Source: a virus
Taxonomy: Duplodnaviria; Caudoviricetes
DNA length: 54,079 nt
Reading direction: 5' to 3' (one strand)
Virus record (IMG/VR): IMGVR_UViG_3300048999_000082
Location: 1-54,079 of that record
Made by a program: the position numbers and the translations under genes. A model generated the notes under the pieces. It did no database searches and was not told the origin of the DNA. It was given only the letters and a program-made list of their open reading frames with translations. This document shows positions 1 through 54,079 of the stretch, piece by piece (the first letter of the stretch is position 1; the number at the start of each line of letters is the position of its first letter).

Positions 1-127
1 GGTCACATCTACCACACCAACCGCGACATCCGGTGTGGCGGCGGCTTCCTTCATCCGCGCCCACAGCCAGTTATTGTGTTCAATGTACGGACCGACCGTG
101 CCCACACCTGTCACGCGATTAAATGAG
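1..127. repeat. 127-bp exact terminal overlap with 53953-54079 (circular assembly)
   Basis: ggtcacatct...ttaaatgag is identical at both ends and falls inside the portal ORF. Confidence 0.97.
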
Positions 128-1080
128 GATCCCGGACGGACCTCAACAACGCGACCCGGACCCAAATACCACGGGACGGGATTGTCGTCGTCATCAACCG
201 GCGGATCGGCATCCGTGACGTACGTGCCCAAACCTTCAAGCGCCAACGCCAATTCTTCATCAGAGATCGACTGATTAATGGCGCCCATCAACCGTTCGAA
301 TCCGCGAATCTCGGAAGACCCAAACGGGTTTTGCGGTTCCCAAAAATTCTTCAGGTGGTACACGGGTAATTGCGTGATCTGTGGAGGCAATGCCATGACC
401 GGTTTGATGATCGTCAACGGCTTGGCCGATGGACCCTCCCAATCATCGGTTGCGTAAATCGCCTCTTCAACGGTGATGGTGTTCGTACCATCAGACTTGG
501 GAACCTTACGGTATGTCTGCCGACGAATACGCGTGTCAGACCCGACCGTGATTGTTTCGACAAGATGCACACCGATGATTTTGTCTACGTCATTGTCATC
601 GGTGATGGGGAACATCGACGCAGGATCAATGTCTTGAATGGTGATGCGCGAACCCAACGGCTTTTTTGCATCGGCGAAGATGTGCCATGCCCAGTCACCC
701 CGAATGAGGCCGTATCGTTTGGAGCCTTGGAACTTTGATTTGAATTCTTCACGAATGAACAGATCCGAAAATGCCATCGTTGCCGCTTGCACATCGGCAG
801 ACGTGACATCCGGATTGGTTTTGTTGGTCATGACCACACCGAAATCTGGTGCCGTGAATCGGTTCATCGTGTTGATGATGGTCTTGGCCGTGGGGATGTA
901 GATCGGTTTGTCGTTCGTACCGCGCTGGGTTAGTTTGAACGTGTCCGGCACCGACCAATAAATCTCCTCGTATAACTGGTACGACAAAATGCGTTGCTGA
1001 TCCAACTCGTTCGGAATCCACGACGGCTTTGTGCCGAACAGTGTCGCCCCAGTTGAATATGGCGTCATGGGTGTGGTCAA
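1..1080 (-). CDS. portal protein, 5' part (joins 53539-53952; about 497 aa in total)
   Basis: Not in the ORF track. TTG at 1080 with AAGGA RBS gives MTTPMTPYSTGATLFGTKPSWIPNELDQQRILSYQLYEEIYW..., in frame with the 53539-54066 ORF across the junction; directly downstream of terL. Confidence 0.88.
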   Translation of the reverse strand, partial: MTTPMTPYSTGATLFGTKPSWIPNELDQQRILSYQLYEEIYWSVPDTFKLTQRGTNDKPIYIPTAKTIINTMNRFTAPDFGVVMTNKTNPDVTSADVQAATMAFSDLFIREEFKSKFQGSKRYGLIRGDWAWHIFADAKKPLGSRITIQDIDPASMFPITDDNDVDKIIGVHLVETITVGSDTRIRRQTYRKVPKSDGTNTITVEEAIYATDDWEGPSAKPLTIIKPVMALPPQITQLPVYHLKNFWEPQNPFGSSEIRGFERLMGAINQSISDEELALALEGLGTYVTDADPPVDDDDNPVPWYLGPGRVVEVRPGSSFNRVTGVGTVGPYIEHNNWLWARMKEAAATPDVAVGVVDVT

Positions 1081-1092
1081 CGGAAATCCTTT

Positions 1093-2484
1093 CTACGTCA
1101 TCCGGCCAGAACGAATGCGTGTGGATTTACGCTCGCCCACAACCCCGAAATAACCTTTGAAAAAACGGCCCAATGCTTCGGGTCCGTGGTCATCTTTACT
1201 CATCGGATTCTCGGTCGCTGCCCGAATCTCCGATTTGTGTTCCGGCCAACGGTATCCTTCTCGCATTTCCCACGCCAGTTTTTCGCATGAACGATGAACG
1301 GTCAACGTAGGCACGCGTTCTGGGTGGTTGACATCGAGATGTTGCAGTTCCGGTTTGATCTTCAACGCACGGCGTATCAATGCTAACCGGATCTTCAACT
1401 CACCTCCGGTGTTGGGTCTCGATGCTATTTTCAAATACTTGCTCAACGTATGTGAATCTTCGGGTGATGCCGGGTCGGGATAAAACGCCACGCATTTACG
1501 AATCAACGCCGAATCCACAGGATCCGCCAACATCTCTTCGCAAACGTCAATAGCGTCACGTCCAGTCCACCGTCGTTCCCGAATGACACGCACGTCACCG
1601 AACGGGCCGACCTGAATCCACAGCCACACAAAAGGGTTGGTAAATCCATAGTCGATGCCCGCGTACAAAGGCCATGACGGGTCATAACCCCAATCCATGA
1701 GATGCGTTTCGTCATCCCATTCCTGCATTACCGCGCCGACCTTATCAACGAACATCGCGCCGTACTGCCGGTTGAATTCATCAACCGTCAAATCATCTTC
1801 GGCTTCCAATATCTCCGGGTCTTGCCGTCCCCCCGGAAATACGATGTTGTTCGTCCACGACGGCATACGCCACGATTGCCATTGTGTTTTGGTCGGGTCT
1901 TGCCCGCGTTGCCACAACGAGAACAATAGGGAATGATCCGAGCGCCCCTCTGGAACGCCCGTGAACAACGCCCATCCCCGTCGGTCCGACAACCCGGGAC
2001 GAATGTATTCACCCCACGTTTTACGGCGATGACGACCGGCCTCAACCATCAATACGCCGTTCAACCCGTCACCAACCAACGTCTCCGGATGTTGGGCGGA
2101 TTTACCCACCAGTTCAAACCCCCACGATGTCTTAATATGCATCGCGCCGGATTCCCGGTTGTTCACGAACTTGACCGATGATTTGTCGATGCCTTGCTTG
2201 CGCAACGAATCAAACACCAGCTTAAATTCTTTTTCCACGTCCGTGTACTGCGGCCCAACAATCCATATCAACTGCGGACCGCCCGTGATCGGGCACATGA
2301 CGAATGTGTTCGGTTCGGCTTCCCGTGCACCGAACAATGTCTTACCCCAACGCCGGCCATTCGGAATGACCTTGAATCTCTTCGGCGTGTAATGCAAGAT
2401 CTGTTGACCGGCATGCGGTCGATAACCGATGTGCTCGTAATACTTTGCCTTGCTGAATACCTTACCGCCACTGACGGTTGTCAT
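1093..2484 (-). CDS. terL: terminase large subunit
   Basis: Walker A GRRWGKT, variant Walker B VLMVEAG, FTGVP coupling motif, nuclease motifs GIDYG and DDHGPEAL. Confidence 0.95.
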   Translation of the reverse strand: MTTVSGGKVFSKAKYYEHIGYRPHAGQQILHYTPKRFKVIPNGRRWGKTLFGAREAEPNTFVMCPITGGPQLIWIVGPQYTDVEKEFKLVFDSLRKQGIDKSSVKFVNNRESGAMHIKTSWGFELVGKSAQHPETLVGDGLNGVLMVEAGRHRRKTWGEYIRPGLSDRRGWALFTGVPEGRSDHSLLFSLWQRGQDPTKTQWQSWRMPSWTNNIVFPGGRQDPEILEAEDDLTVDEFNRQYGAMFVDKVGAVMQEWDDETHLMDWGYDPSWPLYAGIDYGFTNPFVWLWIQVGPFGDVRVIRERRWTGRDAIDVCEEMLADPVDSALIRKCVAFYPDPASPEDSHTLSKYLKIASRPNTGGELKIRLALIRRALKIKPELQHLDVNHPERVPTLTVHRSCEKLAWEMREGYRWPEHKSEIRAATENPMSKDDHGPEALGRFFKGYFGVVGERKSTRIRSGRMT

Positions 2485-2644
2485 TCGTTGTTCTCCCGAC
2501 CATCCAATGAATGATGAACGACCACTGTTCCTTCATCATGCAACATGGGAACACACCAGCACCACACCGAACGGTCGTGCTGGCGCACATCAAAACGAGG
2601 TAACACATGACGCGTGATTGTGTGCCAATCTTGAACCGCGTCAA
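2462..2644 (-). CDS. hypothetical protein
   Basis: Fills the gap in the minus-strand operon and overlaps the terL start. Confidence 0.45.
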   Translation of the reverse strand: MTRFKIGTQSRVMCYLVLMCASTTVRCGAGVFPCCMMKEQWSFIIHWMVGRTTNDNRQWR

Positions 2645-2660
2645 TTGTCCAGCCAGGCAT

Positions 2661-2900
2661 TTAAAATGCCGGGGGACTCATCGCGCCGGGGGCCGAACCA
2701 GGACCTGCGTCCGTAGGATCGATCGCGTATATCTCGGAAATCGTTTCGGCCGGGGTCAACGTGTGCGGGTCCGGTTGGATCATCCCGGCCACCCCTCCGA
2801 ATTCCGTACCGCTGTTCGGATCGATTTTCGAAACGTTGGTATGGGACGTGACCGGCGGGATAATAATCGTGCGATCACGTCGCGGACGAATGGCAACCAT
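2661..2900 (-). CDS. hypothetical protein
   Basis: TAATG coupling with the upstream gene; Pro-rich. Confidence 0.7.
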   Translation of the reverse strand: MVAIRPRRDRTIIIPPVTSHTNVSKIDPNSGTEFGGVAGMIQPDPHTLTPAETISEIYAIDPTDAGPGSAPGAMSPPAF

Positions 2901-3517
2901 TAATCCTCCTCTTGCATTTCGTCGAATGCCTTACCGACCAATTCCCCGTCAATGACCGGGTGTGCGTCATCGCCGTTGGGCATGACCAATGCAGCGGCCA
3001 TGATCTTTTTCAACGCGTCATCACCCGAAATATCCACGCGCTGACGCGGTTTGCCAATGACGTGTTCGATGATGAACTTGGCGGCATCCAGTTTCACACG
3101 CGGCTCGACAATGTACTTGCCGAATTCATCGCGTTCTTCGGACACCATCAATTTACGCAACACGTCGAGCGCGAATGGAACTTGACCGTCCAGTTTTTCC
3201 AGCGTCAGGTCAATGAATCGCTGGCGAATCTCCGCCATGATCGGCGATGCGAGCCAATCGGCGCGTGGCCCGGCATGGAATCGTCCGGTCACGGGGTTCT
3301 TGCATTTACCTTTAGCCAGTTCTTCGAGATCCCATTCACTGAATTGCTTTCCGTACAGCAATTCCATATCGCGAACGGACTTCACACGTTGACGGCGCAA
3401 CCGAATGCGCACGTTGTGTGGGTCGGTCTTCAATTGCCGACCCGATTGGGTAATTGGGCGACCTTCGGAATCCCTGGCCCAATGGGGTGCTGCCGTGTTG
3501 TTGGGTTGGCGGGGCAT
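2900..3517 (-). CDS. probable terminase small subunit
   Basis: First gene of the late operon upstream of terL; helical, with VKLDAAKFIIEHVIGKP motif; GGAGG RBS. Confidence 0.6.
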   Translation of the reverse strand: MPRQPNNTAAPHWARDSEGRPITQSGRQLKTDPHNVRIRLRRQRVKSVRDMELLYGKQFSEWDLEELAKGKCKNPVTGRFHAGPRADWLASPIMAEIRQRFIDLTLEKLDGQVPFALDVLRKLMVSEERDEFGKYIVEPRVKLDAAKFIIEHVIGKPRQRVDISGDDALKKIMAAALVMPNGDDAHPVIDGELVGKAFDEMQEED

Positions 3518-3543
3518 ATGTTACCTCCCGTCCCGCGCGCATG

Positions 3544-3577
3544 AAAAAGCGCCAATGACGAATCATCGGCGCTTTTC
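3544..3577 (-). terminator. intrinsic terminator with UUCG tetraloop
   Basis: Minus strand AAAAGCGCCGATGA-TTCG-TCATTGGCGCTTTTT; one G-U pair forms only on the minus-strand RNA. Confidence 0.85.
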
Positions 3578-3588
3578 TGATCTTGCAG

Positions 3589-3618
3589 ACATTAACCCGC
3601 ACTACGTGGCTTCGTCAA
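3589..3618 (-). promoter_or_regulatory. SigA-type promoter upstream of the late operon
   Basis: TTGACG-18 nt-TAATGT. Confidence 0.7.
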
Positions 3619-3660
3619 TGGCCAACCCGGCCAGGCCGTTAGGTTAATAGTCCCCACACC

Positions 3661-3867
3661 CTACGCGTCCGAATGCTCATCGTCGATAATCGTCTGTGCT
3701 TTGTCCCGTGCCCCGGATTCCGTTGGTGTTTCCCCGGCAGCGATGGGCATTCCCGTAGACCAATTAAGGTCGTACACAGCCCATACCCACGGCAAATACG
3801 CGAGGTCATCATCCACGTTCGGTTCTGGTTTGTGTCTGATGACGGTCTTGTAATTCGCGGTGGTCAT
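3661..3867 (-). CDS. small acidic hypothetical protein
   Basis: ATGA coupling; WxWxV...AxG...TE motif shared with its neighbour. Confidence 0.7.
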   Translation of the reverse strand: MTTANYKTVIRHKPEPNVDDDLAYLPWVWAVYDLNWSTGMPIAAGETPTESGARDKAQTIIDDEHSDA

Positions 3868-4028
3868 GGGTACGTGACGGCATTCGCGGCGGCATGGGTT
3901 TCGTCTTCGGTGGCAGCGGTTCCTTCACCCACGGCCGTGAGGCCGATGCCGTCGTCCGCCCATACGGTCCACGCCCAGGTTCCGTCATCCTGTTCGGACA
4001 CCACGCGGGTAATGTTAACGTCTGGCAT
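3864..4028 (-). CDS. small acidic hypothetical protein, 54 aa (not in ORF track)
   Basis: MPDVNITRVVSEQDDGTWAWTVWADDGIGLTAVGEGTAATEDETHAAANAVTYP; GGAGG RBS; stop overlaps the next ATG. Confidence 0.7.
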   Translation of the reverse strand: MPDVNITRVVSEQDDGTWAWTVWADDGIGLTAVGEGTAATEDETHAAANAVTYP

Positions 4029-4149
4029 GTCGTTTCCTCCAAATGTATCGACTCAATGCCATGCCGGCACCGACAATAACCATAGTCACGACGAATGCTG
4101 CGAACAACCACCACGCCAACATAAAGAATAGGTCAACGCGCATAGCCAT
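4015..4149 (-). CDS. small membrane protein, 44 aa (not in ORF track)
   Basis: MAMRVDLFFMLAWWLFAAFVVTMVIVGAGMALSRYIWRKRHARR: one TM helix and a basic tail. Confidence 0.6.
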   Translation of the reverse strand: MAMRVDLFFMLAWWLFAAFVVTMVIVGAGMALSRYIWRKRHARR

Positions 4150-4156
4150 AATCAGT

Positions 4157-4339
4157 TCACCCATGAATATCTTTACTCAACAATCTCCGGTCCAGCCATA
4201 CGTCAATGGAATCTTTCACGATGAATTCTGTGCCGGTCGCACCGCATGATCGTGCCTTGGTCAACACGACAATCAGATCCCGCAATTTACGGTCAATCTC
4301 GGCAACCGTCCATCGACCAAGCACGTCATCGGTTTTCAT
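4157..4339 (-). CDS. hypothetical protein
   Basis: TAATG coupling. Confidence 0.6.
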   Translation of the reverse strand: MKTDDVLGRWTVAEIDRKLRDLIVVLTKARSCGATGTEFIVKDSIDVWLDRRLLSKDIHG

Positions 4340-4824
4340 TACGTCACCTTATCGCAATCACAACCAGAGATCAGACAGAACACCGTGGACGAATCGTCAT
4401 CGAGCACATGCATGTCAACGTGATGGGTACACACGGCGCAAGCACGTTCAACAATGATCTTGTCATCGCCTCCACCGAGATTCTTCAGGTGGCCAACAAT
4501 GACCCCACCACCACCCAACAGAATATTGATCGGATCTATTAACGGATCCGGTGCCGGTTTTTTACTTTGGTCATTGACGACAACGGAGGTGGTTCCGGTG
4601 CGTTGACTTTCCACGCCCTGTCGTATGAGATTTCGCGCACCCGTGTTGGGTAACGCTGGGGCGTGGGATCGTTTGAGCGGCGCATCCACGAGGTGATAGC
4701 CACCACCCAGGTTTTCCAAGTATTCACACGCAGCCTCTCTGTCCAACCACACCGAATCGAATTTGCCGGTCATGGTCAACACCACATATCCCACCGAGTA
4801 CGCGTACGGTCGGCCTCCGGGCAT
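4339..4824 (-). CDS. hypothetical protein with C-terminal Cys/His metal-binding motif
   Basis: Start MPGGRP after AAAGGA RBS; CAVCTHHVDMH...CLISGCDC. Confidence 0.7.
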   Translation of the reverse strand: MPGGRPYAYSVGYVVLTMTGKFDSVWLDREAACEYLENLGGGYHLVDAPLKRSHAPALPNTGARNLIRQGVESQRTGTTSVVVNDQSKKPAPDPLIDPINILLGGGGVIVGHLKNLGGGDDKIIVERACAVCTHHVDMHVLDDDSSTVFCLISGCDCDKVT

Positions 4825-4838
4825 GGTGTGGTCCTTTC

Positions 4839-5054
4839 TTACATCATCCGTGCGATGCCGTAAACGACAGCCGCGACGATGGCGATAAACGGAAACAACA
4901 CCATCGCACAACCGTCGCCTTTATTCACCTGTTGCTTACGGGCTTTAACGATGAACGCCTCACGCTTGCGGTATTCTTTTTCGCTCATCCCCCGCTTTCG
5001 TCGAATCTTTTCCCGTTGGATAAACCTGTTAGTCCGTTCGCTGTAATCGTCCAT
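4839..5054 (-). CDS. small C-terminally anchored membrane protein
   Basis: Basic N-terminus, then KGDGCA and a TM helix. Confidence 0.7.
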   Translation of the reverse strand: MDDYSERTNRFIQREKIRRKRGMSEKEYRKREAFIVKARKQQVNKGDGCAMVLFPFIAIVAAVVYGIARMM

Positions 5055-5239
5055 TAAGACAATACCTGAATGATCGCGTACGTTGCCGCTCCGATAGCGC
5101 CGGCGAATACCGACCCAGCGATCACCAGAATAAACGCGCAACCTTTACCCGCGTTCATGTTGTTCGATTTCTTAAATGCTTTCTGGAGGTTTTGGTTGTT
5201 CTTGGTGCGTTTGCGATCGCCCCCCGACATATTGCTCAT
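5054..5239 (-). CDS. small C-terminally anchored membrane protein
   Basis: Basic N-terminus, then GKGCA and a TM helix. Confidence 0.7.
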   Translation of the reverse strand: MSNMSGGDRKRTKNNQNLQKAFKKSNNMNAGKGCAFILVIAGSVFAGAIGAATYAIIQVLS

Positions 5240-5424
5240 GACCACACCCATGCGTCGTATGCAGCGAACAACACGAGCAGCGCCGGAATGCACAGCACAA
5301 AGATCATGATGATCGCGCAACCGCCACTTTGTTTGTCAGCCGCCTTACCAGCTTTACGGATCTCATGAACCACGGGGTGATGACCTGTGCGTTTGTTCAG
5401 CTGTCCATGCTTATACGGCATCAT
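5236..5424 (-). CDS. small C-terminally anchored membrane protein
   Basis: Basic N-terminus, then SGGCA and a TM helix. Confidence 0.7.
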   Translation of the reverse strand: MMPYKHGQLNKRTGHHPVVHEIRKAGKAADKQSGGCAIIMIFVLCIPALLVLFAAYDAWVWS

Positions 5425-5656
5425 GACCCCCGCGCAAACCAACCACCAAGACAAACACCGTGATGGCGATGACAGCCACCACCGACGCACCCACGATGAC
5501 CATCGGCGCCGGGCGGATACCCGTCACGCCAAGCACCACGGAGATCATGAGTCCGATCGGCATGCCCACCGCGACCGCCTGCCACGTGCCCGTACCCACC
5601 GGTCTGCCGTCCGTGAACAACCCGCTCCGATGTTGCTTGGATTTGTTCTTTGCCAT
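5411..5656 (-). CDS. two-TM membrane protein
   Basis: GAAAGGA RBS; two hydrophobic segments. Confidence 0.75.
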   Translation of the reverse strand: MAKNKSKQHRSGLFTDGRPVGTGTWQAVAVGMPIGLMISVVLGVTGIRPAPMVIVGASVVAVIAITVFVLVVGLRGGHDAV

Positions 5657-5725
5657 TGCGTATTCCTTTCATCTACACGTGATGACCGATACGCCATTGT
5701 ACCGGCCATCATTAAAGGTGTGTGG

Positions 5726-6796
5726 TTAAGACGCAGCGTCGGGCCACCGGATGTGCGAGTAACCTGATCCATCGGTTTCAATGTACAAATGCTTGATGTG
5801 GTCATGCACGAGCCGATGAATCTCATCACGTTGCACGGTGTCAAACACAAACGCGGGAATGTCCCGTGCTTCACCCGGCGACAATGGACTTCCATCGACA
5901 TCGACGAATATCTCGGGCATCGGGTCGTGCACGGGATCTGGGGTCATTGCACCCACACCGTACTGCACAGTCTGGAGCATTCGTTCATATCGGTTGACCA
6001 GTTCACACACCTCATCAACCAATGACCCAACCTCGCCGACGATCGGGTTCACAAGATCGGACGCGTCTTGATTGATTTGCATTACCTTATGACAACGTTC
6101 GGTCATCGACGCGAGTTCGTCCTCGAACCGTTTGCGTTCCCGCGCCATGTCCTCATACGTGGATTGCAGTCGACGGTGTCGATTAATAAAGTTCACAAAC
6201 CCATCGCGCAACGCCAAGTCAGACGGAAGATCGACACCGTCACCCATCTTCAAACCAACACGCAAACACGTACGGTATTTCTCGATACTTTCAAACGCAT
6301 TCTTCAACGCACGTCGAGCGTTGTTCCGTTGAGAAGTCAACACCTCCTCACGTTCAACCAATTTACGCGCGGCATCGGCCAACCCGCCGGGTACCGCCGG
6401 AATGATGTGCTCGAGTTCACTCAACAGTTTGTTGGCCTGGACCACACCCGACACCGCGTTCTCACACTGATCGGTCAACGCAGCGATACGTTCATCCCGT
6501 GTTGCGACACGTGCTTCTTGATACGCAACCGCATCACGCAACCGCGCATGTTTACCCGACACACACGTATCAGCGAATGCCGCAGTAAGATCGACAAACC
6601 CGATCGGATCGAGCGTGTATGTCGTCACGGGTGTCACGTCATCCCACACAACACTCACGTGGTGCGAATTGAACCCCCGGATCGATCCGATGCGATTTGC
6701 GACGTATACCTTGTCACCAACGGCCATCGTCGGGATGGTGAATGTGTCCCGTGGGACGTTACCCCGATCGACATACAAGAATGTACGGGTGTCCAT
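5726..6796 (-). CDS. coiled-coil hypothetical protein
   Basis: 356-aa ORF abutting the upstream gene; heptad-rich centre. Confidence 0.8.
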   Translation of the reverse strand: MDTRTFLYVDRGNVPRDTFTIPTMAVGDKVYVANRIGSIRGFNSHHVSVVWDDVTPVTTYTLDPIGFVDLTAAFADTCVSGKHARLRDAVAYQEARVATRDERIAALTDQCENAVSGVVQANKLLSELEHIIPAVPGGLADAARKLVEREEVLTSQRNNARRALKNAFESIEKYRTCLRVGLKMGDGVDLPSDLALRDGFVNFINRHRRLQSTYEDMARERKRFEDELASMTERCHKVMQINQDASDLVNPIVGEVGSLVDEVCELVNRYERMLQTVQYGVGAMTPDPVHDPMPEIFVDVDGSPLSPGEARDIPAFVFDTVQRDEIHRLVHDHIKHLYIETDGSGYSHIRWPDAAS

Positions 6797-7018
6797 TTAA
6801 ACGGTCGCCTTTTCGTCGTCAACAATGCACGGTCCCAACCGGTCGCGCATCATTTTCGCGAGCACCGGCAAATCGTCGTGGTCCGCTTGTTCGGCCATCA
6901 TTCGCGCCGACGTTTTCGCATTGTCCGTCATCGCATGTTGTACGGCGTGCGGACATTTGTGCGGGGGGTTGTTCACCGCCTTGACAGGCCGTGCGTTTGA
7001 ACGGGAGCGTGTGGGCAT
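6797..7018 (-). CDS. hypothetical protein
   Basis: GAAAGGAAA RBS before ATGATCATG. Confidence 0.6.
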   Translation of the reverse strand: MPTRSRSNARPVKAVNNPPHKCPHAVQHAMTDNAKTSARMMAEQADHDDLPVLAKMMRDRLGPCIVDDEKATV

Positions 7019-7181
7019 GATCATTTCCTTTCGTCGTTCCGTTGACCGTATCGATCCAGTGTTAGTCCATCCCCGCATTCACCAAAGGCCGTCAGATCAA
7101 ATCTAAGACGTTGAAACCCCGTGTCCATGTCCCACTCACCCCCGACCCATGACAGGCCGGGAGCGTTGGGCTAAGCCATTT

Positions 7182-7472
7182 TTACGGCGTGTCTGGGGTC
7201 CATGATGCCGCATCACGGACCCGAATCACCACGGAATCGGTGTCCAACGGTTCTGAATACCGTGCCTCGATGGCGTTGATCATGTCGACCACACCTGCCG
7301 TCATCACCATCTCGGCCGGATTGGAAAACACTTCCCGCATCTGATTCATGCCATATTTGTAATTGTTAACCTGGGCAAGAAGACGGTTGATGATATCGAT
7401 CTGATTGCGGATCTGTGACTGGCGTCGTAAATCCAATTGTTGCAATTCATCAAATTGCTTTTTTGATGGCAT
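7182..7472 (-). CDS. hypothetical protein
   Basis: 96-aa ORF with coiled-coil N-terminus. Confidence 0.7.
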   Translation of the reverse strand: MPSKKQFDELQQLDLRRQSQIRNQIDIINRLLAQVNNYKYGMNQMREVFSNPAEMVMTAGVVDMINAIEARYSEPLDTDSVVIRVRDAASWTPDTP

Positions 7473-7487
7473 TGTTTAATCCATTCT

Positions 7488-7973
7488 TTAATCGACTTGT
7501 TGGGTCTGTCCGCGACACCATGGACACCACGACCACGTCTCGTCACAGAATCGGTTACAGCTGGAGCATTTGCGAATTAGTTGATACTGTGGACTATCTT
7601 CACCTTCTGAGCGCATAACCTTGCGCACCATTGCCCGCAACTGTCGATCCACCTTCTCCTTCAAAACTTGTGCCCGACCATCGGCAACCACACCCCCGAT
7701 CGCACCTTCAACAACTCCCCCAGCCCGAACCGCACCAGCCCGTGTCGATACCTGACCTGACGACACCCTTTCCCGAACTCCATCGCGTCCCGTCACCTTT
7801 CCGAGTTCGGCCGCCCCCACTGCTCGTCGAGCCACACCATCGGATGACCCCATCGCTGCAGCTGTGTATGCCCGCACCACAAGGTCCGAGTACATGTCCA
7901 CAAATGCTCGAGGCATCATCTCCAACAGCTCACGCTCCACACCGAACGTGACACCAACCGTTATTTTTCCCAT
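7488..7973 (-). CDS. zinc-ribbon protein, possible regulator
   Basis: C-terminal CSSC-x10-CPWC; basic helical body. Confidence 0.7.
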   Translation of the reverse strand: MGKITVGVTFGVERELLEMMPRAFVDMYSDLVVRAYTAAAMGSSDGVARRAVGAAELGKVTGRDGVRERVSSGQVSTRAGAVRAGGVVEGAIGGVVADGRAQVLKEKVDRQLRAMVRKVMRSEGEDSPQYQLIRKCSSCNRFCDETWSWCPWCRGQTQQVD

Positions 7974-8188
7974 GTGACTTCTCCGTCAACAACATTCATC
8001 TTCACCTGTCCAGATTCCCACGCTTGCAACAACGCGGCAATTATTTTCATCCGCTCCAGTTCCTCCATCGCGATGTCACCACGATGTACCAGATCACCTT
8101 CATCGATCCCCGGGTTTAATTTAACCAGCTGTCGCACAATTTTGCTGGCGTCCTGTCGTGTCACTATTTCTTCCGACATGTACATCAC
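7961..8188 (-). CDS. hypothetical protein
   Basis: Overlaps the next gene; protein-like composition. Confidence 0.65.
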   Translation of the reverse strand: MMYMSEEIVTRQDASKIVRQLVKLNPGIDEGDLVHRGDIAMEELERMKIIAALLQAWESGQVKMNVVDGEVTWEK

Positions 8189-8227
8189 CCATCCACCATC
8201 CGTCCGTCATGACCATCACGACCCCGA

Positions 8228-8410
8228 TTGGTACCAACATCGGGTTGGTACCACTCATGTTCACTAATTCTCATTAACCAACACCCCCCCACATTGGTAC
8301 CAAATCGGGGTGTACGTAGTACCCCACCCCTCTTTTGGTACCAACATGGGGGTGTCAGTTGGTGCCGGTACCAAACGGTCAGTACCAACGTTGGTACCAC
8401 TTGGTACTGA
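8228..8410. repeat. iteron cluster 1: about 8 copies of TTGGTACCAA-like palindrome; putative replication origin
   Basis: Copies at 8228, 8245, 8294, 8335, 8365, 8379, 8391 and 8401; AT-rich patch near 8260-8280; directly downstream of the primase-helicase. Confidence 0.75.
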
Positions 8411-8444
8411 CCCTGCTTTATACCTGGTTTCAACACGTTATTTC

Positions 8445-10619
8445 TCAACGAACTACTCGCTGTTTCCTTGACCGAACGTTGCTCATTTCCAACGTCCGCG
8501 CACGTGCACCACCGTCCGCGACCACAGGCATGATGTACACTCGTTCTTTACCTCGTCCCGTGGGTTTTTCCGCCACGAAACCAGCATCTACTGCTTCTTT
8601 AATACACTCCATAACCTTGGTTCGATTGGACCCCAACACACCCGCTTTTTGACATTCCCTGGCCAACGCGTTCTTATTAAAAACACCTTCATTTTCACGC
8701 ACCAATGTCTGGATAACTTCAATGGCCGAGGTGAATTTGTTCATTTCCTTACCCCCCGTGCCCAATGTCATGCGACGCGTTGCCTCATCGAAATTCAACC
8801 GCGTGGTTTCCATCCCCACACCCCGCCCGTCAACGGCCAGATACCGCAACGCACCATCGCGCGTCATGATCCACCGGGCCGATGGCCAATCGTCAACAAC
8901 GGTGGCGCCACGCGCCCGTTCAGACCCCTCGTCCATAACCGCCCGGCCGGTGTGGGTGATGACGAAACACACCGGCACGCCCGCCTGCTGTTTGATCTCG
9001 TCAATCGTGGTGAGCAAGTGCATGACCTCGCCGTTGTCATTTTCGTTCACGCCCGCCATCCGCGCGATACGGGCCAGTGAATCTATCGCCCACACCTTGA
9101 CGCCCCGTGTGGACAGCCATTCGACGGCCCATTCTTTACCTTTGTCTGATAACAGATTCATGCCGTAACCCTGTAGATTGGCAACGTACAGGTTGTCCGG
9201 TTGCTTAAATTCCGCCGGGCGGATGTAGTCGTCGACAAGTTCACGGGCCGTCATTTCACAGTTCCAGTGACCGGCAATTAACCCCCCCATACCTGACCCC
9301 GCTCGCACGTCATCGGTGATGTGTACGTCACGTTCACCTAAAAACGGCACACCGTCCGTGAGTGACCGCAGCAGATTAGAAACCACAAACGTCGTCTTAC
9401 CTGTTTTGTACTGTGCCGTCACAATGACGTTGTGATCCACACCGACGATGCCATCTATCAGATGTTTTTGTTCTGTCGGTGGATTGGCCAGCGCGTATCC
9501 CGCGTCCCACGACACATCCGCCGGGGGTGAGATGAACCGTTCGGTGGCGATAAATTGGTTCGCTTCAAAATCCGCGCGCTTGCGTTGAACTATTTTCCAC
9601 GCGTCAGACGATAAACCTGTCTCCACAACAGCTTCAAAAATCCCGTCGCCGTCAATATCTGACCCGCGTTCCGCGCCATCACCCCCGGCACCACCGTTAA
9701 ATCGCTTGGCTAAAATGCGAGCCACGTCCGCGTGTACGTCATATCCGCGCTCGTCATTTTCTTTATCCACCGCAGCAGGGAATTCGTCCATCAGGGTGTG
9801 GATCTGATCGTCGGTGAGCCCGTACTCTACAAGATCGCCTACGGCGCCATTGACCGCGTGGTATCGCTTCCCCCACCGGTCGATAGCGGCAGTGGTGGAC
9901 ATCCGTACGGTTGACCGGATGCGACCTTGACGCAGCAGATGACCTACCTTAACTTTTTTCCACGCTTTGTCCGCGCGCGTTGGTCGCACCTGCTCCGTAT
10001 GCACGTTCACCGCGTGGCCCGTGACATCCGCCAGTACCCCTGTAAGGCGCGTGAGATCCACCGTGCGGCGTGATGCCACACCCACCCGTACGTCCGTCGC
10101 CGGGGTGTGTTTGTGGTTCACCGTGCCCGGGATACGTAACAGCGCGTTGGATGACACAAGCTTTGGGTCGCCGCCCAGCCATTCGCGTAATGCTATGTTG
10201 ATTCCCCTGTGTTCGCCAGCGGTTAGTTCACGGTTGAGCTTAAAATACACGTGGTAATTACCTGTGGTGCCACTTTCAATGAGACGGGCGCCCCACGCAA
10301 TCAGCCGTTCGCGTTGGTCGTCAGTGATTGGCTTGTCTATGTCCGCCCACACCACGCGTACGTTGGTTGGGGCATTTTCTATTGACCGTTCGCGGTTGTC
10401 CCGGAGCAAGGGGCAATAAAAAACCTCGACACGTTTATCACTTGACACGACAGATTGAATGTCTGTGAGCAGCCGGCCCCGTTGGATCGGCCATTGGTAA
10501 AACCTGTGGGTCATTTTGCCGGTGTCACGGTTGAGTAGTCCCACAGCTACAAAACCCGTGTTGGTCCCGTACGCCCATCGCAAATGCTCGGCCGCTTCGG
10601 CACGATTGAATTCAGCCAT
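8445..10619 (-). CDS. DNA primase-helicase (RepB-like primase, AAA_25 helicase, C-terminal wHTH)
   Basis: VVWADID, SGTTGNYHVY and LLRIPGTVNHK primase motifs; Walker A AQYKTGKT; Walker B WAIDS; ITHT and RARG motifs. Confidence 0.9.
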   Translation of the reverse strand: MAEFNRAEAAEHLRWAYGTNTGFVAVGLLNRDTGKMTHRFYQWPIQRGRLLTDIQSVVSSDKRVEVFYCPLLRDNRERSIENAPTNVRVVWADIDKPITDDQRERLIAWGARLIESGTTGNYHVYFKLNRELTAGEHRGINIALREWLGGDPKLVSSNALLRIPGTVNHKHTPATDVRVGVASRRTVDLTRLTGVLADVTGHAVNVHTEQVRPTRADKAWKKVKVGHLLRQGRIRSTVRMSTTAAIDRWGKRYHAVNGAVGDLVEYGLTDDQIHTLMDEFPAAVDKENDERGYDVHADVARILAKRFNGGAGGDGAERGSDIDGDGIFEAVVETGLSSDAWKIVQRKRADFEANQFIATERFISPPADVSWDAGYALANPPTEQKHLIDGIVGVDHNVIVTAQYKTGKTTFVVSNLLRSLTDGVPFLGERDVHITDDVRAGSGMGGLIAGHWNCEMTARELVDDYIRPAEFKQPDNLYVANLQGYGMNLLSDKGKEWAVEWLSTRGVKVWAIDSLARIARMAGVNENDNGEVMHLLTTIDEIKQQAGVPVCFVITHTGRAVMDEGSERARGATVVDDWPSARWIMTRDGALRYLAVDGRGVGMETTRLNFDEATRRMTLGTGGKEMNKFTSAIEVIQTLVRENEGVFNKNALARECQKAGVLGSNRTKVMECIKEAVDAGFVAEKPTGRGKERVYIMPVVADGGARARTLEMSNVRSRKQRVVR

Positions 10620-10908
10620 TAACTGACACCCGCGCCGGACGCTTGTCACCGTTCACATAATGTTCTGCGTATGGTCTTGACAGGACATCCGGATCAAACA
10701 GGTTAGTAATGGATTCACCCAAGATTTCGGGCAACACCTGTCGTAGATGATCGCAAGGATGAGCCCAGCCATACACACATCCGCGCATGTGCGTATACGT
10801 CACCCCGGTTTCTTCAGCCAATCGAGACACAGACCATCGTTCACCTATCATCACTTGTCTAATCGGCTGGGTTTTACCTGTAAGCATATGGGGGTTCCCT
10901 TCGGCCAT
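10612..10908 (-). CDS. XRE/Cro-like HTH DNA-binding protein
   Basis: WSVSRLAEETGVTYTHMRGCVYGWAHP; lies at the divergence point of transcription. Confidence 0.8.
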   Translation of the reverse strand: MAEGNPHMLTGKTQPIRQVMIGERWSVSRLAEETGVTYTHMRGCVYGWAHPCDHLRQVLPEILGESITNLFDPDVLSRPYAEHYVNGDKRPARVSVNG

Positions 10909-11019
10909 ATAACGTTGAATGGGCCATGGTACAACTGATCATGGCTCAATGACACCGCTCCCCGTTTGTCTGTCACAATGTGGACCGCACATCACCCATT
11001 TACGTTTGGAGCATTAAAA

Positions 11020-11205
11020 ATGACGACATCGATCGGCACGCCTGTGGTGGTAAAAACACTCGGGGGTAATCGGTCACCTGGCCGTGTGGTAAAAGTCGAC
11101 GATGATAAAAACCGGGTCATGATCCAGGTGGAATATCCCGGCGGAGCGACCACGCGTAAATGGTTCCCGGCCACCTCGGATAAATGGGAGGCGGTCACGG
11201 CATGA
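11020..11205 (+). CDS. small SH3/KOW-like protein
   Basis: IGTPVVV...GRVVKV...VMIQVEY...KWF beta-barrel pattern; GGAG RBS. Confidence 0.6.
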   Translation: MTTSIGTPVVVKTLGGNRSPGRVVKVDDDKNRVMIQVEYPGGATTRKWFPATSDKWEAVTA

Positions 11206-11546
11206 TGCCGGAACTACATTGCCTGTACTGTGGTAAAAATTCATCTCGGCCGCAGGTGATGCGGTTGATCATGCGGCGGTTGCCCGCGCCCACCGGATCA
11301 TTGCCCACACCTATACTGTGGTATCAATGCCGGTCGGGAATTCTGTGTGACCAGCGCACAACTAAACGTCGGTGGGACCCAGAAACATTTTGCATTTACT
11401 GTCAAAAGCAATACGCAACTATCCACACGTTTCATCGGCACGTGCTTAACCGGCACGCCGGGTCTCTCCGTGCATGGTTGATGATGATTGACGACGAGCG
11501 ACGGGCAATTATGTCCGCGTTACGTAACCCCCAGAAAGGTTCATGA
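11202..11546 (+). CDS. zinc-finger protein with a classical C2H2 motif
   Basis: CIYCQKQYATIHTFHRHVLNRH, plus N-terminal CLYC...C-x5-C. Confidence 0.7.
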   Translation: MMPELHCLYCGKNSSRPQVMRLIMRRLPAPTGSLPTPILWYQCRSGILCDQRTTKRRWDPETFCIYCQKQYATIHTFHRHVLNRHAGSLRAWLMMIDDERRAIMSALRNPQKGS

Positions 11547-11547
11547 C

Positions 11548-11886
11548 ATGTCTGTATCCACACCCAGCGTGGCTGAAATCTGTGATACCGCCGCTGAACT
11601 GATCGTTGAAAAAGGTTGGTGGGACGGTAGGAAAATGTCGAACGGTTGTTTTTGCTTGGTCACGTCTGTGGTGACGGCAACGTCAAAACTCATGCCGTCT
11701 ATCCCCACACACACCGAACGAACTGACGCCATTGAGGTTGAATCGCTGGCCTTTAACGCGATCAAGCGGCAGGTGTGGCCAGACATCGAGCCAGTTGAAC
11801 GGGTTGGGATGTCTCTCGCTGACTGGAACGACAACCACACCGAAGCTGATGTTGTGCGTGTGTTGCGTGAGGCGGCCGCATCATGA
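11548..11886 (+). CDS. DUF6197-like actinophage protein
   Basis: AAELIVEKGW...CFCL...WND...VVRVLREAA pattern. Confidence 0.65.
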   Translation: MSVSTPSVAEICDTAAELIVEKGWWDGRKMSNGCFCLVTSVVTATSKLMPSIPTHTERTDAIEVESLAFNAIKRQVWPDIEPVERVGMSLADWNDNHTEADVVRVLREAAAS

Positions 11887-12158
11887 AGGTTGTCGAACAC
11901 GTATCCTTTGATCTTCAGGAATATCCCGGCGAAACCATCGTGTCGAATATCCGGCTGTCCATAGATCAGGATGGACCGATGCTGGGTAAAGCCAAATTCT
12001 ACGTCGAGATAAAAACCATCCCGTGGTTAGTCGACGATATACTTGAGAAGCCAAAACCCCGCGCACAATACGAACTGACATTCACCCGTATTGACGGGAT
12101 GTTTGAACTACGCGTATTGACCAGCTATTTCACCGCGACAAAAATTGACCCGACGTGA
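11883..12158 (+). CDS. hypothetical protein
   Basis: ATGA coupling. Confidence 0.65.
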   Translation: MKVVEHVSFDLQEYPGETIVSNIRLSIDQDGPMLGKAKFYVEIKTIPWLVDDILEKPKPRAQYELTFTRIDGMFELRVLTSYFTATKIDPT

Positions 12159-12619
12159 CCGCGACGCTGATCACCCCGCCGTCTATTCACTCGCTGATGC
12201 TTGACCCGGTGTACGCCAAATTCATGAAGACAATTCCACGGCTTCCTGAATCTATCTCGCACGGCAATCCATGGCAGGTGTGGGTCCAGCGGGATAACGG
12301 TAAATGGGCCACCACACGCACCCCCACGTATCGCGACGCGTGGAGTCATTTTCGCCGGGCGTACGACAACCCAGACGCGTTCATCGACGTGGCTATCACA
12401 TCGCGTCGCCGGTTTTTCGGGCCGCCCGCACATTACGTCTGGGACGTGAATGCGTACCCGTGGTGCCCGCGTTGCCGGCGCCCTTCCGTGTTTCACGAGA
12501 CGATGGTTCACCATGCGCTTAAATTCTCATCGGTTATTTCGTCGGACGAGCCGTATCGGTGTCATTTCTGTGGGATCCGGAAAGCCATCGTGGGGACGTA
12601 CAATGCCCATCATGGCTGA
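12155..12619 (+). CDS. zinc-ribbon protein
   Basis: WCPRCRRP...CHFCG; GTGA coupling. Confidence 0.75.
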   Translation: MTATLITPPSIHSLMLDPVYAKFMKTIPRLPESISHGNPWQVWVQRDNGKWATTRTPTYRDAWSHFRRAYDNPDAFIDVAITSRRRFFGPPAHYVWDVNAYPWCPRCRRPSVFHETMVHHALKFSSVISSDEPYRCHFCGIRKAIVGTYNAHHG

Positions 12620-12794
12620 TGACGATGTAATCGGTGAACGCGCGTCGATGGATGACCGCGTTACTCTTGTCGAGGCTCTCCACACCATCGCCGTAGAATC
12701 AGAAGAGGCCGACATCGTCCGGATAGCTATGTCCGCGCTGACCGGCACAGACATCGGTCAGGCGTATCTCCGCACCAATCCGATTAAGTATTGA
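12612..12794 (+). CDS. small acidic hypothetical protein
   Basis: MADDDVIGER... overlaps the previous stop. Confidence 0.6.
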   Translation: MADDDVIGERASMDDRVTLVEALHTIAVESEEADIVRIAMSALTGTDIGQAYLRTNPIKY

Positions 12795-12800
12795 GGTACC

Positions 12801-13013
12801 ATGCCAAAGGTAAAAGAAATTCATGAGATGGACGAAATTTGTCTCGGCATGCTGAAAATGACAGCCCAAGGAAAAACACACGTGCAGATCGCGTTTCATT
12901 TCATGGTGTCCACCCGCACCGTTCGCCGGTATCTTGACTACATCAATCGACAGTTCGGCGTACGTACCACAATCGAGGCCGTGGTATACGCAGTTAAGAA
13001 AGGATTGATATGA
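12801..13013 (+). CDS. stand-alone LuxR-type HTH regulator
   Basis: AQGKTHVQIA...VSTRTVRRYL...FGVRT..EAVVYAVKKGLI. Confidence 0.9.
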   Translation: MPKVKEIHEMDEICLGMLKMTAQGKTHVQIAFHFMVSTRTVRRYLDYINRQFGVRTTIEAVVYAVKKGLI

Positions 13014-13315
13014 CACACAAAGACGAAGCATTTGACCGGGCCATGAAACAACTCGAACGTGTGCAGACCGAAAAGTTCCAATGGCTTTCATCATACGAAT
13101 ATCTACGTGACGCGATCATCGGATCCTTCAATCCGCCCGATGAAGACGCGGCCGAAGATTCAGTCATGAAAGACGCCATCACCCGAGCTTTTAATTTCAT
13201 TGAGACCACACCATGCGCGTGTACATGGCATGAAGAACCCAATGAAGATGTGTGCGACACCTGCAAACGATGCGAGGTATTGGGCCGCGAATTTGACGTG
13301 ATGGTCGAGCGTTGA
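13010..13315 (+). CDS. hypothetical protein, Cys-rich C-terminus
   Basis: CAC...CDTCKRC; coupled to genes on both sides. Confidence 0.7.
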   Translation: MTHKDEAFDRAMKQLERVQTEKFQWLSSYEYLRDAIIGSFNPPDEDAAEDSVMKDAITRAFNFIETTPCACTWHEEPNEDVCDTCKRCEVLGREFDVMVER

Positions 13316-14820
13316 AATACAAGTTCCGCACCAAGCCGTATGCACACCAGGTCCGTGCATTGCGATTTCTCATCCGCCACAAAGGCGGCGCGTTGTTGAT
13401 GGAACCGCGCACCGGTAAGACAAAAACCACAGTGGACTACGCATCTATGTTAGCAACGGCCGGCCGCATTAACCGCATGGTTGTCGTGTGTCCGGCGCGC
13501 GTGATGGGGGTGTGGATTGAAGAGTTCCACCGGCATTCCCCGTTGCTGGTCAACATCATTCTGTGGGATGCCGACGCACGTCAGGCTGCAATACCAAAGC
13601 CATCGGGTCATTACGACCTACACGTGTTGTTGGTGAATTACGAGGCGTTCCAGGTACCGGGTAAAAAACTTCCGTCCGGGCGCCGGTCATCATCCACCGG
13701 CCGGTTTAAATCCCGTAAGAGATTGCGTGCATGGCTCGACGGTAAACCGGCGTTATGTGTGCTGGATGAGAGCCACAAGATCAAATCCCCGTCGTCAAAG
13801 GCCGGCACCATGCTGGTGTCCATGCGCGACGATTTTACGTACCGCATGATCTTGACCGGCACACCCCAGACAAAAGCCAAACGCGTCATTGACATCTACA
13901 TGCAATGGCAATTTCTAAACCCCGCACGGTTCGCCCACGTACCCACGTCGCAAGAATTCAAGAACCATTATGGGAACTGGGTTACTGTCGGGGGTAACGG
14001 ATTCTCATACCCAAAATGGACCGGGCCGGCGAACCTCAAAGAATTGAAACAACTCATCCATCGGGATTCATTCGCGGTCAAACGTGACGACTGTTTTGAC
14101 CTGCCCCCAAAAGATGTACGCATTGTCCACACCCCGCTCACCGATTCACGCCAAGCGTACAAGGACATGGCGAAAGAAATGGTCCACCAAATCTCCACGG
14201 GTGAGATCACCGAAGCCACCATCGCGTTAACCCAGGCGTTGCGATTGTCGCAGATCACAGGTGGTAACGCGGGCATGCAAGACATTGTGTTGGACCCGCG
14301 TACCGGCGCAGCCAAACGTAAATCGTGGTCGGTTCGTATCGGCCATGAAAAGTTGAATGCGTTGCGGGAGATGTTGGAAGACGAGATTTTTGACCGGGAT
14401 GACAAAGTCGTTATCGCTGCCCGGTTCAACCCGGATCTTGACGCCATCCGTGACCTGTGTAAAAAAATCGGTATCACGGTGTATGAGTTGCGTGGCGGTA
14501 TGAAACGCGGTGACACCGATCAAGCCATTCGGAACTTCCGGGATGACGATGGTCCGGCCGCGTTCATCATGCAACCGGGCGCCGGATCATTGGGCATTGA
14601 CCTCTCAACGGCCGCACACATGGTGTGGTACTCGATGACGGCATCATGGGTGGATTACACCCAAGCGTGCGACAGAATCGCTCTCAGCCGCCGTTCCACC
14701 ACGTTTACGTATCTCATCGCTCCTGGCACGGTGGACGAACTCCTATACGAAACATTGCAGACCGATGGTGAAGTTTCCCGCGCAATTCTCGACAAGCCCG
14801 AGCGATTGTTGTTGGATTGA
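13312..14820 (+). CDS. SNF2-family DNA helicase
   Basis: KPYAHQ, EPRTGKT, LDESH, LTGTP, GIDL and QACDRI motifs. Confidence 0.93.
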   Translation: MKYKFRTKPYAHQVRALRFLIRHKGGALLMEPRTGKTKTTVDYASMLATAGRINRMVVVCPARVMGVWIEEFHRHSPLLVNIILWDADARQAAIPKPSGHYDLHVLLVNYEAFQVPGKKLPSGRRSSSTGRFKSRKRLRAWLDGKPALCVLDESHKIKSPSSKAGTMLVSMRDDFTYRMILTGTPQTKAKRVIDIYMQWQFLNPARFAHVPTSQEFKNHYGNWVTVGGNGFSYPKWTGPANLKELKQLIHRDSFAVKRDDCFDLPPKDVRIVHTPLTDSRQAYKDMAKEMVHQISTGEITEATIALTQALRLSQITGGNAGMQDIVLDPRTGAAKRKSWSVRIGHEKLNALREMLEDEIFDRDDKVVIAARFNPDLDAIRDLCKKIGITVYELRGGMKRGDTDQAIRNFRDDDGPAAFIMQPGAGSLGIDLSTAAHMVWYSMTASWVDYTQACDRIALSRRSTTFTYLIAPGTVDELLYETLQTDGEVSRAILDKPERLLLD

Positions 14821-14846
14821 CGAACCTAACACGCCATCCATAAAAT
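14817..14846 (+). promoter_or_regulatory. SigA-type promoter for the nucleotide-modification/polymerase operon
   Basis: TTGACG-18 nt-TAAAAT, then GGAGG RBS and ATG at 14879. Confidence 0.75.
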
Positions 14847-14878
14847 GGACACGTACACGACACCCATGGAGGTTTTGC

Positions 14879-15454
14879 ATGCCCCGAAACTTGTTGATTG
14901 AAGGGCCGGACGGGTCCGGTAAATCAACGCTCATTCGGCAGTTCACCGAACGATTCCCCGTACCCGTGCATCCGCGCGCGTGCACATCAACGGGTGGACC
15001 GGTCGACAATCTGTGTGACTGGGCGATGAACGATATTGCCGAACAGGACAAAAATTCCGGTTGGCTTGGCGCTGACGGCCACACCCCAACCACCCAGTTG
15101 TACGACCGGCATCCCGGAATCTCGGAACTGGTGTACGGGCCGATCTGTCGCGACAAGGTCGCCGTGGGTTTTGACAACTGGGGAAACCGCGACGAAATTC
15201 TGCACGGTATCCAGCGCAACATGTTCATCATCTGGTGTTTGCCCCCGGCAAAGGTCGTCGCGAACAACGTCATGAAACAGGTTGATAACCACATGTCAGG
15301 TGTGGCGTCGAACATCAGCGCGATCTATTCCGCGTACCGTCTATGGACGATGATCTACCACGGCGGATCATTCGTGTACGACTACACCAACGACTCACAC
15401 GCGAAAATCATCGAAGCCATTATGGCTGCCGAACTGGGGATCCTCCATGACTGA
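14879..15454 (+). CDS. dNMP (thymidylate-kinase-like) kinase
   Basis: LLIEGPDGSGKST P-loop; LYDRH...SELVYG motif. Confidence 0.88.
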   Translation: MPRNLLIEGPDGSGKSTLIRQFTERFPVPVHPRACTSTGGPVDNLCDWAMNDIAEQDKNSGWLGADGHTPTTQLYDRHPGISELVYGPICRDKVAVGFDNWGNRDEILHGIQRNMFIIWCLPPAKVVANNVMKQVDNHMSGVASNISAIYSAYRLWTMIYHGGSFVYDYTNDSHAKIIEAIMAAELGILHD

Positions 15455-15968
15455 CACCCGTCCCACGACTGACCGGCACGATATCTTGACGGATATCATG
15501 CGTCGGCAGCGGGAACTTCAAATGATCATCAACGGTCATGACCCCCAGTATTCGAGAGATAAAATCCAAGACATTCGCATCAATATCTTGGCCGCCATCG
15601 CCGAACTCATCGAGATGTTGGATGAAATTCCGTGGAAACCGTGGTCTGCCTCTACTGAATTTCGTCGTGACGCATTCGTGTCTGAAGGCATTGACGTAAT
15701 GCACTTCCTCGTCAACATGTTCTTGATCGCTGGTGCCACCCCCGATGAGATTCACACCAAGTACGTTGCCAAGAACGAACTGAACCGCAAACGTCAAGCC
15801 GATGGTTATGACGGGTCCAACAAATGCCCCGGGTGCCACCGCGCGTACGACGATGAAGCCGTTAAATGCGAACTGCCATCGGTTGATGACGGTGTGGATA
15901 TGCATTGGTGCGAGGCGAAAAACGATTACGTGAACCCTGACGGTTCCGTGCACGTGGATGAGCGGTGA
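15447..15968 (+). CDS. all-alpha dNTP pyrophosphatase (dimeric dUTPase / T4 gp56 dCTPase type) with Cys-rich tail
   Basis: ELIEMLDE..WKPW...EGIDVMHF...KNELNRKRQ; CPGC...C...C tail. Confidence 0.88.
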   Translation: MTDTRPTTDRHDILTDIMRRQRELQMIINGHDPQYSRDKIQDIRINILAAIAELIEMLDEIPWKPWSASTEFRRDAFVSEGIDVMHFLVNMFLIAGATPDEIHTKYVAKNELNRKRQADGYDGSNKCPGCHRAYDDEAVKCELPSVDDGVDMHWCEAKNDYVNPDGSVHVDER

Positions 15969-16933
15969 TCCACGGCTTCAATTACCCATCGGCAACCGCG
16001 TTGCATGACGGCATGTGTCGCCGGTTGATGATGGGTACGAGATTTAATCGTGATTTTGACTGGGTGCACGGGACGGAGGTCGGCCTGCACAACGTGACGA
16101 CATTCGCGCCGTCATTCGAATGGGAATTCAACCTACGGAATCTGTGGATTCCCCGGTCTCGGTGGACCATGATGGTTAGGCAATACCTGAACCCCGATGA
16201 ACTAAACCCGTGGCTCGACCTCATCGAATCCCGGATGTCATCACGCAACGGTCGTGGTCTGGCCGTGCTGCGTACGAACCATGTTCAAGGCCGGGGTAAC
16301 GGCAAGCATGTACGCCGGCGCTTCGGGTCATGCATGTTGAACTTCACTTTTCGCCGCAACCCGTATCCCCAGTTGTCGATGCATTCTCGCACGACGTATT
16401 TCGGTTACCTCGCCGCGCTTGATATCACGGTGGCGTACGCATTGGCGAAGTTGGTTGCCGAACGTATCGGTATCGAACCGGCGGGGATGTCATTTCTATG
16501 GTCCATCGAACTCGCCCAATTTCACGGGTTCCGTTCGCTGGCGTGGCCGTTAATGGATGATGAGATGCGTGAGGGGTTGATCGACAACGTCACTCGGGAA
16601 ACCCGTATGGCCATCCCAGCCACACCATCACGGCCCGGCGCACGTCCGGGATACCGCAAAGCGTTGGATGGATTCGCGCGCATCCACGCGGCCGATGAGG
16701 CCGGTAAGTTGTATGGCGACGAAGCATTTTCGTCATTCAACCGTGTACGGCGCCGGTATCATACCGAGGTGTATGGCGTTGACTACGCCGAACAGTTCGC
16801 CGGGGGATTGCGTAACGTTGGGACGTTCGCACCGTTGCCTTCGGTGGACGCGACCACGTTGGAGATTTGGCCCCACCTGAACGGAGTTGAAAATGACCGC
16901 ACCGAACCCGATGAGTTTGAAGACGACGAATGA
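15965..16933 (+). CDS. divergent thymidylate-synthase-fold protein
   Basis: GSCMLNFTF...LSMHSRTTYFGYLAALD...SFLWSIELAQFH aligns by eye with ThyA PCHAFFQF...LYQRSCDVFLGLPFN...FVWTGGDTHLY. Confidence 0.6.
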   Translation: MIHGFNYPSATALHDGMCRRLMMGTRFNRDFDWVHGTEVGLHNVTTFAPSFEWEFNLRNLWIPRSRWTMMVRQYLNPDELNPWLDLIESRMSSRNGRGLAVLRTNHVQGRGNGKHVRRRFGSCMLNFTFRRNPYPQLSMHSRTTYFGYLAALDITVAYALAKLVAERIGIEPAGMSFLWSIELAQFHGFRSLAWPLMDDEMREGLIDNVTRETRMAIPATPSRPGARPGYRKALDGFARIHAADEAGKLYGDEAFSSFNRVRRRYHTEVYGVDYAEQFAGGLRNVGTFAPLPSVDATTLEIWPHLNGVENDRTEPDEFEDDE

Positions 16934-17777
16934 GGCGTTGTTTTCCCCCCAAGATTTCGAACAGGTTTACCGTGCATTCGGAAAAATGTTGATCGACACC
17001 GACCCGATCAAAAACGACCGGTGGCAGTCCATCGACGTGTCCGAATCCAAAGCACACGACATGCACGAATTGTTGAACGTGAATCTTCACCTGGTGATTC
17101 CGTACAACCGGGCGAACCTTCACACACTCGTATCTCCGTCCACACCGTGGGCCGATGACCATTTCAGCGAACGGATCGGGGGTAAACCCACAAACCCAGG
17201 TGACACGTACGCATCGTGGCCGTGGTACAAAGGCGGGGTGGAAGACCATAAATCCACCGGTCAGTTCAGTCACACGTACATGGAGAGGTATTGGCCAAAA
17301 GAAGCCAATGGTGGGGGGATCGGGCCAGAAGATACCAACGCACCTTTTCCACACCAAGGGATCCGTTATGAATACGGAGATCTCAATGACGTGGTGAATC
17401 TACTCGTGTCGGACCGCAACACCCGCCAGGCGTTCTTACCGGTGTGGTTTCCCGAAGATACCGGCGCGGTTCACGGCGAACGGGTGCCGTGCTCGATCGG
17501 CTATCACTTCATCATCCGTAACAACCGGCTGCATTGTTTCTACACCATCCGGTCATGCGATTTTGTGCGGTACCTTCGCGATGACATTTACCTCACCGGA
17601 CGGTTGATGCAATGGGTGTGCACACAATACAACCGGCTCACCGATGACCCGTTCGACATTACCTCGAACCCGATGGTATCCGTTATTCACCCTGGCGAAC
17701 TGGTAATGAACATTTCCTCGCTGCATTGTTTTCGAGGCGATGACCACAAACTACGTGAGATCATCGGTGCGTCATGA
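16887..17777 (+). CDS. thymidylate-synthase-family enzyme, dCMP-type (hydroxymethylase-like)
   Basis: TRQA, VPC nucleophile, RSCDFVRYLRDD (Asp at the E. coli ThyA N177 position, as in T4 gp42), GELVMNISSLH. Confidence 0.88.
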   Translation: MKMTAPNPMSLKTTNEALFSPQDFEQVYRAFGKMLIDTDPIKNDRWQSIDVSESKAHDMHELLNVNLHLVIPYNRANLHTLVSPSTPWADDHFSERIGGKPTNPGDTYASWPWYKGGVEDHKSTGQFSHTYMERYWPKEANGGGIGPEDTNAPFPHQGIRYEYGDLNDVVNLLVSDRNTRQAFLPVWFPEDTGAVHGERVPCSIGYHFIIRNNRLHCFYTIRSCDFVRYLRDDIYLTGRLMQWVCTQYNRLTDDPFDITSNPMVSVIHPGELVMNISSLHCFRGDDHKLREIIGAS

Positions 17778-18259
17778 CCCGGCCAACGCAGGTTGAATCA
17801 TTGATGGAGACCGCATGGGTCTTTTCGAAACGATCCACGTGCGCACGTAAACATGTCGGTGCGGTCATCGCCCGCGAAGGGCGAATCATCGCGTCCGGAT
17901 ACAACGGCGCACCGGCCGGCCTCCCGCATTGTTTCCATTCACTCCCGGATGAGATCCTCATGCCGGGTGGTCTACCATTCATCACCCCCGAGCCATGCAC
18001 AGTCGCCACACATGCCGAAGAAAACGCGATCTTCTTTGCTGCTCGTCACGGTGTGGCTCTCGACGGCGCCACGATATTTTGCACATGCATGCCATGCCCG
18101 CGTTGCGCCCGCGCGATCATCAACGCTGGCATTACATGCGTATGGTGGGATGAGCCATTTCGGGATGTCACCGGGATGACGTTGTTAACCCAAGTCGGCA
18201 TCAAAACAATTAGTTATCAGGCGGTTGTGAATGACGCGCACGCTGTCAATTCTCCGTGA
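17774..18259 (+). CDS. dCMP deaminase
   Basis: RSTC..KHVGAVI, GYNG, HAEENAI and PCPRC zinc-deaminase motifs. Confidence 0.95.
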   Translation: MTRPTQVESLMETAWVFSKRSTCARKHVGAVIAREGRIIASGYNGAPAGLPHCFHSLPDEILMPGGLPFITPEPCTVATHAEENAIFFAARHGVALDGATIFCTCMPCPRCARAIINAGITCVWWDEPFRDVTGMTLLTQVGIKTISYQAVVNDAHAVNSP

Positions 18260-20759
18260 CGAAAACTGCGATCTGTGCCGGTTACACGCCGGGGCCGATG
18301 GCAACGATCGTTGTGTGGTTGGACGAGGACCGGTGCCGGCGAAAATCGTCGTCGTCACCAAGGTTCCGTTGAGCAAGCGTGGACAAACTGAATTGAACGA
18401 TTATCTGACCACGGCTGGCATTGACCCGTCAGTCGTGGTTTTCACCGCAGCGTTAAAATGCCGTGCATGGGGGATAGAACCCAACAAGGCCGACATGAAA
18501 GCGTGCCGGTCATACCTTGATCAAGAATTGGAAATGATCAAGCCTAAATACATCATCGCGTTGGGCAACGAGGCGTTGTATTCGACCACCGGTAAATCAG
18601 GCATCATGAAATATCGGGGGCAAAAGTTCACGCACGCATGCCGCGCCATCGTCATACCCACGATCTCTCCCGCATCTGCCGCACGTAACCCCGGACAACG
18701 CGGGGGGTTGGTTGCTGATCTGAAATTCGTCGCTGACACCATCACGGGTCGACGCGACACCATGCAATATCTCGTACCCACACCTGACACGTACGTACCG
18801 GTGATGGACCGACCGACGTTGAAACGTATGCTGGCCGTTATCCAGTCATCCGATACGGTGTCGTTCGACATAGAAACCACCATGGGCCGTGAGACCGACG
18901 CTGACGCACACATCGTGTCGATCGCGATAACCACCCGCACGGGGGCCGATGACGCGTCAGCGATCGCCTGGGCCGTTCCTTTGTACCATCCGGAATCCCC
19001 GTTCCGGTCGGCATGGGAACGTGTGCTCGACATCATCGGGCAAGCCATCACCCGGATCACGGGTACGCCCCGAATTATAGCCCAGAACGGTAAATTCGAT
19101 CTGCGCTGGTGTCGGCATTTCTCATCGGTGTGGGGCGGTATCAAACTAACCTTTGATACTATCTTGGCCGCACATCTGTTGGACGAGAACCGTCCCAAAG
19201 GATTAAAGCCATTGGCGCAACAACTTCTCGGCGCCGAACCGTGGGGAATCGACACCCGTGACCTGTTGACCACACCCATCGCTGACGTACTGTGGTACAA
19301 CGCGCTCGATACGTGGCACACGTTAAGGTTGTCGGATGTGTTGAAACGTGACCTCATTAAACGGCCGCGTATCGCACGCATCTTTAAGTTCATCATGATG
19401 CCCGCATCGGAAGCGTTGACATTTTCCGAAGCAAAAGGCATTTGGGTCGACCGTGACCAGATGGAAAAAAACTGCGCCATCGCGGCAGCGAATCAAGCCG
19501 AGATCGAAACGTTGTTGTCGGTGTGGATTCCGCCATCCGAGGAATGGCCGGAGAAGATCAAGGCGGTTAATTACAACCCCTCAAATTTTCTGCGGTGGTG
19601 GTTGTTCGACCATCTGAATTTTCCGGTTATCGCACGGGGTAAGCAAAAAGATGATGGTTCACCCGGTGACCCGTCCGTGTCGGAATCAGTCATGTTCACG
19701 TTGGCTGAATTGCCCCATGCCGACGTGCCCCAGTTGTTGATCAAGCGGTCGTGGTGGAACAAATGCCAGACGTCATTCTTCAACCCGTACGCCGAACAAC
19801 TCGACGATGACGGATACATCCACACCAACTTCAAGTTGAACGGGACGACCACGGGCCGGTTGTCATCGGGTAAAGCCGACGAAGACAAATTGACCGCACG
19901 CAAACAAGAACGGGGAATGAACGCACAGCAAGTACCGCGTGACATTTTTGTGCGGGGTATCTTCGGTGCGCCACCGGGACGTAAATTCGTACAGGCGGAT
20001 TATTCACAGGTTGAATTGCGTACGGTGGCATTCGTCGCCCAAGAACGAAACATGCTGCACCATTACAACACCGGCCAGGATTTGCACATGGCTATGGCTA
20101 TGCGCATGACCGGAAAACCCCGTGAGAAAATCACCAAGGAAGAACGTAAGGCGGCCAAGCCGGTGAACTTCGGATTCCTGTATGGCATGAACTGGGCGAA
20201 ATTCATTGAGACCGCGTGGACGCAATATCAAGTGCATTTCACGGAGGAACAAGCCAAGGCAGCCAAACGGGCATTCTTTGAAATGTGGTCGGATCTCCCC
20301 GCGTGGCACAACAAACAACGCCGACTGGTCCGTAAATACGCACGGGTCGAATCGCCCATCGGCCGTATCCGTCACCTCCCCGATATCCGTTCGGCCGATG
20401 AAGGAGTACGGGCGGAAGCCGAACGGCAAGCCATCAACTCACCCATTCAATCGTTCGCGTCTGACATGGCGTTGCTGGCATTGACCATTTTGCATGACCT
20501 GTTCATCACCCACGATATCGACGGTCATATCGTGGGTACGGTGCATGACGCGATCAACTTTGATATCGCTGACCACGATCTCGCCCGTGCGCTACCGTTG
20601 ATCAAGGACACCATGGAGAATCTCCCACTCCGCCGTTTGTTTGGCGTCAATCTCACGGTCCCGATTGTCGCGGATGTATCCGTGGGTACACGATGGGGCG
20701 GCGCACGCGAATTGACACCCGCTGAAGTTTACGATTACCGAGGAGAAATGGCCGCATGA
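18231..20759 (+). CDS. polA: family A DNA polymerase with N-terminal family-4 UDG-like domain and 3'-5' exonuclease
   Basis: CDLC...KC...C Fe-S ligands and IIALG; ExoI DIET, ExoII NGKFD, ExoIII YNALD; TGRLSS, DYSQVELR, KPVNFGFLYG, TVHD. Confidence 0.95.
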   Translation: MTRTLSILRDENCDLCRLHAGADGNDRCVVGRGPVPAKIVVVTKVPLSKRGQTELNDYLTTAGIDPSVVVFTAALKCRAWGIEPNKADMKACRSYLDQELEMIKPKYIIALGNEALYSTTGKSGIMKYRGQKFTHACRAIVIPTISPASAARNPGQRGGLVADLKFVADTITGRRDTMQYLVPTPDTYVPVMDRPTLKRMLAVIQSSDTVSFDIETTMGRETDADAHIVSIAITTRTGADDASAIAWAVPLYHPESPFRSAWERVLDIIGQAITRITGTPRIIAQNGKFDLRWCRHFSSVWGGIKLTFDTILAAHLLDENRPKGLKPLAQQLLGAEPWGIDTRDLLTTPIADVLWYNALDTWHTLRLSDVLKRDLIKRPRIARIFKFIMMPASEALTFSEAKGIWVDRDQMEKNCAIAAANQAEIETLLSVWIPPSEEWPEKIKAVNYNPSNFLRWWLFDHLNFPVIARGKQKDDGSPGDPSVSESVMFTLAELPHADVPQLLIKRSWWNKCQTSFFNPYAEQLDDDGYIHTNFKLNGTTTGRLSSGKADEDKLTARKQERGMNAQQVPRDIFVRGIFGAPPGRKFVQADYSQVELRTVAFVAQERNMLHHYNTGQDLHMAMAMRMTGKPREKITKEERKAAKPVNFGFLYGMNWAKFIETAWTQYQVHFTEEQAKAAKRAFFEMWSDLPAWHNKQRRLVRKYARVESPIGRIRHLPDIRSADEGVRAEAERQAINSPIQSFASDMALLALTILHDLFITHDIDGHIVGTVHDAINFDIADHDLARALPLIKDTMENLPLRRLFGVNLTVPIVADVSVGTRWGGARELTPAEVYDYRGEMAA

Positions 20760-21223
20760 AGATCGTACCGTCCGGGGTAGAGGGTATGCCCCTTGAAGGA
20801 ATTCACGGCCGAGATTGTGTGGTGTGTGACGAGTTTCGGAAAGCCGCAAGATATCTACGTTGTCCCGCCTGTGGAAGGTTGTTGAGCATGACCGATACAC
20901 CCGTCAGCGATCGCGTCGATGATCTGGTAAAAGCATTCAACATCGCCATCGAAAAGGTACGAGAAAACATTCAATCCTTCGGTGAGTCCGTGACCAATGC
21001 GACCCCCCGCCAAACGCCGGTAGATCCGATCAATCACCCATGGCCAGCCGATGACGCAGGTTTTGGCGTCACACTCCCCAATGGCGGATACAAAACGTAC
21101 GGGTCAGTGTATGAGATGGCAGCCGACATCCAGCGGTTGGAAGCGTTGGTTGACGACATGGACGATCATCTCGACCGCATCCGTCATATGGTCGACAATT
21201 CATCCGCGCGAATTGCCACCTGA
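20756..21223 (+). CDS. hypothetical protein with Cys motifs
   Basis: CVVC, CPAC; ATGA coupling. Confidence 0.65.
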   Translation: MKIVPSGVEGMPLEGIHGRDCVVCDEFRKAARYLRCPACGRLLSMTDTPVSDRVDDLVKAFNIAIEKVRENIQSFGESVTNATPRQTPVDPINHPWPADDAGFGVTLPNGGYKTYGSVYEMAADIQRLEALVDDMDDHLDRIRHMVDNSSARIAT

Positions 21224-21226
21224 CCC

Positions 21227-22279
21227 ATGGCTCTTTACGAAACCGATGACGGCGCACCGGTCACAACGAACTCAATGATCAAATCGTTTCGTAGGTGTCC
21301 CAAGCAGGCACAGTACAAATACGCCGAGCGGTTGAAGCCTCGGATGGAAACATCCGCGCCGTTGAAACGTGGTGTGTGGATGCACGAGTTGTTGGAGGCG
21401 TATTACAAGGGAGAGGATTGGAAAGCGATCCACACCCACAATACCGCTCGGTACGCAAACCTGTTCGATGAAGAAAAAGAAAAATTGGGCGATCTTCCGC
21501 GTGAATGCATGACGTTGATGCGGTCATACCTGTGGCATTACGGCGCCAACGCCGATGACCCGTACCACGGGTGGAAAATTCACGAGGTTGAATTGACGTT
21601 GGAAGCCGCATTGCCCAACGGCCACGTGCTCCGGGGTCGCATGGATTTGCTGATTGAAGACGAGTACGGGTTGTGGATCGAGGACCACAAAACCCACAAG
21701 GTGTTACCCGATTTCAATTCACGGTTACTCGATTCACAGTCGGCAATTTACCTATGGCTAGCGTGGAAAAATAAGATCCCGGTACAAGGATTCATCTGGA
21801 ATTATCTTCGGACCAAACCACCGGCAAAGCCAACGTTGTTGAAGGATGGTTCGCGGTTGTCCAAGGTTGCCGTCGAAACAGATTACCCGACGTATTACCG
21901 TGCGTTGAAGGAATACGGTTTGCTGGGTGACGAACGGTATGCCGGCAAATTGCAAGCGTTGAAAGAACAACGGTGGGAACACGGCAAGATTCAGTCATCC
22001 CCATTTTTCCAGCGACACGTTTTGGAAAAGCATCCGGACATGGTCAAGCGCGTTGTGCGTGAAGCAATGAACACGTCCGAGCGAATGCACGGCTATGATT
22101 TTTCAGACCATAATCGGGTTGAACGTGTGCCCGATCGATCATGCCGCTGGATGTGTTCGTACAACCAGTTGTGTGAGGTCGAATTGTTCGACGGAAATGC
22201 AGCCAGCATTCGTCGTCAACAATTCAAGGTCGGGGACCCGTTGGACTATTACGGCGAACCAAAAGAGGTGACTGAATGA
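21227..22279 (+). CDS. Cas4/RecB-like PD-(D/E)XK exonuclease
   Basis: S...F..CP, G..MH..LE, GRMDL, EDHKT, Q..IY, and C-x3-C-x5-C C-terminal ligands. Confidence 0.9.
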   Translation: MALYETDDGAPVTTNSMIKSFRRCPKQAQYKYAERLKPRMETSAPLKRGVWMHELLEAYYKGEDWKAIHTHNTARYANLFDEEKEKLGDLPRECMTLMRSYLWHYGANADDPYHGWKIHEVELTLEAALPNGHVLRGRMDLLIEDEYGLWIEDHKTHKVLPDFNSRLLDSQSAIYLWLAWKNKIPVQGFIWNYLRTKPPAKPTLLKDGSRLSKVAVETDYPTYYRALKEYGLLGDERYAGKLQALKEQRWEHGKIQSSPFFQRHVLEKHPDMVKRVVREAMNTSERMHGYDFSDHNRVERVPDRSCRWMCSYNQLCEVELFDGNAASIRRQQFKVGDPLDYYGEPKEVTE

Positions 22280-22587
22280 CCGAGCCAGACCCCGCAAACA
22301 ACCCGCTGACCCGCGAACAATGGGCAGCCATCCGTCCGGACATGGAACGACTGGCACCAATAGACGATGAAACCCAGTTCATCAAGCATCCGCAGTTCGC
22401 GACCACACCGAAGCACGATGACCCAGACGGGTCGCTGGCGGACACACGAGGCCGTACAACGGTCCGATCCAACCGCCCGGTACATGGTGAACCGGTGGCG
22501 TCCGTTGGTGTGGTGTGGTTCGTTTCAGGCACCATCTTTGGTGCGTTCATCATGCTCGCGGGGGTGGTGGTTGCGCATTTCATGTGA
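22276..22587 (+). CDS. membrane protein
   Basis: C-terminal TM helix; ATGA coupling. Confidence 0.65.
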   Translation: MTEPDPANNPLTREQWAAIRPDMERLAPIDDETQFIKHPQFATTPKHDDPDGSLADTRGRTTVRSNRPVHGEPVASVGVVWFVSGTIFGAFIMLAGVVVAHFM

Positions 22588-22622
22588 CCGACGGATGATG
22601 ATCAACCCGCGAGAGGAGTCGA

Positions 22623-23432
22623 ATGGCAGTAAAAGACTACATGGCGATTGCCAAGGCAAAAATCCATCGCCCGTCATCGGTCACGCGTCCGCCCCGCATC
22701 TTAGTTTATGCGCGGAACAAAAAGGGTAAGACGCAATTCTGTACCACACCCGGCAAGGGTAAAGTGTTGATTATCGATCCGGAGAACGGCACGGACTCGA
22801 TGAAAAAACTCGATCCGCATGTGTGGGCAATTGACCGGTGGGAAGAGATGGACGATATCTTGAAATACCTGCGCACCGGAAAACACCCGTACGAGTGGGT
22901 GGCGGTTGACGGTATGACCAAGATTGCCAACATGGCTCTCAAGTGGGTGATGGGCCAAGCTGAAAAAACCGATCTCGATCGGAAACCCGGAATGGTCCAG
23001 TTGAAGGATTATGGTAAATCAGGAGAAATCCTAAAGACCATGATTCATCAATTCCGGATGTTGCCCATCGGCGTTATCTTCACGTCCCAAGAAAGGGCGA
23101 TGGACGCACCCGCCTCCGGAGATGATGACGAAGATTCGGAAGACGCGGCCATCGCGTATGTTCCGGATTTGCCGAAGGGCGCACGGGGGGAATTGAATTC
23201 AGCGGTGGACGTGATTGGCCGGTTGTACACAGTCAAGATTGTCAAGAAATTCCGTCACCCGATCACAAAAAAGGTTGTCGAGAAGGAGGTATTGCAACGG
23301 CGTTTGTGGTTGGAGCCCAACATTATGTACGACACGGGTTATCGTTCCGATTACCGATTGCCCGCGTACATGGAGGATCCGACCGTACCAAGTTTGGTTC
23401 AATTGATCAATGAAGGAAAGGTTACCAAGTAA
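22623..23432 (+). CDS. AAA_24 / Sak4-like ATPase (recombination)
   Basis: YARNKKGKT, IIDPENG, VAVDG; sits between the exonuclease and the SSB. Confidence 0.85.
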   Translation: MAVKDYMAIAKAKIHRPSSVTRPPRILVYARNKKGKTQFCTTPGKGKVLIIDPENGTDSMKKLDPHVWAIDRWEEMDDILKYLRTGKHPYEWVAVDGMTKIANMALKWVMGQAEKTDLDRKPGMVQLKDYGKSGEILKTMIHQFRMLPIGVIFTSQERAMDAPASGDDDEDSEDAAIAYVPDLPKGARGELNSAVDVIGRLYTVKIVKKFRHPITKKVVEKEVLQRRLWLEPNIMYDTGYRSDYRLPAYMEDPTVPSLVQLINEGKVTK

Positions 23433-24025
23433 TGGCAACACGTGCCCGTACCACAACCGCCGCACGCAAACCGGCCGCCAAGGCAGCGCCGGCAGCCACA
23501 CCGAAGAACGGTGCGACGAAAAAGCCGTTGGATTTTACCAACGTTAAGGAAGCCGGTAATTTCTCACCGAAACACAAGACCGAGGGCGATTACCTCGGCA
23601 AGATTGTCAAGGTCGAGGATTCCGAATCCAAGGCCGGAAATGCGATGTGGGTATTCACCATCGTGCTCGCGTCCGACGCTCGGGCGACGTACCCGTACTA
23701 TTGCACGCTAGATGAAAAGTCGTTGTGGAAGGTTCGCGCACTGATCGAGGCCACCGGAAAGCCGGTCCCGAAAAAGCGCATCATGGTCGACCCCAATGGC
23801 CTCGTCGGAAAAGAAATCGGCGTGGCCCTCGAGGACGACGAATACGAGGACAAGGTCCGTTCCAAGGTCCAAGCCACATTCCCCACCGATGAACTCTCCG
23901 GTGACGAGCCCGATGACGCGGGCGATGATGACGAAGATCCGGTCGATGACGAAGATCCCATCGATGATGACGAAGAAGTCGACGGGGACGACGATCTCGA
24001 AGAAATGGAACTGGACGATCTGTAA
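23432..24025 (+). CDS. DUF669-like single-stranded DNA-binding protein
   Basis: EGDY..KI..VE..ESKAGNAM, LWK, LVGK...Y motifs; long acidic tail. Confidence 0.8.
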   Translation: MATRARTTTAARKPAAKAAPAATPKNGATKKPLDFTNVKEAGNFSPKHKTEGDYLGKIVKVEDSESKAGNAMWVFTIVLASDARATYPYYCTLDEKSLWKVRALIEATGKPVPKKRIMVDPNGLVGKEIGVALEDDEYEDKVRSKVQATFPTDELSGDEPDDAGDDDEDPVDDEDPIDDDEEVDGDDDLEEMELDDL

Positions 24026-24054
24026 TTGACATCGTCCCACGTGTCACATATATT
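24026..24054 (+). promoter_or_regulatory. near-consensus SigA promoter
   Basis: TTGACA-17 nt-TATATT. Confidence 0.8.
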
Positions 24055-24060
24055 GGGTGA

Positions 24061-24142
24061 ACACGTGGGTGCGTGTGCCGGTGAAAAGACCCGGTCGGTC
24101 GGGGTCCTCTGTTTCCTTTCCCCCGATCGGCTGGGTCTTTTC
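24061..24142 (+). ncRNA. candidate sRNA of about 82 nt: 5' hairpin plus 22-bp terminator hairpin
   Basis: Starts at the predicted TSS; ACACGT/GCGTGT hairpin; stem 24083-24104 pairs with 24121-24142 using three G-U pairs specific to the + RNA; loop UCCUCUGUUUCCUUUC. Confidence 0.55.
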
Positions 24143-24161
24143 CGTACCCATTGGAGAATTA

Positions 24162-24413
24162 ATGCCCGCCACACCCCATGAAATGCCCGTGCCGCGAGAC
24201 ATCGGTCCGGTGTTCGAGATTGTGTTCAAGACTGAATGCGCCGATTGCATGTTGACCCTGTGGCCCGGTCAACCGGCGCGATACGTCGATGGCGACATCT
24301 GCTGTATCGGGTGCGTGAATGACACGGCAACAATCGCCCGACCCGCCCGTACGTGCCCCACGTGTTTTCAGACATACTCCACAACCGGCGTATGCGGATG
24401 TGATCCATCGTGA
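24162..24413 (+). CDS. Cys-rich zinc-binding protein
   Basis: CADC, CCIGC, CPTC, CGC; GGAG RBS. Confidence 0.7.
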   Translation: MPATPHEMPVPRDIGPVFEIVFKTECADCMLTLWPGQPARYVDGDICCIGCVNDTATIARPARTCPTCFQTYSTTGVCGCDPS

Positions 24414-24712
24414 CCAGCCAACCGGAATCACGGCTGTCACGGTCCATCATGGACGCTCTCACGGCACGGGGGGCATTCGTATGGAAAAACCACGGCAGCG
24501 CGTTCATGATGGCTGGGTTGCCGGATATCGTCGGGGTGTACCGGGGTCGGTTCCTGGCCATTGAAACCAAGATGCCGGGTGGTCAACCATCCATCGTACA
24601 GGTACGCGTGATGGGTAAGATTCGATATGCGGGGGGTGCGGTCATGGTCGCCCAATCCATCAAAGAAGCCATGACGATTATTGACGAGATCGACGCGTTA
24701 ATTTCGGGCTAA
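24410..24712 (+). CDS. VRR-NUC nuclease (Holliday-junction resolvase type)
   Basis: ES.L, GLPDI, FLAIETK, S..Q motifs. Confidence 0.9.
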   Translation: MTSQPESRLSRSIMDALTARGAFVWKNHGSAFMMAGLPDIVGVYRGRFLAIETKMPGGQPSIVQVRVMGKIRYAGGAVMVAQSIKEAMTIIDEIDALISG

Positions 24713-24768
24713 ACAAAACCCCCGTCGCAACCAATACGGATTCCACTCCGCGCGACGGGGGTTTCGTT
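24712..24768. terminator. bidirectional terminator between convergent operons
   Basis: AAACCCCCGTCGC...GCGACGGGGGTTT with inner CGGA/TCCG hairpin. Confidence 0.75.
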
Positions 24769-24851
24769 CGAACATTTAACCCGAGGATCGTTTTCCCTTG
24801 CCCACCCCGGAACATTCGATTTTTTCACTCGCACTGCGATGATATCAAACG

Positions 24852-25079
24852 TCATGGCCTCCGGAAATATTTGACCGGAGCGGTGACCGTCTTGCCCCCG
24901 CCACCGGCACCCGATGACAGTTTTGGGATTCCCGGGATGCGGGTAATGGTTGAAGACACCCCCGTGATGACCGTGCGGTTTTTGTTGGTCCGGATAGCCG
25001 TGATGAGGTAAAGCACATCGCCCGGACCGATGACGTTTTCTCCGACAGCGAACGGTTTGGGCGCGACCGGAACAGCCAT
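24852..25079 (-). CDS. hypothetical protein
   Basis: GGAGG RBS; last gene of the leftward accessory operon. Confidence 0.65.
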   Translation of the reverse strand: MAVPVAPKPFAVGENVIGPGDVLYLITAIRTNKNRTVITGVSSTITRIPGIPKLSSGAGGGGKTVTAPVKYFRRP

Positions 25080-25080
25080 G

Positions 25081-25470
25081 TTAACCTCCAGCGTTGTACG
25101 TACGGACCATTCCCGGGATCAGGAATGCGTCCACGATGAGCCACACCAACGTAACCGGATATCCCACGAGAGACAACGTGCACAGCAGCATCGCGATTCC
25201 TGTGCCTGTCTTTCCCAGGTAGAACCGGTGAATTCCGAGAGCCGACAGGAAAAACCACAGTACATACGCGATGGCGATCTCTTTCGGCGGCTGCGTCCGC
25301 AGAACAAGGTGAGTCCCAGCGGACACCGGCCCGCTCATGTGATACACGGGCTCTTCGTGGAAATGACGGTTCGGAAACTCGTCGGTGTGGACACGAGGAT
25401 CCGGGAAACGGGTTGAGTAGGTCCACCCACCAAATCCGTCACGGTTGGGGACGTTGGGTACGGTCATCAC
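25081..25470 (-). CDS. TM2 (NINE)-domain membrane protein
   Basis: AYVLWFFLSALGIHRFYLGKTGTG. Confidence 0.9.
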   Translation of the reverse strand: MMTVPNVPNRDGFGGWTYSTRFPDPRVHTDEFPNRHFHEEPVYHMSGPVSAGTHLVLRTQPPKEIAIAYVLWFFLSALGIHRFYLGKTGTGIAMLLCTLSLVGYPVTLVWLIVDAFLIPGMVRTYNAGG

Positions 25471-26048
25471 GGTTCCTTTGTTTCGAAGGTGTTGGTACGG
25501 TGACCCGCGACCAACTCAATGTGTGCTTTGACATCCCTGATGGTAATCCACACCGATGATGCTTGTGGCTTATGCCATGCGCGCAATTCCATGGTCTTCG
25601 GCCCGGTGACCTTTCCCCGCAATGCAACGAACGACTCACCACGCCGGGTACTGCCGGCCTTGACGATACGTATGAGGTATTCATTGCCGGCTTCGTTGCC
25701 GTCAGGATTGGGTGTGAATTCCACAGACATCCCGCCAATGTCCCAGGCGGTACGAACGTACGGAACCATCCGCGCCGGAACGTCGGTCAGGTCGGCATCG
25801 GACGCCAACCGGCGCATTTTACCGGCTGTCGTGGCCGTAGCCCGACGTTTACGCCCCACCGGTTCCGTTACCACGGTGTGCGTGTCCGTCGTCTTACGGG
25901 CCGGCTGACGGGCCTTTGTACCACCCGAGGTCACGGCCATGGCCCGTTCGGCATTCGGCTGCGTTCCCCCGCCCGCCTTCCGGCACGCCGCACGACCCGC
26001 AGGTGTGGCCGGGTGATTGTGTCCTGCATGGCTCATGACCATGATCAA
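25467..26048 (-). CDS. hypothetical protein with N-terminal His/Cys motif
   Basis: SHAGHNHPATPAGRAACRK. Confidence 0.75.
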   Translation of the reverse strand: MIMVMSHAGHNHPATPAGRAACRKAGGGTQPNAERAMAVTSGGTKARQPARKTTDTHTVVTEPVGRKRRATATTAGKMRRLASDADLTDVPARMVPYVRTAWDIGGMSVEFTPNPDGNEAGNEYLIRIVKAGSTRRGESFVALRGKVTGPKTMELRAWHKPQASSVWITIRDVKAHIELVAGHRTNTFETKEP

Positions 26049-26326
26049 TTTCCTTCCGTGTAATCGGGTGATGCGGGAAAGTTCGCGAGCCGTTCCCGTG
26101 CACGTGCGGCGGCCGGCATAGCCGCGAACCGTGCCGTGTTCAATACCTTCACCAATGCCTCCGTCTGGTCCGGGGTCAACGCCATCGGCGCGATGACCAC
26201 ACCCCCGTCAGGCAATCCGCCATCAAATGACGGACCCGTCACCGTGAGGGTGATGGACCCGGCCAGCAATACGGCGACCTCAATGGACCCAGCCACCCCC
26301 GTAATCGTTTCGCGGTACATGATCAT
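26045..26326 (-). CDS. hypothetical protein
   Basis: GAAAGGA RBS; ATGA coupling (MIMYRETI...). Confidence 0.65.
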   Translation of the reverse strand: MIMYRETITGVAGSIEVAVLLAGSITLTVTGPSFDGGLPDGGVVIAPMALTPDQTEALVKVLNTARFAAMPAAARARERLANFPASPDYTEGN

Positions 26327-26721
26327 TTTCCTTTCGGTGCGCGGGGGCGGGATTTTTTGACCGGCAGGTCCATCGGGTACGCGTCCAGGTTGCGGTAATA
26401 CACGCCAGTCACGGTCACCGATGCGCGACACCGTTCGCGATCGCGCGGCGTGGCCAGGTGCAGGTGATCCGCGTGGCGGGTGTACGTTTTCGCAACCGTG
26501 TCGGTGTGGCCAACCACGATGTCTTCCGCCGGGTTGGACCCGATGCACACCAGGCACGCGTCCCGGTCCGGATGAACGGCCGGCAACGCATCGTGACCCT
26601 GGTCCGAATGGGCATTTTCCCAACCCGCGTAATCGAAACACGGGTCGCACAGGTCGGAATTCAAACCGGCCGCACGAGACGGTCGCCGGGCGCCACAGGC
26701 GACGCACATTTTGCGAGCCAT
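26323..26721 (-). CDS. multi-zinc-motif protein
   Basis: CVAC, CDPC, ENAHSD.GH, CLVC, HADHLHLATPRDRERCR. Confidence 0.75.
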   Translation of the reverse strand: MARKMCVACGARRPSRAAGLNSDLCDPCFDYAGWENAHSDQGHDALPAVHPDRDACLVCIGSNPAEDIVVGHTDTVAKTYTRHADHLHLATPRDRERCRASVTVTGVYYRNLDAYPMDLPVKKSRPRAPKGK

Positions 26722-26723
26722 GA

Positions 26724-27032
26724 TCAACGCACCCCGCGAACACGCCGCACAACGGTGACGGTGGACCGGTTGCAGCACACGGTGACAGCGTCCGAGGTTG
26801 TCAGCGCGGGAACGTACAGGGGCGGGGCCACCAACCCGCATGACGGGCATTCGATGATCGACAGGGCCGACCCGGTCGCCGCGCGCATCGCAACCCGTCC
26901 GGCGACGTAATGCGGGTTGTCAGCCAGGGTGCGGGTCGGATTTTCCGTGGACCACGCGGCGGTCCGGATCGATGCCGCCAAGGCGGCCGCAATGTCCGGC
27001 GTGATCGGTTCGAGGGTGCGCGCAACGGTCAT
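26724..27032 (-). CDS. hypothetical zinc-ribbon protein
   Basis: GGAG RBS; CPSC...CC. Confidence 0.6.
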   Translation of the reverse strand: MTVARTLEPITPDIAAALAASIRTAAWSTENPTRTLADNPHYVAGRVAMRAATGSALSIIECPSCGLVAPPLYVPALTTSDAVTVCCNRSTVTVVRRVRGVR

Positions 27033-27034
27033 GA

Positions 27035-27226
27035 TCAGTTCTCCACGGTCATCGTGTCGGTGGGGCGGACCAACATGTCCGCGCCGTTGTCTTGAAATTT
27101 GATCCGCAGCCGGCCGACCATAGCCGGTTCGGTGTCGTACACGTACCGCCCGGTCACCAGGTCGCCGGATTTGAGGGAGTACGCCGGAACGGTGAACCCG
27201 GTCGGTGCGGTGCGTGTCGTGGTCAT
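27035..27226 (-). CDS. small hypothetical protein, probably leaderless
   Basis: PAYSLKSGDLV SH3-like pattern; ATG 6 nt after the -10 box. Confidence 0.7.
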   Translation of the reverse strand: MTTTRTAPTGFTVPAYSLKSGDLVTGRYVYDTEPAMVGRLRIKFQDNGADMLVRPTDTMTVEN

Positions 27227-27232
27227 GGGACC

Positions 27233-27262
27233 ATCGTACGGTCAAACCTCGATCAATGTCAA
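27233..27262 (-). promoter_or_regulatory. SigA promoter, leaderless transcript
   Basis: TTGACA-18 nt-TACGAT-GGTCCC-ATG. Confidence 0.75.
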
Positions 27263-27311
27263 GGTTTTCACCTCATCCGTTTGGACAATTTATCGAGGTT
27301 TCCGGTCACAC

Positions 27312-27340
27312 AAAAACCCCCGCCCGGTTGGACGAGGGTT
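27312..27340 (-). terminator. intrinsic terminator
   Basis: Minus strand AACCCTCGTCC-AACC-GGGCGGGGGTTTTT. Confidence 0.7.
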
Positions 27341-27355
27341 AAGGTGTATGTCCGA

Positions 27356-27703
27356 TTACGGTAGGTACGAGGTAACAACGTCGATGTCCATGATCAATTC
27401 GTCCCGGTCATCATCGGTGGCGCCATCCAGGAACATCCGGCCGCACCGTACGTACATGGCCGCATCCAATTTGGCAACCGCCAATTTGTACCCGGTCGCG
27501 ATGCCGTCCGCAATGTCGGTGGCCAACCCACCGGGGGTGACGGTACGCGGCAGGAACCGGGCCACGTGATGGGCGTACGCGAGGATGGCCATTACGTACG
27601 GGTGGTCATCACAGGTCAACGTGTCGTTACGGTCGGGGTCCGATGCCATGCGGGAGGCGTTGGCCGTGATGATGTCCGATGCGGTGTTTCCAGTGTGGGT
27701 CAT
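27356..27703 (-). CDS. hypothetical protein, probably leaderless
   Basis: TAGGAT-TAACCC-ATG. Confidence 0.7.
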   Translation of the reverse strand: MTHTGNTASDIITANASRMASDPDRNDTLTCDDHPYVMAILAYAHHVARFLPRTVTPGGLATDIADGIATGYKLAVAKLDAAMYVRCGRMFLDGATDDDRDELIMDIDVVTSYLP

Positions 27704-27757
27704 GGGTTAATCCTACCCTCGATTGGACGGTTTTTCGAGGTTTTGGACCTCAACCTT

Positions 27758-27964
27758 TCAGACAATTTTGATGATGTACCGTCGCGGACGTTCCCAATCT
27801 GAAGCCACCAACTCACCCGTCATGACCAACCGGTCCAACCGGGCCTGTATGGCCTGACGTGTCACCACACCATGTAGGTGTCGGGTGACCATCTCGGCCG
27901 TAGCAGGTTCGAAACGACGAACGGCGGCTATCAATTGATCATCCGATACCACCTGTTCGCTCAT
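27758..27964 (-). CDS. small winged-helix protein
   Basis: PATAEMVTRHL..VTRQAIQARLDRLV..GEL; GGAGG RBS. Confidence 0.65.
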   Translation of the reverse strand: MSEQVVSDDQLIAAVRRFEPATAEMVTRHLHGVVTRQAIQARLDRLVMTGELVASDWERPRRYIIKIV

Positions 27965-28446
27965 ACCGCAACCTCCCGGTTGTACGCACCTCGACCAGGG
28001 CGCGCATCGTTGCGCCAATCATCCACCCCGTCAACCTGGGAAACGTGGCGTCCACGTTCCCGCAACCGTGCCTCCAACCGTGCCACGCGCTCCGCAGCGG
28101 CCTGTCGTAACGTTGGGGTCATCGGGGGAACGACGACCGGCCCCAACCCGGCAGCGGCGCGCTGTGCGTCTTCCTCGGCCCATACATCGGCATCAATTTC
28201 CGCCCGGGTACGCGGTGTGGCATCGACCGTCTTCACGGATGTTTTTCCCGATGGTTTAATCGACACCTTTTTTCCATCGATCCACGCGGTGAACAGTTTT
28301 TTGACGGTCGGGATATCCGATGGCTGAAAATCGTACCGGCCGCCCGATCCGACATTGCGATATGACGGGTCCGCCCGCAGGAAACGGCGAAGGGTTTTCG
28401 CGTCGGTTCCAATTTCCCGAGCCACGTCCGATGAGGTCATGGTCAT
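27961..28446 (-). CDS. HTH DNA-binding protein
   Basis: MTSSDVAREIGTDAKTLRRFLR...VGSGGRYDF. Confidence 0.75.
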   Translation of the reverse strand: MTMTSSDVAREIGTDAKTLRRFLRADPSYRNVGSGGRYDFQPSDIPTVKKLFTAWIDGKKVSIKPSGKTSVKTVDATPRTRAEIDADVWAEEDAQRAAAGLGPVVVPPMTPTLRQAAAERVARLEARLRERGRHVSQVDGVDDWRNDARPGRGAYNREVAV

Positions 28447-28714
28447 CACACACCCGCCGTTTCCGGACGGTGGCGGCCGACATACGCAACGGGGCGGTTT
28501 TCGTTGGGCCACACCCAACGGGAGATGCGGGTCCAATTTCGGGTGATCATGTTTTGGTGCCTTTCGGGGTGCGTGCGTTGACGGGGCATCACCCGACCCG
28601 TACGCCCATTAGCAGCACGGGCCGGATGATTCCTGATCACGGCAAGTAATACGCGAGAACGGCGGCAACGGTGAGCCAGCCAATGACCCACACCAATACG
28701 CGAAGCATGGCGGG

Positions 28715-29008
28715 TCAGTCGTTGTAAAAGTCGTATGCGCGAACGTCTTCGGTGACGTATTCCGGGTAGTCCGGCATGCAGGTGTAATGCATGTGGACGA
28801 TGTCCAGCGCGTTGTTCCAGCCCCATTTATCGACGATCACGCCGATAGCCCGAAGGTACGGGAGGGTGTGGCGGTCCGCCTCCGTGGAATCACGCAACAC
28901 GCACAATGCGTGGCGGGGGAGGCCGGAACCATCGGCCGCGAATACCGGGACCTGATTGTCCGGGATAACGTGCGAACATGATGGGCAGATAACGATAGTG
29001 TACGTCAT
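28715..29008 (-). CDS. zinc-finger hypothetical protein
   Basis: CPSC...HALC; GGAG RBS. Confidence 0.65.
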   Translation of the reverse strand: MTYTIVICPSCSHVIPDNQVPVFAADGSGLPRHALCVLRDSTEADRHTLPYLRAIGVIVDKWGWNNALDIVHMHYTCMPDYPEYVTEDVRAYDFYND

Positions 29009-29046
29009 GATCATCTCCGTGGGTGCGGGATGGCGCGGATCACAAA

Positions 29047-29104
29047 ACCCTAACATACCCTTAATGGGTTGGTCAACCCCCAAACGTAATCCGGGGGTTG
29101 ACCA
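29047..29104 (-). promoter_or_regulatory. promoter TTGACC-18-TAGGGT overlapped by a 12-bp inverted repeat
   Basis: TGGTCAACCCCC-11 nt-GGGGGTTGACCA at 29070-29104. Confidence 0.55.
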
Positions 29105-29115
29105 CGGCAAACGTA

Positions 29116-29448
29116 TTACCAACCGTGAGATTCATGCATTTTGCCAGAACACACCGGTCCGATGCCGTTGCGGATCGAATCGGGGTCGGTCAACGTCCGG
29201 CCGCACACACCGCAAGCGCCAAGTTGTTTTCCATACATGACAGATGCGGTTTTCGGGTCAACGGCGATAGCCCGCAACACGTCGAACCGGTCAGCCGAAT
29301 AAATCCGGATCAAATCATCCCCGGCCTGGCGCCGGACAAACGTACGACCCGCGTATGTGCCTTCGGTTGGACGGTCCACCTTGTAAAAATTCCATGTGCC
29401 GTCCGTCGAAATAGCATATCGGCCAGCCGGCACGTCCGGTGTGGTCAT
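29116..29448 (-). CDS. DUF6011 zinc-finger protein, 3' half of a frameshifted gene
   Basis: VPAGRYA...CGVCGRTLTDPDSIRNGIGPVC. Confidence 0.8.
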   Translation of the reverse strand: MTTPDVPAGRYAISTDGTWNFYKVDRPTEGTYAGRTFVRRQAGDDLIRIYSADRFDVLRAIAVDPKTASVMYGKQLGACGVCGRTLTDPDSIRNGIGPVCSGKMHESHGW

Positions 29449-29494
29449 GGCACGGACAGCAATCGTATCCGCGACGTGTGACGTGTGGGTGGGT

Positions 29495-29974
29495 TCAACA
29501 GTCGGTGCCTGGTTGTATCCGGTGGCGTCCCCGGTGTGCCTTCAACCGGTCAATGGCGTCCGATGCCGCCGCACGGGTCAACGAACGACCGATGAACCAC
29601 GGCAACGCCACGCCGCGCACGTCCGCCGGAACCTGATCAAGCAACCGGATGATGTACGCGCGTTGTTTGTCGGTCATCATGCCGTCCGCAGGCGGACCGG
29701 ACACCGGGCGCGATGACAGGGCGGTTTCGACCACGGTCCGTACGGCGGGGCCGCCGTGGTCCGGGCACACCGGGGCGTTGGTCACCGGGTGGAAACCGGT
29801 GGCCCCGGCACCACACCATTGGTCGGTTGGCCATGACCCGGTCACGTGGAAGCATTTGACCGGCACGTTTGCCGCCGGACGGTGCAGATTACGGCCGTGT
29901 TGTTCGAGAACAGCCGGGTTGTCGAGGGGCCGGTTTCCGTGTGATCCGGCGATCTGTGCGACGCGTGGATTCAT
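29495..29974 (-). CDS. 5' half of a DUF6011-type gene
   Basis: MTDKQRAYI..LL...LTRAAASDAIDRLK; GAAGGAG RBS. Confidence 0.7.
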   Translation of the reverse strand: MNPRVAQIAGSHGNRPLDNPAVLEQHGRNLHRPAANVPVKCFHVTGSWPTDQWCGAGATGFHPVTNAPVCPDHGGPAVRTVVETALSSRPVSGPPADGMMTDKQRAYIIRLLDQVPADVRGVALPWFIGRSLTRAAASDAIDRLKAHRGRHRIQPGTDC

Positions 29975-30022
29975 GATCCACTCCTTCGGGTGCGGGGCGG
30001 GTGCGGGCGGAACAACACCAAC

Positions 30023-30361
30023 CTAACCTTGGGCGTCCATCGTGTCAACAGGTATAACGGTCGGACTTTCCCCGACCCATCGGCCGTACACCTTCGCCTG
30101 GGGCACGGGTCGTGTGATATCCAGGTCCCCCGCCGGACGCCACACCCGTGAGGTGAATTCGTACGGGTGTTGATCGTCGTACGGATGACCGTTGTATCTC
30201 TTACGCAACCGCAGTACGACCTGACGGGCCGCTTTGGGGTTGGCATGGATTGACAATTCAGCCCATACACCGGGCTGCATTTTTAGTTTCAAGATGTCAT
30301 CGTGTCGGTGTGGGTTTGAGGTTTTGTGCGATCGTCCATTCGGCAAATCAACCCAGTTCAT
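30023..30361 (-). CDS. hypothetical protein
   Basis: W.DLP...LK.QPG.WA...YEF.SR...VYGRWVG; GGAG RBS. Confidence 0.7.
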   Translation of the reverse strand: MNWVDLPNGRSHKTSNPHRHDDILKLKMQPGVWAELSIHANPKAARQVVLRLRKRYNGHPYDDQHPYEFTSRVWRPAGDLDITRPVPQAKVYGRWVGESPTVIPVDTMDAQG

Positions 30362-30400
30362 TCAAACTCCGTTCGTCACCCCGCATATTAACGGACACGG

Positions 30401-30430
30401 AAAAGGCGCCCGGTACGTACACCAGGCGCC
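30401..30430 (-). terminator. intrinsic terminator
   Basis: Minus strand GGCGCCTGGT-GTACGT-ACCGGGCGCC-TTTT. Confidence 0.65.
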
Positions 30431-30448
30431 ATCCGTTTTTGTGTGTTG

Positions 30449-31147
30449 TTACGCGGTGGTCTTGCGTGGCCGACCACGGCGAGTCGGAGTTGCGGCGGCC
30501 TTGGCCGGTGCCGCCTTCTTGGCCGGGGCACGCTTGACCGGTGTGGCGGCTTTCGCGGGGGCCGGCTTGGCGACCGGTGCGGCCTTTTCCTTCGGAGCGG
30601 GGGCGGCCTTGGCCGCACGAATCACCTTTTTGACCATCGGATCATTCTCGCCCTTGAACGAATACCGACCCGAACCCTGACCAACCGAACGGCCGTACAA
30701 ACCGTCACGGGACATCTTCCGCAGCACGCCACGAATTCCTGACGGAGTGAAGTCCGTGCCGATGGCCTCATTGACCACATCGGCCAGCCACGCCGAACCG
30801 AACTCGATGGACGACTCACGTGGAGCGGCTGGCTTTTTCGCCGCAGCCGGTGCGGCCTTTTTCGCGGCGCCAGCCGGGCGACCCCGCTTTTTCGGTGCGG
30901 GGGCAACCTCTTCCTCGTCGTCCTCAACAACCGGTGCGACGGCCTTACGCGGACGGCCCCGACGCTTCACGGGCGCCGGATCGGGCTCCGGCTCTTCCTC
31001 GTCCAATTCGTCGTCAACCTCGTCAACGAGTTCGTCGTCATCGTCGGTGTCCTCGACGAGTTCGTCATCATCGAGTTCGAGATCGTCAACGTCCGAGAAA
31101 ACGTCCTCCTCGACCGGGGCCGGCTTGGTTGCGGTGCGACGGGGCAT
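30449..31147 (-). CDS. HMGA/histone-like protein: acidic tract, three AT-hook-type motifs, HTH core, PAKKA repeats
   Basis: KRRGRPRK, KKRGRPAG, RRGRPRK; D/E-rich N-terminus. Confidence 0.8.
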   Translation of the reverse strand: MPRRTATKPAPVEEDVFSDVDDLELDDDELVEDTDDDDELVDEVDDELDEEEPEPDPAPVKRRGRPRKAVAPVVEDDEEEVAPAPKKRGRPAGAAKKAAPAAAKKPAAPRESSIEFGSAWLADVVNEAIGTDFTPSGIRGVLRKMSRDGLYGRSVGQGSGRYSFKGENDPMVKKVIRAAKAAPAPKEKAAPVAKPAPAKAATPVKRAPAKKAAPAKAAATPTRRGRPRKTTA

Positions 31148-31209
31148 GGTAAATCCTTCCAACGGGGTGGATGTTGTGTCCCGGAATCTGTTCCAGGTTG
31201 ATGCAACGG

Positions 31210-31238
31210 ACTTTATCGACGGGCTGGGCTGGCGTCAA
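31210..31238 (-). promoter_or_regulatory. SigA promoter for the AT-hook gene
   Basis: TTGACG-17 nt-TAAAGT. Confidence 0.75.
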
Positions 31239-31258
31239 ACGGCGTAGGGTCCAGCCCC

Positions 31259-31837
31259 ATGATCACGTATCTGCCGTACCCGGATTACGTCATGTCCGCC
31301 CGCGCACTCGGTCCGGTGGCGCTCGAACAATCGCTCGATGACGCCATCACCATCCTCAACGTGTTGACCACACCTGCCATGGCCAACACGCCGCAATCCA
31401 ACAACCCAGCCGTACGCATGTGGACGGGGTACGTGCCGGCATTGGCCGCGTACGCAAACACCATGGCCCGTGCCATGCCCGTAAAAATGCGTCAGCCCAA
31501 CGCAGAGGCGTTTATCGGGTCCCGATGGTCCGATGACCCCGAAACATGGGTTGCGTTGATCTCCGAACGGCTGACGGCCGAAACGTTGCCGTGGTGGTTC
31601 GGTTGGCCGGACCTTCACCAGTCGCACCGTGCGATGTTGCTCCGTGAATCTCCGCTGCATTACCGTCAGGTGTTCCCATCGCTTTTTGAATCGTCGGTAG
31701 CGAATGCGGGACCGGACCTGTGGCCACACCAACTGATGGGTCAATACCGAACACACGAAACTGGCCGACATGGTGTGTGGTCTGAATGGATGTTCACCGA
31801 TTATCGGGTAGACAAGGAGATGACGTGCCGTACGTAG
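31259..31837 (+). CDS. MSMEG_6728-like / pyrimidine-dimer glycosylase family protein, degenerate
   Basis: MITYLPYPDY..SARAL, NPAVRMWTGY..AL..Y, LPWWFG..LHQSHR.MLLR..P.HY. Confidence 0.8.
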   Translation: MITYLPYPDYVMSARALGPVALEQSLDDAITILNVLTTPAMANTPQSNNPAVRMWTGYVPALAAYANTMARAMPVKMRQPNAEAFIGSRWSDDPETWVALISERLTAETLPWWFGWPDLHQSHRAMLLRESPLHYRQVFPSLFESSVANAGPDLWPHQLMGQYRTHETGRHGVWSEWMFTDYRVDKEMTCRT

Positions 31838-32145
31838 TCGTGGTGTACGTGACCACCACCGCACAGGTCCAACAATTGGCCAACAGATATATCGGGGATC
31901 AAGACGCCGGCCGTACCGTCGGGATTTATCAGGTTCCGCCAAAAGGTGAACATTGCAGGTGCATCCGCAACTCAAAATCCGGATGGACCCGCAGCGCAAC
32001 CAAAGGTTACATGGTGTGCGCCGGATGCAACAAGCCAACCAGCATGCAACGGTCAGGTATAGGTGAAAGATTGTTTCACGCACTCGGCCGTAACCTTTTC
32101 AGACAAGCACCACGGTTGTTCAAGTCCGGGTACGCTGGAAACTAA
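31825..32145 (+). CDS. zinc-binding hypothetical protein
   Basis: AAGGAG RBS with GTG start; CRC...CAGC. Confidence 0.65.
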   Translation: MPYVVVVYVTTTAQVQQLANRYIGDQDAGRTVGIYQVPPKGEHCRCIRNSKSGWTRSATKGYMVCAGCNKPTSMQRSGIGERLFHALGRNLFRQAPRLFKSGYAGN

Positions 32146-32193
32146 AAAAGACCCCCGTCGAGCGTGGCATTGAAACCACACCCGACGGGGGTC
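32145..32193 (-). terminator. long terminator ending the late operon
   Basis: Minus strand GACCCCCGTCGGGTGTGGT-TTCAAT-GCCACGCTCGACGGGGGTC-TTTTT. Confidence 0.8.
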
Positions 32194-32203
32194 ATCGTTC
32201 GTT

Positions 32204-32360
32204 TTGGTACCAACCGGGGTTGGGATCGCTTTTACCTTCGCGCAACCGAATGGTGGTACTTGGTCCCACCCCCCCATAGGGGGATGGTACCAGTGGTACC
32301 ACACCGATTCGGGGTGATACCAAATTGCTTTGGTACTGACTTGGTATCGCTTGGTACTAC
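32204..32360. repeat. iteron cluster 2 (TTGGTAC-type), same motif as cluster 1
   Basis: Copies near 32204, 32253, 32260, 32284, 32293, 32314, 32330, 32341 and 32351; central C-run/ATA/G-run hairpin. Confidence 0.75.
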
Positions 32361-32716
32361 AGGCCCGGTGGGGCCGCTGTAACTGCCTTCGGAACGTACC
32401 CCACATTGGGCACCACCACCACGCCACCTGCGGCCAAAACAGCGATGATAAACTGTACCGTTTCGGGTCCGGTCCACATGCCGTCAGACAAAATCACACC
32501 AAGTACGGGGAGCGACCCGGCCGCGACCATCGCGATAAATTTGGCTACGTCGGTGGCCGTGGTATTCGGGAACCTCCACACCGCGACGGTGCCAACCAAA
32601 ATCATGCCGGTAGAGATCCAGTCAGCCACCGACATGTTGCCGTCCGCGACGAACGACCCAACACCCATGAGCACGGTCATGACGACACCGAGCCATGTTT
32701 TGAGATAAGCCGCCAT
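32357..32716 (-). CDS. holin-like membrane protein (about 4 TM, internal duplication)
   Basis: Hydrophobic; repeated DG..S/T..W/T...PN units; follows the endolysin. Confidence 0.75.
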   Translation of the reverse strand: MAAYLKTWLGVVMTVLMGVGSFVADGNMSVADWISTGMILVGTVAVWRFPNTTATDVAKFIAMVAAGSLPVLGVILSDGMWTGPETVQFIIAVLAAGGVVVVPNVGYVPKAVTAAPPGL

Positions 32717-32739
32717 GATGACGACCCCTTTCTGGGTTG

Positions 32740-33711
32740 TTAAGCCACCAATCCCTGTTTGACTGGCGCCCAATCTTTCACGCGCCCATCTTTCATGACG
32801 TATTTACGCCACGGCCGACCGGCAGGAATAACCTTTCCATCCGCGCCTTTTACGTCACGGTTCCCGCGCGTCATCAACATGATGGTGCGATCAGGCTTTA
32901 CCGTGATGCACGGGGTATCTCCCGCCTGTCCACCCATCGGCTGTGCGCGGTAGCCGGCGGACGGGGTTTTTGGTGTGGGGATGTGCAGCATGTAAATCTC
33001 GCGGGTAGACGCGAGTGCACATGACGCCACGAGGTAATCCCCGTCAAACGAGTCCACGGAAATTCCCCCCGCGAACTTGACGGCTGTGTTAATGACCGTC
33101 CAATCGTCGCCATCGTTGTACGAGATCACGGGGTGGCCCAACACGTCGATAGCAAACGTCACCGTGGTTTTGTCATCCGCGAGAGTCAATGTGTTCATGT
33201 GAGATTCAACCTCCACTGCCGCTTGGCCTTTGTTACGGAACCATGCGACAACCGGCGGCCGGCCGGCTTTCTTCCACGCCTGGTAATCCTGAATGAACGT
33301 GCACCGCAGTCCCATGGAGTTCGTGCACGAGATGTGTAGATGTCCCGCATCATCTCCGCCGTCCTGCATTTGCAGATTGTGTGGGGCGCGACGGTCCCAC
33401 AGATGCATGTCCGTGAGCATGTATTTGAACCACGGGTAAAATGACGCGTCGGCCTTGAGGATAGGCAACAAGAATTTCGTCGCACAGTCCACCGGATCAA
33501 ACACACCAGTTTTAGCCATCACATCAAATGCGGTTATCCACCCCGCGTGACCCGAGCATGGTTTAGAAATATGGTCACCACACCCCAACCAATGCGAATC
33601 ATCACCCAGGCCATACACGGTCAACCCGATATCGGCCCCCGCTGTCATTCCATCAATGACCGGCTGCGAATACTTCCATGCGTACCCATGGGAAAACCCA
33701 GAGGTAATCAC
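32740..33711 (-). CDS. probable endolysin (M15/LAS-type Zn peptidase plus C-terminal beta-repeat domain)
   Basis: LGDDSH...GDH...AFD...KYML...HLHIS; adjacent to the holin. Confidence 0.65.
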   Translation of the reverse strand: MITSGFSHGYAWKYSQPVIDGMTAGADIGLTVYGLGDDSHWLGCGDHISKPCSGHAGWITAFDVMAKTGVFDPVDCATKFLLPILKADASFYPWFKYMLTDMHLWDRRAPHNLQMQDGGDDAGHLHISCTNSMGLRCTFIQDYQAWKKAGRPPVVAWFRNKGQAAVEVESHMNTLTLADDKTTVTFAIDVLGHPVISYNDGDDWTVINTAVKFAGGISVDSFDGDYLVASCALASTREIYMLHIPTPKTPSAGYRAQPMGGQAGDTPCITVKPDRTIMLMTRGNRDVKGADGKVIPAGRPWRKYVMKDGRVKDWAPVKQGLVA

Positions 33712-33887
33712 GCGTCATCCTCGACGTGTTCCACGGGGGCCATCAACGGCCGTGCCGGCCATACGTCGGGCTCAATCACCGGGTCATCGTCATCAGCTTC
33801 ACGACGGGTACCGGCCGGCAATGCGGGACACGGGGCCACCGGTTCATCATCGGTGTGGTCATCCAGATGAATGTCTTCATCAGTCAT
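33708..33887 (-). CDS. small acidic protein
   Basis: Coupled on both sides. Confidence 0.55.
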   Translation of the reverse strand: MTDEDIHLDDHTDDEPVAPCPALPAGTRREADDDDPVIEPDVWPARPLMAPVEHVEDDA

Positions 33888-34891
33888 AGCGTGTTTCCAA
33901 TCCGATCGATAAGCGTAAACATGATCGCGTTTACAGCCCAACCCCCTGGGTCGGTGCTCGCGTCATTTGCCGCAATGGCTGCCGCCGCACGTCCGATCAA
34001 CTGATCCGCGAACGAATATTGACCGGTTGGTGTACCTGCTGGGGCGAATGCTTCCGGATGCTGGCTCATCAATGCCAACGCCCCAGCCATGTAATTGCTT
34101 TCCGACGTACCTGCTGTTGGCGCCGCATCACCCGGTGTGTATCCGGCTGTCATCTGCGTACGCAATGGCGCAGCACCACCGTCAAGCCACGGAGACATCG
34201 TGGCACACAACCAGTTATGAGAACCATCTTGACGAACGGTGCGGTTCACACCTTGATAACCCCAGCCGCCGAAATTCACGGCCTTGTTCATGGACCATTT
34301 GATGGAATCTTTCCAGTCCACGCCTTTGTTCAAACAATCCGTCTGCGCGGCTACCACGGAATGTTTGGTGCGGTTGTACAGCAAAAATGTAGCCATGGCC
34401 GCGACGATGTTCCACACCCGTTCTTTGGTGTGTTCAACCGTCGTGCCACCGGTCGCGGTTGCTGAATAATCCGGCAGTGCCCATGGCACACCGGAGTACG
34501 TAAACGTTGGCCAGTTCCGTACGCAATCTAATAGCGCATCAAAATCAGATTGCGCTACCAGCCCATGGTCATATGCTGCTGCGATGTGTGGCCCGACGAA
34601 ACATGACGTGGTGATTGCGTAGATCGCGTCAGCGGGGTTGCCGTTGTACGCCACACCAAGGCCGTACCCACCGAACGGTGATCGAACCGCGAACACCGGG
34701 GCCAGTAGTCCCGGAATTCGGGAATCCGTCCATCCGTAATATTCACCGATGGCACGAGACATCGCGGCGAATACCGGACCGTTTTTATTCAGCGTTGGGT
34801 CTGGATCGTTGATGTATAACTCCAACTTGGCTATACAATCATCGGCAAGTTTTCTCCACCAACCCTGTGCGATCGATGCTGGAATCGTCAT
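33884..34891 (-). CDS. hypothetical protein, possible alpha/alpha-toroid enzyme
   Basis: GGAGG RBS; GGYGL, VWN, GGWGY and QDGSHN loops between helices. Confidence 0.6.
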   Translation of the reverse strand: MTIPASIAQGWWRKLADDCIAKLELYINDPDPTLNKNGPVFAAMSRAIGEYYGWTDSRIPGLLAPVFAVRSPFGGYGLGVAYNGNPADAIYAITTSCFVGPHIAAAYDHGLVAQSDFDALLDCVRNWPTFTYSGVPWALPDYSATATGGTTVEHTKERVWNIVAAMATFLLYNRTKHSVVAAQTDCLNKGVDWKDSIKWSMNKAVNFGGWGYQGVNRTVRQDGSHNWLCATMSPWLDGGAAPLRTQMTAGYTPGDAAPTAGTSESNYMAGALALMSQHPEAFAPAGTPTGQYSFADQLIGRAAAAIAANDASTDPGGWAVNAIMFTLIDRIGNTL

Positions 34892-35661
34892 GTGTTTTCC
34901 CTCCGTCGTAATGCCCATGACCAAACGAATCCCCCGATGAGCATGACACATCCGCCCCCAGCCGTCCACAGCACGGACGGCGATACGTCGGGGGTCACCG
35001 ATGTGTACGACAACGGTTTGATGGCGGGAGACGGGCTCTCATCCACCGTCTTGACGCACACCAGCCACGTTTCCCCATTGGGTTGATCCCGTGGTTGCCG
35101 GGTATAACCGTCCGGACATGGTGGGCCGGGTGGACCCGTAGGTCCAGGTACCACGGAATCCGCACCGTCTTTCCCGTTTTGACCGTCAGCGCCGTTGTTG
35201 CCATTGGTGCCATTCACCCCCGGTGCGCCCGATGGACCAATCGGTCCCGATGGACCAGCCGAACCATTGAGTCCGTTAATCCCCGGTTGCCCGTTAATAC
35301 CGGGTTCACCAGTCGGTCCAGGAACTACAATGGGTGTGGGCAGGGTTTGCGGATTAACCGCGCATTCACGTCCCAACGTTTTTATCTGGTTGCACAATGT
35401 CTCGGCTGCAGATTTGTTGGTATTCGCAGCTCCCGCGTTTTGCGATGCCTGAACTTGTGCTTGAACTTTTTCTTGGCCATTTTTGTCTGCCGTGGCTGAT
35501 CGATTGAAAAATGAGATCAACACAAACGCCATCAACAGCCCAATTGCGAGTGCGCCCACACCGACAACAACCAGCCGCGTTTTATCTTTGCGTTGTTTTT
35601 CACGCACCAATTGATGGAGCGGGGTTGTGTCGTCGTCAGGGAGAATTCCCACCCGGCGCAC
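34888..35661 (-). CDS. membrane-anchored collagen-repeat protein
   Basis: N-terminal TM, Gly-X-Y run, CPDGY...C, second hydrophobic segment at the C-terminus. Confidence 0.85.
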   Translation of the reverse strand: MRRVGILPDDDTTPLHQLVREKQRKDKTRLVVVGVGALAIGLLMAFVLISFFNRSATADKNGQEKVQAQVQASQNAGAANTNKSAAETLCNQIKTLGRECAVNPQTLPTPIVVPGPTGEPGINGQPGINGLNGSAGPSGPIGPSGAPGVNGTNGNNGADGQNGKDGADSVVPGPTGPPGPPCPDGYTRQPRDQPNGETWLVCVKTVDESPSPAIKPLSYTSVTPDVSPSVLWTAGGGCVMLIGGFVWSWALRRRENT

Positions 35662-35950
35662 CTCCCCTCTGCAAATCGAAAATCAATCGATCTTTTTCGC
35701 GGATGGTTTGAAGATACGCATCTTCCTTTATCCGGAATTTATCTCGTAGATCGTCAATAACACTTTGGGCTTTACGGTATTCATCCATCGCGTTATTAAC
35801 CCGTTTTTCTGATGCCTCTTCTGCTGCACGGTAATCTTTACGGTCAACCCGGTTACCGTTAATCAGATAGATGATAACGAATCCGAGAATACCGAATACG
35901 CCGCTGCCCGCAAGAATGGTGGGAAGTTCACCCATGATCACCTCTGCCAC
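35636..35950 (-). CDS. TM plus coiled-coil protein (lysis cassette)
   Basis: N-terminal TM, charged coiled coil. Confidence 0.75.
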   Translation of the reverse strand: MAEVIMGELPTILAGSGVFGILGFVIIYLINGNRVDRKDYRAAEEASEKRVNNAMDEYRKAQSVIDDLRDKFRIKEDAYLQTIREKDRLIFDLQRGGAPGGNSP

Positions 35951-36335
35951 GTTTTCTGTAATGCATGGACAGGATCAAGTGCCCAAACAACAGTGACATA
36001 ACCGAGAAGGGAGCCCCCACCGAAATTAATCCGGTGATTGCAGCCGACACGATGACACCCGTCCACGCGGCCCACAAGCAACCGGCGATAAGATGGGAGA
36101 TGTTTTGCAGTTTATGCACAACCAACGTCGCCAACACCAAAGCGCCGGCGACCATAAAAAACCATCCCCACAGGGTTAAAGGCAACACCAATGTTGCTGC
36201 ACGCAACGCACCAGATGTTGCCCTGTCGGGGATAAAAGCGTATGACAGTCCGATCAGCATAGCGACCACACCGTACAGAAATGAAAACAATTCAGCCAGG
36301 GTGTGGAAAACGCGCTTGGTGTCATCACTTGACAT
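35928..36335 (-). CDS. four-TM membrane protein (lysis cassette)
   Basis: Four hydrophobic helices. Confidence 0.75.
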   Translation of the reverse strand: MSSDDTKRVFHTLAELFSFLYGVVAMLIGLSYAFIPDRATSGALRAATLVLPLTLWGWFFMVAGALVLATLVVHKLQNISHLIAGCLWAAWTGVIVSAAITGLISVGAPFSVMSLLFGHLILSMHYRKRGRGDHG

Positions 36336-37095
36336 ACGTGATCTCCAAAATTGGAGGTGTTGTTGTCGTAACCCCATACCCCCATCCATTCACTCCGACC
36401 CCGTCGCCACCGGCAACCAGCAAACCGAATGCGGCTGAATCACGGAACTCTTCGCCGACCCATGAAGGCAGCGATGTCCATCCCGCCTCGGACGGGCCGT
36501 ACCAACGGTCAGCGATGGGGTAATCCACCACGGATTGCCACACTGCCGGCTGGGTTGGGTTGTTGTGCGTCCCCCAATAGGTGTGGATACCCGCTGGCTG
36601 GTTGGCGTACGCATTGCTGTAATATACCCGCACCCCGGTAATTTCAGCGCCGACGAGTTGGGTTTGAATATCAGCCCAATCAAAACCAATCAACGCCGCG
36701 TTATTTCCCAGGATCCCGACGTAATTACCGATCCACAACCGTTCTGGATAATCTGCACGGGCCGATCCGTCATCTTGATATGACTGTGACCAGTTCGCCA
36801 CCCATTGATTCCGTAGTGTTGTACCGCCCGAGGGACGAACAGGTTTCGGTGTTCCGGATGTACCCGATCCCGGCACGGCCACCGCTGCCCATTCTTTGAT
36901 GGTTCCGTCATATAGACGAACTCGCAAACGCCCATCGGCGAATACCCAGATGTTCCCCGGTTGGGTGGGGTCGGGGTCCGTATCCAAGATAGGCACCACG
37001 GTTTGTTTTTGCAGTAACGCATTAACCTGTTGACGTAACAACGTAAGTTCCGTCGTCAATTTGTCATTGGGGTCTTTACGAAAGCCGCCGGTCAT
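36325..37095 (-). CDS. minor tail protein
   Basis: Position; beta-rich C-terminal domain ending PILEITYVK. Confidence 0.8.
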   Translation of the reverse strand: MTGGFRKDPNDKLTTELTLLRQQVNALLQKQTVVPILDTDPDPTQPGNIWVFADGRLRVRLYDGTIKEWAAVAVPGSGTSGTPKPVRPSGGTTLRNQWVANWSQSYQDDGSARADYPERLWIGNYVGILGNNAALIGFDWADIQTQLVGAEITGVRVYYSNAYANQPAGIHTYWGTHNNPTQPAVWQSVVDYPIADRWYGPSEAGWTSLPSWVGEEFRDSAAFGLLVAGGDGVGVNGWGYGVTTTTPPILEITYVK

Positions 37096-38234
37096 GACAC
37101 TGCATCCGCATCAGGCAATTTCAGGTCAGACAGGTCAACCGTGATGGACATGGATTCCCCATGCGTACGGAAGAACGGCGAGATAGACCGATCGACAATA
37201 CGCGCTGAAGGAACATCAATGTCCAGCCACAAATCCTTGATGACAATTCGAGCACGGTCACCAGACCCATATGCCCATGTCGCCGGGTTATCAGGTTTAA
37301 CCGCCAACGTAATCTGATCAAACGGCTCGGCCAATACCAAACGTTCGGCCTGGGCATGATCATGCAACGTCAGCGGATTGGTGACCGATGAATAACTCGA
37401 TGATTTCTCGGTCAACAACCGCTGGTTGGCCAATACCATCGGATCGGTATCCACGGACGCTGCTTGATCGGGGGGAGAACCAGCCCCGGTTGCCCACACC
37501 CGTGTTCGCCGGTCCGCGATGTTCGCCGCCGGGTTACCGAAGTTCAAGATATTTCCACCCCCCGCCGGGTCGAATTCGAAATACAGGTTTGTCGCGTCGG
37601 TCTTCCGTTCCGGGTACCAGTACCGGGCGAACAGATACACTGGCAATCCATCAACGTTCCGGGGTTCTATCGTCCAATCAAAACCTTTCGATCGATTGGA
37701 CATTGTGTCGATAAGATCCCCGGCGTATTTGAAATCAAACCCCTGTACGTTCAGATCCCGCAACACACCAGTGACCAACGCGGTCGCCGCCTGAAACGTC
37801 AATTCCGCACCAGGCCCACCCGTCGCATACGCCATCAGTTGTGTGGCAATAATCGTTTGTTCAATCTGCGACCAACTGTACGTGACATCCGTGATGTTTC
37901 CGGATGCGACACCGTTGGGGCGAAGAAACAAATTGTAGATGTAAGATTTCACGTGGGTATATGCGAGATCCAACGTGGACGATGTAGAATCCCACGACCA
38001 TGACGAAGGCAACCCCGCCCACACCGGTTGGTCATCCGCCCGTACAACGATGATTGTTTTTTCTTGATCAACGCATGCACGGACCGTGTCAAGATTTGAC
38101 GTCTTGACAATAACCTTGCCTTTCAATGCACCGACACCTTCCACCGGATCATTGAAAGTCACGTCAAACAATTCGGCGTTTCCCACCGTCGCCATGGTCA
38201 GCGCATCGTGGAATGTGTAGGTGTAATTGGCCAT
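37092..38234 (-). CDS. minor tail / baseplate hub protein (ReqiPepy6 gp37-like)
   Basis: PVWAG, GFDW.I, YGSGDRA.I.I.D; position. Confidence 0.8.
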   Translation of the reverse strand: MANYTYTFHDALTMATVGNAELFDVTFNDPVEGVGALKGKVIVKTSNLDTVRACVDQEKTIIVVRADDQPVWAGLPSSWSWDSTSSTLDLAYTHVKSYIYNLFLRPNGVASGNITDVTYSWSQIEQTIIATQLMAYATGGPGAELTFQAATALVTGVLRDLNVQGFDFKYAGDLIDTMSNRSKGFDWTIEPRNVDGLPVYLFARYWYPERKTDATNLYFEFDPAGGGNILNFGNPAANIADRRTRVWATGAGSPPDQAASVDTDPMVLANQRLLTEKSSSYSSVTNPLTLHDHAQAERLVLAEPFDQITLAVKPDNPATWAYGSGDRARIVIKDLWLDIDVPSARIVDRSISPFFRTHGESMSITVDLSDLKLPDADAVS

Positions 38235-39364
38235 TACTTGATCCGCACCCCAGTGATCTTGGTGGCGTATCCCTGGTTACCCGCGACACCGTCACCACCG
38301 GCCGCCGTTGATGCCCAGTTACGTTGCCAGAATGTAGCGGTCGCACCGGACGTGAATCCGCGAACGGTCAGGTATTGAATCGTGGCAATGTCGTACGCCA
38401 TCGACGCACCCGACCCGTCAGATTCACCCGACGTGGCACCCGCCCCACCCACTGACGCGATGGCCCCGGACGATGATGCGAACTGTGCGATAGCCCGGCA
38501 CAACCCCCCGTTCGCCACCGTGGTATTTGACCACCGGGACGAGATGAAGAATTGCCAATACCCCGCCACACCAACACCGGGGGTGAGTCGGTTGGAGGAT
38601 GTGATTGACCAGTTCGCGTCCGATGTTGCCGATACGATGGTCAACCCAGCCGCCGTTGCTCCGGTGTTTGTCGATGTAAAATCTGCGTTGATAAACGCCT
38701 CGACATAACCGCCGGCCTGATATGACACCCATGCAGTGCCATTCCAGTAATAGATTTTATTTGTGTCTTTCGCGTATCCGAACGTTCCCACTTCAAGGCT
38801 CGTGGTGGGCAATGCTGCCAGGTTCACCGCAGCCAACGGTTTACCCGGCGCCAACGCGAACGTACGCGTCATGGTGATGTTTGCCGGGTTAACTGTGACA
38901 TCGCCTACGTTGATACGGACGTTGGCAATACGAATCCACCCGCCTGGCCGGAATACCGCATTGATGTCTGAATCCGTGGGTGCAGTCGGGGAACCGGAAG
39001 GTGTACCCGCAATGATGATCCACTGCGCACCTTCAGCCAAGGCCGACGAGCCGTATTGCTTATCAACAATCTGCAAAATCAACGCGTCAATACGCGCCGA
39101 TGCAGACGGCCCAGGCCACGACAACACCTCGGTGGCTGGAGAATAAACGTAATATCCGCCTTGAGAAACATTTTCCTTGCCCAACACATACGCCGCACCG
39201 GCTGCGATATTCACGGTCAACCCAGTACCAGGGGTGACGTTGAAATCTGCCTGTTTGACCACACCTTGGCGGTCAAACAATGTCTTGACCAACCAACGGT
39301 CATTTTCTACGGGTGTCAGGTATCCGGCCGATCCGATGTAGTTCGGCGCGAGTTGCAGTGCCAT
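38234..39364 (-). CDS. minor tail protein
   Basis: LTVNIAAGAAYV, RIDALILQIVD, GTPS.SP.AP, YYWNGTAW. Confidence 0.8.
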   Translation of the reverse strand: MALQLAPNYIGSAGYLTPVENDRWLVKTLFDRQGVVKQADFNVTPGTGLTVNIAAGAAYVLGKENVSQGGYYVYSPATEVLSWPGPSASARIDALILQIVDKQYGSSALAEGAQWIIIAGTPSGSPTAPTDSDINAVFRPGGWIRIANVRINVGDVTVNPANITMTRTFALAPGKPLAAVNLAALPTTSLEVGTFGYAKDTNKIYYWNGTAWVSYQAGGYVEAFINADFTSTNTGATAAGLTIVSATSDANWSITSSNRLTPGVGVAGYWQFFISSRWSNTTVANGGLCRAIAQFASSSGAIASVGGAGATSGESDGSGASMAYDIATIQYLTVRGFTSGATATFWQRNWASTAAGGDGVAGNQGYATKITGVRIK

Positions 39365-39368
39365 TATT

Positions 39369-40223
39369 TTACCTCCATGCCGATACGGCCGTGATGGTGA
39401 ATTGCGCGGTGGGTGTGGGCTCTGTTACCGATAGAATAATGTTGTTGATCCCCGGTTCAAGATCCCACCACACCCCGCGTTTCGTCGCTACGACATTCGC
39501 ACCGGACACGACGGCAGTGTGGTTTTTGTGGTCGATCTCCAATACCTGACCATCGAGCAATGACACGTCAAAAGACAACCGTTCGCCTGTCGTGTCATTG
39601 TTCAATGACCAACCCGTGGTGATCGGCCCGATGATGCGGCTCAATGGCGCGGAGGATACCGTACCGATGTTGTTGATCGTAACCGTGCCCGATCCGGTGT
39701 CCGCCGTCCCCACGTATTGCAGCGGGTACGTACGGGGGTATGAACGGCCCCCATTCGATTTACCCGTGGACGCGGTCCCGGTGGCTGACGTAATGTCCAA
39801 CCCGTATTTGTTTGGGTCTTCGGCCACCACGACACAGGCGAACCGGAATCCTTCCATGACGGGTTGATCGAATGTGATCGGTCCGGACAGTTTCACGGTC
39901 ATCTGCTTCGGCACGGGTTCGTACCGAATCAATGTCAATTCCTGATTGATGGTGATGCACCGGACGATGTAATCCATCACCGCTTCAGCCGAGGGACGGT
40001 CATCGGTAATGTAATACCCGCCGATATTGATGTACTTTTCCTTGGCCGGAAAACGCGGCCCCCACACCGCGCCATCCGATATCCCCTGTTCGGTGATGAT
40101 GACCGATAGATCAGATGTGTTTTTCCACCCGTCAAGAATATCACATTTGATCGGGTACTGACCTGTCGAATGATTCATGATCAGGTCACCGATGGTGACG
40201 GGGTCTGCGTAAATGGTCGGCAT
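39369..40223 (-). CDS. distal tail protein (Dit)
   Basis: Follows the TMP; AEDP.KY, YP.TYP, N.GT, WWDLEPG.N, SAWR. Confidence 0.85.
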   Translation of the reverse strand: MPTIYADPVTIGDLIMNHSTGQYPIKCDILDGWKNTSDLSVIITEQGISDGAVWGPRFPAKEKYINIGGYYITDDRPSAEAVMDYIVRCITINQELTLIRYEPVPKQMTVKLSGPITFDQPVMEGFRFACVVVAEDPNKYGLDITSATGTASTGKSNGGRSYPRTYPLQYVGTADTGSGTVTINNIGTVSSAPLSRIIGPITTGWSLNNDTTGERLSFDVSLLDGQVLEIDHKNHTAVVSGANVVATKRGVWWDLEPGINNIILSVTEPTPTAQFTITAVSAWR

Positions 40224-43200
40224 TAAACCGTCACCCCCGGGATATTCGGAACCGTCGCACCGGACGACAGTTTGTATGAAATTTGCCGGGCGACCTGATC
40301 AGCCACCTGTCCGGGAGACATATTCTGCGGAGCGTTCACCGTGATTGAACCGGCTTCAAACGTCGGACCGATATTCCCGGTCGATCCCAACCCAGAGCCA
40401 GGTGTGGTCCGTACCGGAGCCAACCCAGCCGCGACAACCGACGGCGACACCGCACCAGCGATATCAAATGTCAGCCCATTCAACCGACCGAGTACCGAAG
40501 GGATCATCGAATCAAAGCCATTGATCAATGACTGCATGATCGCGACACCGGCAGATTGCAACAACACCTTGTCTTTTTCCGGTGGACCCTTGGCCTGTTG
40601 AATCAATGACGTCAGATGATTCAACATGCCTGTGACTTCATTGATCTTTGACTGGATACCGTTGATCAAACCCTTGATGATCGATGCACCCGCGTTGTAC
40701 AACAGTGAACCAAGGTTACCCAGTGCGGCCGTGACCTTTCCGGGGATTCCCTTGACGAATCCAATGATTCCCGTAATACCAGACGACACCGCAGTTTTTG
40801 CCGAGTTGAACGCGTTACGGAACGGTGCCGGTAGGGTAGATACAATCCCGTTAACCGTTGAGATGATGTTGTTAATCCATCCGCGTACGGTCGACACGAT
40901 GCCGTTGACAATTCCCGTGATGAAATTCTTCACCGCGTTGAACGCAGTTCGTGTTGCTACGACAACGATGTTCCAGCCGGCAGATATAACCGTACCGATT
41001 CCGGAGATGATAGATCCGATGAAGGTAAATACCGCCTGGAATGCACCCACAACCTGCTGGAACGTTTGAACAACAATCCGTATAGCCAAACCCACTAACG
41101 CGGCAAATAGATTGAACAACGCCACAATGAGGTTAATTTCAGGTTGCAAGAATGTCACCACGGCGTTTACCGCAGCCATGAACCCGTTAAACCCGGCTTG
41201 AACCCCCGGCACCAATGTTCCGGTAATGAAGTTGATCACCGATGAGAACCCGGAGATCAAGAACGTAATGAACCGAACAATAGGCGGTAGCACCACACCG
41301 ATGATGAATGACGCGATCGCGCCCAACACCGTGATGAGTGCCGAGATTATGACCGCCGCTACCTGAATGGCGGGTACCAACGAACTGATAAATAACGTCG
41401 CTAATTGCGCGGCAACCTGAATGGCGATGATAAATGACGCGACAAACGCCCCACCCAACGCCGCGACAACCGGTTGCAATGCGGTCCACAGTTGTTTCAA
41501 TGCGGGTAGCAATTGTGCTTGGAATACTTGCCACGCTTGACGCAATGCCGGAACCAACTGTGTTTGAATCGTATTCCACAGTTCGATCAATGCCGGCTTC
41601 AATTGCGTCTGCCAGGCATTCACAACCTGTGCCCACGCCGCACCGAACGCGTTTTGAATCTGTGCCTTGGCCTGATTCAATACCGGGACAACCTGGCTGT
41701 TCCACACCCCGACCATGGTTTGCCAGATCGAGTATACAAACCGCGCCGCTGCACCTATTGCGGTGAATACCCGCTCAATACCGGACCCGGACGCCTGGCC
41801 ATTGGTGAACCCGGTCGTGATATCCGCGAGTCGTTGTTTCGCCACAGCCAACGCCGTATTGAAACCGGACTGAATATTCGCACCGATCTGGTTAATCAGG
41901 TTGTGGAACGGTACGAAGTTGTTGTACGCGAACACCGCAGCGCCCGCCAACAACAAAATGATTCCGACAGCGATCCCGATTGGCCCCGTTACGGCCGCCC
42001 AGACCGCCGTAGCCGCACGACCGGCCGCGATACCGGCAATGGTGAACACATTCAACGCACCGGCCCCGATGAGCGTTGAGGACCCAAAGCGGATCATTGC
42101 CAACCGCGCGGCCAACAGTGATGCGTTCGCCGCCCCGGCCCGTGCGATCATCACCCCCATAGCCGTGTTGAAAATCGCGATGGCGGTAGCAACCGTGCGA
42201 ATAGCTGTGACCATGATGATGATGCCGCGTGTCAGTAAAATTACCGCAGCGATCCCGGCCGTAATACGCGCCGTCCATGACAGCATGTTGATGATGACGG
42301 CCTGTTGTGCCGGGGTCAGCGCACCGAAACGGTTGATCAATCCGGTGACCGCATCTACCATTTTACGAACCTGGGGAATTAGTGCGGTACCGATGATGAT
42401 GGCCGCCGTTTGGGCCGACCCCTTCATCTGTTCAATGGAACCCTTTAAGGTATCCATCCGCTTCGCTGCAACTTGCGCAGCGGTAATCTTGTTCATCTGC
42501 GCGGCGAGGTTATTGAATCCGGCCGCACCTTGATTGGCGATAATCGCTGCCGCACGAATGGCGTCCGAGCCGAACAGTGTCTGTAGTGTGGCCAATTTCT
42601 GTTCTTGTGTCTGGCCACGCAACGCGTTCTGCAATACCTGTGATACTTGTGCCATTGATTTGATCTTGCCGGTGGCGTCGAAGAATCGGTTGGCGCCGTC
42701 AGATGTGATGATGCCCAGTTCGGACATCGCAGTGGATGCCTTTTTTGTGGTCGGCTGTAGATTCTGCAAGAACGTCTTTAGCGACGTACCGGCATCGGAA
42801 CCCTTGATACCGGCATTGCCCATCGCAGTGATAGCCAACGCGGTGTCTTGAAACGAGAATCCGGCCAGGTGTGCGACCGCACCGACTTGCTGCAATGAAT
42901 GACCGAAGTCCGACACATCGATAGCTGATGCATTCGCAGCGCCAGCGATCAAGTCAGCGATCTTCGGCAACTGCTGGGCTTTCAACGCGAACTGGTTCAT
43001 CGCGTTTGCAGCAATGGTTGCGGCCTGGGGCAAATCAATGCCGCCCGCCGCCGCCAACGCAACCGTTGCGTCCGCCGCGCCGTTCAACACGTCCGATACA
43101 GAGAGACCGGCCTTGACCAATTCCTCCATGGCGGATGCGGCATCGGTGGCGCTGAATACGGTATCCGCACCCAGTTTTAATGCCTTTTGCCGCAATTGCT

Positions 43201-43399
43201 CCATCTGGGCAGCTGATGCATTCGACACCGCACCGACGTTCGCAATGCCTTGCTCAAAATCGGCCGCTGACTTTACGGCCACACCCAACCCGGTGATTGC
43301 CGCCGCACCGATGACGCTGAATGCCTTGGTGATGTCACTCAAACCGTTGAACGCTTGGTTAACGATGATCCGGCCAGTAGCAGTGCCGAGATCAACCAT
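40223..43399 (-). CDS. tape measure protein (TP901 family)
   Basis: FSATDAASAMEELVKAG, GIKGSDAGTSLK, LFGSDA; Ala/Ile-rich aromatic repeats. Confidence 0.95.
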   Translation of the reverse strand: MVDLGTATGRIIVNQAFNGLSDITKAFSVIGAAAITGLGVAVKSAADFEQGIANVGAVSNASAAQMEQLRQKALKLGADTVFSATDAASAMEELVKAGLSVSDVLNGAADATVALAAAGGIDLPQAATIAANAMNQFALKAQQLPKIADLIAGAANASAIDVSDFGHSLQQVGAVAHLAGFSFQDTALAITAMGNAGIKGSDAGTSLKTFLQNLQPTTKKASTAMSELGIITSDGANRFFDATGKIKSMAQVSQVLQNALRGQTQEQKLATLQTLFGSDAIRAAAIIANQGAAGFNNLAAQMNKITAAQVAAKRMDTLKGSIEQMKGSAQTAAIIIGTALIPQVRKMVDAVTGLINRFGALTPAQQAVIINMLSWTARITAGIAAVILLTRGIIIMVTAIRTVATAIAIFNTAMGVMIARAGAANASLLAARLAMIRFGSSTLIGAGALNVFTIAGIAAGRAATAVWAAVTGPIGIAVGIILLLAGAAVFAYNNFVPFHNLINQIGANIQSGFNTALAVAKQRLADITTGFTNGQASGSGIERVFTAIGAAARFVYSIWQTMVGVWNSQVVPVLNQAKAQIQNAFGAAWAQVVNAWQTQLKPALIELWNTIQTQLVPALRQAWQVFQAQLLPALKQLWTALQPVVAALGGAFVASFIIAIQVAAQLATLFISSLVPAIQVAAVIISALITVLGAIASFIIGVVLPPIVRFITFLISGFSSVINFITGTLVPGVQAGFNGFMAAVNAVVTFLQPEINLIVALFNLFAALVGLAIRIVVQTFQQVVGAFQAVFTFIGSIISGIGTVISAGWNIVVVATRTAFNAVKNFITGIVNGIVSTVRGWINNIISTVNGIVSTLPAPFRNAFNSAKTAVSSGITGIIGFVKGIPGKVTAALGNLGSLLYNAGASIIKGLINGIQSKINEVTGMLNHLTSLIQQAKGPPEKDKVLLQSAGVAIMQSLINGFDSMIPSVLGRLNGLTFDIAGAVSPSVVAAGLAPVRTTPGSGLGSTGNIGPTFEAGSITVNAPQNMSPGQVADQVARQISYKLSSGATVPNIPGVTV

Positions 43400-43405
43400 G
43401 CCGGA

Positions 43406-43681
43406 TCACCCCTTTTTCATTCGGTCCGCCGGGTCGGCGAACTTGGGTTTTTCTCCCAGCCATTTTGCAAGGATTAACATCCGTTTGTGTTCCCCTTGCT
43501 CTTTGGTTTTCGATTCGACAGATTCAAGTTCATCACGCAATGCGCCACCGAACACCACGACAGCGCGGTCAAAACAAAACGCAAGCCATTCGTCATGAAC
43601 GCCATACAGTTCAGACGGACGAATCCCCATCGTCTGTGACAGATTGAACGCTTGCCATGTATTCTTCGGATTCGACACGAA
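43406..43681 (-). CDS. tail assembly chaperone frameshift extension (gpT-like)
   Basis: +1-frame ORF overlapping the TAC end: ...RPSELYG...AFCFDRAV...KFADP. Confidence 0.7.
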   Translation of the reverse strand, partial: FVSNPKNTWQAFNLSQTMGIRPSELYGVHDEWLAFCFDRAVVVFGGALRDELESVESKTKEQGEHKRMLILAKWLGEKPKFADPADRMKKG

Positions 43682-44141
43682 ATCGTTCGAGATCCGCTGA
43701 TCCACCCATCGCCCACTGGAAAATGAACGACTTATCTCCATCGTCGATATCGTCGGTGTACACGATCTCGTCATCCCGGTCTTCATCCGGAATGTCTTCC
43801 CACTCACCATCAACCTCAACGCGGTGGTATCGCACGACGGGCTCAATAACGCACTTTGCCGCAATGCGATCTGTCGCGTCCATGATCTCAAGCAACACCG
43901 ACGAATTACTGTCGATTGTTTCTTGAATCTTGGATGGCGGTAATGCCTTGCCTTTTTGGATGGATTCGTTGATGATGGGCATTAGCGAATCGGGGAGATA
44001 CCCCGTCGCAAGCAGATTCTGGACTCCGGGGCGTCGGGCCTTCACGACGTTTCCACTCGGCAGTTCCAGTTGAATTCCCTGACTGGCTTTTTTCCACGCC
44101 TTGGCGCTGGTAACCTTTTTGGGAGATTGCGAGGTTGTCAT
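43611..44141 (-). CDS. tail assembly chaperone
   Basis: Between major tail and TMP; LELPSG, DKSFIFQWAMGGSADLERFR. Confidence 0.85.
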   Translation of the reverse strand: MTTSQSPKKVTSAKAWKKASQGIQLELPSGNVVKARRPGVQNLLATGYLPDSLMPIINESIQKGKALPPSKIQETIDSNSSVLLEIMDATDRIAAKCVIEPVVRYHRVEVDGEWEDIPDEDRDDEIVYTDDIDDGDKSFIFQWAMGGSADLERFRVESEEYMASVQSVTDDGDSSV

Positions 44142-44159
44142 CCGTGTGATCCTCTCGAA

Positions 44160-44714
44160 TTACGAAATTGCTACTGCGGTCTCGTTGCCAACGAAGTCGT
44201 AGATCTTGTCAGCGTTGGTCGCGTCCGTGCTCGGAACCGCAATCGCGGTACCCGAACAGTTGGTCAACCAGAACGAGCCATTCTCCATCGAACCCTTCAA
44301 AGAATCCGACGCCTTGCACCGATACAGCACGGTGTGGAAATCCCCGCCGGATTCAGACATTGCCTGACCCTCGGCCTTGAATTCCGGCCGCGAATCTGTT
44401 GCCTTTTTGCTGTATAGAATCTTGACGGCTGGTGTAGTCCCGGACGAAGTAATCGTTCCGCCCGCCACGATTTTGTACGCGGCCAATGAGATGCCGCCGC
44501 CTTCCAGTTCCCACGACACCGACGCGCCTTTACCCCGCGACGCTACGGTCTTGTCGTCACCTTCCAACGTTTCGAAATCTTCCGACTCCTCGAATGAAAA
44601 CGTCCGAGCCGCCGGAAGATCCACGATGGTGCCGTACGTACCGTCAACCGCCCGCGCTGCCAGTTTCACATCGCGGAGGCCGAACGGCAGTACGCCAGTC
44701 GCGTCATATACCAT
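44160..44714 (-). CDS. major tail protein
   Basis: LPFGLRDVK, LEGDD, GGISL, GGDFH..LYRCK; position. Confidence 0.88.
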   Translation of the reverse strand: MVYDATGVLPFGLRDVKLAARAVDGTYGTIVDLPAARTFSFEESEDFETLEGDDKTVASRGKGASVSWELEGGGISLAAYKIVAGGTITSSGTTPAVKILYSKKATDSRPEFKAEGQAMSESGGDFHTVLYRCKASDSLKGSMENGSFWLTNCSGTAIAVPSTDATNADKIYDFVGNETAVAIS

Positions 44715-44907
44715 GCGTCACCCCTTTTCGATATGCCGGATCCTTAAACCGCTTGGTCTCAATAATCCGGCCGGTGTGTATGTCAAAGCGGTGGATGACC
44801 ACCACTCCTGTTGCGGCTCCGCAGCGATTGGACCGGCATTTTACGTCCAGCAACCCGTCAATCACGCGGCCGAACAAAATGTGGTTATCGCAGCGGAGTT
44901 CAATCAC
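44704..44907 (-). CDS. small Com-like zinc-finger protein
   Basis: ELRC..H.LFG...VKCRSNRC. Confidence 0.6.
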   Translation of the reverse strand: MIELRCDNHILFGRVIDGLLDVKCRSNRCGAATGVVVIHRFDIHTGRIIETKRFKDPAYRKGVTHGI

Positions 44908-45152
44908 GACCGGGTGACCTTGAAATCCGGGTCGGATTCCAGGTACGCCAGTTCCCCGGCCGAAAAATCATCGGTGATCGATCGACCGGCGTTGTCCCAG
45001 TCACCCGTCCATCGGCGAAGTTTGCCATCTTCCACACCAATGGCTTTCCATTCGGCTGCGGTGATCTGGCGAATATCCACCACACCAAGCATGCCGACGT
45101 ACTTAACGGTCGTCTTTCCACTGGTTGCGGTTTCCGCAGTGTTACCAGCCAT
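44904..45152 (-). CDS. hypothetical (virion) protein
   Basis: VKYVG...RQIT..EW; GAGGTGG RBS. Confidence 0.7.
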   Translation of the reverse strand: MAGNTAETATSGKTTVKYVGMLGVVDIRQITAAEWKAIGVEDGKLRRWTGDWDNAGRSITDDFSAGELAYLESDPDFKVTRS

Positions 45153-45561
45153 TGCCCACCACCTCAAAAATCGTTCCGGCTGCGTTTGTCAATGTGTCTT
45201 GATCGAACATATCCGGTGAGTCGTTTTCCCAGATCGCCTCCATCATGTACACGGTCGACCCGTCATCTCGCGTCCGCGAAATATCTTTGGCCGTCAACAA
45301 TTTTTTGCGGACCAACCGCACGGTGGCATCAATATCAACGAACGACCCACGGTCGCGGTGTACCCACACCTCCAATCGTGCAGTGCGAATACCTGATCCG
45401 TCGGCGCGGGTGATACCCCTCAAAAATCCCCCGAACCTGATGACGCCATATGGACGTTCCGGTGTATTCAACAACGCAGATCCCTGTACCCATCGTTCGG
45501 GCGGAATGGCTGCGGTGATATCCGGATCTGATGTCAAAAGTTCGTAAATCAATGTCCTCAT
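45142..45561 (-). CDS. tail terminator
   Basis: IYELLTSD, PERPYGVI, EVWVH; position. Confidence 0.75.
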   Translation of the reverse strand: MRTLIYELLTSDPDITAAIPPERWVQGSALLNTPERPYGVIRFGGFLRGITRADGSGIRTARLEVWVHRDRGSFVDIDATVRLVRKKLLTAKDISRTRDDGSTVYMMEAIWENDSPDMFDQDTLTNAAGTIFEVVGNGW

Positions 45562-45947
45562 GCGCCGAATCCTCCCCGGTCCAAAATCCCGGACAGGTGA
45601 TTCATGACATCCGGACCCATTGCTGCGATTGTTGGCTCAATGATTGCGTACCGTCCACCCCACCGAGTTTCAAGAAAAATGCCGTACGACACCTGGTGGT
45701 ACAAGACGATTGTGTTTTCCAACCCACTACTGATGCGTTGCGCAGCCAATCCCCGGCGCGCGTCACCCGTGCGATCAGTCCACGGTGCGTTTTGCTTCAT
45801 GTAGTTTTCCAGTCGTACGGCAGATGCCTGCATCGACCGGCCAACCCATGAATTCAACCGCGCAGGCAGTGTACGCAGACCCACACCCAGCGTTCCTTCA
45901 TTGAACTCGATGCGGTTGTTGCCGACGCGAATAATAGAATTAGCCAC
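45558..45947 (-). CDS. HK97 gp10-like neck/tail completion protein
   Basis: NAPWTDRTGDARRGL, YGIFLE, YAII.PT. Confidence 0.8.
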   Translation of the reverse strand: MANSIIRVGNNRIEFNEGTLGVGLRTLPARLNSWVGRSMQASAVRLENYMKQNAPWTDRTGDARRGLAAQRISSGLENTIVLYHQVSYGIFLETRWGGRYAIIEPTIAAMGPDVMNHLSGILDRGGFGA

Positions 45948-46305
45948 GTAACACCGCCTCGGCTTTCATGTCGTAATGATGGGTCCGGCGCTGCACCGCA
46001 CGGATGCGATATTCTTCACCGTTGAATGAGAACCAATCATCTTTTTGGATGTCAGCATCGTACAGACCCATCACCATAAATTTTACCTGTTCTTGGTCCC
46101 CGTCATTCGACATACCGATCGGTGTTTTATCGGCTTGGGGAATCAACCGGAACACCTGGTTGGTGACGTTCCCCGACACCATGGTGAACCCACCCGCACC
46201 GTCATTCACCTTAGTTGTTCGCGCCAACAAAATTGTCTCGGCATCGGCATTGATGAACGCCACGGTAATCTTGCGTTGTATTTCCAGTTCAAGCGCGGTG
46301 ATCAC
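45940..46305 (-). CDS. head-to-tail stopper
   Basis: DGAGG, ADIQKDDWF..NGEEYRI. Confidence 0.75.
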   Translation of the reverse strand: MITALELEIQRKITVAFINADAETILLARTTKVNDGAGGFTMVSGNVTNQVFRLIPQADKTPIGMSNDGDQEQVKFMVMGLYDADIQKDDWFSFNGEEYRIRAVQRRTHHYDMKAEAVLRG

Positions 46306-48365
46306 GGTGCCACCCCCAACGCCGAAACAGCTACTTCTAACGTTCCGTTCCACACCGTGAACGCAGCGGACACTTCCACCGTGCCGTTATACACGGCTGC
46401 CGTTGTCGTACCGGCGACCGCGAACGTTTTGGTGCCGGTCACCCGTTCGACCATGTCATCGGCCGTAAATCCGTGATAGTCCACCTTGATTGTCGACCCG
46501 TTGTCTGTAACGTCTAACCGTACGAACTGGTGCTGATCCGCAACCGCATTCGCAGCCGGATAGATTCCCCCGGAATATACGCCGTTGCCGTGGTATGAAT
46601 CTTGGTGAATAGGTGAACACACGGCAACCGGGATGTTGAACGGTGTGTTAACACCACTGTCCCACCCGAGACAATGCAGGTCACCGTGAATAATTTGCAC
46701 ATTTTTACCGGCGAACATCGCACCGATCAACCCGCGCGCGGTCGCGTACGCTTCCATGGTGTCGTCACCCGCGAATGTCTGTGCTGTATTGTCTCCCCCG
46801 GTGTGTGGCCCATTCGACCACGCGCCGTCAAACGTGATGAGGTATAGCGCAGCATCATTCAATGCCAACGTGTCGGACAGCCACGTCATTTGTGTGGTGC
46901 CGAGTTTCGTTTTTGAGCTGTCATCCGTCGCTGCGATCGCAGAAGATTTCGATCGCGTATCAAGATGGATAACCCGTACGCGGCCAATCTTGTACGTCGT
47001 GTTCGCCGTGTCGGTTGCAGGCAATGTGTAGTTCGGAAAGTATTTCCGGTACGCCGAATGCCAGCCGATCGCTGCGGTACCGATCGAAACAGAATCACCG
47101 TTCGACGTGTTGAAGTCGTGGTCGGATGGCTGATAATCCAAAGGCACCGTGCGATACCACGCGTTTTGCTTCGGATAAGACAACGCGTTCATCCACGCGG
47201 ACAGATACAACGTTTCATCATTCGCCGCTGTACGCGTGTCATACTCCAGGTCACCAAGCATGAAATTACGCAACGGCCGGCGACCACCCACATACGTGGA
47301 TGCAGCGTGTGTGGACATCACGTCAAACGTACTGGCGTTGGAATTCACCTTTGCACACGACACCGGGATGATTGAGAACGATGCCGCAACGTCTACCGTG
47401 GGGTCGGTGTGGAATCGACCGATGGGGCCGGTCAATACCCCGCCAAGTTCCAGTTGGTACCAGTAGTCCGTGTCAGCCGTCAGTCCGGTTGCGTCGATCA
47501 TGCCCAATCCGTACGCGTCCGGGGTGGATGGCGCCCCAAAATACACCGGAGAGGTCATTGAGGACGACGTAGACACGCCAACCCGTACGGCGGTTGTTCC
47601 GTACACGTGATATCGAATCCGAGCCGCCACAGGCGTTATACGGCCCGATGTCATTGAGATTGTCCGCGCCACAAACGGCCCCGGCAACGTCGCCGTGTCG
47701 GTCATGACAAAATCGTCAATGTCCATTGTCGTGCTAATTGATCCAGTGATACCCGCACCAATAAATACGTAATCATCGGAGGCGCCAGTGGTGACATTCG
47801 CCGTGTGCACGTATGAGTTTGTTGGTGTAGTCGCATCCGCCGTGGCAAAATAATATGTCTCGATGGTTTGCGTAGTGCCGGCACCAAGGGTGATGTGTAT
47901 GTCAAATCTCACAATGGTGTTGAGAGGAACAATCGCTCCCGTATCCATTGACACACCTTGTACAGCACCGCCTTGGAACGTTCGAATGGTTCGAGACGTA
48001 TTCAAAGCCAATCGATACAACACATTAAAGGATGCATCGGTTACTGAAAAGACATCGGTTATCCCCCCGGGGTTAGCCGGTACAGACACATAAACCGAAT
48101 ACGTACGCTCATTGCCTGTTGGAGACCAACGGGGGTCAATTTTATTCACCCGAAGGTAATTATTATCAGCTGGACTACCATATACAAGACGCATCGTGGT
48201 AGAACCCTTGTGCGGAAGAGTTGTATCGAATTTTCGACTAAACCCAGTTTTTCCCGCAGTATTCAAGGTATTAACAAATGAGCCGGGCACCCCTCCGAAG
48301 CAAGTGTTGAGTTCTGAAATATCAACCCCACCCACACCTTGAAACCCATTCCACCACGTGGTCAC
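46302..48365 (-). CDS. phoD: PhoD-family metallophosphoesterase with N-terminal beta-sandwich domain
   Basis: GLTADTDYWY...GRFHT, SC, LGDLEY, SDHD, LDTRS, LG..Q..WL, HGDLH. Confidence 0.85.
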   Translation of the reverse strand: MTTWWNGFQGVGGVDISELNTCFGGVPGSFVNTLNTAGKTGFSRKFDTTLPHKGSTTMRLVYGSPADNNYLRVNKIDPRWSPTGNERTYSVYVSVPANPGGITDVFSVTDASFNVLYRLALNTSRTIRTFQGGAVQGVSMDTGAIVPLNTIVRFDIHITLGAGTTQTIETYYFATADATTPTNSYVHTANVTTGASDDYVFIGAGITGSISTTMDIDDFVMTDTATLPGPFVARTISMTSGRITPVAARIRYHVYGTTAVRVGVSTSSSMTSPVYFGAPSTPDAYGLGMIDATGLTADTDYWYQLELGGVLTGPIGRFHTDPTVDVAASFSIIPVSCAKVNSNASTFDVMSTHAASTYVGGRRPLRNFMLGDLEYDTRTAANDETLYLSAWMNALSYPKQNAWYRTVPLDYQPSDHDFNTSNGDSVSIGTAAIGWHSAYRKYFPNYTLPATDTANTTYKIGRVRVIHLDTRSKSSAIAATDDSSKTKLGTTQMTWLSDTLALNDAALYLITFDGAWSNGPHTGGDNTAQTFAGDDTMEAYATARGLIGAMFAGKNVQIIHGDLHCLGWDSGVNTPFNIPVAVCSPIHQDSYHGNGVYSGGIYPAANAVADQHQFVRLDVTDNGSTIKVDYHGFTADDMVERVTGTKTFAVAGTTTAAVYNGTVEVSAAFTVWNGTLEVAVSALGVAP

Positions 48366-48367
48366 GA

Positions 48368-48889
48368 TTACGCTCCATAAACAGTCGATCGGGCGATGAG
48401 CGTTCCCGATGGTGTGCCGCCTGGTACGGATGCGGTCGGTCCGAGACCCAAAATGCGCGGGATATTCACCTGCGTTGCGGCCAAATGCGCGGCAATGGCA
48501 TCGGCCACACCCGACACCGTTGCGTACATGGTGATGGGAGGTCCCGGTACAGCTGGGGTGAGCGACGAAAGGTCAACCGTGGGGAGCAAAGACGTGGGAA
48601 GAAGAATCGAGTATGTAGACCCGCCCGTGAAATTTTCCTTCACAGCGTACGCCAACCCCGATGACGGGGTGATGTCCGGGTCATCAGTGACCGGGAGAGC
48701 CACGGAGAAGTGCCCGGACCCGTCCAACGTCGCGGATATGACCGTGGGAATAACAATCACGTCACCGGTCGCGTCAACGGCACGCAGGTTGAGCGTAAAA
48801 TCAACGGTGCCGGATATCGCCGCACCCACCAGGTTTTTGTACGTACCAGTCAACGTGATAGTTGACCATTCAGGCGTTGGTGCGGGCAT
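48368..48889 (-). CDS. probable neck/collar appendage base protein
   Basis: ITLTGTY...SGTV.F...LDGSG.FSV.LP.TDDPDITP; C-terminal LGP...VPGGTPSGTLIAR. Confidence 0.6.
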   Translation of the reverse strand: MPAPTPEWSTITLTGTYKNLVGAAISGTVDFTLNLRAVDATGDVIVIPTVISATLDGSGHFSVALPVTDDPDITPSSGLAYAVKENFTGGSTYSILLPTSLLPTVDLSSLTPAVPGPPITMYATVSGVADAIAAHLAATQVNIPRILGLGPTASVPGGTPSGTLIARSTVYGA

Positions 48890-48891
48890 TA

Positions 48892-49209
48892 TTACAACCT
48901 CTCAATTGCACGGGTGCGTGACGGCCGGGAGTATGGCGGGTTTTCCCCGCCCCCGTCACCAGATTGACCGGCCATAGCGAGCGCATTTTTGTATAGGTCT
49001 GACAACGCGCGAGACGATCCGGATTCAGACGTGGTGACAAGCGACGAATATTTGGCCGCTTTCCACAACCACACCTGACGTGCGACGAGGTCAAGGTCGC
49101 CGTCCTTTTCGTCAATCAATGTCATCAGTTGCAAATCCGAATAGGAAGAAGATCCGACCGGCTCATCCGTCCGATTCCGAATTTCGGTTACTTGATCAGG
49201 TGTGGCCAT
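48892..49209 (-). CDS. head-to-tail adaptor
   Basis: IR.RTDE...YSD, W..KAA, SESGSSR.LSDL. Confidence 0.75.
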   Translation of the reverse strand: MATPDQVTEIRNRTDEPVGSSSYSDLQLMTLIDEKDGDLDLVARQVWLWKAAKYSSLVTTSESGSSRALSDLYKNALAMAGQSGDGGGENPPYSRPSRTRAIERL

Positions 49210-49230
49210 GCCGAATCCCTTCCCACGGTA

Positions 49231-49533
49231 TTACGCGTCCGGATTGGTCGCGGCCTCTTCAGCGTCATTCGCGTCGAGTAGTGCGGCCAGATCGGCTTTC
49301 TTCGCCTTGGCGTCGAATTCGATCTCACGCGCGGCCAATTCTTCCTGCAACTGCGCGACGGTCCACTTGGAATATTCCGGAACCTCGTCGGTGTCATCGA
49401 CTGGCGCCGGCTCATCCGACGTGCGACCGTACGCGGCAACAACCGCATCGGCCTGGTACTTCATTCCACGTTCCACGAGATACGAATAATCGTCGTCGGA
49501 AAGCGGGGCCTGCATGTCAACAAAATGACCCAC
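49231..49533 (-). CDS. HeH/Rho-N-like domain protein
   Basis: YSKWTVAQLQEELAAREI...KKADL. Confidence 0.75.
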   Translation of the reverse strand: MGHFVDMQAPLSDDDYSYLVERGMKYQADAVVAAYGRTSDEPAPVDDTDEVPEYSKWTVAQLQEELAAREIEFDAKAKKADLAALLDANDAEEAATNPDA

Positions 49534-49557
49534 GGTTTTACCTTTCTCGATTGAATG

Positions 49558-49614
49558 AAAAGGTCCGGCCGATGACCTGCCGCTGCGTTTCCACACCCAG
49601 CCACCGACCGAACC
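49558..49614 (-). terminator. terminator after the capsid gene
   Basis: Minus strand GGTTCGGTCGGTGGCT...GGTCATCGGCCGGACC-TTTT with inner GAAA hairpin. Confidence 0.65.
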
Positions 49615-49624
49615 AATTCAGTGA

Positions 49625-50905
49625 TTACACGTATTCCGCAGGCGGCGCGTAAACGTCACCCGACGGACCGGCCGTGATCTTCATGACGACACCAGCACCG
49701 CGCTGACGGATACCGGTACCGAACCCACGACCCCAGTAAGAATCGATCAGCGGGTAATCCGCGTTACGACCCTTGATCAGCTTCAGCCCACGGAGCGACG
49801 CGTTGGCGTGCTCGCGGAAACCGATCGGGTTGGTCAGCCGATCCGGACCACCGGTAGCGAATCCAGCAAGGAAGCCCGGAGGTACGTAGTCGTCCGACAC
49901 AATCAGCCAGTCGCCGTACGAACCAACAACGTCGAGACCCTGGTACTTGTTGGCCGGCTGATTCACGCCCACACCAACAACCGGCGACGGGAGCAGAATG
50001 CCCGGCTGACCGACCGCAGGAATGAAGTCGTACGTAGCGACGGAGCCGTTGTACGTGGTCCCCGCCTTCCACGTGCGAATGCCCGCATTTTCCACCGGGT
50101 TTGTCAGCAGAACGAGCTGGTACCCATTGGTCCGCGAGTATCCGTGGTGGGTCAGCTGCAGCTGCATTCCCTCGATGTCAGCCGGCGCAAGCGCACCGTT
50201 CGACGCCATGTAGTGGTTGTGCGTTCCGTCGAACACGTTGGATTTGTACGACGGAGGAACCGTGCCATCGTTGTTGTAAAACTTATACACGGTGTACGGC
50301 TGCTTTTTGATGTTCGCGGTCAGGTTGGTGTTGTTGAACAGGGTTTTCATAACCTGCTTGAACACCAGACGGTTATCGGCATTGAGTGCCGAGTTCGCGA
50401 CCTGGTTGATCTGTCGAACATCAGCGTCCGCGAGGTATTGCCACGTGTAGCGACCCGCGAGGTCGTACCACTTGAACGTGTACGCCATCTGGAAGTAGTT
50501 CAGCGACGGACGGACGGACTGGGGAACGCCGAATTCCGACGCTTCCTCAAATTCATCCGAATCGCCCTGCGGAACTTCCTCGGTCGGGTCCGTCACGGAA
50601 TACGTGAGCAGATTGACGAGGGCATCCCGTTCGGCATTTTGCACCGCAGCGACCTGCTGCAGGGTAGCCCACAGTTCGTTCAGATCCCGACCATCAGTGG
50701 TCTGTGTGACGAGATCGGAATCCGAACTGATACCCTTGGCGCCACCCGCGACGTTCGGAATGAATCCAAGATCAGCCGGATTGACCAGCTCCATGAACGG
50801 GTGAGCCGCCTTGCGAGCGACGGGACCGTAGAAAACGTCCACGCCGAAAGCATCCCGCATCGCACGCCGCGTAAGGCGGGCCTGCAATTCCAATTGCTTT
50901 GACAT
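49625..50905 (-). CDS. major capsid protein (426 aa from MSKQ)
   Basis: AAAGGAGGG RBS; DGRDLNELW, FEEASEFGVP, HNHY, YPLIDSY..RGFGTG.RQRG. Confidence 0.9.
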   Translation of the reverse strand: MSKQLELQARLTRRAMRDAFGVDVFYGPVARKAAHPFMELVNPADLGFIPNVAGGAKGISSDSDLVTQTTDGRDLNELWATLQQVAAVQNAERDALVNLLTYSVTDPTEEVPQGDSDEFEEASEFGVPQSVRPSLNYFQMAYTFKWYDLAGRYTWQYLADADVRQINQVANSALNADNRLVFKQVMKTLFNNTNLTANIKKQPYTVYKFYNNDGTVPPSYKSNVFDGTHNHYMASNGALAPADIEGMQLQLTHHGYSRTNGYQLVLLTNPVENAGIRTWKAGTTYNGSVATYDFIPAVGQPGILLPSPVVGVGVNQPANKYQGLDVVGSYGDWLIVSDDYVPPGFLAGFATGGPDRLTNPIGFREHANASLRGLKLIKGRNADYPLIDSYWGRGFGTGIRQRGAGVVMKITAGPSGDVYAPPAEYV

Positions 50906-50918
50906 TGTTGACCCTCCT

Positions 50919-51350
50919 TTACGTGGTTGGTGTGGTAGCGCGGTCCAGACGCACGACAAGACGCGTGGCCTCAACCGTGAATCCAAGCGGCGTTCCCGTT
51001 GCAGTGGTAGAGAAGGTTCCGTCTGCAGCCACACCGAAATACCGGGTGCCTGCAGCCGCAGCAGATTGATTCTGCAGTGTGAAGTTGGCGATTTCACCGG
51101 AAGTCATAACGTCGATGATGTCACCCGCCGCCTGTGCCTGGGTCGGAACAAACACGCCAATGATTCCGGTAACACCGGCACCCTTGACCACGCGACCCGA
51201 AGAGTTCAGGCCGACCGCCCACACCTTACCCACGTCATTTCCGGCTTGTTCAACACCGGCCACCGGAGCGACATACGCCCAAGCGATGTTTGACGGGGCA
51301 CGGAAACCTCCAGTAAGTGGACCGTACTTATCATATCGAGCTGCACCCAC
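50919..51350 (-). CDS. capsid decoration / minor capsid protein
   Basis: ARYDKY.P..GGFRA, VGLNSSGRVV, GFTVEATRLVVR; position. Confidence 0.75.
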   Translation of the reverse strand: MGAARYDKYGPLTGGFRAPSNIAWAYVAPVAGVEQAGNDVGKVWAVGLNSSGRVVKGAGVTGIIGVFVPTQAQAAGDIIDVMTSGEIANFTLQNQSAAAAGTRYFGVAADGTFSTTATGTPLGFTVEATRLVVRLDRATTPTT

Positions 51351-51371
51351 GGGTTTTCACCCCTCCCTTTC

Positions 51372-51725
51372 TTAGCTGAATTGCGAACAGATGGCCACCA
51401 TGTACAACGTGTAAATGTGGCCAGCCTGCAATCCAGTAAATGAAATGCGGCCAGTGTCACCATCTACTCGTGACTTGGTAAACGAGGCGCCCAGGCCAAA
51501 TACATCAACGAGTGACGTATTAGTTGGGCAGTCGACATCGTTTGTTCGCGTTGTTCCCATCTGATTGGGGTCATCCCCGACCATTGCAGTTACCGATACC
51601 ACGGACATCGAAGCATTTGAAACTTCAGTCCCGGTGTAGGTTGCCGCAAAAGCAATGGAAGCTCCAGTCACAAGCATAACAACAGCCGAACCAACGATTA
51701 TCGCAAATCGTTTACTTAAACCCAT
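51372..51725 (-). CDS. putative exported protein with Sec-type signal peptide
   Basis: MGLSKR, hydrophobic core, AFA|A; CP...AIC; strong GGAGGAGG RBS. Confidence 0.7.
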   Translation of the reverse strand: MGLSKRFAIIVGSAVVMLVTGASIAFAATYTGTEVSNASMSVVSVTAMVGDDPNQMGTTRTNDVDCPTNTSLVDVFGLGASFTKSRVDGDTGRISFTGLQAGHIYTLYMVAICSQFS

Positions 51726-51775
51726 GTCTCACCTCCTCCCCGACATTCGACATGAATGGATGTGGTGATCTCCCG

Positions 51776-52513
51776 TTATCGCCTACCCAATGCGGGGAAA
51801 TCTTTGGCGAGCGCGGCGCGGTCGGGTTTCGTATTCCCGTCATCGCCCTTGCGCTTGCCATTCACGCTTGATCCACTCGCCGCTGTCGAGGAATCGGTTT
51901 CTTTAACGAGGTATTTCTTCGCGGCGGCCAACTTCTTGATGGCATTGGCCATGCCGCTGATTTTTCCCTCGTCATCTATTTCCAGATCCGACTTGTCCAT
52001 CAACGCGAATGCATCCGCTGGATCATTCCACGTGACAGACGTGTCGTTCAGGAAAGCATTTTGTAGCCGCGTTGACCGCAGCGATTCGAGCAGATCGGCG
52101 TGGGCCTTTTTCGCTTCGGCCGCTTCGTCGGTCGCCCGCTGTAGATCAGTCTTGTCCTTGTCGGCAATCGCCTTCAATTGCTTTTCAAGATCCGACGCAC
52201 GCTTGTCCGCTGCCCGCATGCGATTACGCACACGTTCCAGTTCGGAATCATCGTCGGTCTTTTTACCTTTGTCGTCACCGTCTTTATCACCATCATCGTC
52301 GGTGCCGTCTTTGTCGGCATCGCCATCACCGGTACCGCCAGTACCGGGGGGCGGATTTGCCGGGTCGCCACCAACCGGGGGCACCGAATCATCATCGGAC
52401 GCACCGGCAACCGGCCAGATGGGCAGGCCGCGCTTGGTGAATCCAAGTGCCACACCATACGTCGGGTGAACGGGGAGCGTTACGTCATCCACGGAATGAC
52501 CTTTCTTTTTCAT
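51776..52513 (-). CDS. capsid scaffolding protein
   Basis: GFTKRGLPIWPVAGA, acidic linker, coiled coil, KKYLV, FPAL terminus. Confidence 0.88.
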   Translation of the reverse strand: MKKKGHSVDDVTLPVHPTYGVALGFTKRGLPIWPVAGASDDDSVPPVGGDPANPPPGTGGTGDGDADKDGTDDDGDKDGDDKGKKTDDDSELERVRNRMRAADKRASDLEKQLKAIADKDKTDLQRATDEAAEAKKAHADLLESLRSTRLQNAFLNDTSVTWNDPADAFALMDKSDLEIDDEGKISGMANAIKKLAAAKKYLVKETDSSTAASGSSVNGKRKGDDGNTKPDRAALAKDFPALGRR

Positions 52514-53283
52514 GCCACTGACATGGGGTCCGCGACAAAGATTTCATCCAAGGTGCATAAGCACAATGGGTGTGGTTTATCCGGCACGTTCGACAGTTTG
52601 AACGTCCGGCCTGCATAATCGTTGCACGCGTCCGGGTGCGAATGTGATCCGCTCAATACCCAACGCATACCTTTAACCCACGGCCGTGATTGAGCCGCAA
52701 TTATCTGTGCATCGTGAAACGCATTACCCATCTCTGTTCTTGCCAACCGCAATGCAGCCGCCGACGCGCCACCGGGAGCGGTGGGGGAGATGAATTGATA
52801 CACAGATTTAGTCATTGTCTGCACCGATGAACCCCGGATGATGTGCGACCGGATCAACGCATCCAGTTTCCCGGACATCAGTGCATCGTTTTTGTAGATT
52901 CGTGATGACAGTTCACGAGGTAACGCGTTTGTCGCCACCGTACGTATACGGGCCTGTGCGGCCGTTTGCAGCGTCCGTACCCGTGCGGGGGTGGTTCGAC
53001 CCCATACCGCGCCGTCCAACGTGCGAGCGGACGCCTCCGCCGCTGTAGCCGCCGCTTGTCGACCCCGCACCATGGCGTCACGTACGCCAGATGACCACAG
53101 ATCGTGCTGTGATGATTTAATCGCTGCAATCGTGGACCGTAACCGCGCGACGCGCACCCGATCAGCCGTATCACCCAGTCTCCGTAGTTCACGACGTGCA
53201 TCCCGCGCGGTTTTTTCAAGGATCCGATTCAATTCAACGTCAGATTGCCGCTGAATTTTGAGGTAATCCGTAAGCGCGGTCAT
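52510..53283 (-). CDS. MuF-like minor head protein
   Basis: LRLARTE, W.LS.SH...D.C, KPHP.CLC. Confidence 0.85.
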   Translation of the reverse strand: MTALTDYLKIQRQSDVELNRILEKTARDARRELRRLGDTADRVRVARLRSTIAAIKSSQHDLWSSGVRDAMVRGRQAAATAAEASARTLDGAVWGRTTPARVRTLQTAAQARIRTVATNALPRELSSRIYKNDALMSGKLDALIRSHIIRGSSVQTMTKSVYQFISPTAPGGASAAALRLARTEMGNAFHDAQIIAAQSRPWVKGMRWVLSGSHSHPDACNDYAGRTFKLSNVPDKPHPLCLCTLDEIFVADPMSVA

Positions 53284-53549
53284 CCGTCATCGTCACCATC
53301 CCGTAACCGCTTGGACGTATACTCGGACAACCCGAGCAATGAATGCCACGATGATGTTTCTTTACCCATGAAACCGTAATTCGTGATCTTCTGCCCGTCA
53401 TCAGCGTATCGAATAGCCGCGATCGAACACAGCCAATCAATGGTAACCGAATCACCTGGTACGATATGACACACACGGGCGTAATTCTGAATCGCATCGT
53501 GTAATTGTTCTTCGGCTGCGGTTTCTTCCGGTGTTTGTTTATCCGCCAT
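53280..53549 (-). CDS. hypothetical protein
   Basis: Coupled between portal and MuF genes. Confidence 0.7.
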   Translation of the reverse strand: MADKQTPEETAAEEQLHDAIQNYARVCHIVPGDSVTIDWLCSIAAIRYADDGQKITNYGFMGKETSSWHSLLGLSEYTSKRLRDGDDDG

Positions 53550-53952
53550 TAGCGGTACCACCCGTCACGTCGGCCGCCGTACGTACCGCGAATGGATCTG
53601 CCGCACCGGCAAGCGCCGTTTGTTCTGCAGCGATCTGTGAATCCATGTCATCAGGAAACACATAACCCAATTTACGGGCTTCGCTACGATAATACGCGGC
53701 TGAAATAACGTGCCCTGCCAGCATGGTGTCCAGTTCGGCGAATTTAGCCGTCCGGTCAACAGGTACGGGGTCACCAATGGTCGGTGTGGCCACCACGTCA
53801 GTGAATGTAGTCTGTTCGTACGCCGGATACCAACCGTTGAGCAAATCGTAAAACATCTGCGCATGCTTTTCGATGATAATCTCGTTCTTTTCACCAGCCG
53901 CCGCATTGATGGGCGACAATTGAAGGGCCAACGCGATACCAGATTGAGCGAG
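53539..53952 (-). CDS. portal protein, 3' part
   Basis: Continues 1-1080; SGIALAL.L.P motif typical of portals. Confidence 0.88.
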   Translation of the reverse strand, partial: LAQSGIALALQLSPINAAAGEKNEIIIEKHAQMFYDLLNGWYPAYEQTTFTDVVATPTIGDPVPVDRTAKFAELDTMLAGHVISAAYYRSEARKLGYVFPDDMDSQIAAEQTALAGAADPFAVRTAADVTGGTANGG

Positions 53953-54079
53953 GGTCACATCTACCACACCAACCGCGACATCCGGTGTGGCGGCGGCTTC
54001 CTTCATCCGCGCCCACAGCCAGTTATTGTGTTCAATGTACGGACCGACCGTGCCCACACCTGTCACGCGATTAAATGAG
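53953..54079. repeat. second copy of the terminal overlap
   Basis: Identical to 1-127. Confidence 0.97.

Follow-up and report, generated by a model that had tools for sequence, protein, structure and literature searches.

What reaction, if any, is catalyzed by a phage protein that resembles no Pfam family and is encoded directly upstream of a cytosine-type thymidylate synthase (TS) homolog? The question is raised by a gene for a 322-amino-acid protein, ORF-A (positions 15965 to 16933, plus strand, with a GTG start at 15965 and a stop at 16933), in a 54,079-nucleotide Caudoviricetes sequence that was analyzed at its full length and is referred to here as the window (IMG/VR record IMGVR_UViG_3300048999_000082). 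The adjoining gene, TS-B (16893 to 17777, plus strand), encodes a divergent cytosine-type TS homolog with a truncated C terminus, assigned to phrog_160 and characterized with an AF2 model and Foldseek. An earlier note, working by eye, had described ORF-A as a cryptic second TS-fold gene and had proposed that it forms a heterodimeric enzyme with TS-B or catalyzes a further chemical step at C5 with a co-substrate other than folate. The observation is confirmed by the results below, and the interpretation is partly supported. The ORF-A/TS-B pair points to an unstudied step in the synthesis of phage DNA building blocks. In addition, ORF-A could bring a new type of reaction to the classic TS fold, in which new activities are still emerging, as with the flavin-dependent cytosine hydroxylation published in 2026.

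Fold and active-site register of ORF-A

By sequence, ORF-A is a member of phrog_13667, a family of unknown function (E = 2.6e-83; residues 5 to 300 on profile positions 4 to 289 of 297). Pfam searches at E values up to 1 returned neither PF00303 nor any other family, NCBIfam returned no family, and PF00303 was detected in 0 of 92 members of the ORF-A family (E up to 0.01). A megablast of the surrounding gene cassette against phage records found nothing for ORF-A, and searches of PDB sequences with profiles A1 and A5 gave chance-level matches only.

The AF2 model of the ORF-A monomer (pLDDT 90.4, pTM 0.89) was compared with the PDB using Foldseek, and all 49 matches listed were thymidylate synthases or their relatives, including T4 dCMP hydroxymethylase and E. 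coli ThyA, with one being a design on that fold. A total of 21 matches had E values of 0.001 or less, and those listed were TS-family structures. The best among the matches listed were MilA (5jnh; E = 3e-6), AfhB, T4 dCMP hydroxymethylase, and ThyA, with TM-scores that were modest throughout (0.3 to 0.57). When the same model was searched against BFVD, TS-fold matches reached E = 4.5e-13, with uncharacterized phage proteins ranking on top and TS and dCMP hydroxymethylases following. Of 30 ESM Atlas feature matches, 21 belonged to clusters carrying PF00303. Judged by its predicted structure, ORF-A is a member of the TS/dCMP hydroxymethylase superfamily.

The motifs first picked out by eye are all present in the protein: GSC at residues 121 to 123, SRT at 141 to 143, Tyr145, Asp153 exactly 11 residues after Arg142, and QFH at 185 to 187. 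Their proposed register to ThyA was reproduced when the 92-member family profile (A5) was aligned by hhalign with an alignment headed by E. coli ThyA, a match that is weak taken alone (E = 0.017, probability 2.7%). In this alignment, Cys123 (codon at 16331 to 16333; all codons on the plus strand) is paired with the nucleophile Cys146 of ThyA, and 19 residues later Arg142 (16388 to 16390) and Thr143 fall on the phosphate-binding Arg166 and on Ser167. Tyr145 (16397 to 16399) takes the position of the folate contact Asp169, Asp153 (16421 to 16423) that of the base-specificity residue (Asn177 in ThyA, Asp179 in T4 gp42), Trp179 that of Trp201, and Gln185-Phe186-His187 (16517 to 16525) that of His207-Leu208-Tyr209. 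Tyr74 (16184 to 16186) lies 49 residues N-terminal of the cysteine, compared with an equivalent distance of 52 in ThyA, and this spacing suggests that it is the counterpart of ThyA Tyr94. The correspondence of the Cys, Arg, and Asp columns to the TS catalytic core thus comes from the alignment, and that of the Tyr column from spacing only. ORF-A R97, in a strand with the sequence GRGIAVLRT, may correspond to ThyA R126. A profile of the combined ORF-A subfamilies matched five TS-B proteins among 1078 ORFs (E = 7e-6 to 9e-4). By hhalign, profile A1 did not match the TS-B alignment (A2) significantly (E = 0.74); the expected register emerged, weakly, with the broader profile A5 only. The description of a cryptic second TS-fold gene is therefore upheld by the AF2 model, by Foldseek and BFVD, and by the hhalign register, in a family where PF00303 is undetectable.

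ORF-A has the core beta-hairpin-helix topology of ThyA and keeps C146, R166, and W201, but N177 is replaced by Asp, D169 by Tyr, H147 by Met, Q165 by Ser, H207 by Gln, and Y209 by His. In the hhalign register the folate-enzyme positions Asp169 and His207/Tyr209 are thus among those not kept, with Tyr145, Gln185, and His187 in their place. The acidic residue that the hydroxymethylases gp42 and MilA have at the L143 position, three residues ahead of the cysteine, is also absent, Phe120 standing there in ORF-A and Trp in most homologs (RRRWGSC). The segment before the cysteine is 23 residues shorter than that of ThyA (122 versus 145), and the C termini of the two proteins are unrelated.

A C-terminal extension of about 130 amino acids had been described for ORF-A. 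The extension is present, but its net length is nearer 80, with 135 residues following H187 compared with 55 following Y209 in ThyA. It includes a domain predicted to be all helices (residues 190 to 300; 16532 to 16864, plus strand; pLDDT 91 to 98 per ten-residue block), in which the motifs GYRKALDG, YGDE, and RVRRRxHTE are conserved among 34 homologs. A predicted disordered acidic tail follows (residues 301 to 322; 16865 to 16930, plus strand; pLDDT 36 to 76) and overlaps the start of TS-B; Asp or Glu occupies 9 of its 22 positions, and the tail is acidic in most of the 34 homologs. At the other end of the gene, the start codon of ORF-A and the stop codon of the preceding gene overlap in the sequence GTGA, and the N terminus (MIH...) is kept in homologs.

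Conservation and distribution of the ORF-A family

The phrog_13667 clade comprises 209 clusters. Across 92 representatives with identities down to 17%, Y74, G121, C123, R142, and W179 are invariant, and D153 is found in at least 90%. In 68 independent IMG/VR members found beside TS-B genes, only four columns are conserved at 90% or more: Tyr, Cys, and Arg in 68 of 68, and Asp in 67 of 68 (Glu in the other), with an Arg-to-Asp spacing of 11 across the set. Tyr74 is likewise invariant in the alignment of 34 homologs. Identity across the family is 17 to 25%, and because residues first chosen by eye remain invariant at this divergence, the register represents more than chance. Shorter analogs in proteobacterial phages have Glu at the D169 position and keep Tyr, Cys, Arg, and Asp; they lack the C-terminal domain and tail, the helical domain being specific to the actinophage-type subfamily and giving no alignment with these proteins. 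ORF-A founds an uncharacterized clade of its own within the TS superfamily, and of the catalytic core this clade keeps no more than Tyr, Cys, Arg, and Asp.

This pattern bears on whether ORF-A is an enzyme at all. As a pseudoenzyme or nucleotide sensor, it would be a regulator that binds dCMP or dCTP, or a scaffold for a nucleotide synthesis complex, with a tail that could tether a basic partner. The undetectable Pfam signature is consistent with such a role, as are the disordered acidic tail and the Arg-rich C-terminal domain, both of which resemble interaction elements. Because D169, H207, and Y209, positions conserved in working TS enzymes, are changed to Tyr, Gln, and His, ORF-A could be inactive or could bind nucleotides only. 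However, Cys and Tyr are dispensable for mere binding, and both are invariant in 92 and in 68 sequences at about 20% identity. The proteobacterial-phage subfamily, which has neither the C-terminal domain nor the tail, also still keeps all four core residues. A purely binding or scaffolding role is improbable, and catalysis is favored because a cysteine nucleophile that binding does not require has been kept at such divergence.

Among cultured-phage records, ORF-A was found in 85, the shorter analog in 17, and TS-B in 103, with matching genus tallies, and at least 102 cultured phages, the therapeutic mycobacteriophage Muddy among them, carry a member of the clade. In cultured phages such as Muddy, ORF-A is annotated as hypothetical, and the adjoining gene, whose active site predicts a cytosine substrate, is labeled "thymidylate synthase." Literature searches found no modified DNA reported for Muddy or for Gordonia phages, and we know of no report of modified DNA in any phage carrying the ORF-A/TS-B pair, Muddy being one example. 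The reaction of ORF-A, once worked out, would tell whether the carrier phages have modified DNA, which has a bearing on restriction evasion, sequencing artifacts, and phage engineering.

Pfam-based surveys are blind to this clade, including the MetaGPA studies that defined its cytosine-modification cassette. Literature searches covering article text returned no description of the ORF-A family or of second TS paralogs, and the P744 and Serbin genome papers are silent on the ORF-A gene. Possible places for such a neighbor gene are Supplementary Fig. 2A of 10.1101/2024.12.05.627091 and the MetaGPA supplements.

Linkage of ORF-A to TS-B within a nucleotide cassette

ORF-A and TS-B stand in a plus-strand cassette with genes for a kinase, an NTP pyrophosphatase, a deaminase, and a polymerase. 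Upstream are a P-loop dNMP (thymidylate-type) kinase-like gene (14765 to 15454; phrog_761, E = 2.2e-13, with weak P-loop Pfam matches only) and an all-alpha NTP pyrophosphatase of the dUTPase_2 family (15447 to 15968; PF08761, E = 1.8e-14), which has a BLASTP match to the dCTPase/dUTPase gp56 of T4 (E = 2e-10). Downstream are a zinc deaminase of the dCMP deaminase family (17774 to 18259; PF00383, E = 4e-21; phrog_174) and a family-4 uracil-DNA glycosylase (UDG) fused to a family-A DNA polymerase (18231 to 20759). Its parts are those with which T4 and Xp12 replace cytosine in their DNA. According to the available text of a bioRxiv preprint (10.1101/2024.12.05.627091), neighborhoods containing a deaminase, an Asp177 TS, an NTP pyrophosphatase, and PolA are enriched in cytosine-modified contigs (104 of 149, versus 17 of 277), and five of seven such TS homologs made 5mdCMP. 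Placement of the UDG-polymerase fusion with the T-modified SP-15 group (PMC13697223) was rejected as anything beyond analogy, because that paper, in its accessible portion, covers polymerases of at least 1000 amino acids from other phages.

The partner protein is itself divergent. TS-B matches PF00303 at E = 1e-4, which falls short of the cutoff, and ends about 15 to 20 residues past the H207 position, so that the last 45 or so residues of ThyA are absent; in contrast, the Xp12 TS has a strong PF00303 match (E = 3e-40), a full C terminus, and an adjacent DHFR gene. In alignments A4 and A6, TS-B keeps W80, R126, C146, R166, S167, D169, and H207 (and Y94 in A4 only), with Phe at the Y209 position and Asp at the N177 position, as in T4 gp42 and the Xp12 enzyme. 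The reported overlap of the two genes was found again. It spans 41 nucleotides with ATG 16893 as the TS-B start, a codon preceded at six bases by GGAG, and 47 nucleotides with TTG 16887.

Linkage was strong in both directions. TS-B lies immediately downstream of ORF-A in 17 of 17 loci, and a gene of the ORF-A superfamily lies upstream of TS-B in 66 of 80. Three of the 14 misses have no upstream sequence, giving 11 of 77 evaluable TS-B loci without a detectable partner. IMG/VR contains at least 553 TS-B loci. Whether homologs always sit next to TS-B had been posed as a check, and the answer is largely yes.

TS enzymes form obligate dimers whose subunits share their active sites, Arg126' and Arg127' being donated across the interface. 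A heterodimer would pair ORF-A with TS-B through the TS-type beta-sheet interface, each subunit completing the active site of the other. The contribution of ORF-A to it could be catalysis or structural elements, for example the C-terminal lid missing from TS-B. In keeping with this, the pairing is near obligate both ways and confined to the divergent TS-B clade, no partner of this kind accompanies the canonical Xp12 5mdCMP synthase, and the truncation of TS-B is accompanied by a long C-terminal domain in ORF-A. The two genes also overlap or abut in the window and in six of six annotated records fetched, but this overlap says little because tight overlaps are typical of every gene in the cassette. 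The 11 TS-B loci without a detectable partner argue against the heterodimer, as does, weakly, the finding of no fused ORF-A/TS-B protein among proteins of 565 to 2000 amino acids. Each protein keeps its own full catalytic set, which is equally explained by homodimers, and nothing in the two sequences separates A:B from A:A plus B:B. A single complex prediction for ORF-A and TS-B, run without controls, scored 0.14 (mark, 0.32) and is counted neither for nor against binding. We regard the heterodimer as unlikely, though credible.

Known relatives and the predicted reaction of ORF-A

T4 gp42, a dCMP hydroxymethylase (1b5d, 6a9a, and 6l18), matches the fold of ORF-A with Foldseek E values of 1.7e-4 to 1e-3. 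The two proteins share the Cys nucleophile, the Arg, and an Asp as specificity residue, and the Arg and Asp are equally far apart in both. Their settings are also alike, the cassette of ORF-A having a dNMP kinase, a dCMP deaminase, and a pyrophosphatase like gp56. Unlike gp42, ORF-A lies outside the sequence-level family, has Tyr for the folate-binding Asp169 and QFH for HxY, has Phe or Trp rather than Asp or Glu at the L143 position, adds a helical C-terminal domain, and comes with a second cytosine-type TS homolog (17 of 17 loci).

This T4 parts list, including two TS-fold genes, could suggest a division of labor like that of T4 td and gp42, with ORF-A as an ordinary dTMP synthase acting on dUMP from the deaminase and pyrophosphatase, and TS-B as the maker of modified cytosine. 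Such a role is highly improbable. Of 68 members, 67 have Asp where ThyA has Asn177, neither the folate contact D169 nor the H207/Y209 pair is kept, and PF00303 is matched by 0 of 92 members. Moreover, the 5mC phages described in the available text of 10.1101/2024.12.05.627091 obtain dTTP by deamination of 5mdCTP, without a second TS.

MilA, the CMP hydroxymethylase of mildiomycin synthesis (5jnh and 5b6d), gave ORF-A its lowest E value among the PDB matches listed. Its length, about 318 amino acids, is close to that of ORF-A, and it is described in the accessible part of PMC13326640 as specific for cytosine nucleotides, with Asp at N177. However, a TM-score of only 0.40 and an rmsd of 15 to 16 Å over the full length indicate that only the core matches, and MilA, unlike ORF-A, is a recognizable PF00303-type enzyme that uses folate.

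The highest target-normalized TM-score among the PDB matches listed, 0.57, was to AfhB of phage HY126 (9iqu; also 9iqc). AfhB, RB69 gp48, and DLP3 gp80 are flavin-dependent 5-hydroxy-dCMP synthases, which, as far as the available text of PMC13326640 goes, set a precedent for a TS fold with Cys and Asp177, a non-folate cofactor, and other C5 chemistry. Membership of ORF-A in this group, suggested by the AfhB match, was rejected because the diagnostic residue given there, D169N, is Tyr145 in ORF-A and Glu in the proteobacterial-phage analogs. In the ThyA alignments in that part of PMC13326640, these synthases are recognizable TS homologs, as ORF-A is not, and they occur with glycosyltransferases; a scan of 39 ORFs in the window identified no such gene.

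Xp12-type 5-methyl-dCMP synthase cassettes follow the same logic as the window, with an NTP pyrophosphatase, an Asp177 TS homolog, and a dCMP-family deaminase near PolA, and their deaminases are selective for 5mC. Xp12 makes 5mC without an ORF-A analog, so simple methylation of cytosine does not require ORF-A. The Xp12 TS gene is preceded by one annotated as a HAD hydrolase, which was considered as an ORF-A analog and rejected: its product is a PRA-PH pyrophosphatase by Pfam (E = 6.6e-15), and hhalign did not match it to A5.

We lean modestly toward ORF-A being a catalytically active, extremely diverged enzyme of the TS/dCMP hydroxymethylase superfamily that acts on a cytosine nucleotide in the same pathway as TS-B. 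By alignment, Asp153 carries the cytosine-type feature, Asp in place of Asn177, and under the Asn/Asp rule for base specificity at this position, as given in the available text of PMC13326640 and PMC8670742, the substrate class would be cytosine nucleotides. The ligand of ORF-A would be a cytosine-type (deoxy)nucleoside monophosphate, its phosphate bound by Arg142 and N3/N4 of its base contacted by Asp153. Cys123 would then add to C6, with Tyr74 as the acid/base at C5, and C5 or a C5 substituent would be activated for a reaction unlike canonical methylene-tetrahydrofolate transfer. Since TS-B is a cytosine-type, C-terminally truncated TS homolog, the substrate in this shared pathway would be dCMP or the TS-B product. 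The pair would operate in a pool-rewiring cassette comprising the d(C/U)TPase-like pyrophosphatase, the dNMP kinase, the dCMP-family deaminase, and the UDG-polymerase. The proposed second C5 step with a non-folate co-substrate fits this active site, which has an invariant Tyr, Cys, Arg, and Asp and other residues at D169, H207, and Y209, the folate contact positions that can be aligned. However, Trp61 and Trp67, both conserved and N-terminal of Tyr74, leave room for a pterin or flavin site, so the co-substrate may still be a folate.

More specific, and doubtful at present, is the proposal that ORF-A and TS-B are an obligate two-enzyme system, possibly an A:B heterodimer, whose product is a cytosine nucleotide other than 5-methyl-dCMP and 5-hydroxymethyl-dCMP. 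TS-B, without its C-terminal lid, would deliver a one-carbon unit to C5 of dCMP. ORF-A would re-attack C6 of the TS-B product and regenerate the exocyclic methylene intermediate without folate, and this intermediate would be resolved by ORF-A with a different nucleophile or reductant. If this is true, an undescribed DNA base would be present in Muddy-like actinophages and in a set of Serratia, Pseudomonas, and Yersinia siphophages.

Fold and conservation of ORF-A

By its fold and core mechanism, ORF-A (322 aa, 15965-16933, + strand) belongs to the thymidylate synthase (TS)/dCMP hydroxymethylase superfamily. Searches with its sequence gave no hit in Pfam (E up to 1), NCBIfam, or the PDB sequences, and the sole family found was phrog_13667 (function unknown, E 2.6e-83). 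An AlphaFold2 model made from an alignment of 34 homologues (mean pLDDT 90.4, pTM 0.89) had 21 Foldseek matches in the PDB at E up to 0.001; those listed were thymidylate synthases or relatives, including MilA (E 3e-6), the phage dCMP hydroxylase AfhB (9iqu, TM 0.57 on target), T4 dCMP hydroxymethylase, and many ThyA entries. As modelled, ORF-A has a TS fold, and the structure search bears out what an earlier note had read by eye. Among predicted viral structures the top two matches were uncharacterised phage proteins (E 4.5e-13 and 1.3e-10), with PMBT14 gp48 third, then TS and dCMP hydroxymethylase homologues. Of 30 feature hits in the ESM Atlas, 21 fell in clusters containing PF00303.

The by-eye register also held. 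A weak hhalign match (E 0.017) between a 92-member ORF-A family profile and an alignment led by E. coli ThyA covered exactly the same segment, pairing C123 with ThyA C146, R142 with R166, T143 with S167, Y145 with D169, D153 with N177, W179 with W201, and QFH (185-187) with HLY (207-209). The model places a strand at 125-130, a turn, a strand at 136-145, and a helix at 149-168, which corresponds to the ThyA hairpin-plus-helix bearing Cys146, Arg166, and Asn177. The C-terminal extension, put at about 130 aa in the earlier note, is present at about 80 aa net compared to ThyA.

A word-indexed search found 519 relatives, with no Pfam domain in any of the 120 listed, and when 1.84 billion representative proteins were searched with a profile, 209 clusters matched at E up to 0.001. 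Across 92 family sequences, with identity to the window protein down to 17%, Y74, G121, C123, R142, and W179 were invariant, R66, S141, and D153 were kept in at least 90%, and none of the 92 matched PF00303. ORF-A falls outside every described family of the TS superfamily, as it lacks PF00303 membership, the Asp that contacts folate, the acidic residue of the hydroxymethylases, and the Asn of the hydroxylases. Nine of the 34 aligned homologues carry an insertion between window residues 103 and 104 (alignment columns 124-151), acidic and 26 to 28 residues long in eight of the nine, directly preceding the strand that runs into the RRRWGSC motif. Downstream of this point, loop 116-121 is the sole internal low-confidence part of the model.

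All 85 cultured-phage records in which tblastn located ORF-A are actinophages, most of them Gordonia phages (68), then Mycobacterium (9), Streptomyces (4), Microbacterium (2), Mycobacteroides (1), and Curtobacterium (1) phages. The gene is labelled "hypothetical protein" in 40/40 GenBank rows listed, for example Muddy gp47, and a literature search found no paper describing the family. In the proteobacterial phages PMBT14, Serbin, and P744, the place of ORF-A between pyrophosphatase and TS is taken by a shorter protein (262-277 aa) of phrog_34294 (function unknown), for which no Pfam family was found. It aligns with the ORF-A profile across the Cys-to-Arg segment (hhalign E 5e-4), and aligning the two jointly shows C, R, and D retained; its PMBT14 member ranks third among the predicted viral structures matched by the ORF-A model. 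The name "pyrimidine hmase synthase" is given to it in two GenBank records, Yersinia phage vB_YenM_P744 (4205-5038) and MW202455, so a TS-like signal is already picked up by some annotation pipeline; no paper behind the label was found, and the P744 paper is silent on the gene. This analogue occurs in 17 phage records, with genus tallies matching those of TS-B. The clade as a whole is conserved, unstudied, and present in at least 102 cultured phages, one of them therapeutic.

Gene order, linkage, and the neighbouring TS-B

The phage genome, about 54 kb, encodes a terminase (1093-2484), tape measure protein (40223-43399), and major head protein (49625-51097), and no tRNA genes were found in the window. 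ORF-A and TS-B sit inside a + strand replication and nucleotide-metabolism block, which runs from an SNF2 helicase (13312-14820) through a P-loop dNMP-kinase-like protein (14765-15454), a dUTPase_2-family NTP pyrophosphatase (PF08761, 15447-15968), ORF-A, TS-B (16893-17777), a dCMP-deaminase-family protein (17774-18259), and a family-4 UDG fused to a family-A DNA polymerase (18231-20759) to a Cas4-like exonuclease and a Sak4-like annealing protein. The pyrophosphatase shares 31% identity over 100 residues (E 2e-10) with the T4 dCTPase/dUTPase gp56, itself a PF08761 member, and may therefore clear dCTP instead of, or besides, dUTP. ORF-A starts at a GTG overlapping the stop codon of the preceding gene. 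For TS-B the most likely start is ATG 16893, which lies six bases downstream of a GGAG and gives a 41-nt overlap with the acidic tail of ORF-A; the overlap seen earlier therefore stands, with its size now set at 41 to 47 nt.

Elsewhere, the 24000-32000 region has a G+C of 0.58 to 0.61, versus about 0.54 in the rest of the window, and about a dozen minus-strand ORFs, six of eight scanned having no PHROG match. In the structural region, a 687-aa protein (46302-48365, - strand) matches phrog_13624 "hydrolase" (E 4.6e-55) and a phosphodiesterase PHROG.

Linkage was examined at 17 ORF-A loci, comprising 3 actinophage records and 14 IMG/VR contigs. TS-B lay directly 3' of ORF-A in all 17, and the order kinase-pyrophosphatase-ORF-A-TS-B-deaminase-polymerase was preserved in 16; one locus starts at the pyrophosphatase, and in another (L006) no pyrophosphatase was detected. 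The UDG-polymerase fusion follows the deaminase in 17/17 related loci; its N-terminal UDG domain (PF03167, E 1.5e-13, residues 28-157) is type 4 by NCBIfam. UDG-PolA fusions are also described, in the available portion of one study, in larger polymerases of T-modified phages, a group distinct from that of the window (PMC13697223, 2026).

TS-B relatives (E up to 1e-20) were found in 103 phage records, with the same actinophage genus counts as ORF-A; the other 18 are Serratia, Pseudomonas, Brevundimonas, Yersinia, and Stutzerimonas phages, two unclassified Caudoviricetes, and one not named. In the reverse direction, + strand ORFs were searched with profiles at the best 80 of at least 553 IMG/VR TS-B loci. 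A member of either ORF-A subfamily was directly upstream in 59, further upstream in 5, and found after one iteration in 2, for a total of 66/80. Three of the 14 misses have less than 650 nt of upstream sequence, so that no partner was detected in 11 of the 77 loci that could be evaluated. The question raised earlier, whether homologues always sit beside TS-B, is thus answered by a constant association at the 17 ORF-A loci examined and a frequent but incomplete one from the TS-B side. A physical A:B heterodimer, as first suggested, would suit this adjacency, sits less easily with the 11 partnerless loci, and is considered unlikely; it would be compatible with ORF-A being an active enzyme in the TS-B pathway. 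In one IMG/VR contig (L040), a second ORF directly upstream of TS-B (3872-4570) also matches the TS-B profile (E 8e-23), with an ORF-A-superfamily member just before it; the extra ORF may be a split or duplicated TS-B.

TS-B is a genuine, divergent TS homologue. It scores E 1e-4 against the Pfam TS family, below the cutoff that some relatives exceed, and its AlphaFold2 model (pLDDT 77.8) has 396 PDB matches at E up to 0.001, with TS-family structures among those listed. In two alignments with E. coli ThyA, T4 gp42, and the Xp12 enzyme, TS-B retains W80, R126, C146, R166, S167, D169, and H207, and in the first also Y94. It has Arg at the L143 position, Phe at Y209, and, as in gp42 and Xp12, Asp at N177. 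It ends about 15 to 20 residues past the H207 position, and so is without the last 45 or so residues of ThyA. By the Asn177/Asp rule for base specificity, as given in the available text of two papers (PMC13326640, PMC8670742), the predicted substrate is dCMP rather than dUMP. The name "thymidylate synthase," carried by the great majority of GenBank rows listed, is therefore probably wrong in function, judging from these residues.

A proposed role for ORF-A

Among 68 ORF-A-superfamily members recovered upstream of IMG/VR TS-B genes, conservation of 90% or more was confined to four columns: Tyr, Cys, and Arg (68/68 each) and, 11 columns beyond the Arg, Asp (67/68, one Glu). A combined two-subfamily profile also picks up five TS-B proteins (E 7e-6 to 9e-4), a direct if weak sequence bridge between the families.

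Across divergence in which all else changed, the family keeps the nucleophile Cys and the phosphate-binding Arg, together with one Tyr and, in the position that sets base specificity, an Asp. We lean toward ORF-A being an active enzyme in the TS-B pathway. It would bind a cytosine-type nucleoside monophosphate, either dCMP or the product of TS-B; Cys123 would add to C6, and Tyr74 would act at C5 as Tyr94 does in ThyA. The Tyr equivalence is suggested by spacing (49 versus 52 residues before the Cys), and the conserved W61 and W67 upstream of Tyr74 could be counterparts of W80 and W83; a pterin or flavin might still bind. The C5 pocket is expected to differ, because D169, H207, and Y209 are replaced and H147 and Q165 are Met and Ser, and the reaction would therefore not be the canonical one. 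A non-catalytic binder is judged improbable beside the unbroken Tyr and Cys columns. An ordinary dTMP synthase is scarcely credible with Tyr at the D169 position and Asp at N177. Flavin-dependent 5-hydroxy-dCMP synthases illustrate that the TS fold can switch cofactor (PMC13326640). Their marker, D169N, is absent from ORF-A, which was therefore not assigned to that group.

Comparison with cytosine-modification cassettes

According to the available portion of a metavirome preprint (bioRxiv 10.1101/2024.12.05.627091), 104/149 dCMP-deaminase genes on cytosine-modified contigs have a TS homologue no more than 3 kb away, versus 17/277 on unmodified ones, and NTP pyrophosphatase and PolA are further frequent neighbours. 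The TS homologues there mostly have the Asp signature, 5/7 tested made 5-methyl-dCMP, and the linked deaminase characterised favours 5-methyl-dCTP, hence dTTP supply. The window cassette has the layout of these contigs, with ORF-A in addition, placing the ORF-A clade in a cassette tied to DNA modification. As far as their available text describes, published cassette surveys worked from Pfam domains, so a Pfam-less gene such as ORF-A would go uncounted.

The reference 5mC phage, Xanthomonas phage Xp12, encodes PRA-PH, TS, deaminase, and DHFR; no DHFR was identified among 39 window ORFs scanned. No ORF-A analogue was found in Xp12, which therefore places ORF-A outside the minimal 5mC pathway. 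Whereas the Xp12 TS matches PF00303 strongly and has a complete C terminus, TS-B is divergent and C-terminally shortened, and it is specifically with this truncated TS-B clade that ORF-A goes. The Xp12 gene at 46207-46980, labelled "hydrolase (HAD superfamily)" and lying upstream of the 5mdCMP synthase, is a PRA-PH/MazG-type NTP pyrophosphatase (Pfam E 6.6e-15), and the next gene further upstream carries an HhH-GPD glycosylase domain.
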